64,000 nt of DNA from a bacterium (GCA_965233585.1 CBDDTI010000746.1:64001-128000), one strand, 5' to 3'. Shown: positions 1-64,000, numbered from the stretch's first letter. The notes: generated from the letters alone by a model not told the origin. Program-made: numbers and translations.

Positions 1-315
1 AACTGATTTAAGTTGTTGCTGTGCGTAAAAACGAAGGTAAGTCAAGCGATTGAGCCTTAAACCTGTTGCAATGTAGGCTGACAGAGACAAAATGACTCCA
101 GCCCATGCCGTTTGGGTTTCAATCAAACCAAGTGCAAAAAAGATGAGATTGACCCCAAAGTGAAAGACTGCCCATTGCAAAGCAAATTCACTGAAAAACC
201 AAGTCGCAAAATAAAAAACAAGAGATTGGAGAGATTGAGTCTTCTTGGGGGTAACAGACAATGCAACAGAACACAGGGAAAGGATTCCCCATGTCAAAAC
301 GAGCCATTGCATCAT
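1..315 (-). CDS. Partial CDS (runs off window): hydrophobic N-terminus, possibly a membrane-bound alpha/beta hydrolase
   Basis: Manually translated open frame from ATG 315 (MMQWLVLTWGILSLCSVALSV...FYFATWFFSEFALQW...) with no stop to the window edge; lies directly downstream of rpsI; not in the ORF track. Confidence 0.6.
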   Translation of the reverse strand, partial: MMQWLVLTWGILSLCSVALSVTPKKTQSLQSLVFYFATWFFSEFALQWAVFHFGVNLIFFALGLIETQTAWAGVILSLSAYIATGLRLNRLTYLRFYAQQQLKSV

Positions 316-325
316 CACAAACTGA

Positions 326-721
326 TTAACGTTTGGAGTATTGAAAACGTTTGCGGGCGCCTGGCTGTCCGTATTTTTTACGTTCTACACGGCGTGCATC
401 ACGGGTCAGCATTTTGGCTTTTTTCAAAATGGGTCTCATTTCAGAGTTTGCCTGTTCAATAGCACGTGCAAGACCATGACGTATTGCGCTGGCTTGACCC
501 GAAAGACCACCACCAGACACATTGACTAACACATCGTAATGATCTGAAACCTCACACAATTCCAAAGGCTGTCTGACAATCATTTTCAGGGTCTCTCTGC
601 CAAAATAGACATTGACATCTTTGCGGTTCACAACAATTTGTCCATTTCCTGGTCGTAAATAAACCCTTGCAACTGAAGATTTACGTCTGCCTGTTCCGTA
701 ATATTGTTTCACTTTTTCCAT
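326..721 (-). CDS. rpsI: 30S ribosomal protein S9
   Basis: [40 protein letters not shown] motifs. Confidence 0.99.
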
Positions 722-724
722 AAT

Positions 725-1174
725 CTATTTTTTGAAAGTCAAGGGTTGAGGTTTTTGAGCTTGATGCGGGTGAGTTGCACCTGAATAGACTTTGAGCTTT
801 TTCAATGATGCACGGTTCAAAGCATTCTTGGGCATCATACGTTTGACCGCCATCTCTAAAACTCTGCTGGGGTGTTTTTCTAAAAGGTCAGATGCACGAG
901 TTTGTTTGATACCACCGGGGTACCCTGTGTGGTGGTAGTAGATTTTATCAGACAATTTTTTGCCTGTCAGTCTGACTTTTTCTGCGTTGACAACGACTAC
1001 AAAATCTCCTGTGTCTACGTGAGGTGTGTAAATGACTTTGTCCTTACCTTGTAAGATTTTAGTAATTTGAGATGCCAGTCTGCCAAGCGTTTGACCTTCT
1101 GCATCAACAAGCCACCAATTCCTTGGATATTTTTCTGTAAGAAAGTCTTCTTTTTTGGCGGATATGGTCTTCAT
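725..1174 (-). CDS. rplM: 50S ribosomal protein L13
   Basis: [41 protein letters not shown]; start moved to MKT (ATG 1174). Confidence 0.98.
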
Positions 1175-1244
1175 ACGTTTTGTTTTGGAAAATAAGTAAA
1201 ACCCAATAGGGTAATCCGTTTGATTGAGAATGACAAGAGATTTT

Positions 1245-2258
1245 TCAGACGACCTCGCCTCCACTCCCGTGACCGCTGACAACAATCTTGCCTTCCTCTT
1301 CCAGACGAGACACAACCTTGATGATTTTTTGCTGAGCTGCCTCTACATCTGCCACTCTCACAGGTCCCATCACTTCCAAATCTTCTTTGATCATGTCTGA
1401 TGCACGGGAAGACATGCTGCTAAAAATCAGCTCTTTGACAGAATCACTTGCCGTTTTCAGTGCTAAGATTAAATCTTGTTGTTCTACCTCTTTCATCACA
1501 ATTTGCATCTGACTGCTGTCAATGAGAACGAGGTCTTCAAAAGTAAACATCAACTCACGAATTTGTTCTGCAAGGTCTGGATTACTTTCTTCAATGGTAG
1601 AAAGAATGCGGGTTTCAGAAGATTTATCAAGAGAGTTTAGAATTTCTGCAACGGACTCTACACCACCAACTTTGGTACCAACAGCAGTGGCAGTCTTCAT
1701 TTCTTCTGAAAGCACATCGTCCATTTCTGCCACAATTCCCGGGGGAATGCTTTCTAAAACAGCCATACGATAAACCACATCAGCCTGCAAATTTTCAGGC
1801 AATTCACGCAAGACCATAGATGCCTGCTCAATGTCAGTTAAATGAGCCATAATCAGGGCGATTGTTTGGGGATGTTCGTGTGCAATGTAGCTCGCAATGG
1901 TTTTGGGGTCCATGAATTTAAGGGAATCCAAAGCACCTTCTTCTTGGTGCGCTTTGAGATTGTCAACAATCCCTGCTGCACGGTCAGACCCCATTGCTTT
2001 AATCAAGGCATTTTTGACAAAATCACCTGTTGCAGTGATTCCCACACCTTCATCTTGCATCACCGATTTTCGGTAAAACTCTTCAAGAACAATATCCAAC
2101 TCTTCAGGGGAGACATCAGAAAAACGTGTCATGTAATACCCAACTTGCTGAATCTCTGTGTCTTCCAAATTTTTGATGACCTCTGATGCTCCCTCTTCTC
2201 CCATTGCCAATAAAAGAATCGCAGCTTTTTTAGGTCCTGTTAGTTTTCCAACCCCCAT
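1245..2258 (-). CDS. fliG: Flagellar motor switch protein FliG
   Basis: [37 protein letters not shown] motifs. Confidence 0.97.
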
Positions 2259-2410
2259 AATGTACTCCTTGAGTGATTAAAAGAAAATAGATACTGCTGG
2301 CTAGCTTGAGCAACTTCAAAACTTGAAAGAGATAAAATATAAGCGTTTTTGGGGATATATTCAATCGTTTTAATCTTTCTCCTCAATGTCTCCAAAGAAC
2401 ATTTCAAGCC

Positions 2411-2884
2411 CTAAACAAATTCTACCTCAACAATTTCAAAATGTCGTGAACCCTTAGGAATTTGAATAGTCACTTCATCGCCAATACTTTTTCCAATCAA
2501 ACCTTTGGCAATGGGTGAGCTAAAAGAGATTTTTCCAAGTTTGGTATCTACCTCATCTTCTCCCACAATTTTGTAAGTTGCCTCTTCTTCTGTGTCAAGG
2601 TCAAACACTGTGACGGTTGCCCCAAACACGACACGTTCACCTGAAAGCGTTGATGGGTCAATGACGTTACAATTTGCTAGCTTGGCATTGATTTCTTGAA
2701 TCCTGCCTTCTATGAATCCCTGTTGTTCTTTGGCGGCATGATATTCTGCATTTTCCTTTAAGTCGCCATGCGCCCGCGCTTCTTCAATGGCTTTGATCAC
2801 ACCTTGACGCTCCACAGTGGTCAAACGTTGTAGCTCTTCTTTAAGAAGTTCATAGCCTTCTTTTGTCATAGGATAGTTTTCCAT
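2411..2884 (-). CDS. greA: Transcription elongation factor GreA
   Basis: [32 protein letters not shown]. Confidence 0.98.
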
Positions 2885-2912
2885 TGTATGTTCCTATTTG
2901 AAAAAATCTAAA

Positions 2913-4616
2913 TTAAATATCTGTTTCAAACTGCAATAAATTTTGTAAAGATGAATCAATCCATTGCACTGCAGTTGCATTCTTTTCTTCCTTGAGTTGC
3001 TTTATTTGTTTTTTCAGCAACTCTAATCCTGTTTGCTGGGTTTGGAGAGATTGACTGCAAAGCTGAAATTGCTCTTGTGTTTTTTGACAGAGTTGACCCA
3101 AATGCTGCCTTGCTGTGCCTTGTGCAATCATCATACCTCCTGCCATGCTTTTTTGAACTCTTGCCAGTGGGAATCTTCTTAAATCTTCACATTCTACGTA
3201 TTCAAAAGGGTCAATCCAAATCGTTTTTTTGCCAACTTGTTGGTAGTCTGATGCGAATAAAATGACTGTTTCCAAGTCTTCATTTTCTTGGTTTTCCAGT
3301 TGCCTTGCATCGGTTAATTGTTGCTGTAAAAATGACGCTGTTTCTCTACAAATTTCTAATAACTCCACTTCTTGATTCAAAATCAGCAAATCTCTTTCAA
3401 TTCTCTTGACGCTCTCCAGCTTTTTTTGTTCGTTTCTGTGGAGTCGTTGCAGGTTTTTTTCAAAGTCTCTTTTTTTTGCAGAATGGTGATGGAATTGCAA
3501 CTGTTCTATCGGAATAAAAGCACTGACTTGTTGGATCATCTTCTGGACGTCATCACTCAAATCATGCTTTTGACCAATCAATTTGACACGAGGAAACGGA
3601 TTAAGCTGAACCCAAATGAATGTGTCTTCTAAAGTGTGTGTGCCATCAGCAAAGTCATCAATCACCTGAACATCTTCAAATCCTTGTTGAGCAAGAATTT
3701 GCATGGCGATTTGATTGATGATTGGAAGGGTTCCAAGGCATCTCACAGGTTTTTTTGTTGAAGTAGAAACTTCCTGTTTGGGAGTATGGATTTGAGAGTT
3801 CAACGTCTCAATCATTTTTTGGAAAGTTTGATTTTCAGGGGACAAGGCATGATAGGAAAGAATGAAATCCAATCGCAAATCTCCTAACTGAAGAGATTGT
3901 AAATCTTCAAGAGTAAGTCCTGCAGAAAAGCTGACACCTTGTGAGTTTTTTAAAATGCCTCTGACTGAAAGCTTTAGAGATTCCTGACCCCGCTTTTGCA
4001 AGGCATATTCTAGCCACTCACTAACAGCTAAACTTTTTTGACCAAGCAAGACTTGTTGAACTTGCGTCAGTGCAATTAGCTCATCTTGGGGCAGTTGTTC
4101 CAACGATTGAGTCACGACTGACCCATGAGAATTTGTGTATTTGATTCGGGTTCGTTTGGCTTCGCTTTCACTGAAATATGAAAAATCCTGTGCCTTTTCA
4201 GCCAGCAGACTTTGTTCTTTCAACACTAAACTTTTTTGAGCATGAGTTGTCAATTTGGGGCTGTATGGCAAAAAAGGAGCAAAATCTTCAGACAGCTTTT
4301 CTACAATTAAACCATAATATGTCTTTTGGGAGGCAAGATGGAGCCTCATTTGCGATAAGAAAAATAAGCAATCGGTAAATGTTTCAAAACCCCTTGGGGT
4401 GATTAATGCCAAGACAGGGGGAGATTGCTGGAGATGCTGGCATGTGGAAATAATCGCTTGCGGTTCAATTTCACGAGAAGACAGAAGTCTGGCACTGATG
4501 AGGTGGGGCTTCAGAGGAGCTTGAATGGAGCGGAAAATCTTTTTCCAATGAGATTTTGTTAATCCCAAACCAAAAATGAGCATATCAAAAGCAAAATAAG
4601 GTTTGCAATCAGCCAA
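2913..4616 (-). CDS. Hypothetical protein, C-terminal coiled coil
   Basis: 567-aa ORF filling the space between genes; no recognised motif; start uncertain. Confidence 0.6.
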   Translation of the reverse strand: MADCKPYFAFDMLIFGLGLTKSHWKKIFRSIQAPLKPHLISARLLSSREIEPQAIISTCQHLQQSPPVLALITPRGFETFTDCLFFLSQMRLHLASQKTYYGLIVEKLSEDFAPFLPYSPKLTTHAQKSLVLKEQSLLAEKAQDFSYFSESEAKRTRIKYTNSHGSVVTQSLEQLPQDELIALTQVQQVLLGQKSLAVSEWLEYALQKRGQESLKLSVRGILKNSQGVSFSAGLTLEDLQSLQLGDLRLDFILSYHALSPENQTFQKMIETLNSQIHTPKQEVSTSTKKPVRCLGTLPIINQIAMQILAQQGFEDVQVIDDFADGTHTLEDTFIWVQLNPFPRVKLIGQKHDLSDDVQKMIQQVSAFIPIEQLQFHHHSAKKRDFEKNLQRLHRNEQKKLESVKRIERDLLILNQEVELLEICRETASFLQQQLTDARQLENQENEDLETVILFASDYQQVGKKTIWIDPFEYVECEDLRRFPLARVQKSMAGGMMIAQGTARQHLGQLCQKTQEQFQLCSQSLQTQQTGLELLKKQIKQLKEEKNATAVQWIDSSLQNLLQFETDI

Positions 4617-4645
4617 TCTGTTGCAAACCTTCTAAAAAAGACAAC

Positions 4646-5242
4646 CTAACTTCCAGCACTAGCACTAGCGCCAGCACTGGCGATGGAATTGTTAGCGATG
4701 GAATTTTCTAGCTCTTCTATGTCGCTAGATTTGCCAATATATTTGGGAACTTCTTTTGGAGGCTCAACCCACGAGCGACCATAAATTTCAGACTCCATTT
4801 TTCTTCTCCACTCACAGGCTAGTTGAAATGCCTTTTGTTCCCCATATTTATTGACTGAAAACATACGGCAGCGGTGTGAGCGATACTTGGGACTCCAAGA
4901 GACAGAAAAATATTCGCTGTAAACACCATTGCGATTCCGTTTACGTGTCCGACAAACACCAATCACACCTGTTTTATTACGGCTGTCTTTGTTGACAACA
5001 CGCCTTGCAGGGTAGGTTTTTCCGATTCTCTGAATCAGATCATTGCGATACTCCAATGCCTTTTGTAAAGAGACTTCACGCCCGCCAAATTTTCGGTCGC
5101 TAAACAGTTTGGAGTATGTCTCACTGTCGTTGTAAATCCGAACAAACCAGCCGTGTGTGTCCTTGGAGTCAAGACGGCTGATGCCTCTATAACCCGAACT
5201 ATTGCTCGCATGTCCGTCATTGTGTACTAGTTGACTTATCAT
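4646..5242 (-). CDS. Tandem AP2-domain DNA-binding protein
   Basis: Two AP2-like units: GYRGISR...GWFVRI...KLFSDRKFGG...ALEYRN and NKTGVIGV...SW...RMFSVNKYGEQKAFQLACEWR; RBS GAGG. Confidence 0.75.
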   Translation of the reverse strand: MISQLVHNDGHASNSSGYRGISRLDSKDTHGWFVRIYNDSETYSKLFSDRKFGGREVSLQKALEYRNDLIQRIGKTYPARRVVNKDSRNKTGVIGVCRTRKRNRNGVYSEYFSVSWSPKYRSHRCRMFSVNKYGEQKAFQLACEWRRKMESEIYGRSWVEPPKEVPKYIGKSSDIEELENSIANNSIASAGASASAGS

Positions 5243-5334
5243 TGTGTCCTCATAATAAAAAATTAATAAAATGATATTAAAATGACGATTATGAATGCTT
5301 TTCTAATTTAATGCAACCTTTTTTCTTAATTTTC

Positions 5335-6129
5335 TTAATTTTCACAAAAAAAAGCCTGCATAGGTTGAACAAAGCCAGAAAATCCGTCAGATTCAGCATC
5401 AGGTAATTGTGAATCTCCGTAATGATAAATCCATATTTTATGACGAATTTCAGGCGGGAGAGAAAGCAACTGATTGTATGACGCATGCACACCAAGTGAA
5501 TTGTTCTCTCCGCTATCAAATAATTGGCAATCGTGAAAGATAAGACTGCAATTTTCAAAGCCATATCGTATGTATTCAGGAGTGAAGCGAACATCTCCAC
5601 TGTATAAAAATCGTTTCTCTTTTTCCAAAGAGCCATTTGCCAATTCTATCCCGTATGTTTCCAAATTCAATACGTGATTATTGGTGTGTAGTTTCAGCAG
5701 CAAAGGGCTTTCTTCAGGGGAAATGGCAACCCATTGATGCTTGTCAATAGGCATCGGGGTAAAGTAGTCTTCCAAGGTTTGAGCTTGGGCATCATTTGGA
5801 GTGGCTTCTAAAAACTCTAAACCGCCACGCAAGCTACAATTCCACAAACGTTCTAGTATAGAAGCCGTGGAAAGTATCTTGATTTTTTTCTTGTACACCA
5901 TACGCATCATAATTGCAACTTGCTCCAATCCGGCAATATGGTCTGCGTGAAGATGAGAAATAAAAATATGAGTCACATTTTTGAAACCACACATTTTCTC
6001 ATCAAGAACGGCTGGAATCGGTTGCCCACAGTCCAATAAGAGCTTCACAGAGCCTGACTCAACTAATGCCGCACTTGTCCCGTAGAGTTTTGAAAATGCA
6101 GAGCCAACACCCAAAAAAGTAATTTTCAT
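5335..6129 (-). CDS. MBL-fold metallo-hydrolase (RNase Z-like)
   Basis: FLGVGSAF, LLDCG, SHLHADH, YSGD, HASY, YHY. Confidence 0.9.
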   Translation of the reverse strand: MKITFLGVGSAFSKLYGTSAALVESGSVKLLLDCGQPIPAVLDEKMCGFKNVTHIFISHLHADHIAGLEQVAIMMRMVYKKKIKILSTASILERLWNCSLRGGLEFLEATPNDAQAQTLEDYFTPMPIDKHQWVAISPEESPLLLKLHTNNHVLNLETYGIELANGSLEKEKRFLYSGDVRFTPEYIRYGFENCSLIFHDCQLFDSGENNSLGVHASYNQLLSLPPEIRHKIWIYHYGDSQLPDAESDGFSGFVQPMQAFFCEN

Positions 6130-6860
6130 GCTGTCAGTGCCTCTTGCAGAAAATCACTCAAAACTTTGACATGAGAGACTTCATTTGACTGCATATCTCC
6201 CAAGATTTGACTGACCTGATGAGAAAGAACATTGTTATAGTTTTCTAACAACGACATTTCTTTTAAAGAGATAATCGTCCCAAAAAGTAATCCATATTGG
6301 AGCAAAATTTTTTGTACAGAATCATCATGTCCCAAGGTCATAGAAGCCCCTTTGGACACAGTGGCGAACAAATAAGCAAAGCGGTTCTGAATCATCTGTA
6401 AAAAACTCTCTGGTGTTGAGTCAAGATTTAATTCTTGACCTTGCCCTAATGCCACCTTAGAGGTGGTGGTTGCAATCAATTCCAACGCGTCCCACCTTTG
6501 CAAATCGTTCACCATCTTCAAAGCCAACGTCAACAAATAGTCCCCAGACAAGATTTGAGTCTCTCCGCTTGTCTTCCAAAGGATTTGTTGTTGATGATGC
6601 CTCAATGCCATCGTACCCTCAGCCTGACGATGAAGCATCGCCGCCAGAGACAAGCATTCTACTGCTGATACAATTTGCCAAAAGTCATCAGTCTCTTGAC
6701 CAAAAAAAACTAACATTGTTGAGGCAAGCCTTATTCTTTGGGAAGAGAAAACAGCCTGTTGCAAGGATTCTTCAATTTCTTCTTGAAATGGCACAGAGGA
6801 ATCTATGTAAGGCTTAACCAACTTCAAAACCTTTTGATATTCAGGCTCGCAGGGTAACAA
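6126..6860 (-). CDS. Degenerate polyprenyl synthetase family protein
   Basis: RIR, AVECL..A.MLH, ILSGDYLL, GQGQEL, YGLLFG framework, but DDxxD motifs absent. Confidence 0.7.
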   Translation of the reverse strand: MLPCEPEYQKVLKLVKPYIDSSVPFQEEIEESLQQAVFSSQRIRLASTMLVFFGQETDDFWQIVSAVECLSLAAMLHRQAEGTMALRHHQQQILWKTSGETQILSGDYLLTLALKMVNDLQRWDALELIATTTSKVALGQGQELNLDSTPESFLQMIQNRFAYLFATVSKGASMTLGHDDSVQKILLQYGLLFGTIISLKEMSLLENYNNVLSHQVSQILGDMQSNEVSHVKVLSDFLQEALTA

Positions 6861-7129
6861 AAGTTATTTTATGTGTTTGAGAAGAGAGAATCATCTCAAA
6901 ATACTAGCATGGTGAAATGCGTTTGACTAGCTTAATTTGAGTTTTGGGGAAGAAAGAACCGTATTGATGAACTTCTGATTTTCCTAAAAAATGAGGACAA
7001 TTTGATGTTTTGAAAAAAAATCGCTTGCTTTTCATTTGTTCATTCGTTACAATGCTTTCCTTTTTCTCCTTGCTGTTTAGATGATGTTCTAAATAGCGTC
7101 TTTTTACAAACTTTAAAGAAGGTCATCTC

Positions 7130-8882
7130 ATGGAAAATTTATCCGCAATCCGCAATCCGCAATCCGCAATCCGCAATCCGCAATCCGCAATCCGCAATCC
7201 GCAATCCGCAATCCGCAATCCGCAATCCGCAATCCGCAATCCGCAATCCGCAATCCGCAATCCGCAATCTATATAGGCTAAATCAGCTTTTTCAAAAGTC
7301 AAGACAAAAATCGCAAACTTTTTGCTTTTTTGTCAAAAAATTTCCTCATCTACTCAAACCTCACTTCTTCAAACTTTTTCTCGTTCCTCTCACTCTTTTT
7401 GTTTTTTCTGCTTGTGGTGAAGACACACCTTTTAAAAATGCCAAAGAAGAAGAAGCTCAAGAGTCCCAAACTAACCAAGAAGAAAAGACTCCAGATTTAT
7501 CGGGGGCGTCAACTTTTGTTGAAAAGAGGGCATTTACAGGCAATCAACATGGTTGTCCCAACGGGGGTGTAGAGCTTAAAATCGGCTTTGATTATGACAA
7601 CAATGGCAAGCTAGAAGGCAAAGAGCATGTCAGCACAGAATACATTTGTCATGGACGAGATGGACAAAAAGGAGACGCTGGAAAAGATGGACAAAAAGGA
7701 GATTCAGATCAAATTCTCATAGGTTCAAGCAAAATCAAAGACCCCAAGACAGGCAAACTTGTGACCAAAAATTACACCGTCAAAGAGATTGTCAACTTAA
7801 ATATCAGGTCAAAGGGAACGGCAGGAGAAAGACGTAATGCTGGTAGCACCGAATTTGCCCCCTATTTTTACGGCAACAAGTTGTACTATGACGACCCAGT
7901 TAAAGATGAAACTTCTGAAGTCCAAATCAATTTAGATGAGTCTTTAAGTAACAATGTCATGTTTAGTGCTATGAATAAGACGTTGATGTTGCTGAGGAAA
8001 ACAGGGGAGCTTTACGAACTCAAAGACGGACAAGCCAAACTTTTAGACACTCAAAATGACTTTAAAGACCTAAAGACGTCCTTTGTCAAAAGTAGTCCTG
8101 ACGGTTTTTATTTTACTGACAATAAGAATAACGGAGATAATCAGGTCTTCCAGTACGAAATCAATGCTAAACAATTAACCCAGCTCAAAGCAAACAATCA
8201 GCCCGTTGTAGCAAAACAAATAGCAACCAGTGGCTCAAGTCTCTATTACTCGCTTCATATTTCTGGTTCTGGAAGTTATGTCTATCATTATGACGTATCA
8301 GGGAGTCAGGAAGTTTTTAATGGAAGAGGTTATTATGGTTCCTATCATAGGTTGGTACACTTTAAGGGGGAGGTTTATTTTTCCGATGGAGACTCTTTAA
8401 ACAAAGTTTCAGGCAATTCTTCTGTTGAAATCTTGAAAGGTCAGACGTTTTCTTTATTCAAGAGCAGTGAGAAGCTGTGGACGGACCTAAAATTGACAGG
8501 CAATAAAATCCCAGCAGATTTGGTGGGTTTGGGACGATACATCATAAATAGACATGACTTTTCTACTCAATTTAACAATTCAATCTATTATGTTGATTTG
8601 GGATTGAATAAACTGCATGCTGATGGAACATATGAGACAATGACAAACTCTGGCGTAAATGGTGTGGGTTCTAGCCAAGATTATTTGTTTGTGAGTGTGA
8701 ATTCAGACAGAAGCCCTGCGTTATGGTTCAAGTCAAAAGATGGTGACTTTGTGCCTGTTGGGTCAGGTAGCAACTTTACGAAAGGTAGCAACTTAAAAGT
8801 AGTTGGTGATGTGGTTTATATCGTAGCGTCAAAAGGTGTGATGAAAGGCAGGGCGGTTTTTCGTTTTAAATTTAAAGATTGA
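7130..8882 (+). CDS. Phase-variable surface lipoprotein (currently out of frame): lipobox FSAC, Cys-motif domain, short collagen-like stretch, probable beta-propeller
   Basis: ATG 7130 with AAGAAGG RBS stops at TAG 7274-7276. The frame of ORF 7761-8882 is open back through the repeat and encodes KLFLVPLTLFVFSA-C (Cys 7413), CPNGGVELKIGFDYDNNGKL...YICHG and GRDGQKGDAGKDGQKGD. Confidence 0.8.
7141..7266 (+). repeat. Perfect heptanucleotide microsatellite (ATCCGCA)x18
   Basis: 126 bp counted directly; starts 11 nt into an ORF beginning at ATG 7130. Confidence 0.98.
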
Positions 8883-8938
8883 TTGAACTTAAAAATTGAT
8901 TAAACTCAAAATCTGATTTTTTTTCTCCAGCCCTTCAA

Positions 8939-8964
8939 AAAGAGTGTCAAACTTGGCACTCTTT
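8939..8964. terminator. Hairpin between convergent genes, probable intrinsic terminator
   Basis: AAAGAGTGTCAA-AC-TTGGCACTCTTT inverted repeat. Confidence 0.6.
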
Positions 8965-8997
8965 GCTTTCTTCTCTGCTTTGCATCCTTCAACGCTT

Positions 8998-9357
8998 CTA
9001 ACCCAGCACTTTCAAGAATCCAATAATAAAAATGGTAGAAGACAGAGTCAAACCCAAAGACCAGAACATAAAGCGATCCATTCTGGCATTGACCATCTCA
9101 AATCCCCTTTGCATATCCTCACGCAAGTCTTTCATATCTTTTTTCATGTCCTCACGGAGTTCTTTCATATCTTCACGCAAGTCTTTCATGTCTTAACGCA
9201 ATTCTACGTCAAGATGATGAAAGTGATTGGTCTGTGACTTGAGGATCATAATGAGCTTGTCATCTTGAGAAAGCGGTTCTTCACCTTTTCTCAATTTATC
9301 TAATACCCGCCTGCTTTCTTCTGCAAGATATTCATCAAAAATATTACTTTCAAACAT
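8998..9357 (-). pseudogene. Coiled-coil membrane-anchored protein, array copy with nonsense mutation
   Basis: Near-identical to 9803-10162, but CAA>TAA at 9193-9195. Confidence 0.9.
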
Positions 9358-9383
9358 AATTTATTTTTTACCTTTCAATGCTT

Positions 9384-9776
9384 TTAACCCAGCACTTTGA
9401 GAAATCCAATAATAAAAATGGTGGAAGACAAGGTCAAACCTAAAGACCAGAACATAAAACGGTCCATTCTGGCATTGACCATCTCAAATCTAGCATTGAC
9501 CATTTCAAATCCCTTTTTCATGTCCTCACGGAGTTCTCTATTTTCTTGTTTCATATCCTCACGGAGTTCTTTAATTTCTTGTTTCATATCCTCACGCAAG
9601 TCTTTCATGTCCTGACGCAACTCTACGTCAAGATGATGAAAATGATTGGTTTGTGATTTGAGAATCATAATGAGCTTGTCATCTTGAGAAAGCGGTTCTT
9701 CACCTTTTCTCAATTTATCTAATACCCGCTTGCTTTCTTCTGCAAGATATTCATCAAAAATATTACTTTCAAACAT
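9384..9776 (-). CDS. Small coiled-coil protein with C-terminal TM helix (CCDC90/DUF1640-like architecture)
   Basis: Conserved head MFESNIFDEYLAEE, ELREDMK repeats, RFMFWSLGLTLSSTIFIIGFL anchor. Confidence 0.85.
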   Translation of the reverse strand: MFESNIFDEYLAEESKRVLDKLRKGEEPLSQDDKLIMILKSQTNHFHHLDVELRQDMKDLREDMKQEIKELREDMKQENRELREDMKKGFEMVNARFEMVNARMDRFMFWSLGLTLSSTIFIIGFLKVLG

Positions 9777-9802
9777 AATTTATTTTTTACCTTTCAATGC
9801 TT

Positions 9803-10162
9803 TTAACCCAGCACTTTGAGAAATCCAATAATAAAAATGGTGGAAGACAAGGTCAAACCCAAAGACCAGAACATAAAACGGTCCATTCTGGCATTGACCA
9901 TCTCAAATCCCCTTTGCATATCCTCACGCAAGTCTTTCATATCTTTTTTCATGTCCTCACGGAGTTCTTTCATATCTTCACGCAAGTCTTTCATGTCTTG
10001 ACGCAATTCTACGTCAAGATGATGAAAGTGATTGGTCTGTGACTTGAGAATCATAATGAGCTTGTCATCTTGAGAAAGCGGTTCTTCACCTTTTCTCAAT
10101 TTATCTAATACCCGCCTGCTTTCTTCTGCAAGATATTCATCAAAAATATTACTTTCAAACAT
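9803..10162 (-). CDS. Small coiled-coil protein with C-terminal TM helix (array copy)
   Basis: Paralog of its neighbours, 119 aa. Confidence 0.85.
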   Translation of the reverse strand: MFESNIFDEYLAEESRRVLDKLRKGEEPLSQDDKLIMILKSQTNHFHHLDVELRQDMKDLREDMKELREDMKKDMKDLREDMQRGFEMVNARMDRFMFWSLGLTLSSTIFIIGFLKVLG

Positions 10163-10188
10163 AATTTATTTTTTACCTTTCAATGCTT

Positions 10189-10569
10189 TTAACCCAGCAC
10201 TTTGAGAAATCCAATAATAAAAATGGTGGAAGACAAGGTCAAACCTAAAGACCAGAACATAAAACGGTCCATTCTGGCATTGACCATCTCAAATCTAGCA
10301 TTGACCATTTCAAATCCCTTTTTCATGTCCTCACGGAGTTCTCTATTTTCTTGTTTCATATCCTCACGGAGTTCTTTCATGTCTTCACGGAGTTCTTTCA
10401 TGTCCTGACGCAACTCTACGTCAAGATGATGAAAGTGATTGGTTTGTGATTTGAGAATCATAATGAGTTTGTCATCTTGAGAAAGAGGCTCTTCGCCTTT
10501 TCTCAATTTGTCCAACACCCGCTTGCTTTCTTCTGCAAGATACTCATCAAAGATGTTACTTTCAAACAT
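10189..10569 (-). CDS. Small coiled-coil protein with C-terminal TM helix (array copy)
   Basis: Paralog of its neighbours, 126 aa. Confidence 0.85.
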   Translation of the reverse strand: MFESNIFDEYLAEESKRVLDKLRKGEEPLSQDDKLIMILKSQTNHFHHLDVELRQDMKELREDMKELREDMKQENRELREDMKKGFEMVNARFEMVNARMDRFMFWSLGLTLSSTIFIIGFLKVLG

Positions 10570-10596
10570 GATTTACTTTTTTACCTCCCGATACCT

Positions 10597-11109
10597 TTAA
10601 CCCAGCACTTTGAGAAATCCAATAATAAAAATGGTGGAAGACAAGGTCAAACCCAAAGACCAGAACATAAAACGGTCCATTCTGGCATTGACCATCTCAA
10701 ATCCTTTTTTCATATCCTCACGGAGTTCCTTATTTTCTCTTTGCATGTCCTCACGGAGTTCCTTATTTTCTCTTTTCATATCTTCACGGAGTTCTTTCAT
10801 GTCTCTTTGCATGTCCTCACGCAAATCTTTCATATCTCTTTGCATGTCCTCACGCAAGTCTTTCATATCTCTTTTCATATCCTCACGGAGTTCTTTCATA
10901 TCCTCACGGAGTTCTTTCATGTCTTCACGGAGTTCTTTCATATCCTCACGCAATTCCACGTCAAGATGATGAAAATGATTGGTTTGTGATTTGAGAATCA
11001 TAATGAGCTTGTCATCTTGAGAAAGAGGTTCTTCACCTTTTCTCAATTTATCCAACACCCGCTTGCTTTCTTCTGCAAGATACTCATCAAAAATATTACT
11101 TTCAAACAT
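10597..11109 (-). CDS. Small coiled-coil protein with C-terminal TM helix (longest array copy)
   Basis: Paralog, 170 aa, expanded 7- and 11-residue repeats. Confidence 0.85.
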   Translation of the reverse strand: MFESNIFDEYLAEESKRVLDKLRKGEEPLSQDDKLIMILKSQTNHFHHLDVELREDMKELREDMKELREDMKELREDMKRDMKDLREDMQRDMKDLREDMQRDMKELREDMKRENKELREDMQRENKELREDMKKGFEMVNARMDRFMFWSLGLTLSSTIFIIGFLKVLG

Positions 11110-11210
11110 GGCTTTTCTACTGCAGGATCCGAATCATAGTTTTATTGAAGAAACTTTAAATTTGTAAAAGAAGTCTCTTGTGTCTAAAGTATCAATCATC
11201 AAAAGGGGTG

Positions 11211-11738
11211 TCAAATTTGAAGTTTTTTGTTTTCCAAATAGGCTTGCACTTGCTGTAATAAAATCATTTCCAGAGCAAGAATTATGGGAACAAAGGAATC
11301 AAGAGTTAAGGAAATACCAAACATGCCCAACTGCGACCCGCGATACATCGGGTCTTTGAGATATTGAAAAATGCCAGAATTGACCCAATCAGGCTCTGGT
11401 TTGACGAACAACCTCACTTTCATCACACGTCTCCAGCCAAGCTCACACCATGAAAGCCACATAAGACTAGCCCCACAACAGACCACAATCACCCCAATAC
11501 CCTGCAAAATCAAAGAATGATGCCACGCAACATGCTCCATTCTGACCAAAAGCCAAAGCAATAGCATTCCGACAACAATCCAAACACTGCCTAGTTGGAC
11601 GGCTGAAATGATGAATCCATGTTTTTGGAAAAGTCTTGAGTACACCTTCCAGCGAAGTTGAAAAAAGTAGGTGGTGATTTCGTGAATGATTCCAAATGCA
11701 ACCAATGCCATTGTTAAGGCGAGGTCTTGGAAGTTCAA
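11211..11738 (-). CDS. Membrane methyltransferase (PEMT/ICMT family)
   Basis: Multiple TM segments; SGIFQYLKDPMYRG resembles the G.y...rhPMY.G motif. Confidence 0.75.
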   Translation of the reverse strand: MNFQDLALTMALVAFGIIHEITTYFFQLRWKVYSRLFQKHGFIISAVQLGSVWIVVGMLLLWLLVRMEHVAWHHSLILQGIGVIVVCCGASLMWLSWCELGWRRVMKVRLFVKPEPDWVNSGIFQYLKDPMYRGSQLGMFGISLTLDSFVPIILALEMILLQQVQAYLENKKLQI

Positions 11739-12325
11739 AATCTCACTCCAATTCCTGCACCTAGTTCAGCACCATTGCCATTCAATGTTTGATTTGGTGC
11801 ATTTTGAGCTTCAAAAACAAACTGCTGTCTTCTGACTCCTGCACTTACAAAATAATGTGCAAGCCTCTCCAGAGCAATAAAATAGCCTTCCACCCCAAAA
11901 TGCACACCGTAGCCAAACGATTCTTGCATAGAACCGTGATCTTTCAGTCTGGTCAGTTCCATATCAGCAACGTTTAAATCAAAGCCTATAAATTGCTGTA
12001 AGATGCGTTCATGCCTGATGACCACATATTCTAAACCTGTTTGATAAACTGACATTTGATAATCATCAGTGGCATAATGTTTCAAAGACAGGGTGTGTCT
12101 CCACTTCAAAGAATCGGTGTTTCTTGTCAAAAGGGTCAATCCTGCCCCAAGTGTTCCATTGATTTTAAAGTTCACTTCTGCTCCCCCTTCATCTTCTTGA
12201 TAAGTAAATTGATCTGAGAAGGAGTAGTAAGAAGTACCAGAACGTACATGTTCAGATTGAATGGTTTGACTGGACATATTGGCAAACCAGACTGCAGCCG
12301 CACTAAGTAGCCATAGTTTTATCAT
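11735..12325 (-). CDS. Exported protein, probable outer-membrane beta-barrel
   Basis: Signal peptide; alternating beta-strand pattern; C-terminal GIGVRF. Confidence 0.6.
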   Translation of the reverse strand: MIKLWLLSAAAVWFANMSSQTIQSEHVRSGTSYYSFSDQFTYQEDEGGAEVNFKINGTLGAGLTLLTRNTDSLKWRHTLSLKHYATDDYQMSVYQTGLEYVVIRHERILQQFIGFDLNVADMELTRLKDHGSMQESFGYGVHFGVEGYFIALERLAHYFVSAGVRRQQFVFEAQNAPNQTLNGNGAELGAGIGVRF

Positions 12326-12406
12326 GCAACCTTTTCAAAGCTTGTTCAAAATTTTGTAGGCAGTATCATTTGGACAACGTCAAAGGAAAACCTTAACAAA
12401 ACAAAA

Positions 12407-13384
12407 TTGATGACGACATCACGACTTGATTTTTGCGACCAAGCACTTCAACCTATCCAACACTTAGTGGATTGGGATAGATTGCAAAACGTCAGACAAA
12501 AAGCAAACAAGAGTTTACAATCTGCAAAAGTGCAAGACCTGACTGAAGCCGTCATTTCTTTTCCCAAAGTGAAAGCCTATCATAGCAAATTCCAAGACGT
12601 TGTTGAAATTGGAGAAAAACACGAGTTAAATGACAACCAGCAGAAAGATTTATTAGCAATTCTCAAACGGCTTTGTCCTTGGAGGAAAGGACCCTTTTCG
12701 GTTTTTGGAGAATTGATTGATTCAGAATGGAAAAGCCACCATAAATGGAGACGACTCAAAGACGATTTACCTGATTTACACCAAAAACGTATTTTAGATA
12801 TTGGAAGCAACAACGGTTATTATCTTTTCCGCATGGCACAAGAAAAACCTCAGCTGGCTCTTGGTCTTGAACCCAATCTACGTTATTGGCTGGCATTTCA
12901 GCTCTTACATTCTTTTGTAGAACACTTGCCATTGCAGACAGAATTGATGGGCTGGCAAGAGTTGTTGATTTTCCCAAAATGCTTTGATGTGATTTTTTGC
13001 ATGGGAATCTTGTATCACCACAGCGACCCAATCTGCCTTCTCAGAACCATTCATTCCTGCCTTGCTGAAGGTGGCACTTTGATCGTTGAAACAGCAGGAA
13101 TTGAAGGACAAGACCCCGTTGCTTTGTTCCCAGAAAAATATTATGCAGGCATGTCCTCTTGGTTCTACCCTACCGCATCATGCCTTAAACATTGGATTCA
13201 ACGGGCTGGTTTTAAAAAGGTTGAAGTCTTTGACCAAATCCAACTCACGACAAGAGAGCAACGTTCTACCCAATGGGCAAAAGGCAAAAGCCTTGCCGAT
13301 TCCTTAATGCCCAACAATCACCGTTTAACCATTGAAGGCTACCTTGCACCGATGAGATTTTGTGCCAAAGCACAAAAAAATTAG
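12407..13384 (+). CDS. cmoB: tRNA U34 carboxymethyltransferase CmoB
   Basis: PWRKGPF, IDSEWKS..KW, ILDIGSNNGYY, FCMGILYH, TIEGYLAP. Confidence 0.93.
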   Translation: MMTTSRLDFCDQALQPIQHLVDWDRLQNVRQKANKSLQSAKVQDLTEAVISFPKVKAYHSKFQDVVEIGEKHELNDNQQKDLLAILKRLCPWRKGPFSVFGELIDSEWKSHHKWRRLKDDLPDLHQKRILDIGSNNGYYLFRMAQEKPQLALGLEPNLRYWLAFQLLHSFVEHLPLQTELMGWQELLIFPKCFDVIFCMGILYHHSDPICLLRTIHSCLAEGGTLIVETAGIEGQDPVALFPEKYYAGMSSWFYPTASCLKHWIQRAGFKKVEVFDQIQLTTREQRSTQWAKGKSLADSLMPNNHRLTIEGYLAPMRFCAKAQKN

Positions 13385-13875
13385 CCTGTGGCTCGTTGAC
13401 TTTGCTGCGCATGGTCTTGTGCGATGTTTTCTTCTTGAGGCACTTGCAAGTTTTCTCCAAACAAAGGTTGCCTTGTAGAGTAACTTTCATCAGACAGCAC
13501 CACCTGCGCCCCACAGCGATTTTTGTGATTGACCAAAATGGGACCACGTAGATTCATCGTGACGTCTTGGATATTTTGGCTCATCGTCAAAATGACCAAA
13601 ATAGAAAGGTCATTTGCATCATCTGCCCTCAAACGTTTCAGACTTTCGGGGGACACTGACACCTCATAATTTTTCAATGCGACATAAGGGTCAATCACCA
13701 CGAATGCTAATGACTCTTGTGTTAAGGATTGTAACCACTGGAAAGGCTGATACGAATCGTCATCTAACACAGCATAGATTCTCTCATCAGGGAATCCCAG
13801 TAGTCCATTTTCCATAGTAATAATTTGGTCTTCCCTGACTTCCAAAGAGCCAAATCGTGATGTTTTTACAATCAT
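13381..13875 (-). CDS. fliW: Flagellar assembly factor FliW
   Basis: TSRFG, GLLGF, FQWLQS, TMNLRGPILVN; adjacent to csrA. Confidence 0.95.
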   Translation of the reverse strand: MIVKTSRFGSLEVREDQIITMENGLLGFPDERIYAVLDDDSYQPFQWLQSLTQESLAFVVIDPYVALKNYEVSVSPESLKRLRADDANDLSILVILTMSQNIQDVTMNLRGPILVNHKNRCGAQVVLSDESYSTRQPLFGENLQVPQEENIAQDHAQQSQRATG

Positions 13876-13888
13876 AACTATCCTTTAT

Positions 13889-14125
13889 TTAATTAGACAA
13901 ATGATTAAAGAAGTGAATAAAACTTTTGAGCGAACGTGGGGTATGATTGGCGGCATGATGATTTTGCACCTGCACCTTTTCATAAAGTTCTTCACGGTGA
14001 ACAGAATATTTAGACGGGGCTTCAATCCCCAAACGCACTTGCTTCCCTTTGATTTCTAACACACAAATTTTGACATTGTCCCCTATGACAATACATTGTC
14101 CTAACTTTCTGGATAAAATTAACAT
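13889..14125 (-). CDS. csrA: Carbon storage regulator CsrA
   Basis: MLILSRKLGQ.IVIGD, VRLGIEAP...VHREE. Confidence 0.97.
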   Translation of the reverse strand: MLILSRKLGQCIVIGDNVKICVLEIKGKQVRLGIEAPSKYSVHREELYEKVQVQNHHAANHTPRSLKSFIHFFNHLSN

Positions 14126-14146
14126 CTTTTTTTCAACCTCCTGTTG

Positions 14147-14861
14147 TTAGAAAATTTTCATTTTTTCAAAATCATTTACCAATACATTAATTGCTTTTTG
14201 AATACTTCCTTTTTCCAATGACTTGAAATAATTGGGTTTATGAATTGGTTTATCAACATGCCTTTCTCCTTCCAAAAAAGTCACAATTTTTAAATCTATT
14301 TCTGGAAAATACGACATCAATGTATGTGTAGAATAGCTGCCAAATATTTTTGTTTTGAATTGAGAGTAATCTCCACCAAGCTGGCTTTCTAATTGAAATA
14401 AATAACATATATAGATTGGGAAAAAGAGATCTCAACAAACTAAAATCTACTAAAATTCTTTTGATCATAGCATTTTCAGTATATGCTTTGCATTCTATAG
14501 CCATAACCAATTCTTTATCTATAAATATTTGTTTATCTACACTTATACCAAAATAGTACTGATTTATATTTGAGAGAATATACTTTTTAATCTCTTCATC
14601 TTGAATTTTATCAATATAATTTCTCTCTATTGGAATTTTTTGTTTTTTAGAATTGATTTCAATACGAGAAAAATCACCTCCGACTACTTCCCATGCAATC
14701 TTTACAATTTCTTCTGTAAGATATTCTTGCAACTTACCTTTAACACTTCTAATCATCCCACCATAAGAACGATTACTTTCTCTTGCATCTTTATCGACCA
14801 CTTTGACAACAGTATTATACTCTTCTATCAAATGATTAATTCTTTGTTTCAAATTCTTCAT
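14147..14861 (-). pseudogene. Putative type II restriction endonuclease with +1 frameshift
   Basis: VDKQ...IECK PD-(D/E)XK-type motif; after FPNL (~14410) a shifted frame reads CYLFQLESQLGGDYS...KMKIF* to stop 14147; total span 715 nt (3n+1); overlaps the MTase gene. Confidence 0.7.
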
Positions 14862-16050
14862 TAAAAAGTCTCATTTGTTTGGATTGCTCTTTGATTCTTT
14901 CTTTTGCTTTTTCGCAATAGTCTTCTGAAACATCAATGCCGATGTAGTTTCTATCTAACTGATTTGCCACAGCAGTCGTTGTTCCAACCCCATTAAAGGG
15001 ATCTAAGATGACATCATTTTGATAGCTAAAAAGTTTTAAAATCCGTTCTACTAATTCTTCAGGAAACATGGCAGGGTGTCCATAGTCTTTCATCTTTCTT
15101 TCAGGGGCAATAGACCACTTTGCCACAACCCATTTTTTAAACTCTTCTGCACTGATTGTCATATCATCTCTATTGCCTGACTTCTTTAAATCTCCTTTGC
15201 AAAAAATTTCTATAAACTCCCATGTATATTTTAAGTAAGGGTTACTTGGGCTTTTCCAACTTCCCCATGCCGTATATTTGCAATTATAATTATTTTTCTC
15301 CCACAAAATTTCACCTTTCCAAATGAGTTTTTGCTGAATAAAAAAGTTGCTAATGATATGATGAGACGGAATGTAGTCAGAAAACAAGGGTTGGACATTG
15401 ACAATCATTCTTCCACCATACTTCAAAATCCTGATACATTCTTGGAACACAGAAAACAATTTTTTAAAATAATCTTCCCAATAAAAGTCATCTTCATTCT
15501 TTTCATAATCCAAACCAAAGTTATACGGGGGTGAGGTCAAAATCAAATCAACAGAATTATCAGGTATTTTTTTTAATAATATCTCACTGTCTCCTTGTAT
15601 AATCTGATTGATAAGATGGTCATCTATTTTTTGATTTTCAGTTTGAAAATGATGATTTGCTGCATAGTAATACTTTTTCCTATTGGCTGCTTTTTCTTTT
15701 CTATTTTTAACTTTCCTTTCTTGATTATAATCTACATAGTTTCGTTTTTTTCCATTGATTCCATAGCTTTTAACTGAATCTATTTTTTCTAAAATTTCTA
15801 TAAAGATCGGTTGTTGAGTGGATTTTGAAAGCTGTTTTGTGATATTTTCTAATTCATTAAAATCTAATTCTCTCAATAAAATTGTGAGGACTTGCCCATT
15901 TAACTCCAGTTGGACTTCACTAACCGCAAAGGATTGATTGAATTGAGCAATCGCATTTGGATCTAATTGATGAGAGCAGTGGATTTTAATTTTTTTATAA
16001 ATGGTTTCTTCTGATTCTTCCACTGCTTCGCTGGTTTTCATTGCTTCCAT
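14836..16050 (-). CDS. Site-specific DNA methyltransferase (N4-C/N6-A, beta class)
   Basis: DLILTSPPYN, HPAMFPEEL, VILDPFNGVGTT. Confidence 0.93.
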   Translation of the reverse strand: MEAMKTSEAVEESEETIYKKIKIHCSHQLDPNAIAQFNQSFAVSEVQLELNGQVLTILLRELDFNELENITKQLSKSTQQPIFIEILEKIDSVKSYGINGKKRNYVDYNQERKVKNRKEKAANRKKYYYAANHHFQTENQKIDDHLINQIIQGDSEILLKKIPDNSVDLILTSPPYNFGLDYEKNEDDFYWEDYFKKLFSVFQECIRILKYGGRMIVNVQPLFSDYIPSHHIISNFFIQQKLIWKGEILWEKNNYNCKYTAWGSWKSPSNPYLKYTWEFIEIFCKGDLKKSGNRDDMTISAEEFKKWVVAKWSIAPERKMKDYGHPAMFPEELVERILKLFSYQNDVILDPFNGVGTTTAVANQLDRNYIGIDVSEDYCEKAKERIKEQSKQMRLFNEEFETKN

Positions 16051-16057
16051 CTCAAAA

Positions 16058-17362
16058 TTACCTTAAAAAATCCAATAATGAGGGTTGCAACAGACGTTTC
16101 CCTGCATTCAAAGAGGCTTGCCGATTGGTCTCAACCGAGTTCATTTCTACAAGGGTTGTTGGCATGTGAATGTCTTGGATTTCAGCTTTTCTGGTTTGAT
16201 AGGAAAACTCTTGTTCTCCTATTTTCTTTTTAGAATCCTGCAATGCAATCATGGTGTTGCCCACTTGTGCAATGAGGTCTAGCACCTGATTTCGTGCATG
16301 GTCAATGTCCCGCAAACGGTCTGCAATGGCATCACGGTCATCTAACTCCAAAGACTTCTGCAACGCCTCCATCACATCAAACATGTTGACGCTTTCGTCC
16401 CCCTGCTGAAAAAAAATTTCTTCAGCCGTGATGCTTAAAGGTACTGTCGTATTAGAATTAAGCAAGACTTCTTTTTTATATTCTGACCCTTGATAAGAGA
16501 CTTTAGGATTTGGAATGAATGAAAATTCCAATCCTTGTGGAAAATAAACTCCTTTCTCATCATTAGAAAAATCAAAAAAACCTGCTGAATCTATGCCAAG
16601 TAAATCAGAAATCAAACCTTGGTCATCAGTAAATTTCAAAAGAACCTGATCGCTGGGCTTCCCTCTTAAATTAACTACTTGAACCACAGGAAGCAATGCC
16701 TCTTCGCGAGACCACGTGAGACCTCCGTCATCAGAAACTTGGTAACGTGCATTCCCAAACGCCCCTGCTCTTGAAATTTTGACACGATATTCATTGGTAG
16801 AATGCCCTTCAAACCTTGCACGAATTTGATCCACTTCCAAAAACTCTGCAAGCTCTTTGACTTCTTCTAACTGATTATCGTCAACTTTTGACCAAACTTT
16901 AGCTTCCTGTATAGGATTATGTTTTTCCAAAGGCTGTGTCAGCGTCTTTGTCCCTGAAAATAAATAAAGTTTTCCCAGCTTGCTGTTGCCTGCATCAAAC
17001 AACGCTTGTTGAATCGCTTTTAATTCACCCGCTACAACTGCACGGCTTTCCTCTGTTGCTGTGTCATTCATTTGTCCAAGCATCAATGTTCTTACGCGGT
17101 CTAGCAAATCTGCAATGTGATTCAATTCCACAGAATTATTTTCAAGCCAATTAAGGTTGCTATCGGTGTTTTTCTGAATCTGATTGCCTCTGGACATGGA
17201 GGTTGTGATGTCCAGAATAATTGTTGACCCAATAGGATTGTCAGACAGCCTGTTGATTTGCTTCCCACTTGCCAGCTCTTGCTGGATTTGCTTCATCTGC
17301 TTCTCATTCTTTTGAATGTTTGTAACAACTTGTTGATGCTTAGAAGGTTCTGTAACTCGCAT
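16058..17362 (-). CDS. flgL: Flagellar hook-associated protein FlgL
   Basis: MRVT, ASGKQINRLSDNP, YLFSGTKT, LQPSLLDFLR; follows flgK. Confidence 0.93.
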   Translation of the reverse strand: MRVTEPSKHQQVVTNIQKNEKQMKQIQQELASGKQINRLSDNPIGSTIILDITTSMSRGNQIQKNTDSNLNWLENNSVELNHIADLLDRVRTLMLGQMNDTATEESRAVVAGELKAIQQALFDAGNSKLGKLYLFSGTKTLTQPLEKHNPIQEAKVWSKVDDNQLEEVKELAEFLEVDQIRARFEGHSTNEYRVKISRAGAFGNARYQVSDDGGLTWSREEALLPVVQVVNLRGKPSDQVLLKFTDDQGLISDLLGIDSAGFFDFSNDEKGVYFPQGLEFSFIPNPKVSYQGSEYKKEVLLNSNTTVPLSITAEEIFFQQGDESVNMFDVMEALQKSLELDDRDAIADRLRDIDHARNQVLDLIAQVGNTMIALQDSKKKIGEQEFSYQTRKAEIQDIHMPTTLVEMNSVETNRQASLNAGKRLLQPSLLDFLR

Positions 17363-17367
17363 ATTTT

Positions 17368-19089
17368 TTACATCTGGATGACAGTTTCCATCATTTGATC
17401 GGTGGTTGTGACAAACTTGGCTGACGCTTCATACGCCTTTTGATAGCGCACAAGGTCTGCCACTTCTTCGTCCATATTGACAGCACTCATGGCATTCCTA
17501 ATGTCTTTAAATTGAGCCATCAGATGGTCTTGATGGTTTTTTTCGGTGTCGTTTCTTTGAATCCGCAAGCCCACGTCTGTTAAGATGCCATTGTAATATT
17601 CATCAAAGGTCATCGTGTTTTCTTGCATGGTTGGTGCAATTTGGAGCTTGGCGATATTTAATGCCACTCTGTTATCACCGGGTTCAAGGTTGCGTCCTGT
17701 TGAAATGTAATTGGGGTCATCAAGAATCTGTTGACTGACAGAGATGTCGGACGCTCCTTTGAGGGTTTTAAAAAACGAATTGAGTCCCATCATCGCCAAC
17801 AAGCCGCTGGAATCTTCTCCAAGAATGAATCGCTTGCCTTGCTTTGCCTCTAAAACCAACGACCCATCATCTTGGATAGATGCCACGATAGAAGGAGGTT
17901 TTGCTCCGTATTCTTCATTTTCAGGGCGTGGAGGATTGGCGGCTTCATTCAATCTTGAAACAATGTCAACAAGTCGGTCAGCACCTGCATTCACCCTGAT
18001 TTGATAGGTCTCTTGAATGTTATTTTCCTCATCAAGCACCTGCACGTTAAACTCACCATCTTTAAGAAAAGGGAGCGGTTTAGTTTGCGCTTCTGCATTC
18101 AAGCCAAAATCACTTTTGATGGTTTCAAAACTAGAATTTAGTCCTGTTCCCGTGGCATGTTCGGTATTGATTTGGTAAGCCAAATTGTATGCAATGTCAT
18201 TAAGCTGTGTTGTGTATTGTGGAATCACTTCATCGCGAATGCTAATAGCTTCTTTCAATGCACCTGCACGGATTTCATCAGTCAAATCCTCACGATATTG
18301 GTATTTTCCCACACCCTGCACAAAATACATTCCCGTTTCGTTGCCATTCAACGAGGCATGAAGGGGCTGACTTTTGCGACCATCTACCAACGTCCACCCT
18401 GTCCGTCCCATCGCAACTTTCATCTCGCCATTCTTGTCTTCCCACCACTGCACATCTACTTTACTGGCAAGGTCTTCTAACAAACCCTGCCTTTGGTCTC
18501 TAGCATCGTTTGAGGTGCGGTGCTGATTTTCAAAAGATGAAATTTGCCGATTCAAATCTGCAATTTGTGAAGAAATAGAGTTGATTTCAGCAATCAAACC
18601 TGCCACACGTCCATTGGCTTCTGCACGGAGTGAATGCAGTTCAGAGCTAGTTTCGCGAAAGGTTTGGGCTAGTGCATCTGCCTGATCCCTCATCTGCTTG
18701 CGTGCGGCATCAGATTCAGGCTCATTACTTAAAAAAGTCCACGCATTCCAGAATTGATCCAGCCTTGTTTTTAACCCAGTAGAATCTGTTTCATTAAAAA
18801 TAACCTCCAGCTTTTGCAAAAACATCTCACGTTGTTCATACATGCCACTATTGGGATTCTCTTGCACAATCTTTTTGGAGGTAAACTGGTCAAAAACTCT
18901 TTGTGGAACACTGCGAGAGACTCCGCCACCTGTGCCGTCTGGTTGGGTAAATTGTGCTTTTGTCAGAGATTCTTGACGTGAATAGCCGGGGGTATTGATG
19001 TTGGAAATATTATGCCCTGCCGTCGCCAAGCCTCCCTGCTGGGCAAACATAGAACGTGCACCAATGTTAAGCGAGGTATTGAGGGACAT
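17368..19089 (-). CDS. flgK: Flagellar hook-associated protein FlgK
   Basis: GHNISNINTPGYSRQ, SAVNMDEE..DLVRYQKAYEASAK. Confidence 0.96.
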   Translation of the reverse strand: MSLNTSLNIGARSMFAQQGGLATAGHNISNINTPGYSRQESLTKAQFTQPDGTGGGVSRSVPQRVFDQFTSKKIVQENPNSGMYEQREMFLQKLEVIFNETDSTGLKTRLDQFWNAWTFLSNEPESDAARKQMRDQADALAQTFRETSSELHSLRAEANGRVAGLIAEINSISSQIADLNRQISSFENQHRTSNDARDQRQGLLEDLASKVDVQWWEDKNGEMKVAMGRTGWTLVDGRKSQPLHASLNGNETGMYFVQGVGKYQYREDLTDEIRAGALKEAISIRDEVIPQYTTQLNDIAYNLAYQINTEHATGTGLNSSFETIKSDFGLNAEAQTKPLPFLKDGEFNVQVLDEENNIQETYQIRVNAGADRLVDIVSRLNEAANPPRPENEEYGAKPPSIVASIQDDGSLVLEAKQGKRFILGEDSSGLLAMMGLNSFFKTLKGASDISVSQQILDDPNYISTGRNLEPGDNRVALNIAKLQIAPTMQENTMTFDEYYNGILTDVGLRIQRNDTEKNHQDHLMAQFKDIRNAMSAVNMDEEVADLVRYQKAYEASAKFVTTTDQMMETVIQM

Positions 19090-19131
19090 AATGCTGGGTT
19101 TGGATCAGATGGACTTAGCGATGTTTGAGAA

Positions 19132-19152
19132 ATACAAATATCACGCCAAATC
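19132..19152 (-). promoter_or_regulatory. Sigma-54-like -24/-12 element upstream of flgK
   Basis: GATTTGGCGTGATATTTGTAT; 18/21 identical to the element upstream of flhA. Confidence 0.6.
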
Positions 19153-19239
19153 AATCAGATGCTTCCCCCAAGTCAGCAGAATTTGACCGATTCTTCGCTA
19201 AATGAAATTTTCAAAACGATTGAATCTGAATGGAGACAG

Positions 19240-20691
19240 TCAAGATTTGTCAGAAGTAGAGCAGACTTTGGTGTGAATCAAGCCATTTTGAAGATGCAAA
19301 GTGAGTTCATCATCAGGCTTAACTTGAGCGATAGAACGGACAGTTTTGCCCCTAGAATCAAGAGGGACTGCATAGCCTCTTTGCAAAGCAGACAGCGGGC
19401 TGGCAGACTCTAGCCTTGTCGTGTATTCTCCAAATTTTGACTTGGAGTTCTTGACAAACACCTCTAGCGAACGATGGAGGCGTGCTTGTAAATTTGCAAG
19501 GTGTTCTTGCTGATGCTTAAAATCTCGTCTTGGAATGTTGGACGCCAGCCGACGGCGGAGTGAATCATGCTTGAGTTTTTTCTTCTCCAGCTCTTTTTTA
19601 AGGCAAAGGCTTGCAGATTTTGTGAGGTCATCAATCTGTTGCAGTTGGTTTTGAATCGTTTGTTCAGGGGTGCGAAGCCAACGTTTGATGCGTTCAAAAC
19701 GTTCCTGCCTTAAATCTTGTTGAGACTGAATGACATGCTTTAAACGGGATTCAAATTGCTCAATCGTATAATGAACGGCAGAAAGTTCAGGGACGATTTG
19801 CTCAATCGCCGCAGAAGGAGTTGGCGCACGAACATCGCTGACAAAATCAGAGATGGTAAAATCTACCTCATGTCCCACGGCTGAGACAATCGGAGTATCA
19901 GCAGCTGCAATAGCATAAGCTAAGGTTTCATCATTGAATGCCCATAAATCCTCAAGAGAACCGCCTCCCCTCCCAATCACAATCACATCAAGCCCCAATT
20001 CTTGAGCATGAGCATCTAAAAATTGGACGCCTTCGGTGATGGCAGGGGCGGCATGTTCTCCTTGCACAGTGGCTGGATAAAGCAGGACTGATGCCACAGG
20101 GTATCGCTTTTTAAGAACACGCAACATGTCATGCAATGCCGCTCCTTTGACAGAAGTGACCATGCCAATCCGAAAAGGGAAAGTTGGGAGTTTCTTCTTG
20201 CGTGCTGGCTCAAAAAGTCCTTCTGACCCAAGTTTACTTTTCAGCTGCTCAAAGGCAATCTGGAAGGCGCCCACCCCTTTCGGTTCTATGTGCTGGGCTT
20301 GAATTTGATACTCCCCCCTTTGTCCATAGACTGAAATCTTGCCCCTGACCGTCACTTGCAAGCCATCTTCCAAATCAAATTGAAGACGTTTCGCATAGGC
20401 AAACATGACACACCGAATTTGCGACTTGTCATCTTTTAGGCTGAAGTAGCAATGTCCATTTGCAGAGGATTTAACATTGGAAAGCTCACCTTCTACCCAA
20501 ACCTCCCCAATCTTGTTCTCAAGCAATGAGGCAATAGTTCTGGTTAACTCGGTAACACTCCATGCGGCGGGAAGTTTTTCTTGCGGGGCAGGTTTTTCTT
20601 GTCCAACTTCCGCTTGGACTTGAGGAGTTACTTGCTGGGGAACAATAGAAGTTTTTGGGTCAAACTCAAAAGGAATCAAGGTCATAAGCAA
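19240..20691 (-). CDS. xseA: Exodeoxyribonuclease VII large subunit
   Basis: VWVEGELSN, GHCYFSLKD, GRGGGSLEDLWAFN, SAVGHEVDFT, RAPTPSAA. Confidence 0.97.
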   Translation of the reverse strand: MLMTLIPFEFDPKTSIVPQQVTPQVQAEVGQEKPAPQEKLPAAWSVTELTRTIASLLENKIGEVWVEGELSNVKSSANGHCYFSLKDDKSQIRCVMFAYAKRLQFDLEDGLQVTVRGKISVYGQRGEYQIQAQHIEPKGVGAFQIAFEQLKSKLGSEGLFEPARKKKLPTFPFRIGMVTSVKGAALHDMLRVLKKRYPVASVLLYPATVQGEHAAPAITEGVQFLDAHAQELGLDVIVIGRGGGSLEDLWAFNDETLAYAIAAADTPIVSAVGHEVDFTISDFVSDVRAPTPSAAIEQIVPELSAVHYTIEQFESRLKHVIQSQQDLRQERFERIKRWLRTPEQTIQNQLQQIDDLTKSASLCLKKELEKKKLKHDSLRRRLASNIPRRDFKHQQEHLANLQARLHRSLEVFVKNSKSKFGEYTTRLESASPLSALQRGYAVPLDSRGKTVRSIAQVKPDDELTLHLQNGLIHTKVCSTSDKS

Positions 20692-20713
20692 TCAGAGCCA
20701 CCAGAAAGCAGGG

Positions 20714-21625
20714 TTATTTTGAATGAAAATTTCCTGTGAGTTGAGCCACAAGTGCATACTTATTGGCAATGTCTGCAAGTGGGTCTCCATCTCTAAAACT
20801 CTGCTTATCCAGTTGCTTTTTGGGGTTTGCCCCTGGCCAGATTCTCCAGCTGTCATTGTCTATCACGTCTGCAATCAGCAATTTGCCATCGGTTCTGCGT
20901 CTGCCAATTTCTATTTTCATATCAACCAAAGCGATTGCACCATCTTGTGTTTGAATTTCAGACCATGCCTTCTCTAAAACTTCAAAACAGGGGAGGACAA
21001 GCTGATGAGTCATCATGTGAATGTCTTCATCAGAACAAACAGGGGGAATGGTCATTAAGGGAGTGGTTGGGGGTGTTTTGGCAGAAAAGAGTCCCCAAGA
21101 ATCCGTGCCAACTTGAATGTAGGGGTCGGTAAACACACCATCAGCCCATTCGCCATCTTTTAAATACTTGTCACGTGCTTCGTTTTCTGACATTTGAACA
21201 GGTGATGAAACCAAAGGAGTAGTAATGACGCTGTGTTTGTGAAAAAACTCGTGTTTGATGGAATCAAAGCGATGAGGTTTACCATGGACAGGCTCAAGGC
21301 TGGGTTCTCGTTTTAAAAAACTTCCCCAAGCATAACGTCTGCTGACACATTCCAAAGGCAACATCTCGCAGTCATGGCAAAGCAACTGAACATCGTTGAC
21401 TTGCTCCACGTACGAAGTAGGAATGCCGTGTTTTTCTAAAAGTTGAAAGACATTTGCCGTTTGTGTGGTCTTGTGGACTGCAATGCCTTCAATTTCCGCC
21501 TTCTTTGCCGCATCGCCTCCCGTGAGTTGGTCCATTGTCTCTAAAATAACAAGCCCCTCACGATCTGATTCCATGATTCTTTTGGTTTTTCCGTCTGTAA
21601 TGATTTTCATAATACCCTTCGTCAA
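20714..21625 (-). CDS. purC: SAICAR synthetase
   Basis: GKTKRI, MLPLECVSRR..GSF, LVDMKIEIG, IADVIDNDSWRIW, LDKQSFRD. Confidence 0.93.
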   Translation of the reverse strand: MTKGIMKIITDGKTKRIMESDREGLVILETMDQLTGGDAAKKAEIEGIAVHKTTQTANVFQLLEKHGIPTSYVEQVNDVQLLCHDCEMLPLECVSRRYAWGSFLKREPSLEPVHGKPHRFDSIKHEFFHKHSVITTPLVSSPVQMSENEARDKYLKDGEWADGVFTDPYIQVGTDSWGLFSAKTPPTTPLMTIPPVCSDEDIHMMTHQLVLPCFEVLEKAWSEIQTQDGAIALVDMKIEIGRRRTDGKLLIADVIDNDSWRIWPGANPKKQLDKQSFRDGDPLADIANKYALVAQLTGNFHSK

Positions 21626-21816
21626 TATTCAAAAAAGTGAAGCAGGCATTATGACATAACCCCCAGCCAACAGGCAAATGATGAATTTTTTGATTTATAT
21701 GTAGTGACTTCTATTTTTTTTGTACTTGTGTATAATAGGCATCTTGTCGTTTTTTTAAATAAAGAGTTATTGCATGACTCGTTATTTGAACTTAACCTTA
21801 AAACTATGGAGAAAAC

Positions 21817-22242
21817 ATGCAAAAAATCAAAAAATGTGTCACAGGGACATTGGTTATTTCAGCAACAGCTTTGTCTGCTTGTTCCACGATGTTTAATTCT
21901 GGCTCACAAACTATCATTGCTCGTTCTACCGGGGGAAAAGAAGGAATCCAAGTAGAAGTGACCACACCATCAGGAGCTTATACAACCAAGCTCCCAGCAA
22001 CGATTGCCGCAGAGTCAAGTTGGGACGGAGTCAAGGTTCGTGTCATTGACAAATGTTATGATTCTACTGCAACAGAAGTCAATAAAGGCATCACCCTATC
22101 ATTCTGGGCTAATATTTTCAACTCGGGAGTTGGATTCTTTGTTGATTTAGCGACTGGTAAGCTTTGGAAATACGACACAAACGTGTCTGTGCCAGTCAAC
22201 GCAAAAACGATGGATAACGTAGAAGGTTGTGAATCTGCGTGA
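21817..22242 (+). CDS. Small lipoprotein
   Basis: Lipobox LSAC; FWANIF...GFFVDLATGKLWKY; RBS GGAG. Confidence 0.8.
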   Translation: MQKIKKCVTGTLVISATALSACSTMFNSGSQTIIARSTGGKEGIQVEVTTPSGAYTTKLPATIAAESSWDGVKVRVIDKCYDSTATEVNKGITLSFWANIFNSGVGFFVDLATGKLWKYDTNVSVPVNAKTMDNVEGCESA

Positions 22243-22266
22243 GTCAATTCTGCTTAAAATTTTGAA

Positions 22267-22303
22267 GATGAAGTCATGCTTTCCTTCTGTGCATGACTTC
22301 ATC
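22267..22303. terminator. 13-bp perfect inverted repeat between convergent genes
   Basis: GATGAAGTCATGC...GCATGACTTCATC. Confidence 0.65.
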
Positions 22304-23459
22304 ATCTCCTTTGTCCTTCCTCACATAAATATAAATTGGTTTTAGAAATCGCTCCTCTCACGTAGGGAATCAACCAAATCCCTGCTTGTGCTTTTTTTTC
22401 AACGGGTTTGCATTCAGTGTCTTGAATCCAAGTCAGCCTGACTTTCATCTCCTTTCCCTCTGGATTTTTCAAAAGTAACGTTTGCCCGACGTGAATGGTC
22501 TCTTTGGTGGAAACAGCAAGGTATTCGTCTCTTGCCATCTCAAGTACAGTTCCCACTAAATGCTTATTTTCAATGGACAGATGTTTGTTTTTCAGCCTCT
22601 TGATGGACATGTCTGTTTTGTTAGCACGATAAAATCCATGTGTCGTTTTGACATGCCACGATTTTTTGACTGTTAAGAGTTGCTGCAAATCAAAGGGGTG
22701 TGTCCATTTGTCCAGAGATTGAATGATTTCAAACTGGTCATGGAAACGTAAATCCAACCTCATCGTATGAACCAACGAGCCTAAACCTGGGATCAAATCC
22801 AGCAGAAATAAATCGTAATAATGGAATAAAAAAGACCCGTGAGTTGTTTCTAATGTTGGAAAAGAATGATGAGGCAGGTCGTCATAGTTGACCCACGCCT
22901 GAATGATGTCTTGTTGAGAGTCTTTGAAAAAGCGATGCAACAGGCGTCTGGGTGTATAAAAAAGACAGATTCTTCCCAACCCTTGAATTTCCAAAGGGGT
23001 TTTCAGTGCCTCTTTGTAATATTTTAACAAGGCTTTTGGGGTTTCGTTAGACAATAAAAATCGTTGAAGTTGACTGCCAAAATACTCTTCCCAGCCAAGC
23101 AGACTTTCTAAGTTACGACTGCCAATTTCCACAATCAAATGAATTGGCACATTGAAATCATATTGCTGAATCACCCTTGCCGCACCAACATCTTGAACAC
23201 GAATGGCAGACAACAGATGCAAAGGCAGTTGCTTTAAAACTTGCTTTGCCCTGTCCATCTCATCATTCAAATTGAGGACGTCCCATTGCAAACAGATTGC
23301 AAAACTTCCGTGATATTTTTCAACCAAAGCACATGCCTCATCAGAAGAAAATCCTCCAAACCTGCTTAAATGCTGGTGTTCAATGATCACTTCTTGCAAA
23401 GACGTGCTTTGCAAGGTCTGGACTTCCTTGACTGACCGAACGAATGTGTTGAACTTCAT
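22302..23459 (-). CDS. U32 peptidase-like family protein (divergent)
   Basis: AIRVQDVG, IHL, RFLLSNE, LEIQGLGRICLFYTPRRLL framework; C-terminal beta domain. Confidence 0.65.
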   Translation of the reverse strand: MKFNTFVRSVKEVQTLQSTSLQEVIIEHQHLSRFGGFSSDEACALVEKYHGSFAICLQWDVLNLNDEMDRAKQVLKQLPLHLLSAIRVQDVGAARVIQQYDFNVPIHLIVEIGSRNLESLLGWEEYFGSQLQRFLLSNETPKALLKYYKEALKTPLEIQGLGRICLFYTPRRLLHRFFKDSQQDIIQAWVNYDDLPHHSFPTLETTHGSFLFHYYDLFLLDLIPGLGSLVHTMRLDLRFHDQFEIIQSLDKWTHPFDLQQLLTVKKSWHVKTTHGFYRANKTDMSIKRLKNKHLSIENKHLVGTVLEMARDEYLAVSTKETIHVGQTLLLKNPEGKEMKVRLTWIQDTECKPVEKKAQAGIWLIPYVRGAISKTNLYLCEEGQRR

Positions 23460-23694
23460 GCTATTAAATACAATAAAAACATCACAGCATTATGACACAA
23501 TCTTTGGGTCATTGCAGAACTGCCTTTTGTCAACTGATGGCTTGTGTTTAAGTCATTGCTCATCTTGACTCGCTGTCTCTCTTTTTTTCTCACTTGCCTA
23601 ATCAATCAAAAATGACTCTGTTCTTTCAAAATCGTTTCCATTTTGTCTTCAAATTGGTTATGATTCTTGATTTGGCATTCTCACTCATAAGCTG

Positions 23695-24216
23695 ATGGAA
23701 ACCGCTTTACTTTTTGACACACTCAAGACCTCCAAACATTTGCAAGCCGCAGGCTTTGAACAAGAGCAAGCAGAGGCACTGACAGAAGAATTTAAATTTG
23801 TTGTAGAAAGCAACTTTGCGAAACTTTCAACCAAAGAACAAGTTTCTGCTTTAGAGACGAATCTCAATGAGAAACTGGAGCAAAAAGCCACCAAAGAACA
23901 AGTCACTCACTTACAAGAACAACTGGAGCAAAAAGCTACCAAAGAACAAGTCACTCACTTACAAGAACAACTGGAGCAAAAAGCTACCAAAGAACAAGTT
24001 TCTGCTTTAGAAATTAGCCTCAATGACAAGCTTGAGAAATTTGCTACCAAAGAAGATGTTCAAAATGAAATCAAAGAGGTCAAAGAAGACATCTATTTTT
24101 TAAAAGGAGACCAAAAGCTCCTTAAATGGATGGTCGGTTTTGGTATTTCTTTAAATCTGTTGACACTTGGAGTTGTGCTAGCTTTTTTGTTTACAGCTAC
24201 CCCTACTCCTACTTAA
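23695..24216 (+). CDS. DUF1640/CCDC90-like coiled-coil membrane protein
   Basis: FDTLK...LQAAGFEQEQAEAL head, repeated ATKEQV, C-terminal TM LLKWMVGFGISLNLL. Confidence 0.85.
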   Translation: METALLFDTLKTSKHLQAAGFEQEQAEALTEEFKFVVESNFAKLSTKEQVSALETNLNEKLEQKATKEQVTHLQEQLEQKATKEQVTHLQEQLEQKATKEQVSALEISLNDKLEKFATKEDVQNEIKEVKEDIYFLKGDQKLLKWMVGFGISLNLLTLGVVLAFLFTATPTPT

Positions 24217-24300
24217 CAACCCTGCTCCGAAAAACCACTTGACTCCAGCAAACACCACACCAACTGAGGGAACAAGAAAGCAAAGAAAGTGAGAAAAAAA

Positions 24301-24537
24301 CAGAGGTTGAGGGTCAAGGTGAGCAATGACGAAAAGACACGCCTGCAAAACCTCCTGTCATTCCGCACTTGATGCGGAATCTATCATCAAACCCAGCATG
24401 GATTCCTAACGACTGGATTCCTGCTTTCGCAGGAATGACAATAGTTGTCATTCTGTGTTTGACACGGAATCTCAAAAAACAAGAGTGAGAGCAGAATGAG
24501 AGAAAAGGGCAGATTGTGTGGCAAGTTCAGCAATGCC
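24301..24537. repeat. Cluster of palindromic REP-like elements (AGATT-stem-TCAAG-stem-AATGAC and GGATTCCTGCTTTCGCAGGAATGAC types)
   Basis: e.g. GTCATTCCGCACTTGATGCGGAATCT and GGATTCCTGCTTTCGCAGGAATGAC. Confidence 0.9.
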
Positions 24538-24539
24538 AT

Positions 24540-25295
24540 TCAAGGTTCAATGACTTTGATTTGGTCTGCTTCAGGTTGCAGGAGGTAAATTCCTTTGGCT
24601 TTGGCATGAGAGATGAAATGTTCTGGAATGCTTTGACACGCAAGCCCCAGATGAATTTGAAAATCCTGATACTGCGGAAAAACGACAGGGAATGTCTCCC
24701 TGTGCCTGAACACTTGGTCAAAGTCATCAAGACGTAGTTTGTGCTTCACTTCTACAATGAAGATGTGAAAGTCATTGTAAAAAACAACGTCATACTGTCC
24801 CATGACTTTTTTATCGCTTCTCCCCTTCACATTTTTATCCACAGAATCATAACGAATTTGTCCAATCGTGATGAATCCTTGTTCTTCTATCTCTCTTTGA
24901 CCAGTACGATAGTAAGCGTCTTCCTGTATGTCGCTTTCTACCGTGATGTAACTTTCCAGCTTCTTGTTGCTTTCTTTTCTCAATCGTCTTTCTTCCTTCA
25001 TTTCTTTCTCCCAAGCGGCATTGCGTTCTAGCCTTTCTTTTTCCCATCTGGCATCGGACTCTTGCACCTGCTTCTCCCAAGCGGCATTGCGTTCTACTCT
25101 TTCTTTTTCCCATCTAGCACTGGACTCTTGCACCTGCTTCTCCCAAGCGGCATTGCGTTCTAGCCTCTCTTTTTCCCATCTGGCATTGGACTCTTGCATC
25201 TGTTTGGCGACAGCATTGACTGTGTCATTGGCTTCCTTAGCAATGATGCTAGCTTCCGCCAAAATTTTTTCTATTCTATCTAAACGTTCTGACAT
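24540..25295 (-). CDS. Coiled-coil + PD-(D/E)XK nuclease-fold protein, copy 1
   Basis: Repetitive ERNAAWEKQVQES N-terminus; GQYDVVFYN...IVEVK motif. Confidence 0.85.
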   Translation of the reverse strand: MSERLDRIEKILAEASIIAKEANDTVNAVAKQMQESNARWEKERLERNAAWEKQVQESSARWEKERVERNAAWEKQVQESDARWEKERLERNAAWEKEMKEERRLRKESNKKLESYITVESDIQEDAYYRTGQREIEEQGFITIGQIRYDSVDKNVKGRSDKKVMGQYDVVFYNDFHIFIVEVKHKLRLDDFDQVFRHRETFPVVFPQYQDFQIHLGLACQSIPEHFISHAKAKGIYLLQPEADQIKVIEP

Positions 25296-25358
25296 CTTTA
25301 CCTTTCAATTTAAAATTCAAAAAACTTGAGTATAGCATTTTTTGACAAAAGAAAAAAA

Positions 25359-25740
25359 CAGATTGCGGGTCAAGGTGAGCAATGACAAGGAGACGATGGA
25401 ATAACGAAAAGACACGCCTGCAAACTCCTTTCGTCATTCCGCACTTGATGCGGAATCTATCAACAAAACCAAGCATGGATTCCTAACTTGACTGGATTCC
25501 TGCTTTCGCAGGAATGACAAGCCCACGCACGCAAGGTAGGGACAAACCCAAGTTTGTCCTGTGTTTGAAGAAGAATGAAATTGCGGGTCAAGCCCTCAAG
25601 GACTCTTCTGTCATTCCGTGCTTGACACGGAATCTATCATCAAACCAAGCGTGGATTCCTGCTTTCGCAGGAATGACAAGCCCACGCACGAAATGACAAG
25701 AAAGTGAGAAAAAACAGATTGCCCGTCAAGGCTCAATGAT
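25359..25740. repeat. REP-like spacer cluster (TCAAG-loop, TTTC-loop and GTAG-type palindromes)
   Basis: Includes GTAGGGACAAACCCAAGTTTGTCCT at 25536-25560. Confidence 0.9.
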
Positions 25741-26421
25741 TTTGATGTGGTCTGCTTCAGGTTGCAGGAGGTAAACTCCCTTAGCTTTGGCATGAGAGAT
25801 GAAATGTTCTGGAATGCTTTGGCAAGCAAGTCCCAGATGAATTTGAAAATCCTGATATCGTGGAAACACGACAGGGAACGTTTCTTTGTGCCTGAACACT
25901 TGGTCAAAGTCATCAAGGCGAAGTTTATGCTTCACTCCTACAATGAAGATGTGAGAACGATTATAAAAAACAACGTCATACTGCCCAACTACTTTCTCAA
26001 ATCTTCCCTTCACATTTTTATCTACAGAATCATAAGCAACCCCACCAATCATGATGAATCCTTTTTCTTCTATTTCTCTTTGACCAGTACAATAGTAGGC
26101 ATCTTCCTGTATGTCGCTTTCTACCGTGATGTAACGTTCCAGTTTCTTGTTGGTTTCCTTTCTCAATCGCCTTTCTTCCTTCATTTCTTTCTCCCAAGCG
26201 GCATTGGACTCTTGCATCTGCTTCTCCCAAGCGGCATTGCGTTCTACTCTTTCTTTCTCCCAAGCGGCATTGCGTTCTTCTTGCTTTTTAGTCAGCTCTG
26301 CTAACTGCTTGCTGTTTTCTTCTTGTTGCTTGCTGTTTTCTTCTTGCCGTTTTTTCAACTCCTGCATGCCTTTGGCATTTTCTTTCAAAATTGCCCAAAT
26401 CTCATCAAATCTTTCACTCAT
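25726..26421 (-). CDS. Coiled-coil + PD-(D/E)XK protein, copy 2 (catalytic E>G)
   Basis: IVGVK instead of IVEVK (codon 25936-25938). Confidence 0.85.
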   Translation of the reverse strand: MSERFDEIWAILKENAKGMQELKKRQEENSKQQEENSKQLAELTKKQEERNAAWEKERVERNAAWEKQMQESNAAWEKEMKEERRLRKETNKKLERYITVESDIQEDAYYCTGQREIEEKGFIMIGGVAYDSVDKNVKGRFEKVVGQYDVVFYNRSHIFIVGVKHKLRLDDFDQVFRHKETFPVVFPRYQDFQIHLGLACQSIPEHFISHAKAKGVYLLQPEADHIKIIEP

Positions 26422-26517
26422 CTTTATCTCCTTTCAATTTAAAATCTACAAGATAAAATATCTAGTCTAGCAGATTTTTTGAAAAAAGAATGAGAAAGAA
26501 GAACAAAAGAAAAAAAA

Positions 26518-26755
26518 CAGATTGCGGGTCAAGCCCACAATGACGAGAAAACACAACCCTGCAAACTCCTTTCGTCATTCCGTGCTTGACACGGAATCTA
26601 TCATCAAACTAAGCGTGGATTCCTAACTTGACTAGATTCGGGGCTTTGGCAGGAATGACAAGGAGACGCCTGCAAGTCACAACGTAGGGACAAACCCAAG
26701 TGTTTGTCCTGTGTTTGAAGAAAAAAACAGAGATTGCCCGTCAAGGCTCAATGAT
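26518..26755. repeat. REP-like spacer cluster
   Basis: Near-identical to 27480-27717; GTAG palindrome at 26684. Confidence 0.9.
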
Positions 26756-27382
26756 TTTGATTTGGTCTGCTTCAGGTTGCAGGAGGTAAACTCCCTTAGC
26801 TTTGGCATGAGAGATGAAATGTTCTGGAATGCTTTGGCAAGCAAGTCCCAGATGAATTTGAAAATCCTGATATCGTGGAAACACGACAGGGAACGTTTCT
26901 TTGTGCCTGAACACTTGGTCAAAGTCATCAAGGCGAAGTTTATGCTTCACTTCTACAATGAAGATGTGAGAACGATTATAAAAAACAACGTCATACTGCC
27001 CAACTACTTTCTCAAATCTTCCCTTCACATTTTTATCTACAGAATCATAAGCAATCCCACCAAGCATGATGAATCCTTTTTCTTCTATTTCTCTTTGACC
27101 AGTACGATAGTAGGCATCTTCCTGTATGTCGCTTTCTACCGTGATGTAACTTTCTAGCTTTTTGTTGCTTTCTTTTCTCAATCGCCTTTCTTCCTTCATT
27201 TCTTTTTCCCAAGCGGCATTGGACTCTTGCATCTGCTTCTCCCAAGCGGCATTGCGTTCTTCTTGCTGTTTTGTTAGCTGTGCTAGCTGTTCATCCGTCT
27301 TTTCTTGCCGTTTTTTCAACTCCTGCATGCCTTTGGCATTTTCTTTCAAAATTGCCCAAATCTCATCAAATCTTTCACTCAT
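26741..27382 (-). CDS. Coiled-coil + PD-(D/E)XK protein, copy 3
   Basis: Paralog, 213 aa, IVEVK intact. Confidence 0.85.
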   Translation of the reverse strand: MSERFDEIWAILKENAKGMQELKKRQEKTDEQLAQLTKQQEERNAAWEKQMQESNAAWEKEMKEERRLRKESNKKLESYITVESDIQEDAYYRTGQREIEEKGFIMLGGIAYDSVDKNVKGRFEKVVGQYDVVFYNRSHIFIVEVKHKLRLDDFDQVFRHKETFPVVFPRYQDFQIHLGLACQSIPEHFISHAKAKGVYLLQPEADQIKIIEP

Positions 27383-27479
27383 CTTTGTCCCCCTTTCAAT
27401 TTAAAATCTACAAGATAAAATATCTAGTCTAGCAGATTTTTTGAAAAAAGAATGAGAAAGAAGAACAAAAGAAAAAAAA

Positions 27480-27717
27480 CAAATTGCGGGTCAAGCCCAC
27501 AATGACGAGAAAACACAACCCTGCAAACTCCTTTCGTCATTCCGCACTTGATGCGGAATCTATCACCAAACCAAGCGTGGATTCCTAACTTGACTAGATT
27601 CGGGGCTTTGGCAGGAATGACAAGGAGACGCCTGCAAGTCACAACGTAGGGACAAACCCAAGTGTTTGTCCTGTGTTTGAAGAAAAAAACAGAGGTTGAG
27701 GCTCAAGGTTCAATGAC
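27480..27717. repeat. REP-like spacer cluster
   Basis: Same palindrome set; GTAG palindrome at 27646. Confidence 0.9.
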
Positions 27718-28377
27718 TTTGATTTGGTCTGCTTCAGGTTGCAGGAGGTAAACTCCTTTGGCTTTGGCATGAGAGATGAAATGTTCTGGAATGCTTTGGC
27801 ACGCAAGTCCTAGATGAATTTGAAAATCCTGATATCGTGGAAACACGACAGGGAATGTTTCTTTGTGTCTGAATACTTGGTCAAAGTCATCAAGGCGAAG
27901 TTTGTGCTTCACTTCCACAATGAAAATGTGAGAACGATTATAAAAAACAACGTCATACTGCCCAACTACTTTCTCAAATCTTCCCTTCACATTTTTATCT
28001 ACAGAATCATAAGCAACCCCACCAATCATGATGAATCCTTGTTCTTCTATTTCTCTTTGACCAGTACGATAGTAAGCGTCTTCCTGTATGTCGCTTTCTA
28101 CCGTGATGTAACTTTCCAGCTTCTTGTTGCTTTCTTTTCTCAATCGTCTTTCTTCCTTCATTTCTTTCTCCCAAGCGGCATTGCGTTCTAGCCTCTCTTT
28201 TTCCCATCTGGCATCGGACTCTTGCACCTGCTTCTCCCAAGCGGCATTGCGTTCTTCTTGCTTTTTAGTCAGTTCTGCTAACTGCTTGCTGTTTTCTTCT
28301 TGCCGTTTTTTCAACTCCTGCATGCCTTTGGCATTTTCTTTCAAAATTGCCCAAATCTCATCAAATCTTTCACTCAT
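27703..28377 (-). CDS. Coiled-coil + PD-(D/E)XK protein, copy 4
   Basis: Paralog, 224 aa. Confidence 0.85.
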   Translation of the reverse strand: MSERFDEIWAILKENAKGMQELKKRQEENSKQLAELTKKQEERNAAWEKQVQESDARWEKERLERNAAWEKEMKEERRLRKESNKKLESYITVESDIQEDAYYRTGQREIEEQGFIMIGGVAYDSVDKNVKGRFEKVVGQYDVVFYNRSHIFIVEVKHKLRLDDFDQVFRHKETFPVVFPRYQDFQIHLGLACQSIPEHFISHAKAKGVYLLQPEADQIKVIEP

Positions 28378-28473
28378 CTTTGTCCCCCTTTCAATTCAAA
28401 ATTTATAAATCCAAACACTTAGTCTAGCAGATTTCTTGAGAAAAAGAATGAGAAAGAACAACGCAAGGCAAAA

Positions 28474-28664
28474 CAGATTGCGGGTCAAGCCCGCAATGAC
28501 AATCCTTGTTCATCAAACCAAGCGTGGATTCCTAACTTGACTAGATTCGGGGCTTTGGCAGGAATGACAAGGAGACGCCTGCAAGTCACAACGTAGGGAC
28601 AAACCCAAGTGTTTGTCCTGTGTTTGAAGAAAAAAACAGAGGTTGAGGCTCAAGGTTCAATGAC
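28474..28664. repeat. REP-like spacer cluster
   Basis: Perfect ATTGCGGG-TCAAG-CCCGCAAT within 28474-28500; GTAG palindrome at 28593. Confidence 0.9.
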
Positions 28665-29393
28665 TTTGATTTGGTCTGCTTCAGGTTGCAGGAGGTAAAT
28701 TCCTTTGGCTTTGGCATGAGAGATGAGATGTTCTGGAATGCTTTGACACGCAAGCCCCAGGTGAATTTTAAAATCCCGATATTGTGGAAAAACGACAGGG
28801 AAAGTTTCCCTGTGCCTAAACACTTGGTCAAAGTCATCAAGACGAAGTTTATGCTTCACTTCTACAATGAAGATGTGAAAGTCATTGTAAAAAACAACGT
28901 CATACTGTCCGATGACTTTTTTATCGCTTCTCCCCTTCACATTTTTATCTACAGAATCATAACGAATTTGTCCAATTATGATGAATCCTTGTTCTTCTAT
29001 TTCTCTTTGACCAGTACGATAGTAAGCGTCTTCCTGTATGTCACTTTCTACCGTGATGTAACTTTCTAGCTTCTTGTTGCTTTCTTTTCTCAATCGTCTT
29101 TCTTCCTTCATTTCTTTTTCCCAAGCGGCATTGCGTTCTAGCCTTTCTTTTTCCCATCTGGCACTGGATTCTTGTACCTGCTTCTCCCAAGCGGCATTGC
29201 GTTCTAGCCTCTCTTTTTCCCATCTGGCACTGGATTCTTGTACCTGCTTCTCCCAAGCGGCATTGCGTTCTTGCATCTGTTTTGCAAATTCTTCTTGCTT
29301 TTTAGTCAATTCTGCTAACTGCTTGCTATTTTCTTCTTGTTGTTTGCTATTTTCTTCCAAGATTTTTTCTATTCTATCTAAACGTTCTGACAT
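28650..29393 (-). CDS. Coiled-coil + PD-(D/E)XK protein, copy 5
   Basis: Paralog, 247 aa. Confidence 0.85.
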   Translation of the reverse strand: MSERLDRIEKILEENSKQQEENSKQLAELTKKQEEFAKQMQERNAAWEKQVQESSARWEKERLERNAAWEKQVQESSARWEKERLERNAAWEKEMKEERRLRKESNKKLESYITVESDIQEDAYYRTGQREIEEQGFIIIGQIRYDSVDKNVKGRSDKKVIGQYDVVFYNDFHIFIVEVKHKLRLDDFDQVFRHRETFPVVFPQYRDFKIHLGLACQSIPEHLISHAKAKGIYLLQPEADQIKVIEP

Positions 29394-29509
29394 TTGTACC
29401 TCTCCAATTGAAGATTATTAAGTTTAAACACACTCAGTCTAACAGATTTTTGAAAAAAAGAATTACAGAAGAATGAGAAAGAAAACAAAATAAGAGTAAG
29501 AAAAAAGAG

Positions 29510-29940
29510 AGATTGCTGGACAAGACACGCCTGCAAATTCCTCTGTCATTCTGCACTTGATGCGGAATTTATCACCAAACCAAGCATGGACTCCTGCTTT
29601 CGCTCCGAATGACGGAAACACAAGCCCGCAAGTTACAACGTAGGGACAAACCCAAGTTTGTCCTGTGTTTTAAGAAGAATGAGATTGCGGGGTCAAGCCC
29701 GCAATGACGGGAACACAAACACGCGATGACAAGGAGACGCACGCAAGTTACAACGTAGGGACAAACCCAAGTGTTTGTCCTGTGTTTTAAGAAGAATGAG
29801 ATTGCATGTCAAGGTGAGCCATGACTACCCCGTCATTCTGTGCTTGATGCGGAATCTATCACCAAACTCAGCATGGATTCCTAAACGTGACTGGATTCCT
29901 GCCTTCGCAGGAATGACATTTTTCAAACCTGCAATGACAA
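29510..29940. repeat. REP-like cluster with two GTAG palindromes and gene-free TCAAG sites
   Basis: GTAG elements at 29640 and 29755, each followed by GATTGC..TCAAG..ATGAC. Confidence 0.88.
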
Positions 29941-29943
29941 ACG

Positions 29944-32900
29944 TTACGAACGAGCAGGAATTTCCACACCGCACAAGTAGTAAAAGGTTTTACTACCATA
30001 ATGTCTTCTACTCCAAGTGCCACTTGAGCCTGAATTAATGTTTACGACACGAGTCATAGTATCCCCCCCTGCGTTAGCAGTCAGATAATAAGTGCTAGTA
30101 CCACCGATTATATCTTTAGCTAGTGTCCTACCTCCGCCAGAGGTGGTTTCAGGCATGAAGTTGTGAGAATTGACATTTTGGTAACTGAACATGTTTTTGC
30201 AAGTATTAGCATCATAAGCTGGTACGGTATTGCCTTCTTTGCGATAGAACCAGAGTTTGCCGTCTTTGTCCAGATGGAAGTCATCACCTTTGAGCTTTGT
30301 GAATCCTCCAACATCAAACTCTTTGATGGCATTGGTGGAGTCATGGGTGTCGTTGTTGGTGGTGAATGACAGGACGTTGCCAGCCAAATCTTTAAGCGGT
30401 TTGGCACCGATGCTAGTCATAATCCCAATTTGATAAGTGGCATTGAGCTTCCAAGTTTCTTTGGGAATGATGACATGGTTCTTGCCATTTCCTTTTTTGA
30501 CAAAGACGGCATCGCAGTTGACAAAGCCATCAGCAGAGACAAGCAAGGTGTTTGCCGTGGTAGAGCAAGCACCTCTGGTGCTTTGAGAGACCAATGTCTG
30601 TTCTGTGTCTAATTTCAAAACAGAACGTCCATAGGCTTTGCCTGCTGAATCCTGCATTTTAGACATAGCACTCAAAGAACTTACATCAACCCAGACATCG
30701 TTGACTTCGCCTCCATCATTCCCTCCTAACACCCAGATTCTGTTGTTGAACACCAGACTGCTATGAGCCAAACGTGCTGCCCAGCCCGCAGAGGCAGTGC
30801 TTTCAGTCCAAGTGCTGCCGTCACTAGAAGACCAGACATCGTTTTTGTAGCCTCTTGCAGCCCCACCTAATACCCACATTTTTCCATTGAAAACAACAGC
30901 TTGATGAGAAACACGTGCTGCCCAATCTGCGGAGGCAGTGCTTTGAGTCCAATTGACGCCATCGCTAGAATGCCAGACATCGTTGACTCCGCCTCTAGAA
31001 TTCCCTCCTAGCACCCACATTTTTCCATTGAACACCACACTGCTATGACTAGAGCGAGCAGACCAGCCCGCAGAGGCAGTGCTTTGAGTCCAATTGACGC
31101 CATCGCTAGAAGACCAGACATCGTTTTTTCTGACTCTATCATTCCCTCCTAACACCCAGATTTTGCTATTAAACACCACACTGCTATGACTAGAGCGAGC
31201 AGACCAGCCCGCAGAGGCAGTGCTTTGAGTCCAATTGACGCCATCGCTAGAAGACCAGACATCGTTTTTATTGCTTCCATCATATCCTCCGATGACCCAG
31301 ATTTTGCCATTAAACACCACACTGCTATGACTAGAGCGAGCCGACCAGCCTGCTGAGTCCGTGGCTTCAGTCCAAGTGCTGCCATCGCTAGAGTACCAGA
31401 CATCGTTGACTACGCCTCCATCAGTCCCTCCTAACACCCAGATTTTGCCATTGAACAGGACACTACTATGCCCGTAACGTTCTGACCAGTCTGCTGAGTT
31501 TGTGGCTTCTTTCCAAACGGAGTTGATTTGCACAGCAGGACTTGCGGCAGACAGTGCGGAACAACCAGCCGAATTGCAGCCTTTGACTCTGTAATAGTAA
31601 GAGTCTGCTGGGAGGTCATGCTGTCCATAAGTCGTTGCTGTTGTTGTTGTTGCGGCAATTTGAAAAGCAGAGGCAGTGGTGGTGTGTGATTGGTACAATT
31701 TGTAACTGCTGGCTAGTGATGCAGCATTCCAGACCACTTTAACAGAATCAAGGGCTTCTTTGCTGGCACTGGCAATGGTCGGAATAGCAGGTTTTTCTAT
31801 CAACGTCACGTTTGTTTCACTGGATTTGGCAGATTCTCCCCCAATGTTCACAGCAGAGATTGTGTAGTAGTTGGTTGAGCCGCTGGTCAGTCCTGTATCA
31901 GTGTAGGAAAGGACTGAACCATCAAGAGTTGTATGGACTAAATTGTTGACACTGCCTGAAGTGGTGCCGTGATAGATTTTGTAACTGGTGGCGTCTGACA
32001 CAGCCGACCAAGTGAGCTTAATTTGTGTCTCTGACCCTGTTACTTGAGCCACTGCTAAATCTGCGGGGGTGTCTGGTTTTTCTGTCAAAGTGATGCTTTT
32101 CTCAGTTGATGTGTCAGACTCGCCCCAGAGATTGACCGCAGAGATTTTGTAAAAATAAGTGAGTCCTTTAGTGGGAACTGTGTCCGTGTAAGAAGTGGTT
32201 GTGCCAGTGTGTGCCAGCGAATAAGCCCCGCCTGAAGTTTTGCGATAGACTTTGTAACTGTTCGCTGTCGCAACAGCATTCCAAGTCAGCTGGCTTTTAG
32301 TTTCTGAATTTTGAACTTGAGCCACTGCTAAACCTGTTGGTTTGGCAGGTTTTTCTATCAAAGCAACACTTTTCTCACTTGATTTGGAAGATTCTCCAGC
32401 GACATTGACAGCAGAGATTTTATAGTAGTAAGTGCGTCCTTTGGTGGGCACTGTATCAGTGTAAGTTGTTGCAGAACCATCAGCAGTGGTGTGAACTGAC
32501 GTGTTGACGTTGCCTGAAGTGTTGCTGCGATAGATTTTGTAACTGGTGGCTGATGTGGTGGCATTCCAAGTCAGCTGGCTTTTAGTCTCTGAATTTGCAA
32601 CTTGAGCTACTGCTAATCCTGTTGGTGCAGCAGATTTTTCTACCAGCGTCACGTTTGTTTCACTGGATTTGGCAGATTCTCCCCCAATGTTCACAGCAGA
32701 GATTTGGTAGTAGTAAGTGATTCCTTTAGTCGGAACTGTATCAGTGTAAGTTATTGTAGAACCATCAGCAGTGGTGTGAACTTGTGAGTAGCCTGTGCCT
32801 GAAGCAGTGCTGCGATAGATTTTGTAACTGTTAGCTCCCGTGGTGGCATTCCAAGTCAATTTAGCTTCTGTCTCTGACCCTGCCACTTGAACCACTGCTA

Positions 32901-35061
32901 AGCCTGTTGGTGCAGCAGATTTTTCTATCAACGCCACGCTTTTCTCAACTGATTTGGCAGATTCTCCAGCGACATTGACAGCAGAGATTTTGTAGTAGTA
33001 AGTGTTGCCTTTGGTGAGTCCTGTGTTAGTGTAAGTCGTTGTAGCACCATCATTGATTGTGTGAACTTGTGAGTAGCCTGTGCCTGAAGTGGTGCTGCGA
33101 TAGATTTTGTAACTGGTGGCTCCTGTGACGGCATTCCAAGTCAGCTTTGCCTGTGTCTCTGTTCCTTGAACTTGAACCACTGCCAAGCCTGTTGGTGCAG
33201 CAGTCGGTTTGGTTTGCAAGGTCAAAGAGACGCCTGTTAGATAAGTTTCTCCTGTCTCAGAGACAGCAGAGATGCGGTATTGATAAACTCCTGCTTGAGT
33301 CAATCCTGAATCTGTCCAGCTGGTCGTTGAAGCATCAGCAGTGGTGTGAATCAACTCCCAACTTCCATCTGGTTTTTGACGATAGATTTTGTAATGTTTG
33401 ATGACAGACACATCAACAGGCAGAGACCATGACAAGTTAGCAGTATCGCTAGAACTTTGAGTGGCTTTGGGATTCTGGACAAAACGTCTGGCACTGGCAG
33501 TGAGTGAATCAGTTTGAGCAGAACAAGCAGAGCCTTGGCAGAACTCCAGACGGTAATTGTAAGTTTTGTTGGCATCAACAGAAGTGTCTGAATAAGGAGA
33601 GCTGGCATTGGTTGCAAGTGTTGCAAACGAATCACTTGAAGACAATTTGCGATAGATGTTGTAGCTCATGCCTTGCTTATGCTTCCATGAGATTTGCGGA
33701 GGAGAATTGCCAACAAAGGTGATGTCTTCCACCAGTCCGCTCAAAGCCGCAGAAACCTGACACTCATTGCCTGAAGCGACAAAAGACTCATCGTGTTTGT
33801 TCTGATACTTGACAGCACCACACTGGTTGGCAGTGGCTGGGGTGTAAACATATTGCCCTGATGAGTTCAAAGTCAGTTCACTGTCTGCCTTGACTCCTGC
33901 AATAGCAAGTGCAAATCCTTTGGCTGATGAAGGATTGTTTTGAATCCCTGCTTGAAAAGAGAGGGGAGTTTTTTGATCAAGTCCAAAGCTGGTAGGTGTC
34001 TGGTCATCTTTTTCTCTGACGCCTAGCGAGTATTTAACGGGGTTGCTGTTCCATGATTGCTTGGGAATGACAAGGTATTGACCATCTTGGGTTGGCGTCA
34101 AGTCAACAGGTTCACAAGTGCTGAAGTTGTCTTTGGAGACAAGCAACGTTCCTTTTTGGTTGGAACACGCATGGCTTGCATCATAAGGAGTTTGGGAGGC
34201 AACCAGCGGAGTTTGAGTTTTCAAAAGCAGAGGGCTGAGGGCGAAAGTCTTGCTATCGCTGTCTTGAAGTGTTTGGAGTTCTGCAATCAAGAAAGGGTCG
34301 CAGTTGACTTGAAACTCTTGCATCGGGAGTTGTTCGCTTTTCTCTGGGTCTGCAGTTTTGACTTTCAAACTCACTTTGAGCTTTTTGACTTTGTCAGCAT
34401 AGTCCATCAAGTCAAACTGCATGGCAGACTGACTCATTTCCCCAAGTTTCTTGCCTTCTCCATCATAGATTTCAAGGTCTGCGACATAACCCCTGCTGCC
34501 GACGTTTGCAGTCTGTTCGCCAGACATAGACAGCTGAAACGCACAACTTGACCCTGTGCTTCTTTGATGGGCAAGTTGTCCTGTGATAGGAAAATGCTTG
34601 CCTGCTGGTCTGATTTTGACCTTGACTTCTGTCACGCCTGATTCTCTAAACTGAAAACTCCCAGAAATCCCAGTTTGATGCACTCCGTAACGCACGGATT
34701 CTGTGGCAGTGACGTCTTCTTCTTCATAACCTCTGACTTGAACAATCCAGTCTCCGCTAGTGTCTTCAAAGTCTAATTTGGTGTAGTAATTCTCATCAAG
34801 CCTGAGAACGCTTTTTGCTTTTTCAAATTCTTCTTTGAGAGAAAGCCCTGCTTGGTAGTCTTCTGCTCTAAAAATCAAAGCATAGTTTGACCGAATGGTC
34901 GCTTTGTCCCACTTGGAAGAAGACGCACTTGAGTCTGCCCCAATGGACAACTGCACACTTTCTTTGCCCCCTTCTGAATTACAAGAAGACAGCACCATCA
35001 CGCTTAACAACACACCACCAACCAACTGAAAACCACTTTTGCATTTTTTAAAGAAACTCAT
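29944..35061 (-). CDS. Large surface lipoprotein with about 7 fibronectin type III repeats and a Kelch-like beta-propeller
   Basis: Start MSFFKK (RBS CAGGAGG), lipobox LSSC; FN3 repeats (PTGLAV...LTWNA...SYKIYRS...YYYKISAVN..GES); six SSVVFNGKIWVLGG...NDVWSSSDG repeats. Confidence 0.9.
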   Translation of the reverse strand: MSFFKKCKSGFQLVGGVLLSVMVLSSCNSEGGKESVQLSIGADSSASSSKWDKATIRSNYALIFRAEDYQAGLSLKEEFEKAKSVLRLDENYYTKLDFEDTSGDWIVQVRGYEEEDVTATESVRYGVHQTGISGSFQFRESGVTEVKVKIRPAGKHFPITGQLAHQRSTGSSCAFQLSMSGEQTANVGSRGYVADLEIYDGEGKKLGEMSQSAMQFDLMDYADKVKKLKVSLKVKTADPEKSEQLPMQEFQVNCDPFLIAELQTLQDSDSKTFALSPLLLKTQTPLVASQTPYDASHACSNQKGTLLVSKDNFSTCEPVDLTPTQDGQYLVIPKQSWNSNPVKYSLGVREKDDQTPTSFGLDQKTPLSFQAGIQNNPSSAKGFALAIAGVKADSELTLNSSGQYVYTPATANQCGAVKYQNKHDESFVASGNECQVSAALSGLVEDITFVGNSPPQISWKHKQGMSYNIYRKLSSSDSFATLATNASSPYSDTSVDANKTYNYRLEFCQGSACSAQTDSLTASARRFVQNPKATQSSSDTANLSWSLPVDVSVIKHYKIYRQKPDGSWELIHTTADASTTSWTDSGLTQAGVYQYRISAVSETGETYLTGVSLTLQTKPTAAPTGLAVVQVQGTETQAKLTWNAVTGATSYKIYRSTTSGTGYSQVHTINDGATTTYTNTGLTKGNTYYYKISAVNVAGESAKSVEKSVALIEKSAAPTGLAVVQVAGSETEAKLTWNATTGANSYKIYRSTASGTGYSQVHTTADGSTITYTDTVPTKGITYYYQISAVNIGGESAKSSETNVTLVEKSAAPTGLAVAQVANSETKSQLTWNATTSATSYKIYRSNTSGNVNTSVHTTADGSATTYTDTVPTKGRTYYYKISAVNVAGESSKSSEKSVALIEKPAKPTGLAVAQVQNSETKSQLTWNAVATANSYKVYRKTSGGAYSLAHTGTTTSYTDTVPTKGLTYFYKISAVNLWGESDTSTEKSITLTEKPDTPADLAVAQVTGSETQIKLTWSAVSDATSYKIYHGTTSGSVNNLVHTTLDGSVLSYTDTGLTSGSTNYYTISAVNIGGESAKSSETNVTLIEKPAIPTIASASKEALDSVKVVWNAASLASSYKLYQSHTTTASAFQIAATTTTATTYGQHDLPADSYYYRVKGCNSAGCSALSAASPAVQINSVWKEATNSADWSERYGHSSVLFNGKIWVLGGTDGGVVNDVWYSSDGSTWTEATDSAGWSARSSHSSVVFNGKIWVIGGYDGSNKNDVWSSSDGVNWTQSTASAGWSARSSHSSVVFNSKIWVLGGNDRVRKNDVWSSSDGVNWTQSTASAGWSARSSHSSVVFNGKMWVLGGNSRGGVNDVWHSSDGVNWTQSTASADWAARVSHQAVVFNGKMWVLGGAARGYKNDVWSSSDGSTWTESTASAGWAARLAHSSLVFNNRIWVLGGNDGGEVNDVWVDVSSLSAMSKMQDSAGKAYGRSVLKLDTEQTLVSQSTRGACSTTANTLLVSADGFVNCDAVFVKKGNGKNHVIIPKETWKLNATYQIGIMTSIGAKPLKDLAGNVLSFTTNNDTHDSTNAIKEFDVGGFTKLKGDDFHLDKDGKLWFYRKEGNTVPAYDANTCKNMFSYQNVNSHNFMPETTSGGGRTLAKDIIGGTSTYYLTANAGGDTMTRVVNINSGSSGTWSRRHYGSKTFYYLCGVEIPARS

Positions 35062-35199
35062 CAAAACCTCCTGAAACTTAAACACGAAAAAAGACAATTT
35101 ATGACTAAATGAAAACAAAGAAAATGATACATGAAACAAAAAATACATGCAAGGGGATTTTTGAAAAGAAAGCTGAGTGGTGAGAATTTTTTGAGCTTT

Positions 35200-36549
35200 T
35201 CAAAGACCGCTGACGGCTAATTTTTTGAGCTTAAAAGCGGGGGTACGTATAGAACTTCGGTCGTCCACTTCACAAGCAATCATGGTGATGTTTTTCAGCA
35301 TGTCTTGGAATGTTCCTGCAATGGTGATTTCACAGACTGCCTCTGCTAGTTTGCCATCGCGAATCCATAGACCTTCTGCTCCTTGAGAATAATCGCCTGT
35401 TGTAATGTTGATTCCTTGCCCTTTGAGTGAGGTGATGTAAAGTCCGTCAGAAATAGAGTCAATCAATTCAGATTCTGGGGTATTTCCTGCTTTCAAAATC
35501 AGGTTGGAATGCCCCCCTGCATGCCCTGTTGTTGTCATGCCCAGTTTGTTTGCCGAGTAGGTAGAAAGCATGTAATTTTTCAAGATTCCATTTTCAATAA
35601 GAGTCATCGGCTGTGCTTTGACGCCTTCGCTATCAAAATAACGACTTCCCATTTTTTGTGGCAAAAGAGGGTCATCATACAAACAGATTGATGAGTCTGC
35701 AATCGTTTCATTTAAACAGTCCAGCAAGAAGGATTGTTTTCTGTACAACGCCCCGCCCATCAAAGCACTAGCGATAGACTTCCAGAATGTGCGTGAGGTT
35801 TGTCTGTCAAAAATGACAGGGACTTCGCAAGTTTTAGGCTTGGTGGCATCTAATTTACGCAAAGTACGTTGAATGGCTTCTTGAGCAATGTCGTCATTGT
35901 GTTGGAGTTTGGAATAAAAGCAAGAGGAATCATACCAGCCGTCAGATTGCTTGCGTCCTTGATTTTCTCCGCTTGAATCAGGTGAGTCTATCCATAAAAA
36001 AACACCTTTGGCACATGATGTTCCTGATGTCAATTCTAAAAATCCGTTAGAATCACCATAAATGGAATAGCCTGCTGTATCACTAAAAAAGGCACGGTCG
36101 CATTGACAACGTGAGTCTTGTTTGAAGGCTAACTCTTCCAGTTCTTTAGCACAGCTGATTTTATCAGTAGCAGGGACATCAGCAAGTTGGGCATCTTCTA
36201 AATCTAGGTCGCCTTCGGCTTTGCCTTGTAATTCAGGGTTTGGCAGGGTGTAGTATTCATCTGCTTCCATGTATGGCAGGGATTCAAGAGTAGATTGCAG
36301 TAAGGTTTTCACAGAATCAAGAGACAAGTCATTGGAAGAAAAAGAAGACCGTTTGCCTGACTGACTGACTGTCATGCTTAATCCAGAACTTTGAGACTCT
36401 GAAAGGACTTCAATCTCCCCTTTACGAACTTCTACATTGAAGGAAGACCCTACGTTGAGATTGACTGATGCGATGTCTGCCCCTTGTGTCTGAGCAAATT
36501 TTAAAAGGTCTTCTACTAATTTTTGATGTTTTTGTTGTGTCGCGTTCAT
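35200..36549 (-). CDS. pmbA: TldD/PmbA family protein
   Basis: FDSEGV, LIENGIL..Y, TTGHAGG, NITTGDYSQGAEG.WI.DGK, ITIAG. Confidence 0.9.
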   Translation of the reverse strand: MNATQQKHQKLVEDLLKFAQTQGADIASVNLNVGSSFNVEVRKGEIEVLSESQSSGLSMTVSQSGKRSSFSSNDLSLDSVKTLLQSTLESLPYMEADEYYTLPNPELQGKAEGDLDLEDAQLADVPATDKISCAKELEELAFKQDSRCQCDRAFFSDTAGYSIYGDSNGFLELTSGTSCAKGVFLWIDSPDSSGENQGRKQSDGWYDSSCFYSKLQHNDDIAQEAIQRTLRKLDATKPKTCEVPVIFDRQTSRTFWKSIASALMGGALYRKQSFLLDCLNETIADSSICLYDDPLLPQKMGSRYFDSEGVKAQPMTLIENGILKNYMLSTYSANKLGMTTTGHAGGHSNLILKAGNTPESELIDSISDGLYITSLKGQGINITTGDYSQGAEGLWIRDGKLAEAVCEITIAGTFQDMLKNITMIACEVDDRSSIRTPAFKLKKLAVSGL

Positions 36550-36623
36550 AAGACAATCTGTAAAACAATGTGAATAGGATTAGATGCGTTGAAAAAATGT
36601 TTTGAGATTGAGGAGGTTAGAAA

Positions 36624-37274
36624 CTACTTTGTACAGTATTTTTTATTTGGTATCAATTTGTTTTGAAATCTTGCTTGTGTTAGAAATAGACTAAATTGTT
36701 TTGAGTTTTTCATTTTCCTTGTACCTACCTGCTTTCCTACTAGATTTTGCAAACTGACAACGGCACCAAAAGGGAGAAAGACATCAAAAAATTTTTGATA
36801 ATGTTGTCCCCAGTAAATCATTGCACAAGCCATTGGAGCCCCTTTGCCTTCACTACTTCCATTTTCAAGAAATTTGAGACGAGTATCGTACAAAAAACAA
36901 ATCGCTGTAGCTTGACCCCAAATGTACTCTTTCCAGTGGCTTGTATTAGCAGCCACGGGGATCAATGCTATCACTTCGGAAGCAAATGTTTGGTAGGCAT
37001 GATGACATTTACCGAGCCAATGTTTGATGGTTGTCTTGCGTTCTCTATCTGCTCCGTAAGGAGGATTGACATAGATGGTCGGATAATTCCATTCTTCTAC
37101 TAATCCATTGTGTATTGGCAAAATAAACTCTTTTTTTGCATGAACTACTGACCATTGATTTGAGCAAGGATCTAAATCTATGAATCCCCCAAAGACTTGT
37201 TTGACTGCTTCAACATATTGAGCTGGTGTACACCAATCTACACTTTGAGCATTCACTGTCCTGCCTGCCGTCAT
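36624..37274 (-). CDS. Compact DNA N6-adenine methyltransferase (phage Dam-like)
   Basis: DWCTP, IDLDPCS, IYVNPPYG, IALIP, RLKF. Confidence 0.85.
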   Translation of the reverse strand: MTAGRTVNAQSVDWCTPAQYVEAVKQVFGGFIDLDPCSNQWSVVHAKKEFILPIHNGLVEEWNYPTIYVNPPYGADRERKTTIKHWLGKCHHAYQTFASEVIALIPVAANTSHWKEYIWGQATAICFLYDTRLKFLENGSSEGKGAPMACAMIYWGQHYQKFFDVFLPFGAVVSLQNLVGKQVGTRKMKNSKQFSLFLTQARFQNKLIPNKKYCTK

Positions 37275-37280
37275 TTTTAA

Positions 37281-38429
37281 TTATTCTTTCCAGTTTTTTG
37301 ATGCAAGAATTTGGAGATGAGTTTTGAGGTCTTGTATTGTCAACCTTACTGGCGAAATAGTGTTGAACCAACTTTCTACTTCTTCTAAATTGTCCTGAAA
37401 ATATCTTTGAAGACTCTGATGAGCTTCCCAAGAAATCTGTACCTTTGTAAACCTATTTTTCCCCTTGTCGCCTGTGTAGCTTTGTATGAATGCTTTCTTA
37501 ACTGACTCATACCGTTCAACTGGATTAAGCAATAAATCATCAACAAATTTTCCAAGTCCTTGGTCTGTCAAAAATAGTAGCCAATCGTAGGACTGAGCGA
37601 GTATTTCAAGTTCCTTATTATGATTGTCAGAGGTAAACCAGTTACCATGATTACTCACAATGCCTATCGTAAGAATAAAGTGTCGCAATAGATCTTGATT
37701 GTTGGAGTCAATAATACTTTGACGAAACTCCTCGTAGGGCTTTAAATGCAAAACATCATTTTCAGTTGACAAAGCACCATAAATACTTCCATCAGTCATT
37801 CTAATTTTTTGCAGAGAAGAGATAGACTTTGCAACATAAGCTCCTTGCTTTGCTTTTTCAATGGTTTGGGGACCTTTCTTGATTCCTTCTTCTACGCCAA
37901 CTCTTTTACATTCAAACATAGCAAATGGTTGAGGCAACAGTTTTTGTATCAAAACATTCCAATTTCCCCCAAATTTGTTTTCAAGGTAAGCTAAGACTAG
38001 CTGACGTTCACCTTCATAAATCATGCAAGCGTTCCGTAGCAGTCTTGATTTAGAAAGCAACTGCATATTCTTGAGTTCGTGAGTTGTGCAAAGTGATTGA
38101 TTCAACTTTTTATGAATTTTCTTTGCAGTAAAAGGTAAATCTTTGTCAGACAAAGTGATACGACCTATTTTTTCTGTTGGGTGGAGGGTGAACTCAACAT
38201 TATGTTTAATGCTAGGGTTCGCATACTCCGGAAGGCGTCTTTCTATCACAGTGTGTTTTTCATAATTCCAAGATTTTAGTAAGTAAAAGTTGATGATTTC
38301 TACCAAAGTTCCCAAAGCTCGCCCCGCCGCTTTTTTAGAGTCTTTGGCATAACTGAACACATCATTGGCTAATACTTTTTGGAGTGTATCAATGGAGATA
38401 TAAGCCATGCTTTTAGATTGATGAGTCAA
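37281..38429 (-). CDS. Putative restriction endonuclease
   Basis: GRALGTLVE, HNVEF, FECKRVG (E-x-K) motif; coupled to the MTase gene. Confidence 0.6.
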   Translation of the reverse strand: MTHQSKSMAYISIDTLQKVLANDVFSYAKDSKKAAGRALGTLVEIINFYLLKSWNYEKHTVIERRLPEYANPSIKHNVEFTLHPTEKIGRITLSDKDLPFTAKKIHKKLNQSLCTTHELKNMQLLSKSRLLRNACMIYEGERQLVLAYLENKFGGNWNVLIQKLLPQPFAMFECKRVGVEEGIKKGPQTIEKAKQGAYVAKSISSLQKIRMTDGSIYGALSTENDVLHLKPYEEFRQSIIDSNNQDLLRHFILTIGIVSNHGNWFTSDNHNKELEILAQSYDWLLFLTDQGLGKFVDDLLLNPVERYESVKKAFIQSYTGDKGKNRFTKVQISWEAHQSLQRYFQDNLEEVESWFNTISPVRLTIQDLKTHLQILASKNWKE

Positions 38430-38438
38430 ATGAAACTT

Positions 38439-39455
38439 TCAAGGAGTAGGAACAGAGGCAAGGATTTTTTGGAGAATTTGCTCTGATGTGATGCCTTCTG
38501 CCTCTGCAATATAGCTGGTGATGATACGATGCCTTAAAACAGAAGGAGCAATGTCTTTGACGTCTTGGGGGAGAACGAAGCCTCTTTTGTCAAGCAAGGC
38601 TTTGGCTTTGGCACACTTCATTAGGGCAATGCCCGCACGTGGCGAAGCACCAAAGTCCACCATTGGAGCAAGCTCGGCACAACCTGCATCAACAAGGTTT
38701 CTGGTGGCACGTGTGAGGTTAAGGATATATTGAATGAGCTTTGGGTCAATAAAAATGCGTTTAGCTAGGTCTTGGGCTTTGAGCAAAGTGTCATTGGTGA
38801 GCTGTGTTTGCGGAGTGTGATTTTCAAGAGTGCCTTGATCTACCTTTTGGAGCATTTCTAGTTCATCTTGGGCTTTGGGATAGCTCACAATAATTTTGAG
38901 CAAGAATCGGTCAACTTGTGCTTCTGGTAGCTGATAGGCGCCTTCTTGTTCAATGGGATTTTGTGTAGCAAGTGTCAAAAAAGGTTTTTCTAGCAAAAAA
39001 GTTTCTCCGCCAATCGTGACTTGCCTTTCTTGCATGGCTTCTAACAATGCCGCCTGTGCTTTGGCAGGTGCGCGATTGATTTCATCTGCCAGTAATAAAT
39101 TGCAAAAAACAGGACCTTTTTTGATGGTGAATTCGTATGTTGTTGGGTTCAAGATTTGTGAGCCTGTGATGTCAGAGGGGAGCAAATCTGGAGTAAACTG
39201 GATTCTGTGAAAAGAGGTATTTGATGCTTGAGCCAGTGCTTTGATGGCGGTTGTTTTTGCTAAACCGGGCAAGCCCTCCATCAAAATATGTCCATCAGCA
39301 AGCAATGCAACAAGTAGTGCATCAACCATCTCTTTTTGACCAATGATGGAGCGATGGATTTCTTGGTCAAGCTGTTGAAGCCAAATTGCTTGTGATTCAG
39401 CTTCTTTGGTGAGGCTTTCTATTTGTTGAGCAACTGTAAATTGACTTTCTTCCAT
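38439..39455 (-). CDS. MoxR family AAA+ ATPase
   Basis: EGLPGLAKT, RIQFTPDLLPSD, LADEINRAPAK, ATQNPIEQEG, GASPR. Confidence 0.95.
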   Translation of the reverse strand: MEESQFTVAQQIESLTKEAESQAIWLQQLDQEIHRSIIGQKEMVDALLVALLADGHILMEGLPGLAKTTAIKALAQASNTSFHRIQFTPDLLPSDITGSQILNPTTYEFTIKKGPVFCNLLLADEINRAPAKAQAALLEAMQERQVTIGGETFLLEKPFLTLATQNPIEQEGAYQLPEAQVDRFLLKIIVSYPKAQDELEMLQKVDQGTLENHTPQTQLTNDTLLKAQDLAKRIFIDPKLIQYILNLTRATRNLVDAGCAELAPMVDFGASPRAGIALMKCAKAKALLDKRGFVLPQDVKDIAPSVLRHRIITSYIAEAEGITSEQILQKILASVPTP

Positions 39456-39681
39456 TGGCAAATGATTTGAGCAGATGTGATATAAGCTGTCCATTCTATA
39501 CAAAAATTCAAGTTTAGACAAACTATCTCTATTGTATTTCTAAAGAATTGAAGTATAATTTATGGGTTTATCTTTTGCCAATCTGCTATGTCCATTTTGG
39601 GAGATTGACAGAGATTTTGTCGCAAGTTCTTTTTTTAGGGCTTGCATTCCATTAACCACAAATAAATTGAGTAAGGAGATC

Positions 39682-41010
39682 ATGAGTAAAGCATCTGTCA
39701 AACCGATTGCCAATCAAGATTATGAAGTCAAAGACATTAGCCTCGCAGAATGGGGACGCAAAGAGATTACTCTTGCTGAACAAGAAATGCCGGGTTTAAT
39801 GGAGTTAAGAAAAGAGTACCAAGAAAGCAAACCTTTAGCAGGAGCAAGGATTGCAGGTTGTTTGCACATGACCATTCAAACAGCCGTGTTGATTGAAACC
39901 TTGACAGCTCTTGGTGCAGACGTACGTTGGTCATCATGCAACATTTTTTCAACGCAAGACCATGCTGCTGCTGCGATTGCCGCCGCAGGAATCCCTGTTT
40001 TTGCTTGGAAAGGTGAAACAGACGAAGAATATTGGAGTTGCATTAAAAGAACACTGGATTTTGGAGGTGGTCAAGCACTCAATATGATTCTTGATGATGG
40101 GGGTGATTTGACCCAATATGTCCATGAAAAACGACCTGACTTGTTGCCCGGCATTCGTGGAGTGTCTGAAGAAACAACAACGGGCGTGCATCGTCTCTAC
40201 CAAATGGCAAAGTCTGGAGACTTGAAAATTCCTGCAATCAATGTGAATGATTCTGTCACCAAAAGCAAATTTGACAACTTGTATGGCTGTCGTGAGTCTA
40301 TGATTGACGGCTTACGTCGTGCAACAGACATCATGGTTGCTGGTAAAGTTGGGGTTGTTGCTGGCTATGGAGACGTTGGGAAAGGCTCTGCACAGGCATT
40401 GAGAACGTCAGGGGCAAGAGTATTAATCACAGAGATTGACCCGATTTGTGCGTTGCAAGCGGCAATGGAAGGTTTTGAGGTCGTAACAATGGACGAAGCT
40501 GCTCCTATTGGAGACATTTTTGTCACGGCAACAGGTTGTAAAGATGTCATCAATAAGCAACACATGAACGCAATGAAAGACCTTGCTATCGTTTGTAACG
40601 TTGGACATTTTGACGATGAAATTGCCATGGCAGATTTGGAAGCAGACGCATCGTTGGTCAAAGAGGCTATCAAACCCCAAGTAGATCAATACAAATGGTC
40701 AAATGGTAAACGTTTGATTGTTTTGGCAGAGGGACGTTTGGTGAATTTGGGTTGTGCCACAGGACACCCTAGCTTTGTGATGTCAGCAAGTTTTACAAAC
40801 CAAACTTTAGCACAAATTGAGCTTTGGAATACTCCTGAAAACTATGAAAATTGCGAGGTTTATTTGCTCCCTAAAGAGTTAGATGAAAAGGTAGCCAAAC
40901 TACACCTTGCCAAACTTGGAGTCAAACTAGAAACCTTGACCGAAGAGCAATCTGAATACCTTCAAATTCCCGTAGAAGGACCTTATAAACCAGAACTCTA
41001 CCGTTATTGA
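39682..41010 (+). CDS. ahcY: Adenosylhomocysteinase
   Basis: [58 protein letters not shown] before ATG 39682. Confidence 0.99.
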
Positions 41011-41014
41011 GTCA

Positions 41015-41929
41015 ATGCGATTTGTTTCTGTTGGGGGAAGTGCAAATCGTTTTTTATCGGGCGTGTGGGCTGTCTTGATTTTGGGCAGTTGCACGTCTGT
41101 GATTCCATACCATGAGGCACAGATTGAGCTGACAGACCAAAAAACAGCTCCTTATCCTCCAAAATCTGTTGAGCTTATCAAAAAGCAGGACTTCATTTTT
41201 TTTGAAGCCTTCCCGAACTCTCTCACTTCTAAGCAAGAAGAATTTCTTAAAATTCTTAAAGACCAAATTCTAAAACATGGACATTTACAACAATTACCTG
41301 AATCTCGCATTCAACATGCCAAGCAACAAGTGCTTTCATTGAAAGACGAACAAGCTGTTTTAAAATTTGGGCAACTTCTCAAAACAAGATATGTTGGGAT
41401 TTTTCAATTTACAGACCATCCTGAAACTGACCAAAAGCCAGCAGATGCCTTGATCCAAATTAAAATCTATCAAGTGTCTCCTGAACGTTTAATTTTACAA
41501 ACAGGGGTTTATTTGCAAAAAACGCAAGAAGACAGTTTAAAGGAAGGATTAAAGTTGCGGGTTCAAAAAGCTTTGCCCCAAAGGGGATTCATTCTTGAAA
41601 CCAAAGCGAATAGAACGTGGATTAAAATTTCGTTGGGTAAACAGGACAAAATACGCAACAATCGTCGTTTTAGAATTTATAGAAGAACATTTGATGAATC
41701 TACCAATGAAAAAACGGTCAAAAGTCAACTATCAAGCAAAAAAGAACGAAATGAAAGCCAACAAGCGGTTGTCAAAACAGCGATGACAACCGTCAAGCGT
41801 GAACGATTAAGCGAAGTTGGTCAAGCGGTTGTCAAAATCGTCAAACAAAGACATGCTTTTGCTGTTGTAGAGCAGTCTGATCGTCATAGGATTTTAAGTG
41901 GGGACGTGGTGGTAGCACAACCAGAATGA
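41015..41929 (+). CDS. Hypothetical lipoprotein
   Basis: Lipobox-like LGSC; C-terminal beta domain. Confidence 0.6.
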   Translation: MRFVSVGGSANRFLSGVWAVLILGSCTSVIPYHEAQIELTDQKTAPYPPKSVELIKKQDFIFFEAFPNSLTSKQEEFLKILKDQILKHGHLQQLPESRIQHAKQQVLSLKDEQAVLKFGQLLKTRYVGIFQFTDHPETDQKPADALIQIKIYQVSPERLILQTGVYLQKTQEDSLKEGLKLRVQKALPQRGFILETKANRTWIKISLGKQDKIRNNRRFRIYRRTFDESTNEKTVKSQLSSKKERNESQQAVVKTAMTTVKRERLSEVGQAVVKIVKQRHAFAVVEQSDRHRILSGDVVVAQPE

Positions 41930-42474
41930 ATGTTGATGAACACAAAAAAATTTTAAGAAAATGGGTGAGACAAAAATTACAACCTGTCTCTGAAGAGGTT
42001 GTTTGTCAAACTTATTCAAATTGGGAGCTTTTTTTAAACGCAAAAGTCATTCATTGTTTCATGAATTTACCCCATGAGATGAGTTTAACCCCTTTGATTG
42101 AGCAGTGTCATGTGTTGGGGAAAACTGTTGTCATTCCAAAATTTTCCAGACAGACAACAGAGATAAAATTGGCTGTTTTAGGTAAAGAAGACCAAACGAC
42201 GATAGGAGCTTTTGGAGTGAGACAGCCTGCAACCCATGCAAAAGTCATTCATAAGCAAGAGGTTGATCTTTGGTTTGTTCCCGGTTTGGCATTCAGTCTG
42301 ACGGGGGCAAGGTTGGGTTACGGAAAAGGCTACTATGATCGTTTGTTGTTTGAGGTTGAGCAACCACTGGTAGGAGCTTGCCTTGAAAAGCAGATCATTG
42401 ACTATGTTCCAGCAGATCACTTTGATGTTTCAGTCCATCATCTCATCACTGAAAATTCTTTGATTCATATTTAA
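41926..42474 (+). CDS. 5-formyltetrahydrofolate cyclo-ligase
   Basis: VPGLAFS..G.RLGYGKGYYDR, HFDV...LITE. Confidence 0.93.
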   Translation: MNVDEHKKILRKWVRQKLQPVSEEVVCQTYSNWELFLNAKVIHCFMNLPHEMSLTPLIEQCHVLGKTVVIPKFSRQTTEIKLAVLGKEDQTTIGAFGVRQPATHAKVIHKQEVDLWFVPGLAFSLTGARLGYGKGYYDRLLFEVEQPLVGACLEKQIIDYVPADHFDVSVHHLITENSLIHI

Positions 42475-42481
42475 CACGAAC

Positions 42482-44620
42482 TTGCATACAAAAATGGCAG
42501 GATCAGGAATCTTACCAAATCAATACCAAAAGTTATTAACGCATCCTGTCCAGCAAGATTTACCCATTGGTCACCTTATCAGTCGTGTGATTCAAACCAT
42601 ACCTCCTATCTTTAAACTTTTTAACATTAACCTTGAACGTTACAAAAAATCCCCTGTTTTAAATAAAGCATTAGAAGGTCGTCAACATGTTGAGCAAATT
42701 CAAATACTCCAAAATTTCTTTCCGTCTTTTCTCTTCGTATTCTGTTCTCAACTGAAATCACAAGCAGAGCTGTCTTCGTTTGCCAATGAACTCCAAATTT
42801 GTGGTCTTATCAACCTTTTAAGTCGTGTAGAGTTTTCTGATGTCTTTTTGAAGCAATTTTTGCAAAATCTTGGAGAAGATGTAGAAATTTATGACCAGCA
42901 ATCTCAGTCAAGCAAAGCAGTCTCTAATCCTAGTTTAATTCTCAACAGGGATTTGTTTCTGATTGGACGTTCTATCATGTGGAATGGTAGGACTTTGACA
43001 GAACAACTAGAAAGCCATTATTTAATGAGAGCGGTCACAGATTTTTTTATACGATACTATTTTGAGTTGTTGGTGCTTGCCCCTGACAATATCTCTCCCA
43101 CAATCTATGACATTTTTGAAAACTTTTTGACTGTCCTTCAGTTTCAAGAAAATTTGTATTTGAAGCGGCATCTCCAATTTAAGCAGAGCATCAATAAAAT
43201 TCCTATACTGGTGCGCAACGAATATACTTGTCCAAACCACTATCTTTTAAACAAAGGGGCATTTGACCAAATCTATTCTGTGATTCCCATGTTGCATAAA
43301 TTGAAAAGTGCAGACTTGGTAGCAACCAAGAGGGTCATTGATGCTCAACTTGTTGAATTGTGGAATTTGTCAACTGCGAAAACTTTGCTTTTTCTGCGTG
43401 CAGTGCGGTCGGTTTATCCTGTGCAAAGTGTGGAACAAGTGGTGTCATTCATTGGAGCAAAACAACCGCAAAAGTTAAAAGACCTTTTGCAATATATGGC
43501 AGAACCCGAACAGCTTCATTCTTGCGACTATTTGGTGCCTGCTGTCCAAAAATTTTCTCAAAAGTTTCTCCAATCTTTGAAAGCCTCCAGCCCTAAAGCA
43601 CGTCCTCCGTCTCCCAATCGTTCACCAAATGCTGCTGCTTTAAAACAGGCTTTTCTCAAGGCAATGAATCAGCTCAAACAACAATCACGACAGATTAACC
43701 AAGATGCTCGGAAGTCTTTGATTAATTTTGCAAGTGCCTTCCAAAAACATTCAAGCCCCAATCCTATGAATTTGCAGCAGTCTGAAGAAATCACTCATCT
43801 TGCACTCACAGGCATCAATCACTTGAACTACACCCACGAAGCAGACTTGACCAGTTACGCAGAAGCTATCAAAACTGCAACAGCTCATTTAGAACAATGC
43901 AACTTCCAGCAACGTATTGAACGTATGACTTGCGTGAGCAATATTCTGGCTCTTTCAGCAGAGTTAGACCTTTTAAGAAAACAAGCGGAGGAGGAGGCGA
44001 CAACTTACCAAGGTGCGATGGAGCAAATGGTGGCATTACCAAATGGTCAGGAAGGCAGTCAAATTCCCTTAAAAAAAGTGTTATCCTTACCTGTGAGCCA
44101 TCAAGATAAATTAAACTTGATACAAAAATTGATGGGGGAAAAACTCCCTCAACACACTTTAAACGTCATTCAGGAAGTCTATCAACGTTGCTCCAGAGAT
44201 GCCGTTAGGAATGTACAACTTTATAAAAATGGAAAGTTGGATATGCCAACCTTGAATGAACTCCTTTTGCCACAAAAGCGAGAAAACCAGATCGCTGAAA
44301 AGGAGTTAGTAGCCATTCCAGAAATACATAAACCGTTGATGGCAGTGATAGATTTTTTTGAGCTTCCGCTTGGTCCAAAAGAAGGACTTTCACCAGACAA
44401 GCCTTTTGAACAACACTTCTTTTACTTGGATTATTTGGTCAAAAGAAACGAACTTTCTGAAAAAGATCAAGATGAAATTGTTGCAGCTGCTGTTCATTTT
44501 TCTGTCATTGCCTATACAAAATATTATGACATCGCTCCTAGTGGGCGCTTTGATGAACTTACCTTATTAGCCGCTTATAATCTGTGGCAGTCCAATGGAT
44601 TAAAAAATTTGAGACAATAG
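42482..44620 (+). CDS. Large hypothetical protein
   Basis: 712-aa ORF, no recognised motif. Confidence 0.65.
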   Translation: MHTKMAGSGILPNQYQKLLTHPVQQDLPIGHLISRVIQTIPPIFKLFNINLERYKKSPVLNKALEGRQHVEQIQILQNFFPSFLFVFCSQLKSQAELSSFANELQICGLINLLSRVEFSDVFLKQFLQNLGEDVEIYDQQSQSSKAVSNPSLILNRDLFLIGRSIMWNGRTLTEQLESHYLMRAVTDFFIRYYFELLVLAPDNISPTIYDIFENFLTVLQFQENLYLKRHLQFKQSINKIPILVRNEYTCPNHYLLNKGAFDQIYSVIPMLHKLKSADLVATKRVIDAQLVELWNLSTAKTLLFLRAVRSVYPVQSVEQVVSFIGAKQPQKLKDLLQYMAEPEQLHSCDYLVPAVQKFSQKFLQSLKASSPKARPPSPNRSPNAAALKQAFLKAMNQLKQQSRQINQDARKSLINFASAFQKHSSPNPMNLQQSEEITHLALTGINHLNYTHEADLTSYAEAIKTATAHLEQCNFQQRIERMTCVSNILALSAELDLLRKQAEEEATTYQGAMEQMVALPNGQEGSQIPLKKVLSLPVSHQDKLNLIQKLMGEKLPQHTLNVIQEVYQRCSRDAVRNVQLYKNGKLDMPTLNELLLPQKRENQIAEKELVAIPEIHKPLMAVIDFFELPLGPKEGLSPDKPFEQHFFYLDYLVKRNELSEKDQDEIVAAAVHFSVIAYTKYYDIAPSGRFDELTLLAAYNLWQSNGLKNLRQ

Positions 44621-44669
44621 TCTTGTCTTTTGTGCTAAATTGAAGAGATAATAATGGAATTTTCAGAGA

Positions 44670-44990
44670 ATGACCTTGAATACTAAAAAAATGCTGGAAG
44701 GCATTGAGTTTCTAGCACCCTCACCTCAGCAATCTTTAGGAGAAGATCAGTTTGTTTACGTGTGTCAGCAGTATGTTGAAAATGTGGAGCAAAGACTTGC
44801 AGGGATGGAGCTTTCAGAAAAATATCGTACAAGGTCTAATGTTGCGATTTATAGCTTGAAGTTTGCCATCAATGAGATGAAAAAGCTGAACACAGAGCAG
44901 TCTCTTTCTTACAGCTTTGCAATTTTTAATGCTTTGGTTTCTCTCAATGAGGTCTTGCTCAGTGCGATTGAGAAGAAGGAGACGAACTAG
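44670..44990 (+). CDS. Hypothetical protein
   Basis: 106-aa ORF in intergenic space. Confidence 0.55.
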   Translation: MTLNTKKMLEGIEFLAPSPQQSLGEDQFVYVCQQYVENVEQRLAGMELSEKYRTRSNVAIYSLKFAINEMKKLNTEQSLSYSFAIFNALVSLNEVLLSAIEKKETN

Positions 44991-45196
44991 CGATGTTTTT
45001 TGACACGTTCATCAACCAATGGCTCAAACACTTTCCAGATCTCAGCTCCCAAGTCTGTTAGCTGAAACCCCCGACCTCGGCATTCGTAACATGCTGATTT
45101 TGCATTGATTTGAATAGAGGCATGCTGTTTGAAGCCATGCTTTTGACCCGTTCCCTGGCACACATGGCACGTTTGTTTAATGTCAGTAATCAACAT
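44987..45196 (-). CDS. Small CxxCxGxG zinc-finger protein (anti-TRAP/DnaJ-CRD-like)
   Basis: CHVCQGTG...CYECRGRGFQLTDLGAEI. Confidence 0.7.
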   Translation of the reverse strand: MLITDIKQTCHVCQGTGQKHGFKQHASIQINAKSACYECRGRGFQLTDLGAEIWKVFEPLVDERVKKHR

Positions 45197-45216
45197 TTTT
45201 TGAGAGTAGCAACATT

Positions 45217-45588
45217 ATGTTTGGTATAGGAATCCCTGAACTTATCATTATTGGAGTGATTGCATTGGTTTTCATTGGACCAAATGAACTGCCTAAGGTT
45301 TTGCGGACGTTGGGTAAAGGATTGGCAGACTTTAAACGTGCATCTAATCAATTCAAGCATGCCGCACAGAAAGAGTTAGACCAAATCACACAAGACCCTA
45401 CTTTTGATGAAGTGAAGGAAACATTGAATGAAACTGGGTCAGTTGCTACAAAATTCTCACACCTCAAAGATTGGAAAGACTCCCCCGAAGATACTTTCAA
45501 TACCCTAGCCGATTCACTAGAACCCCAAACACAAGAACAGACTGAAGCTCAAAAAGACTCACAAATGACAGAAAAACAGTCTGTTTAG
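45217..45588 (+). CDS. tatB: Twin-arginine translocase TatA/TatB family subunit
   Basis: MFGIGIPELIIIGVIALVFIGP.ELP..LRTLGKG...FKRA. Confidence 0.85.
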   Translation: MFGIGIPELIIIGVIALVFIGPNELPKVLRTLGKGLADFKRASNQFKHAAQKELDQITQDPTFDEVKETLNETGSVATKFSHLKDWKDSPEDTFNTLADSLEPQTQEQTEAQKDSQMTEKQSV

Positions 45589-46208
45589 ATGGGTTCGTCC
45601 AACAACGTTTTGACAGCATCAAGCATCACTTCAGGTTGGATGGGTTTATACAAGATTCGGTTTGCCCCAAACTCTGCAGCACTTTCTAAATAAGACACCC
45701 CCAAAGTCTGAGTTTCTGCCGAAATGGCTATGATTTTGGCATGAGGAAAGTCTTCTTTGATTTTTAAGACCACTGCTGTTCCTGCCTGTTGACCGTTTGG
45801 GAAGAGCATGTCTGTAATGACTAAATCGTGAGGTGCTTGATAAAATTTTGTGATCCCCTCATCTACAGTTCCAGCAACGTCCACATCGTAGCCTGCGTTT
45901 TCTAAATTTTGTTGCAATAAAAATCTGTAATCTACTTGATCTTCAATCACAAGGATTCGTTTTGGTTTCATGATTTTACCTTTTGAAAAATAGGAACGAA
46001 GAGCCATTTGCACAGACAAATAGCCTGTCAAAATGCCATCTTCATAGTTAAAAACAGCATCATCAAACAAAGCAGGGAAATCTTGAGGATTACGAATGTC
46101 TTCGTGTGTCACATTCGGCAAAATAGAATTGGCAACATTCAGTACTTTTTGTTGTTGCTTCTGAATCATACTTTGCAAAAGTTCCTCTATTTGTGCTGCT
46201 TGTATCAT
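45585..46208 (-). CDS. Response regulator receiver domain fused to an N-terminal ~80-aa unknown domain
   Basis: RILVIEDQ, DLVITDMLFP, IIAISA, YKP; internal Met at 45971. Confidence 0.8.
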   Translation of the reverse strand: MIQAAQIEELLQSMIQKQQQKVLNVANSILPNVTHEDIRNPQDFPALFDDAVFNYEDGILTGYLSVQMALRSYFSKGKIMKPKRILVIEDQVDYRFLLQQNLENAGYDVDVAGTVDEGITKFYQAPHDLVITDMLFPNGQQAGTAVVLKIKEDFPHAKIIAISAETQTLGVSYLESAAEFGANRILYKPIQPEVMLDAVKTLLDEPI

Positions 46209-46954
46209 TTTTTCTTATTCTCAAGTTGAACTTTCATCAATGCACGTAGTTTGAGAATCGTTTTAGAACGTATTTGAGAGACGCGAGATTCTGACACCCC
46301 AAGCACTGCACCAACTTCTTTCAAATTCATCTCCTCCATGTAATAAAGTGAAAGGATCAATTGTTCTTGCTCTGTGAGCTTTTTGATGGCATCTGACAAA
46401 ATAGCACGTGCTTGATTGAGTTCTGCCAGTTCAAAAGGGTCTTCACATTTGGGGTCAGCAATGACTTCAAGAATATCGGTAGTTTCTCCTTCGTCATTTG
46501 TTGAACCGCCTAAATCTTCAAAAGAAAGCAAAGTCAATGGTTTGGTTTTATCAACAAACTCCTGATACTCTTTGGTGGACATTTCCAACTCCCTAGCCAT
46601 CTCTGAATCTGTGGGGTCTCTTTGAAATTGGTTACACAACTTGGTAAATGCCTTTTCCAAACGATGCCCTGCACTCCTGACAGAACGTGGCGCCCAATCC
46701 ATTGAACGTAGTTCATCAAGAATCGCACCTTTGATACGAAACTCTGCATAAGTAGAGAGTTTCACATCGCGAGAAGCGTCAAACTTATCTAGTGCATCAA
46801 TCAGACCAATTGTGCCTGCTTGATACAATTCATCTTCTTCAATGTGAGAAGGTAACCTTGCACGCATGCGTCTGACAACACGTTTGATTAAGTAGGCATT
46901 TTCCAGAATCAAGGCTTCTCTTGTTTTTTGTTGTGTATAAGGATTCGGTTTCAT
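46205..46954 (-). CDS. fliA: Flagellar sigma factor FliA (sigma-28)
   Basis: GLIDA..KFD, TYAEFRIKGAILDELR..DWAPRSVR, LGVSESRVSQI. Confidence 0.96.
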   Translation of the reverse strand: MKPNPYTQQKTREALILENAYLIKRVVRRMRARLPSHIEEDELYQAGTIGLIDALDKFDASRDVKLSTYAEFRIKGAILDELRSMDWAPRSVRSAGHRLEKAFTKLCNQFQRDPTDSEMARELEMSTKEYQEFVDKTKPLTLLSFEDLGGSTNDEGETTDILEVIADPKCEDPFELAELNQARAILSDAIKKLTEQEQLILSLYYMEEMNLKEVGAVLGVSESRVSQIRSKTILKLRALMKVQLENKKK

Positions 46955-46973
46955 TGGCTTGTTCCATGTAATG

Positions 46974-47846
46974 CTAGCGACGTCGTTTCCATAAGCTCAA
47001 CCTCTCCCAAAAAGAAAGTGGTTGTTGATTAATCATCTCGCTTGATTGCCAAAAAGTCGGTGTGTCAACATGACGTGCCAGAGTATGGAAACAAACGCTT
47101 GCGGCTGCTTTGGGAAACACTTCAAGCAGTGGACGTTGCTGTCTGACTGCTCTGGTGAAATGGGTATCTTTTAAGATAAATCCCAAATAGGTCAAATTGG
47201 CATTTAAAAAATCGTATGCCACTTTATTCAGTCTTTCAAAAACAAGTCCTCCTTCTTGTTGAGAGCTAACTTGATTTGCTAGAATGTTAAAATTTTTGAG
47301 GCTGTATTTTTCGGACAAAATCTTCATCAATGAGTAGGCATCAGTCATGGATGTTGGCTCTGGTGTGGCAACAATCAAGACTTTATCGGCAGAAGTGTTA
47401 AATCGTAACACACTGGAGGCAATGCCTGCACCAGTGTCAATTAAAAGATAGTCCATAGGCATTTGGATTTCTGAGAGTTTTTGTAAAAGCCTCTGTTGTT
47501 CGTGGGGTGGAAGCTCTGCCATTTCTCCAACACCCGAACTTGCTGGCAGAATAGACACTTGACAAGGTCCTTCTACCACAACATCGTCCATGGTTTTACT
47601 CCCAGCAAGCACATCATCAATGGTATAAGGTGGAGATAAATTAAGTAAAACATCAATGTTGGCAAGCCCAAAATCTGCATCTAAAATAAAAACTTTTCTA
47701 CCACGATTGGCTAAGGCACATGCAAGATTGATTGTCACATTTGTCTTGCCAACTCCTCCTTTACCGCTGGTGACACTAATGATTTTGGCACGGGAGACAG
47801 GCATCGTTGTATTCATTTGCCTCAATTTAGCCGCCTGATCGTTCAT
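46974..47846 (-). CDS. flhG: Flagellar number regulator FlhG (MinD-like)
   Basis: DQAAKLR, TSGKGGVGKT, DADFGLAN, PEPTSMTDAY. Confidence 0.95.
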   Translation of the reverse strand: MNDQAAKLRQMNTTMPVSRAKIISVTSGKGGVGKTNVTINLACALANRGRKVFILDADFGLANIDVLLNLSPPYTIDDVLAGSKTMDDVVVEGPCQVSILPASSGVGEMAELPPHEQQRLLQKLSEIQMPMDYLLIDTGAGIASSVLRFNTSADKVLIVATPEPTSMTDAYSLMKILSEKYSLKNFNILANQVSSQQEGGLVFERLNKVAYDFLNANLTYLGFILKDTHFTRAVRQQRPLLEVFPKAAASVCFHTLARHVDTPTFWQSSEMINQQPLSFWERLSLWKRRR

Positions 47847-47974
47847 AATTCAACTTAAATAGTGTCTATTTGTTTTTGAACGACCCGTCTTTCTATAACT
47901 TTCATGTTCAGATTTTCAAACAAGATGTTTTGCAAGATACTTTAAGCGATGAGCAGTAGTTAGCTTTGTCAACC

Positions 47975-49225
47975 TTATGCACTACCTGAAATGTTAAGTA
48001 ATAGATCAACAAGTCTCTCTTTTGAAGCAGGTTCAATGTCATCTGGAACTTGTTGACCTGTTGTTAAAAAAGCAACAGGTTTTTTAAAGCGAATGGCATG
48101 ATTGAAAATACAGCCACAAGTTGTGCTTTCATCAAGTTTTGTAAAAATCACGCCTTCAATAGGAATTTCACCAAAACGTCTTGTGATTTCGCTCATTTCA
48201 GCATCTTTGGTTGTGGTACTCAGTGTCAAATAATTTTCAAATCTGGGGTCGTCAATCATAGCATGAAGTTCAGTCATTTGTTCAAAGTCACGCTGTGAAC
48301 GTCCTCCTGTGTCAATCAAAATGACGTCAAGGTCAACAGACCTTGAGATGACTTGTTCCAGTTCCTGTTTGTTTGCCACAACATCAAAAGGAATTTGCAT
48401 AATTTTAGCGTAAGAACGTAGATGTTCTATGGCTCCCACTCTGTATGTGTCCAGTGTCACAAGACCAACACTTCGTCCATATTTCATTTTTTGTTCTGAT
48501 GCCATTTTGGCAAGTGTGGTCGTTTTGCCAACACCTGTTGGACCAATGAGTGCAATCACCCGCTGTTTGTGCCCTTCTTTCTCAATGCCGTTGGTGGTCT
48601 TGACAATTTTCATAGCCATTCTTGCAATAAAAATTTTGACATAAAGAAAGTTTTCCAGTTCTTCTGGTGGGATATTTTTTTGTGCTTCTGCAACCAGCCT
48701 TTTGGCAAACTTTTCTTCAAGACCTGCAAACACCATTTGTTGATACAATGCCAACAAATTTTCATGTAAATTGGAATCCCGCATTTGTGCATTTTCTGCA
48801 GCAAAAGAATGAATCAATCGCTTGACTTCGCTCAGCTCTTGTTGCAAATGTCCAATCGTTTTTTTCTCTACGGATGGCTTTTGTTGCATGGATTGAATCA
48901 TGCTTTTGAGTTCTTGAATTTCTTCTTGAATGGGTGCTAAGACTTGCTTGGTTTCTAGCGCAGTGACTTTCGCAGCGATTGGTGCAGGAATGGGGGACAC
49001 AGCAGGTTTGATAGGTTCAGGCATTGGTTTTTTTAGAGGAGGTGGAGCAGGTTTAGCATCTTTTGCGGCAGTGACTTCTAGCATCGTTTTGCCAAAAAGT
49101 CCAAATTTCCCTGACGATTCCTTCACTTGTCTTGTAGAGACAATCACAGCATCAGGACCCAAATCTTTTTTGATCTGCTGAAGGGCTTCTTGAATCGTAT
49201 TGACACGATAACGTTTTAAATTCAT
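47975..49225 (-). CDS. flhF: Flagellar SRP-family GTPase FlhF
   Basis: GPTGVGKTTTLAK, DTYRVGA, IDTGGR, TKLDE, TTGQQVPDD. Confidence 0.96.
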   Translation of the reverse strand: MNLKRYRVNTIQEALQQIKKDLGPDAVIVSTRQVKESSGKFGLFGKTMLEVTAAKDAKPAPPPLKKPMPEPIKPAVSPIPAPIAAKVTALETKQVLAPIQEEIQELKSMIQSMQQKPSVEKKTIGHLQQELSEVKRLIHSFAAENAQMRDSNLHENLLALYQQMVFAGLEEKFAKRLVAEAQKNIPPEELENFLYVKIFIARMAMKIVKTTNGIEKEGHKQRVIALIGPTGVGKTTTLAKMASEQKMKYGRSVGLVTLDTYRVGAIEHLRSYAKIMQIPFDVVANKQELEQVISRSVDLDVILIDTGGRSQRDFEQMTELHAMIDDPRFENYLTLSTTTKDAEMSEITRRFGEIPIEGVIFTKLDESTTCGCIFNHAIRFKKPVAFLTTGQQVPDDIEPASKERLVDLLLNISGSA

Positions 49226-49228
49226 CTC

Positions 49229-51307
49229 TTACTCCACAACTCCTAAACATTCAATCCTCACATCTTGCGAAATTTCGTTATGAGACAAGACTGCTAAATT
49301 TGGCAAAAATCTTTCAATCAAGTGTTTGATATGAGGTCTAATCAAAGGCGAACAAAGCAGAATAGGATTGTAATTATTCACAGCAAAAAGCTCCATCATT
49401 TCCTCAATTTTGTTAATCAATGCTTGTGAGATTTCAGGTGCTAATCCTAGATAAGTGCCATGTCCTGTGTCTTGAATAGAATGAGCGATCTGGTCTTCAA
49501 TTTCTTGGCTTAATGTAATCAAAGGTAGCTGACCGTCAGCCGTTTGATATTGTCTTGTGATAGGTCTTGCCATAGCTTGACGAACATATTCTGTCAGCAA
49601 ATCTGCATCTTTTGTCAAACCGCCATAGTCTGCAAGTGTTTCTAAAATGGTATGTAAATCTCTGATTGAAACACGTTCTCGCAAAAGATTTTGCAAAGTT
49701 TTTTGTACTACACCCAATGAAAGAAGGCTTGGTACAAGCTCTTCTACGACTTTGGGTTCTGTTTTAGCAAAGTTATCAAGCAAATTCTGCACCTCTTGTC
49801 TGCCTAAAAATTCGTGAGCGTGATTTTTCAAAATTTCTGTGACATGTGTTGCTAGCACCGTTGGAAGGTCAACGACCGTATAGCCTGCAAATTGTGCAGT
49901 TTCTTCTTGGTCAGAAGTAATCCACATAGCAGGCAAACCAAAAGCAGGCTCCACTGTGTCAATTCCGGGAATTTCTTCGTCAACCTCTCCTGTCTTCATA
50001 GCAAGATAATGACCAACCATCAATTCACTGCGTCCGACTTCAATGCCTTTAATCGTGATTGAGTATTCACCTGGGGCAAGTTCAAGGTTGTCTTTGATAT
50101 GCAAAGGCGGAACGATGAAGCCAAAGTCAAGAGCCATTTGACGCCTGATTGCCTTCACTCTTTTTAAAATTTCTCCGTCTTGTTCTGCATCAACAAGTGG
50201 AATCAAGCCGTATCCTAGCTCCAACCCAAAAACATCAATAGGGAGCAATCCTGTAATGTCTTCTGGGGCTTCATCTATCTCTTCAAGTTCTTTGCGTTGT
50301 TGCTCTTCGTGTTCTTGGGTTTCATGTTTTGCAACCATTTGTTTGACAAGGTATCCACCGCCACCAGTAAACAATGCCAGCATCAAGAAGGGCATCGTTG
50401 GCATACCCGGTACGATGGCAAAGGCAAACAAAACCAATGCTGCAACAAACAATGCTTGAGGATTACTGAAGACCTGTTTTTGTAGGTCAATAGAAAGTTT
50501 TTGGTCTGCTGATGCTTTAGTCACAGCAATACCTGCGGCAACTGAAATGATCAAAGATGGAATTTGTGAGACAAGACCATCGCCAATGGTCAACAGAGAA
50601 TAAGTATTGAAGGCATCGCCTGCACTCATCTGATATTGAGTCATGCCAACAATCAATCCGCCAATGATATTGATAGCACTGATAATCAAACCTGCAATGG
50701 CATCACCTCTTACAAATTTACTTGCTCCGTCCATCGCTCCGTAAAAATCGGATTCTCGTTGGACTAATGTGCGTCTTTCTTTTGCCGCCTGTTCATCAAT
50801 CAAACCTGCATTCAAGTCTGCATCAATCGCCATTTGTTTACCGGGCATGGCATCAAGGGTGAAACGTGCAGCGACTTCTGCAATCCTTCCAGCACCTTTG
50901 GTAATCACGACAAAATTAATCAGCACCAAAATCAAAAACAGAATAATCCCAACAATCTGGTTTCCTCCGATGACAAATTCCCCGAATGCTTTGATGACCT
51001 CACCTGCCGCATTGACGCCTTTGTTACCATTGAGCAAGATCAAACGGGTAGAGGCAACGTTTAAAGAAAGTCTAAAAAGAGTGGAGATGAGAAGGACAGT
51101 AGGAAATGATGAAAAATCAAGAGCTTTTTCAGTGAACAACGAAACAAATAGAATGAGGACACCAAGAGTGACACTAATGGCTAGTAAGAGATCAAGCAAA
51201 AATTCAGGCAACGGCATGACCATCACCATTAATATTGCCATCACACCACCAGCTAGTAGTAAATCAGTATTCCTTGCTAACTTTCCTGCACCGATTGCTT
51301 CTGCCAC
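49229..51307 (-). CDS. flhA: Flagellar export protein FlhA
   Basis: RIAEVAARFTLDAMPGKQMAIDADL, FYGAMDGASKFVRGD. Confidence 0.98.
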   Translation of the reverse strand: MAEAIGAGKLARNTDLLLAGGVMAILMVMVMPLPEFLLDLLLAISVTLGVLILFVSLFTEKALDFSSFPTVLLISTLFRLSLNVASTRLILLNGNKGVNAAGEVIKAFGEFVIGGNQIVGIILFLILVLINFVVITKGAGRIAEVAARFTLDAMPGKQMAIDADLNAGLIDEQAAKERRTLVQRESDFYGAMDGASKFVRGDAIAGLIISAINIIGGLIVGMTQYQMSAGDAFNTYSLLTIGDGLVSQIPSLIISVAAGIAVTKASADQKLSIDLQKQVFSNPQALFVAALVLFAFAIVPGMPTMPFLMLALFTGGGGYLVKQMVAKHETQEHEEQQRKELEEIDEAPEDITGLLPIDVFGLELGYGLIPLVDAEQDGEILKRVKAIRRQMALDFGFIVPPLHIKDNLELAPGEYSITIKGIEVGRSELMVGHYLAMKTGEVDEEIPGIDTVEPAFGLPAMWITSDQEETAQFAGYTVVDLPTVLATHVTEILKNHAHEFLGRQEVQNLLDNFAKTEPKVVEELVPSLLSLGVVQKTLQNLLRERVSIRDLHTILETLADYGGLTKDADLLTEYVRQAMARPITRQYQTADGQLPLITLSQEIEDQIAHSIQDTGHGTYLGLAPEISQALINKIEEMMELFAVNNYNPILLCSPLIRPHIKHLIERFLPNLAVLSHNEISQDVRIECLGVVE

Positions 51308-51419
51308 AGATTAATCTTTTAAAAAGTGTCTCATGTCTAAGTTCAGCCCAACAAGAATTTTTCAAACCCATTTTGTTATGATTCGTTTGAGCGATGTCTA
51401 TAAAATCGTGATTAAAACT

Positions 51420-51440
51420 ATACAAATTATACGCCAAATC
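51420..51440 (-). promoter_or_regulatory. Sigma-54-like -24/-12 element upstream of flhA
   Basis: GATTTGGCGTATAATTTGTAT. Confidence 0.6.
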
Positions 51441-51504
51441 CAAAAATTAGCTATGCTGACTCTTGTCAATCTTGATGATGGTTTTTCAATATAAAAAAAT
51501 TGAC

Positions 51505-52941
51505 TTATTCTCTGGAATCCCATTGTTGTTGAAATGTTTTTAGGAAAGGCAAGATTTTGCATTGGTGGCAACCTGATTCAAAGTTTTGGCAGTATTGATG
51601 ATGAAGATGTAAAAGTCCTTGTTGAGTGCATGAAGAATTAGATTTTGGCAAAGACGCAGGAGCCAGTCGTTTTGCCATAAATCTTGTGATATTGTTAGAT
51701 GGCTCATGGTTGAGAGTTGAAAAAATGGTTTCAAGCAAGGTTTCTAATTGCTTCCATTGATGATGCTTGGCATATGCCAGAAAAAAAGGAATGATTGCGT
51801 TGTTCCAGATGACGTTTTGCTGTGATTTTCCAAGCAGTTGGGACTTGTTTGCTGTGGCTTTTTCTGTATTGAAATGCGAGTTCCAAACCTCCCAATTTGG
51901 AGTTTTAAAAAGAGTATTGCAGTCTTTTTGAATGGTCTTGATGAGCCGTTTAGAATCTGTGATTTGACTCCATTTTAACAAAAATTTTAGCCAGCCTTTC
52001 AACAAGCCTGTTTCTCCCCATTGATGCAAATGATGAAAAACTCCAACCAACCGCCTTTGTGGTGAATTGTATGGTCGGGAAGCTCCTGTAAAGGGGAGGG
52101 CGATGTCAGGTTTTTTGGTCAGGGTCTTCCAAATTTGCAAGCATCGCATTTGTTCTCTCCTGACGGAAGCATCTTTTGCCAAATGCAAATCTTCAAGCAA
52201 ATGACATGCTCCAAACCAGCGAGCTAATATTTGCATGCGTCCTTCGCGAAACGAACTGGACAAGTCTTTTTGTATGTCAGCAAGCGGGAAACAGTGGGCT
52301 AATTGCTCAAAAGCAAGAGCATATTTGGTTTGTCCGCACGCTCGCAAAAGAAGGCGATAAAGGATTTCATCAGGAGGTTGTTCATGCCAAGTTTCAAGTA
52401 TCTTTTCAGCTTTTTGAAGCATACGCAACTTGCCAGCATGGTTGAGGCATGCGAGGAGCAAATCAGGAGACCATTTGGAAACTTCAACACCACAAAGTCC
52501 GGGAAGCTGGTCATAATTTTGAAGCCACAATTCGGGGTCATCTAAAAGCCATAAACTTTGCTCTTGCAGTCTGTCTTTCAGCTCCAGCTCTAAAAGAACG
52601 TTGCCGTCTTGCCTACAAGGGCGGTGTTGGTCTGCTTTCAAAACGACATGCAAAATCACGCTGTTATATTTCAAATCGTGTTGATGTTGGTGTGTATTCC
52701 ATAAGCTAGAGTGCAAATGAATTTCTACGTCTCCTTGCATCTCTTTGTCTCCGATCCATAGGCGGGCATTTGTAAAGTCTGCACCTGCCCCCTGATTCTT
52801 CCAACCTTGAAAAATGATCTTGAGAGGCACGCCTGTTGTTGTCATCAGATTGTCTTCAGAAAATGCTTTGACTGACCAAATCGCTTGTAGCCATGACTCA
52901 CGAGCCTTCTCTACTTCATGGGTTAAAAATTGATGTGTCAT
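51505..52941 (-). CDS. DUF2851 family protein
   Basis: G..N...GADF.NA, GDVEIH..SS.W..HQH..D..YN.VILHVV, C-terminal C...C..C. Confidence 0.85.
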   Translation of the reverse strand: MTHQFLTHEVEKARESWLQAIWSVKAFSEDNLMTTTGVPLKIIFQGWKNQGAGADFTNARLWIGDKEMQGDVEIHLHSSLWNTHQHQHDLKYNSVILHVVLKADQHRPCRQDGNVLLELELKDRLQEQSLWLLDDPELWLQNYDQLPGLCGVEVSKWSPDLLLACLNHAGKLRMLQKAEKILETWHEQPPDEILYRLLLRACGQTKYALAFEQLAHCFPLADIQKDLSSSFREGRMQILARWFGACHLLEDLHLAKDASVRREQMRCLQIWKTLTKKPDIALPFTGASRPYNSPQRRLVGVFHHLHQWGETGLLKGWLKFLLKWSQITDSKRLIKTIQKDCNTLFKTPNWEVWNSHFNTEKATANKSQLLGKSQQNVIWNNAIIPFFLAYAKHHQWKQLETLLETIFSTLNHEPSNNITRFMAKRLAPASLPKSNSSCTQQGLLHLHHQYCQNFESGCHQCKILPFLKTFQQQWDSRE

Positions 52942-53038
52942 TTTTCATGTGATTTTGAGTGCCAACTGTCTCTAGTACGTGTTAAGATAAACCTTGTTTG
53001 TATTTAATTTTCAATAATCTACCCAACAAAATCAAGCC

Positions 53039-54172
53039 ATGCGTCAATGTTTAGTCTGTTCTCATCTCAATTCATCTTTAACCGTTTATTGTTCGGATTG
53101 TGGCAATCAGCTACCAGCCAAGCATCTTGACCTTTTTGATGCAGTCAAATCCTTTGTTTTAAGCAGTATTTTAACAACGGGACTCTATGTTTTTGTGCTT
53201 CCTCAACCAAGTTTTTTGCCCTTTCAAGATGTGTTAGGAAGCATTGTTTCACAAATTATTGTGTTTTTTTCGCTTTGGGCTTTGTTTTTAGTGGGTTTTA
53301 GATGGTGGCAGTATCGCTTTCAGATAAAAAAACTCAAAGCATTCTACCATGTAGAAATCATTAAACTGTTTTCTGATGGTATTGACCCCTTGAATAGCTT
53401 TGAGAAACTTGAAAAAGTCACCAAATTTTTTCATGTAGGTCACAAAACGAATCTTGCCAACAGTGTCGTTTATCAAAAGTTGAGAAGGATTTTTAGCCAT
53501 CTTCGTAACATACCCAAAAAGGAGCAAATTCATCAAATTTTAGATTATCAATCCAATGTGAATTTTAATCGTGTGGAAAATAGCTATGTGTTGCTCAACA
53601 CACTGATTTGGGCGATTCCAATTCTCGGCTTTATCGGAACAGTTTTGGGAGTGGGTGATGCGATAGGAGAGTTTTCTATTTTCTTGCAAACGGTGGATTC
53701 TTCACAAATCAATACGCAAATCCGTTCTGCCCTTGGAGGTGTGACCAATGGGCTTTCAACGGCATTTCATACTACATTTTTAGGGTTGCTTTTTGCAATT
53801 CCCTTGATGATGTTCAGTTCCATGATTCGCCGTTCTGAAGAAGAATTGCTTTTGCAAGTAGAGGATTATTGTCTGGAACATGTGATTCCATATTTACAAG
53901 TCCATGAAACTTCTGCCAATTTTCAATCAGTTGATGAAGAATTGGCAAAGATTTGTCATTTTTCAACACGTTGGCAAGAAGAGTTAGAAAAATGTTTTGA
54001 GGGTGTGAAACATTATAGCGAGAGTCTGCAAAATCAAGTGAAGGGGCTACAACCTATTTTGAAAGAGTTCAGTGAGGAGGTTTGCCAGAACAAAGATTCT
54101 GACCATCTTCTACATGGTCTGCCTCCAGAAAACCATGCTACCCCTAACGTTGTAGAGAAAGAGGCAAATTAA
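53039..54172 (+). CDS. MotA/TolQ/ExbB proton-channel family protein with N-terminal zinc ribbon
   Basis: CLVC...YCSDCG; WAIPILGFIGTVLG, GLSTAFHTT. Confidence 0.85.
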   Translation: MRQCLVCSHLNSSLTVYCSDCGNQLPAKHLDLFDAVKSFVLSSILTTGLYVFVLPQPSFLPFQDVLGSIVSQIIVFFSLWALFLVGFRWWQYRFQIKKLKAFYHVEIIKLFSDGIDPLNSFEKLEKVTKFFHVGHKTNLANSVVYQKLRRIFSHLRNIPKKEQIHQILDYQSNVNFNRVENSYVLLNTLIWAIPILGFIGTVLGVGDAIGEFSIFLQTVDSSQINTQIRSALGGVTNGLSTAFHTTFLGLLFAIPLMMFSSMIRRSEEELLLQVEDYCLEHVIPYLQVHETSANFQSVDEELAKICHFSTRWQEELEKCFEGVKHYSESLQNQVKGLQPILKEFSEEVCQNKDSDHLLHGLPPENHATPNVVEKEAN

Positions 54173-54887
54173 ATTCAAGGGTGTCTAAGTATTCTTCACC
54201 CGTTTCTGATGTAATTCCCATCATCAAACGAATAGCAAGAGGCAAACAAGGTTCACTGCCAGCAGAAGGAGTAGGGGAACATTTTTGCTCTGCAGAATCC
54301 CATTCGTCTAGCCACACCTCTTGAATTTGACCCGTTTCTACATCAACAATATTTTGTGATAAAAATTGAAGTTGAAAAAGAGAAATGCGTTTGGAAAGTG
54401 TTTGAAATTTGCCTCCTTCTGTCATATCAGAGTCAATATAAAAATCTTCTCTTCGCTGAAAAATCCATTCGTTTTTTAATGGATCGCGAACAAGCCAGTA
54501 GCCTACTTCGTGCAATTCAGGGTCTTTCTTTAATTCTGTTGCTTCGTTAAAAAATCGGGTTTCTCCTGCTGTGTGAAAATGAATGGCACTGGCAGGCTGA
54601 CTTTCTGGACCGTCAAATCTCTTTGAGATGATGCCTGTCTGGTATTGTTCTTCTTTACTGTTGAGTATGACGAAGTTGGTCAGATATTGCACACGTTGTA
54701 AATCATCTAGCACAATTTGTCCCAATAATCTTAACTCTTGTCTGGCTTCCAGTATTTTCAAAACTCTTTCAGACCCATCAGAAAACTGGAAAACTGCACG
54801 GTAAATCAACATAGAAATAAACGACAACAATGCAATGGAAGCAAGCAACTCTAGTAGTGTGAAGCCTGATTTACTTGGGACGGACAT
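54144..54887 (-). CDS. gspJ: Type II secretion minor pseudopilin (GspJ-like)
   Basis: Prepilin motif GFTLLELL; W...WDS, LPLAIR; gene order. Confidence 0.75.
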   Translation of the reverse strand: MSVPSKSGFTLLELLASIALLSFISMLIYRAVFQFSDGSERVLKILEARQELRLLGQIVLDDLQRVQYLTNFVILNSKEEQYQTGIISKRFDGPESQPASAIHFHTAGETRFFNEATELKKDPELHEVGYWLVRDPLKNEWIFQRREDFYIDSDMTEGGKFQTLSKRISLFQLQFLSQNIVDVETGQIQEVWLDEWDSAEQKCSPTPSAGSEPCLPLAIRLMMGITSETGEEYLDTLEFNLPLSLQR

Positions 54888-55245
54888 AAATTTGTGCCTC
54901 GTATGCTTGTTGCCTTGCCCCTTCTTGCCATTCTATACGAAGCAAGACCTTTCGGATAATGACACCCGGAAATGGAGCAACGTCTTGAATCCGTCTTGTC
55001 CAAGAGCTTCCAAAAAGGTCATGATCTGGCTGAAATTTACCTTGTGCCACCGATACAGGGACAGACTCTGCTCGCTCCCAACGCATCAGTTCATTATGGG
55101 TGTATTGCATGGCTAGCCAAAGTCTTTTAGATGAAGACACTGCTTGAATTGAACCTGAAAAGAGCTGATAGGTTGCAATGAGGGTAAAAGTGAGAATGGT
55201 TAAAGCCGCCAACGTTTCTAAAAGCGTAAATGCTCTAATTTTCAT
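54871..55245 (-). CDS. gspI: Type II secretion minor pseudopilin (GspI-like)
   Basis: AFTLLETLAAL prepilin motif; gene order. Confidence 0.7.
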   Translation of the reverse strand: MKIRAFTLLETLAALTILTFTLIATYQLFSGSIQAVSSSKRLWLAMQYTHNELMRWERAESVPVSVAQGKFQPDHDLFGSSWTRRIQDVAPFPGVIIRKVLLRIEWQEGARQQAYEAQIYVRPK

Positions 55246-55759
55246 GGGTGATGTCTCTGATTGCAACTTTGCCTAAAATTCCTTCGGAGTAGATATTCCA
55301 AAGGGTTTCATCTTCCTCAAACATCAATACAAATGGGGACACAAATCCAGAATTGTCAATTTTAACCACCATCTCTTTGGCGTCTTTTTCAGTTGTAAAT
55401 TGTAACAATGCTTTAGCTCGTATGGCTTCTTGCTGATTGAGAAAGGTGTTACGAAGGACAAAAGACTCAGGAAAAGAATAGGGACGAAGGATATTTGGGG
55501 AGTTTACCTGCTCTTTGTCTCCTTCTTTGGGCAAAACAAATACCGTGTAGTTTTGTTCTTTAGGACTGAAGATGATTTGATAATGCTGTCTGCCCAAAAT
55601 GGCTTCATTTCGTAGTAAATTGATGACTTGCGAAATGCGGCGAGATTGAGTCTGTGCTTGGTCTTCCAGAGTTTGAAAAATTCTTGGCGTTGCCACTGTC
55701 CCAATCGCGACAAGTAAAACAACGACAACAAGAATTTCTATGAGTGTAATGCCCCGCAC
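55235..55759 (-). CDS. gspH: Type II secretion minor pseudopilin (GspH-like)
   Basis: GITLIEILVVV prepilin motif; follows gspG. Confidence 0.7.
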   Translation of the reverse strand: MRGITLIEILVVVVLLVAIGTVATPRIFQTLEDQAQTQSRRISQVINLLRNEAILGRQHYQIIFSPKEQNYTVFVLPKEGDKEQVNSPNILRPYSFPESFVLRNTFLNQQEAIRAKALLQFTTEKDAKEMVVKIDNSGFVSPFVLMFEEDETLWNIYSEGILGKVAIRDITHEN

Positions 55760-55808
55760 ATGAAAGGAGATGATGGAAGGTGTTTAGAATAAACTTTGAA
55801 TATCAGAT

Positions 55809-56264
55809 TTACAGGTCTTTAGAGTTAATATCTGTTGCTGTTTCAGCCCCACCTTCTTCCCCGTCAGAACCATAAGAGATGATTTCATATTGTTTGCCAC
55901 CACTACGATAGATGAAGTCATTGTCCCAGCCATCCTTGGGTAACTGCCCATTGATATAAGGACCACTCCAGCTGTTTGGAATTTTTCCAACTTCAGGCTT
56001 TGTGATTAAAGCATCTAGTCCTTGTTCTGTTTGAGGATAGGATTGATTACTTAACCTATACAAATCAAGGGCTGTTTGCAACCCGCGTATATTGGTGATG
56101 GTTGTGTCCACTCTGGCTTGGTCTAGCTGTCCAAAAACTGTCACCCCTACCAACCCAGCAACAAGACCAATGATGATGATCACCACCATAATTTCAATAA
56201 GACTAAAAGCGTTTCTTATTTTGAATTTTTGAGAGTGTCCGCTTTGAGAACGTTTGATAAGCAT
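55809..56264 (-). CDS. gspG: Type II secretion major pseudopilin GspG
   Basis: FSLIEIMVVIIIIG, YPQTEQGLDAL, W.GPY...PKDGW, SYGSDG.EGG. Confidence 0.93.
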   Translation of the reverse strand: MLIKRSQSGHSQKFKIRNAFSLIEIMVVIIIIGLVAGLVGVTVFGQLDQARVDTTITNIRGLQTALDLYRLSNQSYPQTEQGLDALITKPEVGKIPNSWSGPYINGQLPKDGWDNDFIYRSGGKQYEIISYGSDGEEGGAETATDINSKDL

Positions 56265-56332
56265 TTTTTCCTTTTTTGAATAAAAACAGATAGAAACAAA
56301 GAGAAAGATTATACCTCAATTTTTGAATGAAA

Positions 56333-57055
56333 TCAATTTGACAGGCTTTTTTTTATTTTTTGCGAGTAAACATTTTGTGCCAGTTGATAGGTTTGAGGCG
56401 TGCCAATGTCAATATGAATGTCAGTGTTGTGCCAAGCATGGATTTTTCCGAGAAAATTGGGAATGACCTCTGTGCTGAAATCAATGATTGGTTTGTTCAA
56501 AGATTGCAAAAACTCTATGACTTCATGTTCAAAAATATAAACCGCTCCATTAGCAAGATTGCTAGGTGGATTTGCAATTTTTTCATGAAATTGCTGGACT
56601 ATATTTTGATGATCTAACTCAACAATTCCACATGTTTCAGGAGTGGGTGTAGCAAAGGTCATCATAGTTAAAACAGTATGTTGAGGGCGGTTTTGGTGTG
56701 CTTGAAGGAAGTTTTGAAAGTGGCATAAACAAAAATTATCGGCATGAATGAGTAATCCTGCTTGTCCTGCAAAAAAATTTTGATTGGTTAACAGTGTGCC
56801 TCCTGTGCCTAACAGGTTTTTCTCGTGAACTAGCTGGACGTATTTTTGAAATGGACTTTGTTGAATATGCCTTTCAACTTGCTCCGAAAAATAATGCGTA
56901 TTGATGAGAATGTCTTGAACACCAGCAGTGATGAGTTGCTGCAACCAAAAATCAAGAAGTCGTTGATTGCCAATAGGAACAAGACATTTAGGGATTTTTT
57001 CAGTGAGGGGACGCAATCGTTTTCCAAGACCAGCTGCAAGTAAAAGAGCCTTCAT
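56333..57055 (-). CDS. Sugar-phosphate nucleotidyltransferase
   Basis: LLAAGLGKRLRPLT..IPKCL, LLGTGG, DIGTP. Confidence 0.9.
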   Translation of the reverse strand: MKALLLAAGLGKRLRPLTEKIPKCLVPIGNQRLLDFWLQQLITAGVQDILINTHYFSEQVERHIQQSPFQKYVQLVHEKNLLGTGGTLLTNQNFFAGQAGLLIHADNFCLCHFQNFLQAHQNRPQHTVLTMMTFATPTPETCGIVELDHQNIVQQFHEKIANPPSNLANGAVYIFEHEVIEFLQSLNKPIIDFSTEVIPNFLGKIHAWHNTDIHIDIGTPQTYQLAQNVYSQKIKKSLSN

Positions 57056-57058
57056 CTG

Positions 57059-58474
57059 TCACGCCAGTTGTGCCAAAACCTCTGATTTTTTCAGCGGGAC
57101 ATTTCCTAATCTGCTCACTTGACATGCTGCAGCAATCGCCGCTAAATAAGCGGCTTCCCAAATCGTTCCACCAGCGGCAAGGCTTAAACTTGCAAGAGCA
57201 AGCAAGCAATCTCCTGCACCTGCACAATCCTTTGCAGCTGGATTGAGTGCAGGCATGTCATCAGTTGTTTCTTCCGTCTGAACCAACATGCCCTCGTGTC
57301 CCATTGTGATGAAAATGTGTTGAGCTTTCGTTTTTTGTCTTAATTTTTCAGCCATGACAACCAGACCATCAGTTTGGTTATGCAGAGCAAGACGTGCTTC
57401 TCTTTCTGTTGGAGTGAGCAAAGTGGTATTAGAAAAGCGGGAAACATCACCAATTTGTGACGAAGATTGACTGTCAGCCGTCATCATAATCTTGTTTTGA
57501 AGGCAATAACCAGTGATGCGACTGACAAGAGTTTGAGGCAAAGTTCCATAATTGAAATCAGAAAAAATGACTAAATCTAGTTGTTTAGCAATGTCAATGA
57601 ATTTGTCAAATATCTGGTCTTGAAGCTCTTGACTAATGGCATGTTGTTTTAGTCGGTTGACACGCAACAATGTCTTTTGGTCAGTACGATAGCGAGTCTT
57701 TAAAGTGGTCGGTCTTGAAATATCGGGCAAAAGGTTTGGGGAGACTTGATACTCAACAAGTTGCTGATTCGCAAACTCTGATATTTCATTGGTAGCACCT
57801 GATACAGAAAAAAAGTGAACTTCATTCGCTCCTAGCGATTTCACATGCGCTGCCAAAATTCCAGCACCACCTAAAAAACGTTTAGTATCAGTTGGAGAAA
57901 CAACAATGGTGGGGTCTTCTTGGGACATGCCTAGTGCATCACAAGTGATATAGTCGTCAATGATTAAATCTCCCAAAACACACACGTTGATTTTTCCAAA
58001 AGATTCAATCTGCTGTTTTAAAGTGGTTGTTTTAATGTCCCTACGATTGAGGAAAGAACGGGGTTGAATCAAGTTTGTGAAGGTAGAAAGAGCAATTTCT
58101 TCACGAATTAAGCTGAATGAAGAAAAAACAGATTCACCAGAGCTGAAAAGTAGTTTCCCTCCATATGCCCGAAGTATTTCTAATTCAGGATTATATCGGT
58201 CTTCATACTCTTTCCCCTTGACTACAATATCAGGACGTTTCTGTTCAATAATCTGTTCAGGAGGGATTTCAATCAGGAAGGCATCGTGGACAATACTTAA
58301 ATTTTGAATTGCAACAAGTCTTTCCTTTTCAGCAATGTAAGCACTTTCATTCGCCAATTTATCGCTATATACACCGATTGCTAAATGCTCCCCACAGTCT
58401 GCTGCAAATTTCAGTAAACGGATATGTCCGGGGTGCAGAATATTAAAAGTTCCTGAGACAAAAACTGTTGTCAT
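57059..58474 (-). CDS. Bifunctional heptose-type nucleotidyltransferase / PfkB kinase (HldE-like, reversed domain order)
   Basis: N-terminal SGTFNILHPGH; C-terminal GGAG, SDFNYG, TPTEREA, GAGD. Confidence 0.88.
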   Translation of the reverse strand: MTTVFVSGTFNILHPGHIRLLKFAADCGEHLAIGVYSDKLANESAYIAEKERLVAIQNLSIVHDAFLIEIPPEQIIEQKRPDIVVKGKEYEDRYNPELEILRAYGGKLLFSSGESVFSSFSLIREEIALSTFTNLIQPRSFLNRRDIKTTTLKQQIESFGKINVCVLGDLIIDDYITCDALGMSQEDPTIVVSPTDTKRFLGGAGILAAHVKSLGANEVHFFSVSGATNEISEFANQQLVEYQVSPNLLPDISRPTTLKTRYRTDQKTLLRVNRLKQHAISQELQDQIFDKFIDIAKQLDLVIFSDFNYGTLPQTLVSRITGYCLQNKIMMTADSQSSSQIGDVSRFSNTTLLTPTEREARLALHNQTDGLVVMAEKLRQKTKAQHIFITMGHEGMLVQTEETTDDMPALNPAAKDCAGAGDCLLALASLSLAAGGTIWEAAYLAAIAAACQVSRLGNVPLKKSEVLAQLA

Positions 58475-58880
58475 ACCCTGTAAAAATATTGTACTAACTT
58501 ACTTCCCAGAATACAATTTAGAGAGTTCATCTAAATAAGGAGAATCTTCCCAGCAATTTTCTAGGTAGAAGGAAGATATTTTGGCATTATGATCAAATTC
58601 AGCTCCTGATGCCATTTCATCATTCGACGTTCTACTTGATGTGCCTATTAAGGGCTTGTTAGTTAACCTTAATAATTCCAGGGCTTTTTGCTGTAAGGAA
58701 GATAACTTCTGGCAATTTACGTCTTCCATAAATTCTATAACTGCATTTTTTATTTCTAAAGGTGTATTCTCTATGACAATAATATTTTCTATGCCGTCCC
58801 AGCCATAATTAACCCAATCTTTCTTGAAGGATGTTAAAACCTCTTTAAAAGGAATAATTTTATTTCTTTTTTTACAAAAC

Positions 58881-59640
58881 GGCATTGTTAAGTAATAAGT
58901 GATAGCTGATTATTCCGTTTTGCCATGAACAAAAGAACAGAATATTGTAATGCTTTAAGAGACTTGCTGTAACATTTGGTTTTCCTTCTCATTCTTGCCA
59001 AGAAATGTCTCAAGAGAGAATTATACCCTTCTATCGTGTATGTTTCTGCCTTGGAACATGTATGAATTTCTTTGGGAATGACTTGTTTGTAAGCCTTGCA
59101 GTGATCAGTCATCACCTGAAGAGGTTTTGTTTCCTTGACCTTGTCCCATAAATGCCTACAGGCTTTTGAGTCTCTGTTTCCAAGCACATAATTGATAAAT
59201 TGCTTCCCACATCTATCAACAGCAATCCAGAGCCAGCAGTAGTTTTTTTTGACTGGATGTAGGTGTGCATTTCATCAATTTCCATAATTTCAATGTCTGT
59301 GTCCTTTCTTAATGCCTTGAGCTGTTCGCCAAAACTACAGACCCAATTATAAACTGAAACATGAGAACAATTCAGCAAACGACCGATTGACCTGAAACCA
59401 AGACCCTCCAAATACAACTCTAATGCTCTTCTTTTGATCTGTGGTGAGATTTGACCACGATAGGACTTGGTATATTGATAGTTGCAGGCATTGCAACGCC
59501 TCCTCGGTTTACCATATAAAAAACCATTCTTAACCATCTTCTCACTTTCACATCTAGGACACGACTTCATTGCTACACCATGACTATCAATTCAATTAAA
59601 TGAACTTAATATCGCATATCACTTATAGTTTAACAATACC
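58881..59640 (-). mobile_element. IS1-family insertion sequence (760 bp)
   Basis: Imperfect IRs GGCATTGTTAAGTAATAAGTGATA / GGTATTGTTAAACTATAAGTGATA; flanks TACAAAAC/TACAAAAG. Confidence 0.93.
58888..59570 (-). CDS. IS1 transposase (InsA/InsB, -1 frameshift at A8C)
   Basis: CPRC...C..C zinc finger, HTH, EIDEMH; AAAAAAAAC at ~59242-59250; VMTDH, TYTIEGYNSLLRHFLAR..RKTKCYSKS. Confidence 0.92.
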
Positions 59641-60638
59641 TACAAAAGAAATGTTTATAGCAACACATATTTTTTGTAGCAAGATACAAATTGGTGCAAT
59701 TGGATCTGAAAACAGGTTTATCTAATGCGTTAGCTAATTCTGAAAGACCTGAATCTCCTCCTATAAATGCACGACATTGATGAATTAAAAAAAGATCACC
59801 AATATTTGAATAATAAGGTGTTTTAATATAATCAATGACTCTTTCCATTTTTGGTAAAGCAGTCATTGAAGGATCACCCATACGAATCACATATCCTCCT
59901 CGCTCTGTAATATAACGTATTGCGGGTACATAGTTAGATATGGTCGAACTTCTTGTGTTTACTTGTTCATTATGATAACCCGATTCTCGAACATGTAAAC
60001 AAATCCACCAATCTTCTTCATTAATCCCCAAAGATTGTAACAATTCTTGTCCTTTTTTTAACTGGCTCTGATTTAAATTAACTGCTAAAGGTACATTAAA
60101 CCTCTTATCATGTCTAAAATTTAAACCACGAATACACTCAAGAAATCTCCCTTGTTGATAACCTATCTTTCTATCCAAGTTTAAGCCCTTTGTAATATTT
60201 AACTTCCTTAAAGGATAAATCAGTCTGTTATAGAAAAGTACTAAATCAAGAAGAAGAAAGTAAACGAGCTTATATTTCCAACTACTTTGATCTTGCTTAC
60301 AATCAAAATGACAGAAGTAAATTTCTTTATTGGCAATCTTTAACGATGTTGGAATACATACAAGAGTTTTTTTCTGTTTGTTTTGCTAAAACAGCAGCTA
60401 CTTTAATATCAATACTCAAAAAACCCATACAAGCTCCCCATGGAAGAATAACAATATATCTATCAGGAGGAAATATTTTATCAACAATCTTTTGAAGTAT
60501 TTTAATTAAAATTTGATTCATTTTTAGTCTAAATAAATTTAAGCAGTCTGTTTTAGTTAATCTAATGTACTGGGAAAAGTTATTAAAATATAATAGAAAA
60601 TCTAATACTACTATTGCTTACAAAAGTATTGTATCTGT

Positions 60639-61895
60639 TTATTTCCCAGAATATAATTTAGAAAGTTCATCTAAATAAGGAGAATCTTCCCAACAATTTT
60701 CCAGGTAAAAGGAAGATATCTTAGCAAGATGATCACATTTAGCTCCTGAGGCTAAAGCGTCATTCCCATAATTTGAACTATCTTGACCAATCAAAGGCTT
60801 GTTTGTCAATCTGATCAGATCAAGAGCTTCTTGCTGTAATGGAGATAATTTTTGACAATCTAAATCTTCCATAAATTCCATAACTGTGTTTCTTATTTCT
60901 AAAGGCGTATTCTCTATCACAATAAAATTTTCTATGTATTTCCAACCATAAGTAACCCAATCTTTTTTGAAGGACATTAAGATTTCTTTAAAAGGGATAA
61001 TCTTTTTTCTCTTTTTACAAAAGATATGCTTATAACAACATATATTTCCCATGGTTGTAAATAAATCGAAGTTATTTATCCTACAAACTGCTTTACCTAA
61101 TAATAAAGCTAGTTCCGCAAGACCTGAATCTCCTCCTATAAATGCACGACATTGATGAATTAAAAAAAGATCACCAATATCTGAATAATAAGGTGTTTTA
61201 ATATAATCAATGACTCTTTCCATTTTTGGTAAAGCAGTCATTGAAGGATCACCCATACGAATCACATATCCTCCTCGCTCTGTAATATAACGTATTACAC
61301 TTATATAATTAGAGATGCTTGCATCTCTGTAAGTTCTACCTTGATCTTTGTAATAACCTGACTCACGAACGTGTAAACAAACCCACCATTCATTCTCATT
61401 TATTCCCAAAAATTGTAGCAGTTTTTGTCCTCTTTTTAATTGAGATTTATTTATATGAACAGCCAATGGTTTATAAAATCTTATATCAAATTTTAAACTC
61501 AACCCAGAAATACATTTATAAAAATTTCCTTGTTGATAGCCTATTTTTTCATCTAAATTTAACCCTTGTGTAACGTTTAATTTTCTCAAAGGATAAATAA
61601 CTCTGTTATAAAAAAGAACTAAATCAACAAGAATAAAATAAATAAGTTTATATTTCCAACTACTTTGATCTTGATTACAATCAAAATGACAGAAATAAAG
61701 CTCTTTATTAACAGTATTTGGTGTCGGAATACATATTAAAGTTTTTCCTGTTTCCTTCGCTAAAACAGCAGCTACTTTGACATCAATAGAAAGATACCCC
61801 ATACAAGCCCCCCATGGAACAATAACAATATACCTATCAGAAGGAAACATCTTATCTACAATTTTTTGAAGTATTTTAATTAAAATTTGATTCAT
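60639..61895 (-). CDS. TIGR04372-like putative glycosyltransferase
   Basis: VCLHVRESGY, VIRMGD, IDY, FIGGDSG, IENTPLEI. Confidence 0.8.
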   Translation of the reverse strand: MNQILIKILQKIVDKMFPSDRYIVIVPWGACMGYLSIDVKVAAVLAKETGKTLICIPTPNTVNKELYFCHFDCNQDQSSWKYKLIYFILVDLVLFYNRVIYPLRKLNVTQGLNLDEKIGYQQGNFYKCISGLSLKFDIRFYKPLAVHINKSQLKRGQKLLQFLGINENEWWVCLHVRESGYYKDQGRTYRDASISNYISVIRYITERGGYVIRMGDPSMTALPKMERVIDYIKTPYYSDIGDLFLIHQCRAFIGGDSGLAELALLLGKAVCRINNFDLFTTMGNICCYKHIFCKKRKKIIPFKEILMSFKKDWVTYGWKYIENFIVIENTPLEIRNTVMEFMEDLDCQKLSPLQQEALDLIRLTNKPLIGQDSSNYGNDALASGAKCDHLAKISSFYLENCWEDSPYLDELSKLYSGK

Positions 61896-62039
61896 TTTTA
61901 ATCTAAATAAATTGAGAGTTTTAAATAAAGAATGTTGTAAACCATTATCTACGGTTTGTTTTTTGCTTGGTATTCACTTCTTTTTTGAGGAGACCTTGCG
62001 ACAGACTTCCCAGACCCGGTGCAATAATATTTCGCTTCT

Positions 62040-62290
62040 CAGACGCAGGTCTCTTTCCTCTGCTTAGTGCTTCGCGTAAACTGATAACCGTATCCTTTAC
62101 ACTTATGACTCTGTTTTCCCCAAGTGCTTACTATTTTATTAGTTATTAAGTATTTTATTTGTTTCTTTACAGAAAATAGATGTCTGACTATTTCGTATCT
62201 GAGAGCCAAAACAAAATATTTGTCACAAGGGAATAATTTATCTACAATTCTTTGAATGAATAGAGTCAGAAAAATCTTTGAGAAGTCATT
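62040..62290 (-). pseudogene. Relic: N-terminus of a third glycosyltransferase paralog joined to a decayed IS1 InsA fragment
   Basis: FIQRIVDKLFPCDKY resembles ILQKIVDKMFPSDRY; GKQSHKCKGYGYQFTR resembles InsA GK..+.C..C.YQ.T. Confidence 0.5.
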
Positions 62291-62297
62291 ACAATAA

Positions 62298-63329
62298 TTA
62301 AAATTTGATAATAGGTCTAAAAACACGATGATTTTCAAGATCATCTAAAGCTTGATTGATTTGATCTAAAGTATAGTATTGTGATATGAATCTTTGAAAT
62401 ATTGAAGATTTTTTCTCATAGAATTTTGCTAATTTAGGAATGTCATGATCAGGGAAGCAACCTCCACCATTAGTTCCTACTATCTTTTTTCCACATATCA
62501 GTTCAAAGGGATCAAGAGAAATTTGATCACCATATTGAGGATGAGATGCAAAAATACAAGTACCATGTTTTTTGTTGAGAATCGCAAAGGCTTGCTCAAT
62601 AGTTTTTGTAAATCCTGCAGACTCTATGGCATAATCTACGCCCAATCCACTGGTTAAATCTACAACTTCTGAAACAGGGTCATTACTGTTTGCAAAAACA
62701 ACATCAGCTCCTAAGTTTTTAGCAAAGTTTAGTTTTTCTTGAGAAACATCAATGACAATTCTTTGTCGACAAGGAAAAACTAGAGAAGTGATGAAAGCAC
62801 TCATACCAATTCCACCAAGCCCCCAAAAAGCTAAAATAGAATTTTCTTTGATTTCAAGTTCATTCAAAATGATTCCTGCTCCCGTTGGGATAGCACAACC
62901 AAAAAGAGCCGCTATGTCTAAAGGTAAGCCATTAGGCAAAAGCGTGCAACGATTTTCTGAAACCACAGCATAATTATTGAAGGTTGTCACCGCACCAGCA
63001 TTAACTTTTCCTAGTTTTTTATGATAGTAACTGATACCTCCTTCATCTAATCCACTTCCTTTAATCCAACCTAATATCACTTGGTCATCAATTTTTACTT
63101 TTTTTACTTTTTGTCCAATATCAATGACGGTTCCGCTGCCTTCATGTCCTAACAAATGAGGAAGATATTTGTTTTTTCCTCTTTTACCTCTAACTTCCAT
63201 CAACTGACTTTGACATACTCCTGCATACTCTAGTTTGACTAACAGTTGACCATCTTTTAGTTTGGGAATTTCAATATTTTCTAAGAGAACAAGTGATTGG
63301 TTGAACTGTTGTAGAATGGCGGCTTGCAT
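62298..63329 (-). CDS. Zinc-binding alcohol dehydrogenase family protein
   Basis: GVCQSQ, LLGHEGSG, FGCAIPTGAG, GLGGIG. Confidence 0.9.
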   Translation of the reverse strand: MQAAILQQFNQSLVLLENIEIPKLKDGQLLVKLEYAGVCQSQLMEVRGKRGKNKYLPHLLGHEGSGTVIDIGQKVKKVKIDDQVILGWIKGSGLDEGGISYYHKKLGKVNAGAVTTFNNYAVVSENRCTLLPNGLPLDIAALFGCAIPTGAGIILNELEIKENSILAFWGLGGIGMSAFITSLVFPCRQRIVIDVSQEKLNFAKNLGADVVFANSNDPVSEVVDLTSGLGVDYAIESAGFTKTIEQAFAILNKKHGTCIFASHPQYGDQISLDPFELICGKKIVGTNGGGCFPDHDIPKLAKFYEKKSSIFQRFISQYYTLDQINQALDDLENHRVFRPIIKF

Positions 63330-63358
63330 AAAAATTTATATTCGTCTAAAAATATTGA

Positions 63359-64000
63359 TTATTTGTCAGTTAATGAATTTGCTTTAATAAAACTCACATA
63401 TTGTGTTCCTCTTCCAAATGCCGATTTGAAATGTTGTAAACCCGCTACATTAGCAGCAGTTACATTATCACTTTCAAGAATATGTATCAAGTCGTTTAAT
63501 GATTCAATTACAGCTTTCTGAGGGTTTTTAACTAAAATTTTTTTTATAGAACGTATTATTTCTAGTGCCTCTTCATTTAGATTTTCTTCATAAGATTCTC
63601 TTGCCTTATTAGAAATTTCATAAAAATAATTACAAAACCTTCTTAGGCGATCTAAATCATGCTTAGGCAAAGGATGACAATCAAAAACTTTATAATGAAT
63701 CAAGTTGTGCCATACATTGTAAAAATTTTCTATTTTTTTGTTATTGTAATCTTGTGTATTTAACGGTACTTCTTTAAACCAAGTATCATCTAAAATCAAT
63801 CTTGGGCATATATGATAAAAACTGTAGCTGTCTTGCAAAAATTTTATAGCATCAACAACAGAAAAAGTATATAGTCTAGCAGCCAAAAGATTATCTGCAC
63901 ACCAATTTTCTTTAGAACGAGATAATCCTTTTAACGTTTCTAAATGTGAACCAAAAGCATCAACCCCAAGTTTTATTTTATCATCAAAAGATTTCACTAC
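63359..64000 (-). CDS. Partial CDS (C-terminal part), unknown, possibly a SAM-dependent methyltransferase of the glycosylation island
   Basis: Open frame reaching the window edge; ends FGRGTQYVSF; product is a guess. Confidence 0.5.
   Translation of the reverse strand, partial: VVKSFDDKIKLGVDAFGSHLETLKGLSRSKENWCADNLLAARLYTFSVVDAIKFLQDSYSFYHICPRLILDDTWFKEVPLNTQDYNNKKIENFYNVWHNLIHYKVFDCHPLPKHDLDRLRRFCNYFYEISNKARESYEENLNEEALEIIRSIKKILVKNPQKAVIESLNDLIHILESDNVTAANVAGLQHFKSAFGRGTQYVSFIKANSLTDK

Follow-up and report, generated by a model that had tools for sequence, protein, structure and literature searches.

Five nuclease-like paralogs (213-251 aa), all on the minus strand, form a head-to-tail array amid dense hairpin repeats in the window, that is, the whole 64-kb stretch of bacterial DNA analysed here, and each of them ends with its stop codon inside a decayed copy of one of these repeats. 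We consider it likely that this shared overlap of stop codon and REP arose by ordinary duplication of one gene-plus-repeat unit, probably via unequal recombination at the REPs.

A tandem array of PD-(D/E)XK nuclease-like genes

Every paralog has its own upstream sequence of ~100 nt with a ribosome-binding site, and gene and spacer are duplicated together in head-to-tail units, the arrangement that defines tandem gene amplification. At its upper edge, the array adjoins a 1734-aa FN3/Kelch gene, the stop of which borders spacer IG5. The genes are:

24540..25295, minus strand: g1, 251 aa, type I body, with an intragenic tandem repeat of 66 nt x3 (ORF and alignment)
25726..26421, minus strand: g2, 231 aa, type II body (ORF and alignment)
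26741..27382, minus strand: g3, 213 aa, type II (ORF and alignment)
27703..28377, minus strand: g4, 224 aa, mosaic of type II and type I (ORF, alignment and structure model)
28650..29393, minus strand: g5, 247 aa, type I (ORF and alignment)

The initial annotation had described the products as coiled-coil proteins with a PD-(D/E)XK domain, and structure modeling with Foldseek searches supports this assignment. The AlphaFold2 model of g4 (mean pLDDT 85.7) consists of a helix at residues 2-113 followed by an alpha/beta nuclease domain, with PDB matches to 1xmx (E 2e-4), XisH (2okf/2inb), R2 endonuclease, NucS/EndoMS and Card1/Can2; the predicted structure has the restriction-endonuclease-like alpha/beta fold of the PD-(D/E)XK superfamily. 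The relatives of these proteins show sub-threshold or borderline Pfam matches to Card1_endonuc and PDDEXK_10 as well as PADLOC matches to CARF_PDDEXK. In the D ... E-x-K motif, D142 and K157 are invariant and E155 is nearly invariant across 17 sequences; within the window, the conserved Glu is kept in 4 of the 5 paralogs and is replaced by Gly in g2 (IVGVK).

The hairpins are CGTC-tagged REPs

The spacers were thought to contain real REP-type elements, and 15 sites in 24357-29917 have the structure of CGTC-tagged REPs, defined, following the available text of PMC3733652, by a CGTC or TGTC tag, an 8-9 bp stem starting with AT, a loop of 4-5 nt and a short tail. Each of these 15 hairpins combines an 8-bp stem starting with AT, a 4-5 nt loop and a CGTC or TGTC tag, and only two of the 17 structure-qualified hairpins in the window lie outside this interval. 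The hairpins belong to a known, widespread class rather than being local oddities, a class that, according to the consulted portions of PMC3733652 and PMC11893778, includes the Neisseria dRS3/NTS and Rickettsia RPE-4/RPE-6 elements. The design tag-stem-CTTGA-stem-tail recurs elsewhere, in many phyla: 132 loci together hold 142 distinct sites, the stems of which covary. Full complementarity at the five free stem positions is seen in 115 of the 142 sites, with 36 different left arms. The type D elements have a GTAG head and a palindrome with a 9-bp stem, and are represented by four identical 33-nt copies. The other 58 kb of the window, outside the array, contain no convincing copy, which counts against the explanation that we favor. 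The spacers are organized as follows:

24217..24509: IG0, REP cluster; A2 24302-24330, B 24357-24382, C 24415-24439, B' 24447-24472
25296..25716: IG1, double REP cluster, the halves without a gene between them; A2, B 25433-25458, C 25494-25518, D 25536-25566, A variant 25578-25603, B 25610-25635, C 25653-25677
26422..26731: IG2, promoter region, A, B 26574-26599, degenerate C, GTAG-headed D 26684-26716
27383..27693: IG3, same plan as IG2; B 27536-27561, D 27646-27678
28378..28640: IG4, same plan as IG2 but with B deleted; D 28593-28625
29394..29943: IG5, REP run without a gene, reaching the stop of the FN3/Kelch gene; B 29545-29570, D-like 29643-29664, A 29684-29708, D 29755-29787, A2 29798-29825, B 29832-29857, C 29893-29917, and the remnant of an A left arm that ends at 29938

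IG2, IG3 and IG4 can be aligned over their full length and have the same order of modules. A same-orientation site had been placed ~65-120 bp upstream of each start, and A-type sites are indeed located 64-117 nt upstream; as also proposed, direct A-type copies bracket every promoter-plus-gene unit. The upstream sites are:

25359..25386, minus strand: A2 variant, non-palindromic, 64 nt upstream of the g1 start
26519..26544, minus strand: A-type CGTC REP, 98 nt upstream of the g2 start; hairpin and T run, terminator-like on the gene strand
27481..27506, minus strand: A-type REP upstream of g3, terminator-like
28475..28500, minus strand: A-type REP upstream of g4, perfect 8-bp stem, terminator-like
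29510..29519, minus strand: A-type site, left arm only, 117 nt upstream of the g5 start

On the minus strand, A sites that resemble terminators are found at 26541, 27503, 28497 and 29705.

Stop codons within decayed REPs

The five terminal TGA codons had been reported to lie inside TCAAG-G(C/T)TC-AATGA(C/T). Matches to TCAAGGYTCAATGAY start at all five minus-strand stops (24540, 25726, 26741, 27703, 28650) and, with at most one mismatch allowed, these are the five matches in the 64-kb window, against 0.06 expected from shuffles. The left arm that was said to be kept in copies 2 and 3 is present, as AGATTGCCCG, to the left of both. The gene-end sites are:

24510..24554, minus strand: g1, decayed A-type REP (GTCATTGAACC-TTGA), then a partial second copy of the site
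25717..25740, minus strand: g2, ATCATTGAGCC-TTGA-CGGGCAATC, stop TGA within the core
26732..26755, minus strand: g3
27694..27717, minus strand: g4, GTCATTGAACC-TTGA-GCCTCAACC
28641..28664, minus strand: g5

The g4 end is identical to the free-standing site 24302-24330 in 35 of 39 columns (z 18.6), and the g2 end to the site 26519-26544 in 29 of 35 (z 9.4); the gene ends are homologous to the free-standing local hairpin repeats. The claim that the stop codons sit in the cores of palindromic REPs holds with respect to this homology but not to the palindromes, because the five gene-end sites are no longer palindromic. When folded as single strands, the five sites gain no stability over shuffled sequence (energies of -2.3 to -3.7 kcal/mol, z between +0.22 and -1.39; the g1 site has -2.3 kcal/mol and z +0.22), and none folds into the REP stem; four intact free-standing A copies reach -5.8 to -9.1 kcal/mol (z -3.0 to -5.3).

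The same shortened left arm is present at all five gene ends, which argues for a single origin of the overlap between gene and REP. Furthermore, because the genes are paralogs with 80-88% pairwise identity in the alignment, the overlap of stop and REP represents one event, not five independent ones. The ending (V/I)I(A/E/T)P-stop occurs at the same position in P0005-P0010, P0018, P0019, P0020 and P0022, and the C-terminal end at the same residue is kept in homologs down to <50% identity; these comparisons indicate that the C-terminus is old.

Mosaic paralogs and the possibility of gene cassettes

At informative sites, g4 groups with g2 and g3 at 28374-28257, with g1 and g5 at 28227-28041, and again with g2 and g3 at 28021-27808. 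P0007, from another contig of a related strain, is likewise a mosaic of type I and type II segments. Breakpoints scattered over the homologous sequence, which the initial annotation had set in advance as evidence against its own proposal, are what we find, given that both g4 and P0007 switch type inside the coding sequence. Downstream of the genes, g1 and g5 match perfectly as far as the TTGA core and cannot be aligned beyond it, and the alignment of g2 with g3 is lost at the T run of the gene-end element. Since both points of alignment loss fall in this element, the REPs are plausible join points, and the coincidence hints at a hot spot beyond plain homology, a point against the explanation that we favor. 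The 14 A-like sites combine arms, tails and downstream modules in several ways, which also counts against it; the right arms CGGGCAATCT and CCTCAACCTCTG are each found joined to both kinds of downstream sequence. Such mixed combinations require exchanges within ~40 nt or recurrent mutation.

The proposal in question was that some enzyme specific for hairpins and encoded outside the window, for example a RAYT or a GIY-YIG nuclease of the Ssn type, excises and inserts promoter-plus-gene units at the TCAAG core of A-type sites, so that the array would be an integron built on REPs. The direct A-type copies flanking every unit fit this scheme, as does the exact end of the g1/g5 identity at the TTGA core, and the gene-less A-linker-D junctions at 25603, 29708 and 29825 resemble 'empty' counterparts of A...gene...A'-linker-D. 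Hairpins of the same class are, in the accessible part of PMC11893778, targets of a characterised Neisseria ssDNA nuclease, the gene for which itself lies between two such hairpins. However, the hairpin cannot form at the gene-end sites, and the intact 'empty' sites are not hybrids with the present gene-end arms because their own arms are self-complementary; general recombination between direct repeats would delete to the same 'empty' sites. The whole array contains a single gene family, gene and spacer are duplicated as whole units as predicted by tandem duplication, breakpoints occur within genes too, and homologs that are <50% identical still end at the same residue. The candidate enzyme is absent from the window, and Ssn is described as an ssDNA cutter, with no rejoining reported in the passages of PMC11893778 at hand.

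The statement that the window encodes no recombinase stands for integrases (none among 54 ORFs of >=120 aa searched against NCBIfam, 26 ORFs searched against Pfam and 24 small ORFs), for RAYT (none among the 54 and 26 ORFs, respectively) and for GIY-YIG proteins, including ssn (cd10448; none within the 64-kb window), but not for transposases: an IS1 transposase is present in two pieces at 58888-59570. With gene ends that do not fold, one gene family, intragenic breakpoints and no such recombinase in the window, we regard the integron-like array and enzymatic shuffling of units as very improbable.

Probable amplification of one gene-plus-REP unit

Under the tandem duplication that we favor, the amplified unit of ~1 kb would have comprised a promoter region, the coiled-coil PD-(D/E)XK nuclease-like gene and a 3' hairpin cluster of CGTC-tagged REPs of types A, B and C together with the GTAG-headed type D. 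The 3' end of the ancestral gene would have come to overlap one A-type REP before the amplification, such that the REP head (GTCATTG) and loop (CTTGA) coincided with the last codons, V/I-I-E-P, and the stop, leaving the right arm and T-rich tail 3' of the stop. The unit would then have been amplified in tandem to five copies. The REP absorbed into the gene end has since lost its stem. Both the amplification and later changes in copy number may have been driven by unequal recombination among the numerous REP copies in direct orientation, which would serve as join points because they are repeated, not as dedicated recombinase sites. Gene conversion, along with gain and loss of 33/66-nt coiled-coil repeats, could account for the mosaicism of the paralogs. 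The intact A hairpin and T run at the far end of the spacer probably terminate the transcript ~100 nt before the next start, in which case the REP cluster would be a structured 3' UTR; folding of the whole 3' UTR is no better than that of shuffles (z -1.18), which counts against this part of the scheme. In the available text of PMC3733652, REP/ORF overlaps that provide stop codons and REP clusters reiterated together with flanking DNA are already described.

Hairpins and nuclease homologs in other genomes

Across ~445 kb around such hairpins in other genomes, we found only two relatives of this rare family, at loci L075 and L056, both touching a hairpin; no family member is near the hairpin at the remaining 130 of the 132 loci. 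L075 is a Sulfuricurvum MAG in which a single homolog (E 4.4e-25) has an exact NTS copy on either side and receives its last 8 codons and its stop from an A-type hairpin. In L056, the gene is disrupted at the point of contact by an insertion of 119 bp accompanied by a 7-bp duplication. These contacts, in two unrelated genomes, count against tandem duplication as the explanation because it does not account for them.

GTAG REPs accumulate around RAYT genes. Similarly, NTS accumulate around ssnA, according to the portions of PMC11893778 used here, and the PD-(D/E)XK protein might itself be a structure-specific nuclease with CGTC-type hairpins or cruciforms as its substrates, the repeats accumulating around its own gene. 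The window hairpins are found only around these genes, the L075 homolog combines two flanking NTS copies with a hairpin-derived end, and the fold matches include nucleases of branched or mismatched DNA as well as XisH. We nevertheless find such a tie highly doubtful: the repeat class already has a dedicated partner, the GIY-YIG nuclease Ssn, in the same portions of PMC11893778; apart from these two loci, the hairpins lack a neighboring family member; a peptide encoded by a perfect hairpin was found in 0 of 164 family proteins; the L056 contact looks like a random insertion into a dispensable gene; and the conserved Glu is missing from g2, one of the five copies.

A somewhat less remote, albeit still unlikely, reading concerns hairpin function and is compatible with an origin by tandem duplication. 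As in the NTS-gene-NTS arrangement of Neisseria, the hairpins could be recognized by an ssDNA nuclease of the Ssn type, encoded outside the window, that would cut incoming single strands beside the hairpins and so reduce the replacement of the bracketed genes by transformation. Three C-type copies depart from the Neisseria NTS consensus at 3 positions, including one compensating pair; tag, stem, loop and tail design are shared; and NTS clustering around particular non-essential genes is reported in the consulted part of PMC11893778. Against this, the degenerate string for Ssn-related motifs, as given there, has 0 matches in the window, and the GIY-YIG gene is missing from the window.

Comparison with known systems

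With the CGTC-tagged REPs of Di Nocera et al. 2013 (PMC3733652, in the portions available), the hairpins share the unpaired CGTC/TGTC tag, the 8-bp stem starting with AT, the short tail, a loop that measures 5 nt in types A and B and 4 nt in type C, the occurrence in head-to-head pairs and large clusters, and the tendency to adjoin ORF 3' ends, sometimes lying within ORFs or giving the stop; here, however, one copy was absorbed into a gene end and then apparently copied five times with the gene, and the repeats are confined to one locus in the 64 kb seen. With the NTS/Ssn motifs (Nat Commun 2025, PMC11893778, likewise in part), the locus shares the hairpin class and the NTS-gene-NTS bracket around non-essential genes, a homolog of the window gene in L075 being flanked by two exact NTS copies, whereas the window has no ssn gene, its sites fail the degenerate search string, and the CTTGA loop of its A and B types is not among the motifs quoted from that paper.

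As in REPtrons, where a RAYT gene is flanked by GTAG REPs, a nuclease-family gene is flanked by REPs and the D elements are GTAG-headed; here, however, the fold is PD-(D/E)XK, not that of an HUH Y1 transposase, and the A sites on either side of a unit are in direct rather than inverted orientation. In integrons, the cassettes carry diverse genes, mostly without promoters, and the attC site at the cassette end folds as an imperfect hairpin. The array resembles integrons in its single gene orientation, its structured repeats between genes and the repeat adjoining each 3' end, but differs in having no integrase in the window, gene-end sites that do not fold, an upstream region in each unit, one gene family, and several hairpin types between genes instead of one attC. 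REPs have reportedly been observed as join points of new tandem duplications in enteric bacteria by Shyamala, Schneider and Ames in 1990; the likeness lies in repeated palindromes as the join points, whereas the array described here is old enough for 12-20% protein divergence between its copies.

A tandem array of putative nuclease genes

The five tandem paralogs g1–g5 are bounded on one side by the end of a plus-strand coiled-coil gene (23695-24216) and on the other by that of a minus-strand gene (29944-35148) encoding a 1734-aa FN3/Kelch protein.

Open reading frames of the paralog array
g1, 24540-25295, minus strand, ORF
g2, 25726-26421, minus strand, ORF
g3, 26741-27382, minus strand, ORF
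g4, 27703-28377, minus strand, ORF
g5, 28650-29393, minus strand, ORF

The encoded proteins, of 213-251 aa, are 80-88% identical to g1 when aligned and differ mainly in the count of 33/66-nt (11/22-aa) repeats in the N-terminal part. Two body types can be distinguished, type I in g1 and g5 and type II in g2 and g3, with g4 being a mosaic. Searches of all five proteins against Pfam and NCBIfam yielded nothing significant, and neither did PADLOC for g4 and g5, two of the five paralogs. The AlphaFold2 model of g4, built from a 17-sequence alignment (mean pLDDT 85.7), combines a single long helix, spanning residues 2-113, with a subsequent alpha/beta domain for which the best PDB matches are PD-(D/E)XK-fold proteins, namely, 1xmx (E 2e-4), XisH, the R2 endonuclease, NucS/EndoMS and Card1/Can2. 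The D...E-x-K motif is conserved in the family with the exception of g2, which may be catalytically dead because Gly takes the place of the conserved Glu (IVGVK vs IVEVK). A family profile search retrieved 1406 cluster representatives at E up to 0.001, out of 1.84 billion, some of which showed weak, mostly sub-threshold matches to Card1_endonuc, PDDEXK_10 or DUF3782. Taken with the model fold, the PDB matches and the conserved motif, these weak matches show that the coiled-coil/PD-(D/E)XK label of the initial annotation was right. The g1–g5 proteins are probably nucleases. Neither g4 nor the family protein P0030 had a tblastn match in plasmids, and none of the 69 pattern matches from a pattern/profile search of genome contigs with the family alignment was confirmed.

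The product of the convergent neighbour (23695-24216) is a coiled-coil protein in which KATKEQV(T/S)-type units recur; it has a C-terminal hydrophobic segment and a weak, sub-threshold CCDC90-like match. Elsewhere in the window, four neighbouring minus-strand ORFs (9384-9776, 9803-10162, 10189-10569 and 10597-11109) with similar weak helical-repeat matches (Apolipoprotein, Hormone_1) may form a second small tandem paralog set. At 14000-16000, GC falls to 0.31 at an adenine-specific DNA methyltransferase gene (14836-16050) located among flagellar genes, possibly acquired DNA. From 58 kb onwards, a low-GC stretch (GC 0.29-0.36) contains glycosyltransferase genes.

Gene ends merge with repeat sequences

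The motif TCAAGGYTCAATGAY occurs five times in the window, compared to 0.06 expected, each time beginning at the stop of one paralog, which bears out the original observation that all five genes end with the stop codon inside a REP-like motif. The left arm reported for copies 2 and 3 is indeed kept (AGATTGCCCG), and a same-orientation site of the A type (one of the CGTC-tagged hairpin types described below) lies 64-117 nt upstream of each start, as initially described. In local alignments, 35 of 39 columns agree between the g4 end and the free-standing site at 24302-24330 (z 18.6), and 29 of 35 between the g2 end and that at 26519-26544 (z 9.4); at the level of alignment, this shows the gene ends to be relatives of free-standing A-type sites. 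The match begins at GTCATTG (codons V-I-E), does not extend further into the gene, and continues past the stop into the right arm and then a T-rich tail. Because g1–g5 are paralogs, the five overlaps of stop and REP represent one event.

Two simple derivations were rejected. Free-standing A sites are not relics of deleted gene copies, given that gene homology ends at GTCATTG in all eight compared sites and that the 14 nt upstream of free-standing A sites are unrelated to the gene; nor do the repeats derive from the g1–g5 gene, identical A-type hairpins being present in metagenome-assembled genomes (MAGs) of several phyla.

The initial annotation had named homologs in REP-free genomes with the same gene-end DNA as evidence that the overlap is a coincidence. 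At the protein level, the end is shared: homologs at 54-58% identity terminate in IIAP or VIAP at the same position as the array proteins, as do the 50%-cluster representatives P0018, P0019, P0020 and P0022, whereas more distant relatives, two of them on the window's own contig, keep V-I-T-P and continue for ~12 further residues. This position corresponds to the last beta-strand in the wider family. Because the end is common to homologs and representatives and V-I-T-P is kept in distant relatives, the residues V-I-x-P look older than the array. For a protein ending V-I-E-P-stop, we estimate from codon choices a chance of ~1 in 144 that the DNA would read GTCATTG..CCTTGA. The REP right arm following the paralog stop is certain; the REP head may have been inserted at the gene end or may merely resemble old codons.

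The FN3/Kelch neighbour gene also abuts the REP cluster: at 29925-29946, a truncated A-type left arm and core (GTCATTGCAGGTTTGA) lie 5 nt beyond its TAA stop.

The hairpins belong to a widespread class

On the tag strand, types A and B read (C/T)GTC-ATTsssss-CTTGA-sssssAAT-CT and type C reads TGTC-ATTCCTGC-GAAA-GCAGGAAT-CCAG; type D has a GTAG head and a 9-bp stem. The window contains 17 CGTC hairpins that pass the structural filter, 15 of these within 24357-29917, compared to 0-1 in shuffled sequence. They fit the definition of CGTC-tagged REPs in PMC3733652, which asks for an unpaired CGTC or TGTC tag, a stem of 8-9 bp starting with AT, 4-5 nt in the loop and a short tail; the class includes Neisseria dRS3 and Rickettsia RPE-4/6. 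Compared to the Neisseria NTS consensus of PMC11893778, three C-type copies of the window differ at three positions, two of which make up a compensating pair. No Rfam family matched 23500-30500 at E up to 1.

When one genome of each species was scanned for GTCATTSNNNNCTTGANNNNSAATCT, at least 132 loci were identified, those listed coming from Bacteroidota, Campylobacterota, Patescibacteria, Dehalococcoidia, Gastranaerophilales and others. These listed loci contain 142 distinct sites with 36 different left arms; all five free stem positions are complementary in 115 sites, four in 21, three in five and none in one. The base preceding GTC is T in 72 of the sites and C in 62. Because the definition fits and the listed loci of many phyla have complementary stems, what was initially termed a local REP belongs to a widespread, structure-conserved class.

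Among the 142 sites, 107 are intergenic, 23 are inside ORFs of at least 120 aa and six overlap an ORF 3' end. This placement agrees with the published picture (PMC3733652) of REPs mostly within 20 bp of ORF 3' ends, often supplying the stop codon with their termini and sometimes inside ORFs. In L032 and L039, which are among these six, the CTTGA loop supplies the stop codon as its TGA. Four of the 23 sites inside ORFs belong to a single 1204-aa glycosyltransferase-like ORF in a Sulfurimonas sp. MAG (L067:1186-4800), where four CGTC hairpins and runs of partial copies are all in frame (e.g. RHSVLDTES), making it a strong example of REPs within a gene. We found no literature on repeat-encoded peptides with hairpins.

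Many loci (e.g. L003, L025, L036 and L101) show two to four partial copies of the tag and left arm, in tandem and with a short spacer, ahead of a complete hairpin. The equal hairpin spacing of 1448 nt in L007 and L046 proved to be a coincidence, the hairpins being without homology, and a GIY-YIG-like ORF in L032, picked by motif pattern, was rejected for want of Pfam support.

Putative transcription of the units

A separate upstream region, including a ribosome-binding site, precedes each of the five genes; consensus promoter scans of the array performed no better than on shuffles. A gene-strand transcript would pass the decayed gene-end site and then the D, C and B hairpins before ending at the intact A hairpin with its T run. 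A terminator scan flags the A hairpin and T run at 26541, 27503, 28497 and 29705; the 3' region as a whole is not unusually stable (z -1.18).

Rearrangement of the array

The units were initially proposed to form an integron-like array. The bracketing of the units by REPs is borne out, and these REPs are likely join points; the analogy with integrons fails on folding, gene content, breakpoints and enzymes. The five gene-end sites fold at only -2.3 to -3.7 kcal/mol (z +0.22 to -1.39), without forming the REP stem, as against -5.8 to -9.1 kcal/mol (z -3.0 to -5.3) for four intact A copies and about -8 for B and C copies. All units carry the same gene, and the spacers IG2, IG3 and IG4 align over their full extent, with the arrangement promoter region, A, B, degenerate C, D and gene-end site, which matches what whole-unit duplication gives. 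Breakpoints away from the TCAAG core, which had been named as counting against the proposal, are present inside coding sequence. At informative sites, g4 groups with g2 and g3 at 28374-28257, with g1 and g5 at 28227-28041 and again with g2 and g3 at 28021-27808, alternating near the 3' end, and P0007, a family protein from another contig, is of type I at its N-terminus and of type II in the middle, with a type I segment 15 residues later. No integrase, RAYT (REP-associated transposase) or GIY-YIG protein was found in scans of 54 window ORFs against NCBIfam and of sets of 26 and 24 against Pfam. The earlier statement that the window encodes no recombinase holds for these enzymes; the window does hold an IS1-family transposase, in two overlapping ORF pieces (58888-59570) at the edge of the low-GC stretch.

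Comparison of the 14 A-like sites in the window nevertheless places junctions in the repeats. The g1 and g5 sequences agree fully as far as the TTGA core and cannot be aligned past it; g2 and g3 stay identical across the right arm and part where the T run ends; all four combinations of right arms and downstream modules are represented among the 14 sites; and A-linker-D junctions without a gene occur at 25603, 29708 and 29825. At the g1 end (24510-24554), the core is followed by a partial second copy of the site, and similar left-half reiterations are found in many foreign loci. These observations fit REPs as preferred join points in the array, for which no dedicated recombinase would be needed. 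A 1990 paper reportedly found REPs at the join points of tandem duplications.

A stronger reading, which we consider improbable, is that the A-type hairpin core is a true break-and-join point: a hairpin-specific enzyme would add, remove and reshuffle promoter-gene units of this nuclease family at NTS-like hairpins. The enzyme would be the PD-(D/E)XK protein itself or an Ssn-type GIY-YIG nuclease whose gene lies elsewhere. According to PMC11893778, SsnA is a GIY-YIG protein that binds single-stranded DNA at the NTS hairpin and makes its cut next to the hairpin; the ssnA gene sits between two NTS copies, and NTS cluster at certain non-essential genes, reducing their replacement by transformation. 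PMC3733652 describes CGTC repeats as having no associated transposase. If true, break-and-join at the core would amount to a gene-cassette system built on REPs, and would explain the contact between hairpins and homologs in a Sulfuricurvum MAG and a Bdellovibrionales MAG.

Contacts between the gene family and hairpins in other genomes

These two homologs were the only family members detected when the family profile was run over six-frame translations of the 132 loci listed (445,436 bases). In the Sulfuricurvum sp. MAG (L075:2948-3738), a single 192-aa homolog (E 4.4e-25), located between dnaJ and a Sel1-like gene, has an exact copy of the Neisseria NTS consensus on either side. Its reading frame continues through an oppositely oriented A-type hairpin, which provides the last eight residues and the stop; P0124, a close relative, ends just before this hairpin-encoded tail. 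In the Bdellovibrionales MAG (L056:2452-3261), a 119-bp insertion (2970-3088) interrupts the homolog; it is flanked by a 7-bp direct duplication (CTATTTA), has short inverted ends and contains a CGTC hairpin and a D-like hairpin. Removal of the insertion and one copy of the duplication restores the frame, and the structure suggests that the hairpin pair moves as a MITE-like unit; the insertion resembles a chance hit on a dispensable gene. Given how rare the family is (1406 out of 1.84 billion cluster representatives), two contacts among ~65 independent regions may be more than chance. A peptide encoded by a perfect hairpin is present in none of 164 family proteins.

Relation to known systems

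The initial observation is confirmed and its interpretation partly supported. The residual signals, namely, junctions in the repeat and the repeated contact of a rare nuclease family with hairpins in distant genomes, would, if real, give the case more weight: a gene family travelling with CGTC-type repeats would provide a handle on their spread and their role outside Neisseria. The array is a clear worked example in which a CGTC/NTS-type hairpin is absorbed into a gene end, a REP cluster is amplified with its neighbour gene, and gene conversion occurs among the copies. The case is a combination of known kinds: CGTC/NTS-type REPs, overlap of REPs with ORFs, and REP-associated tandem amplification.
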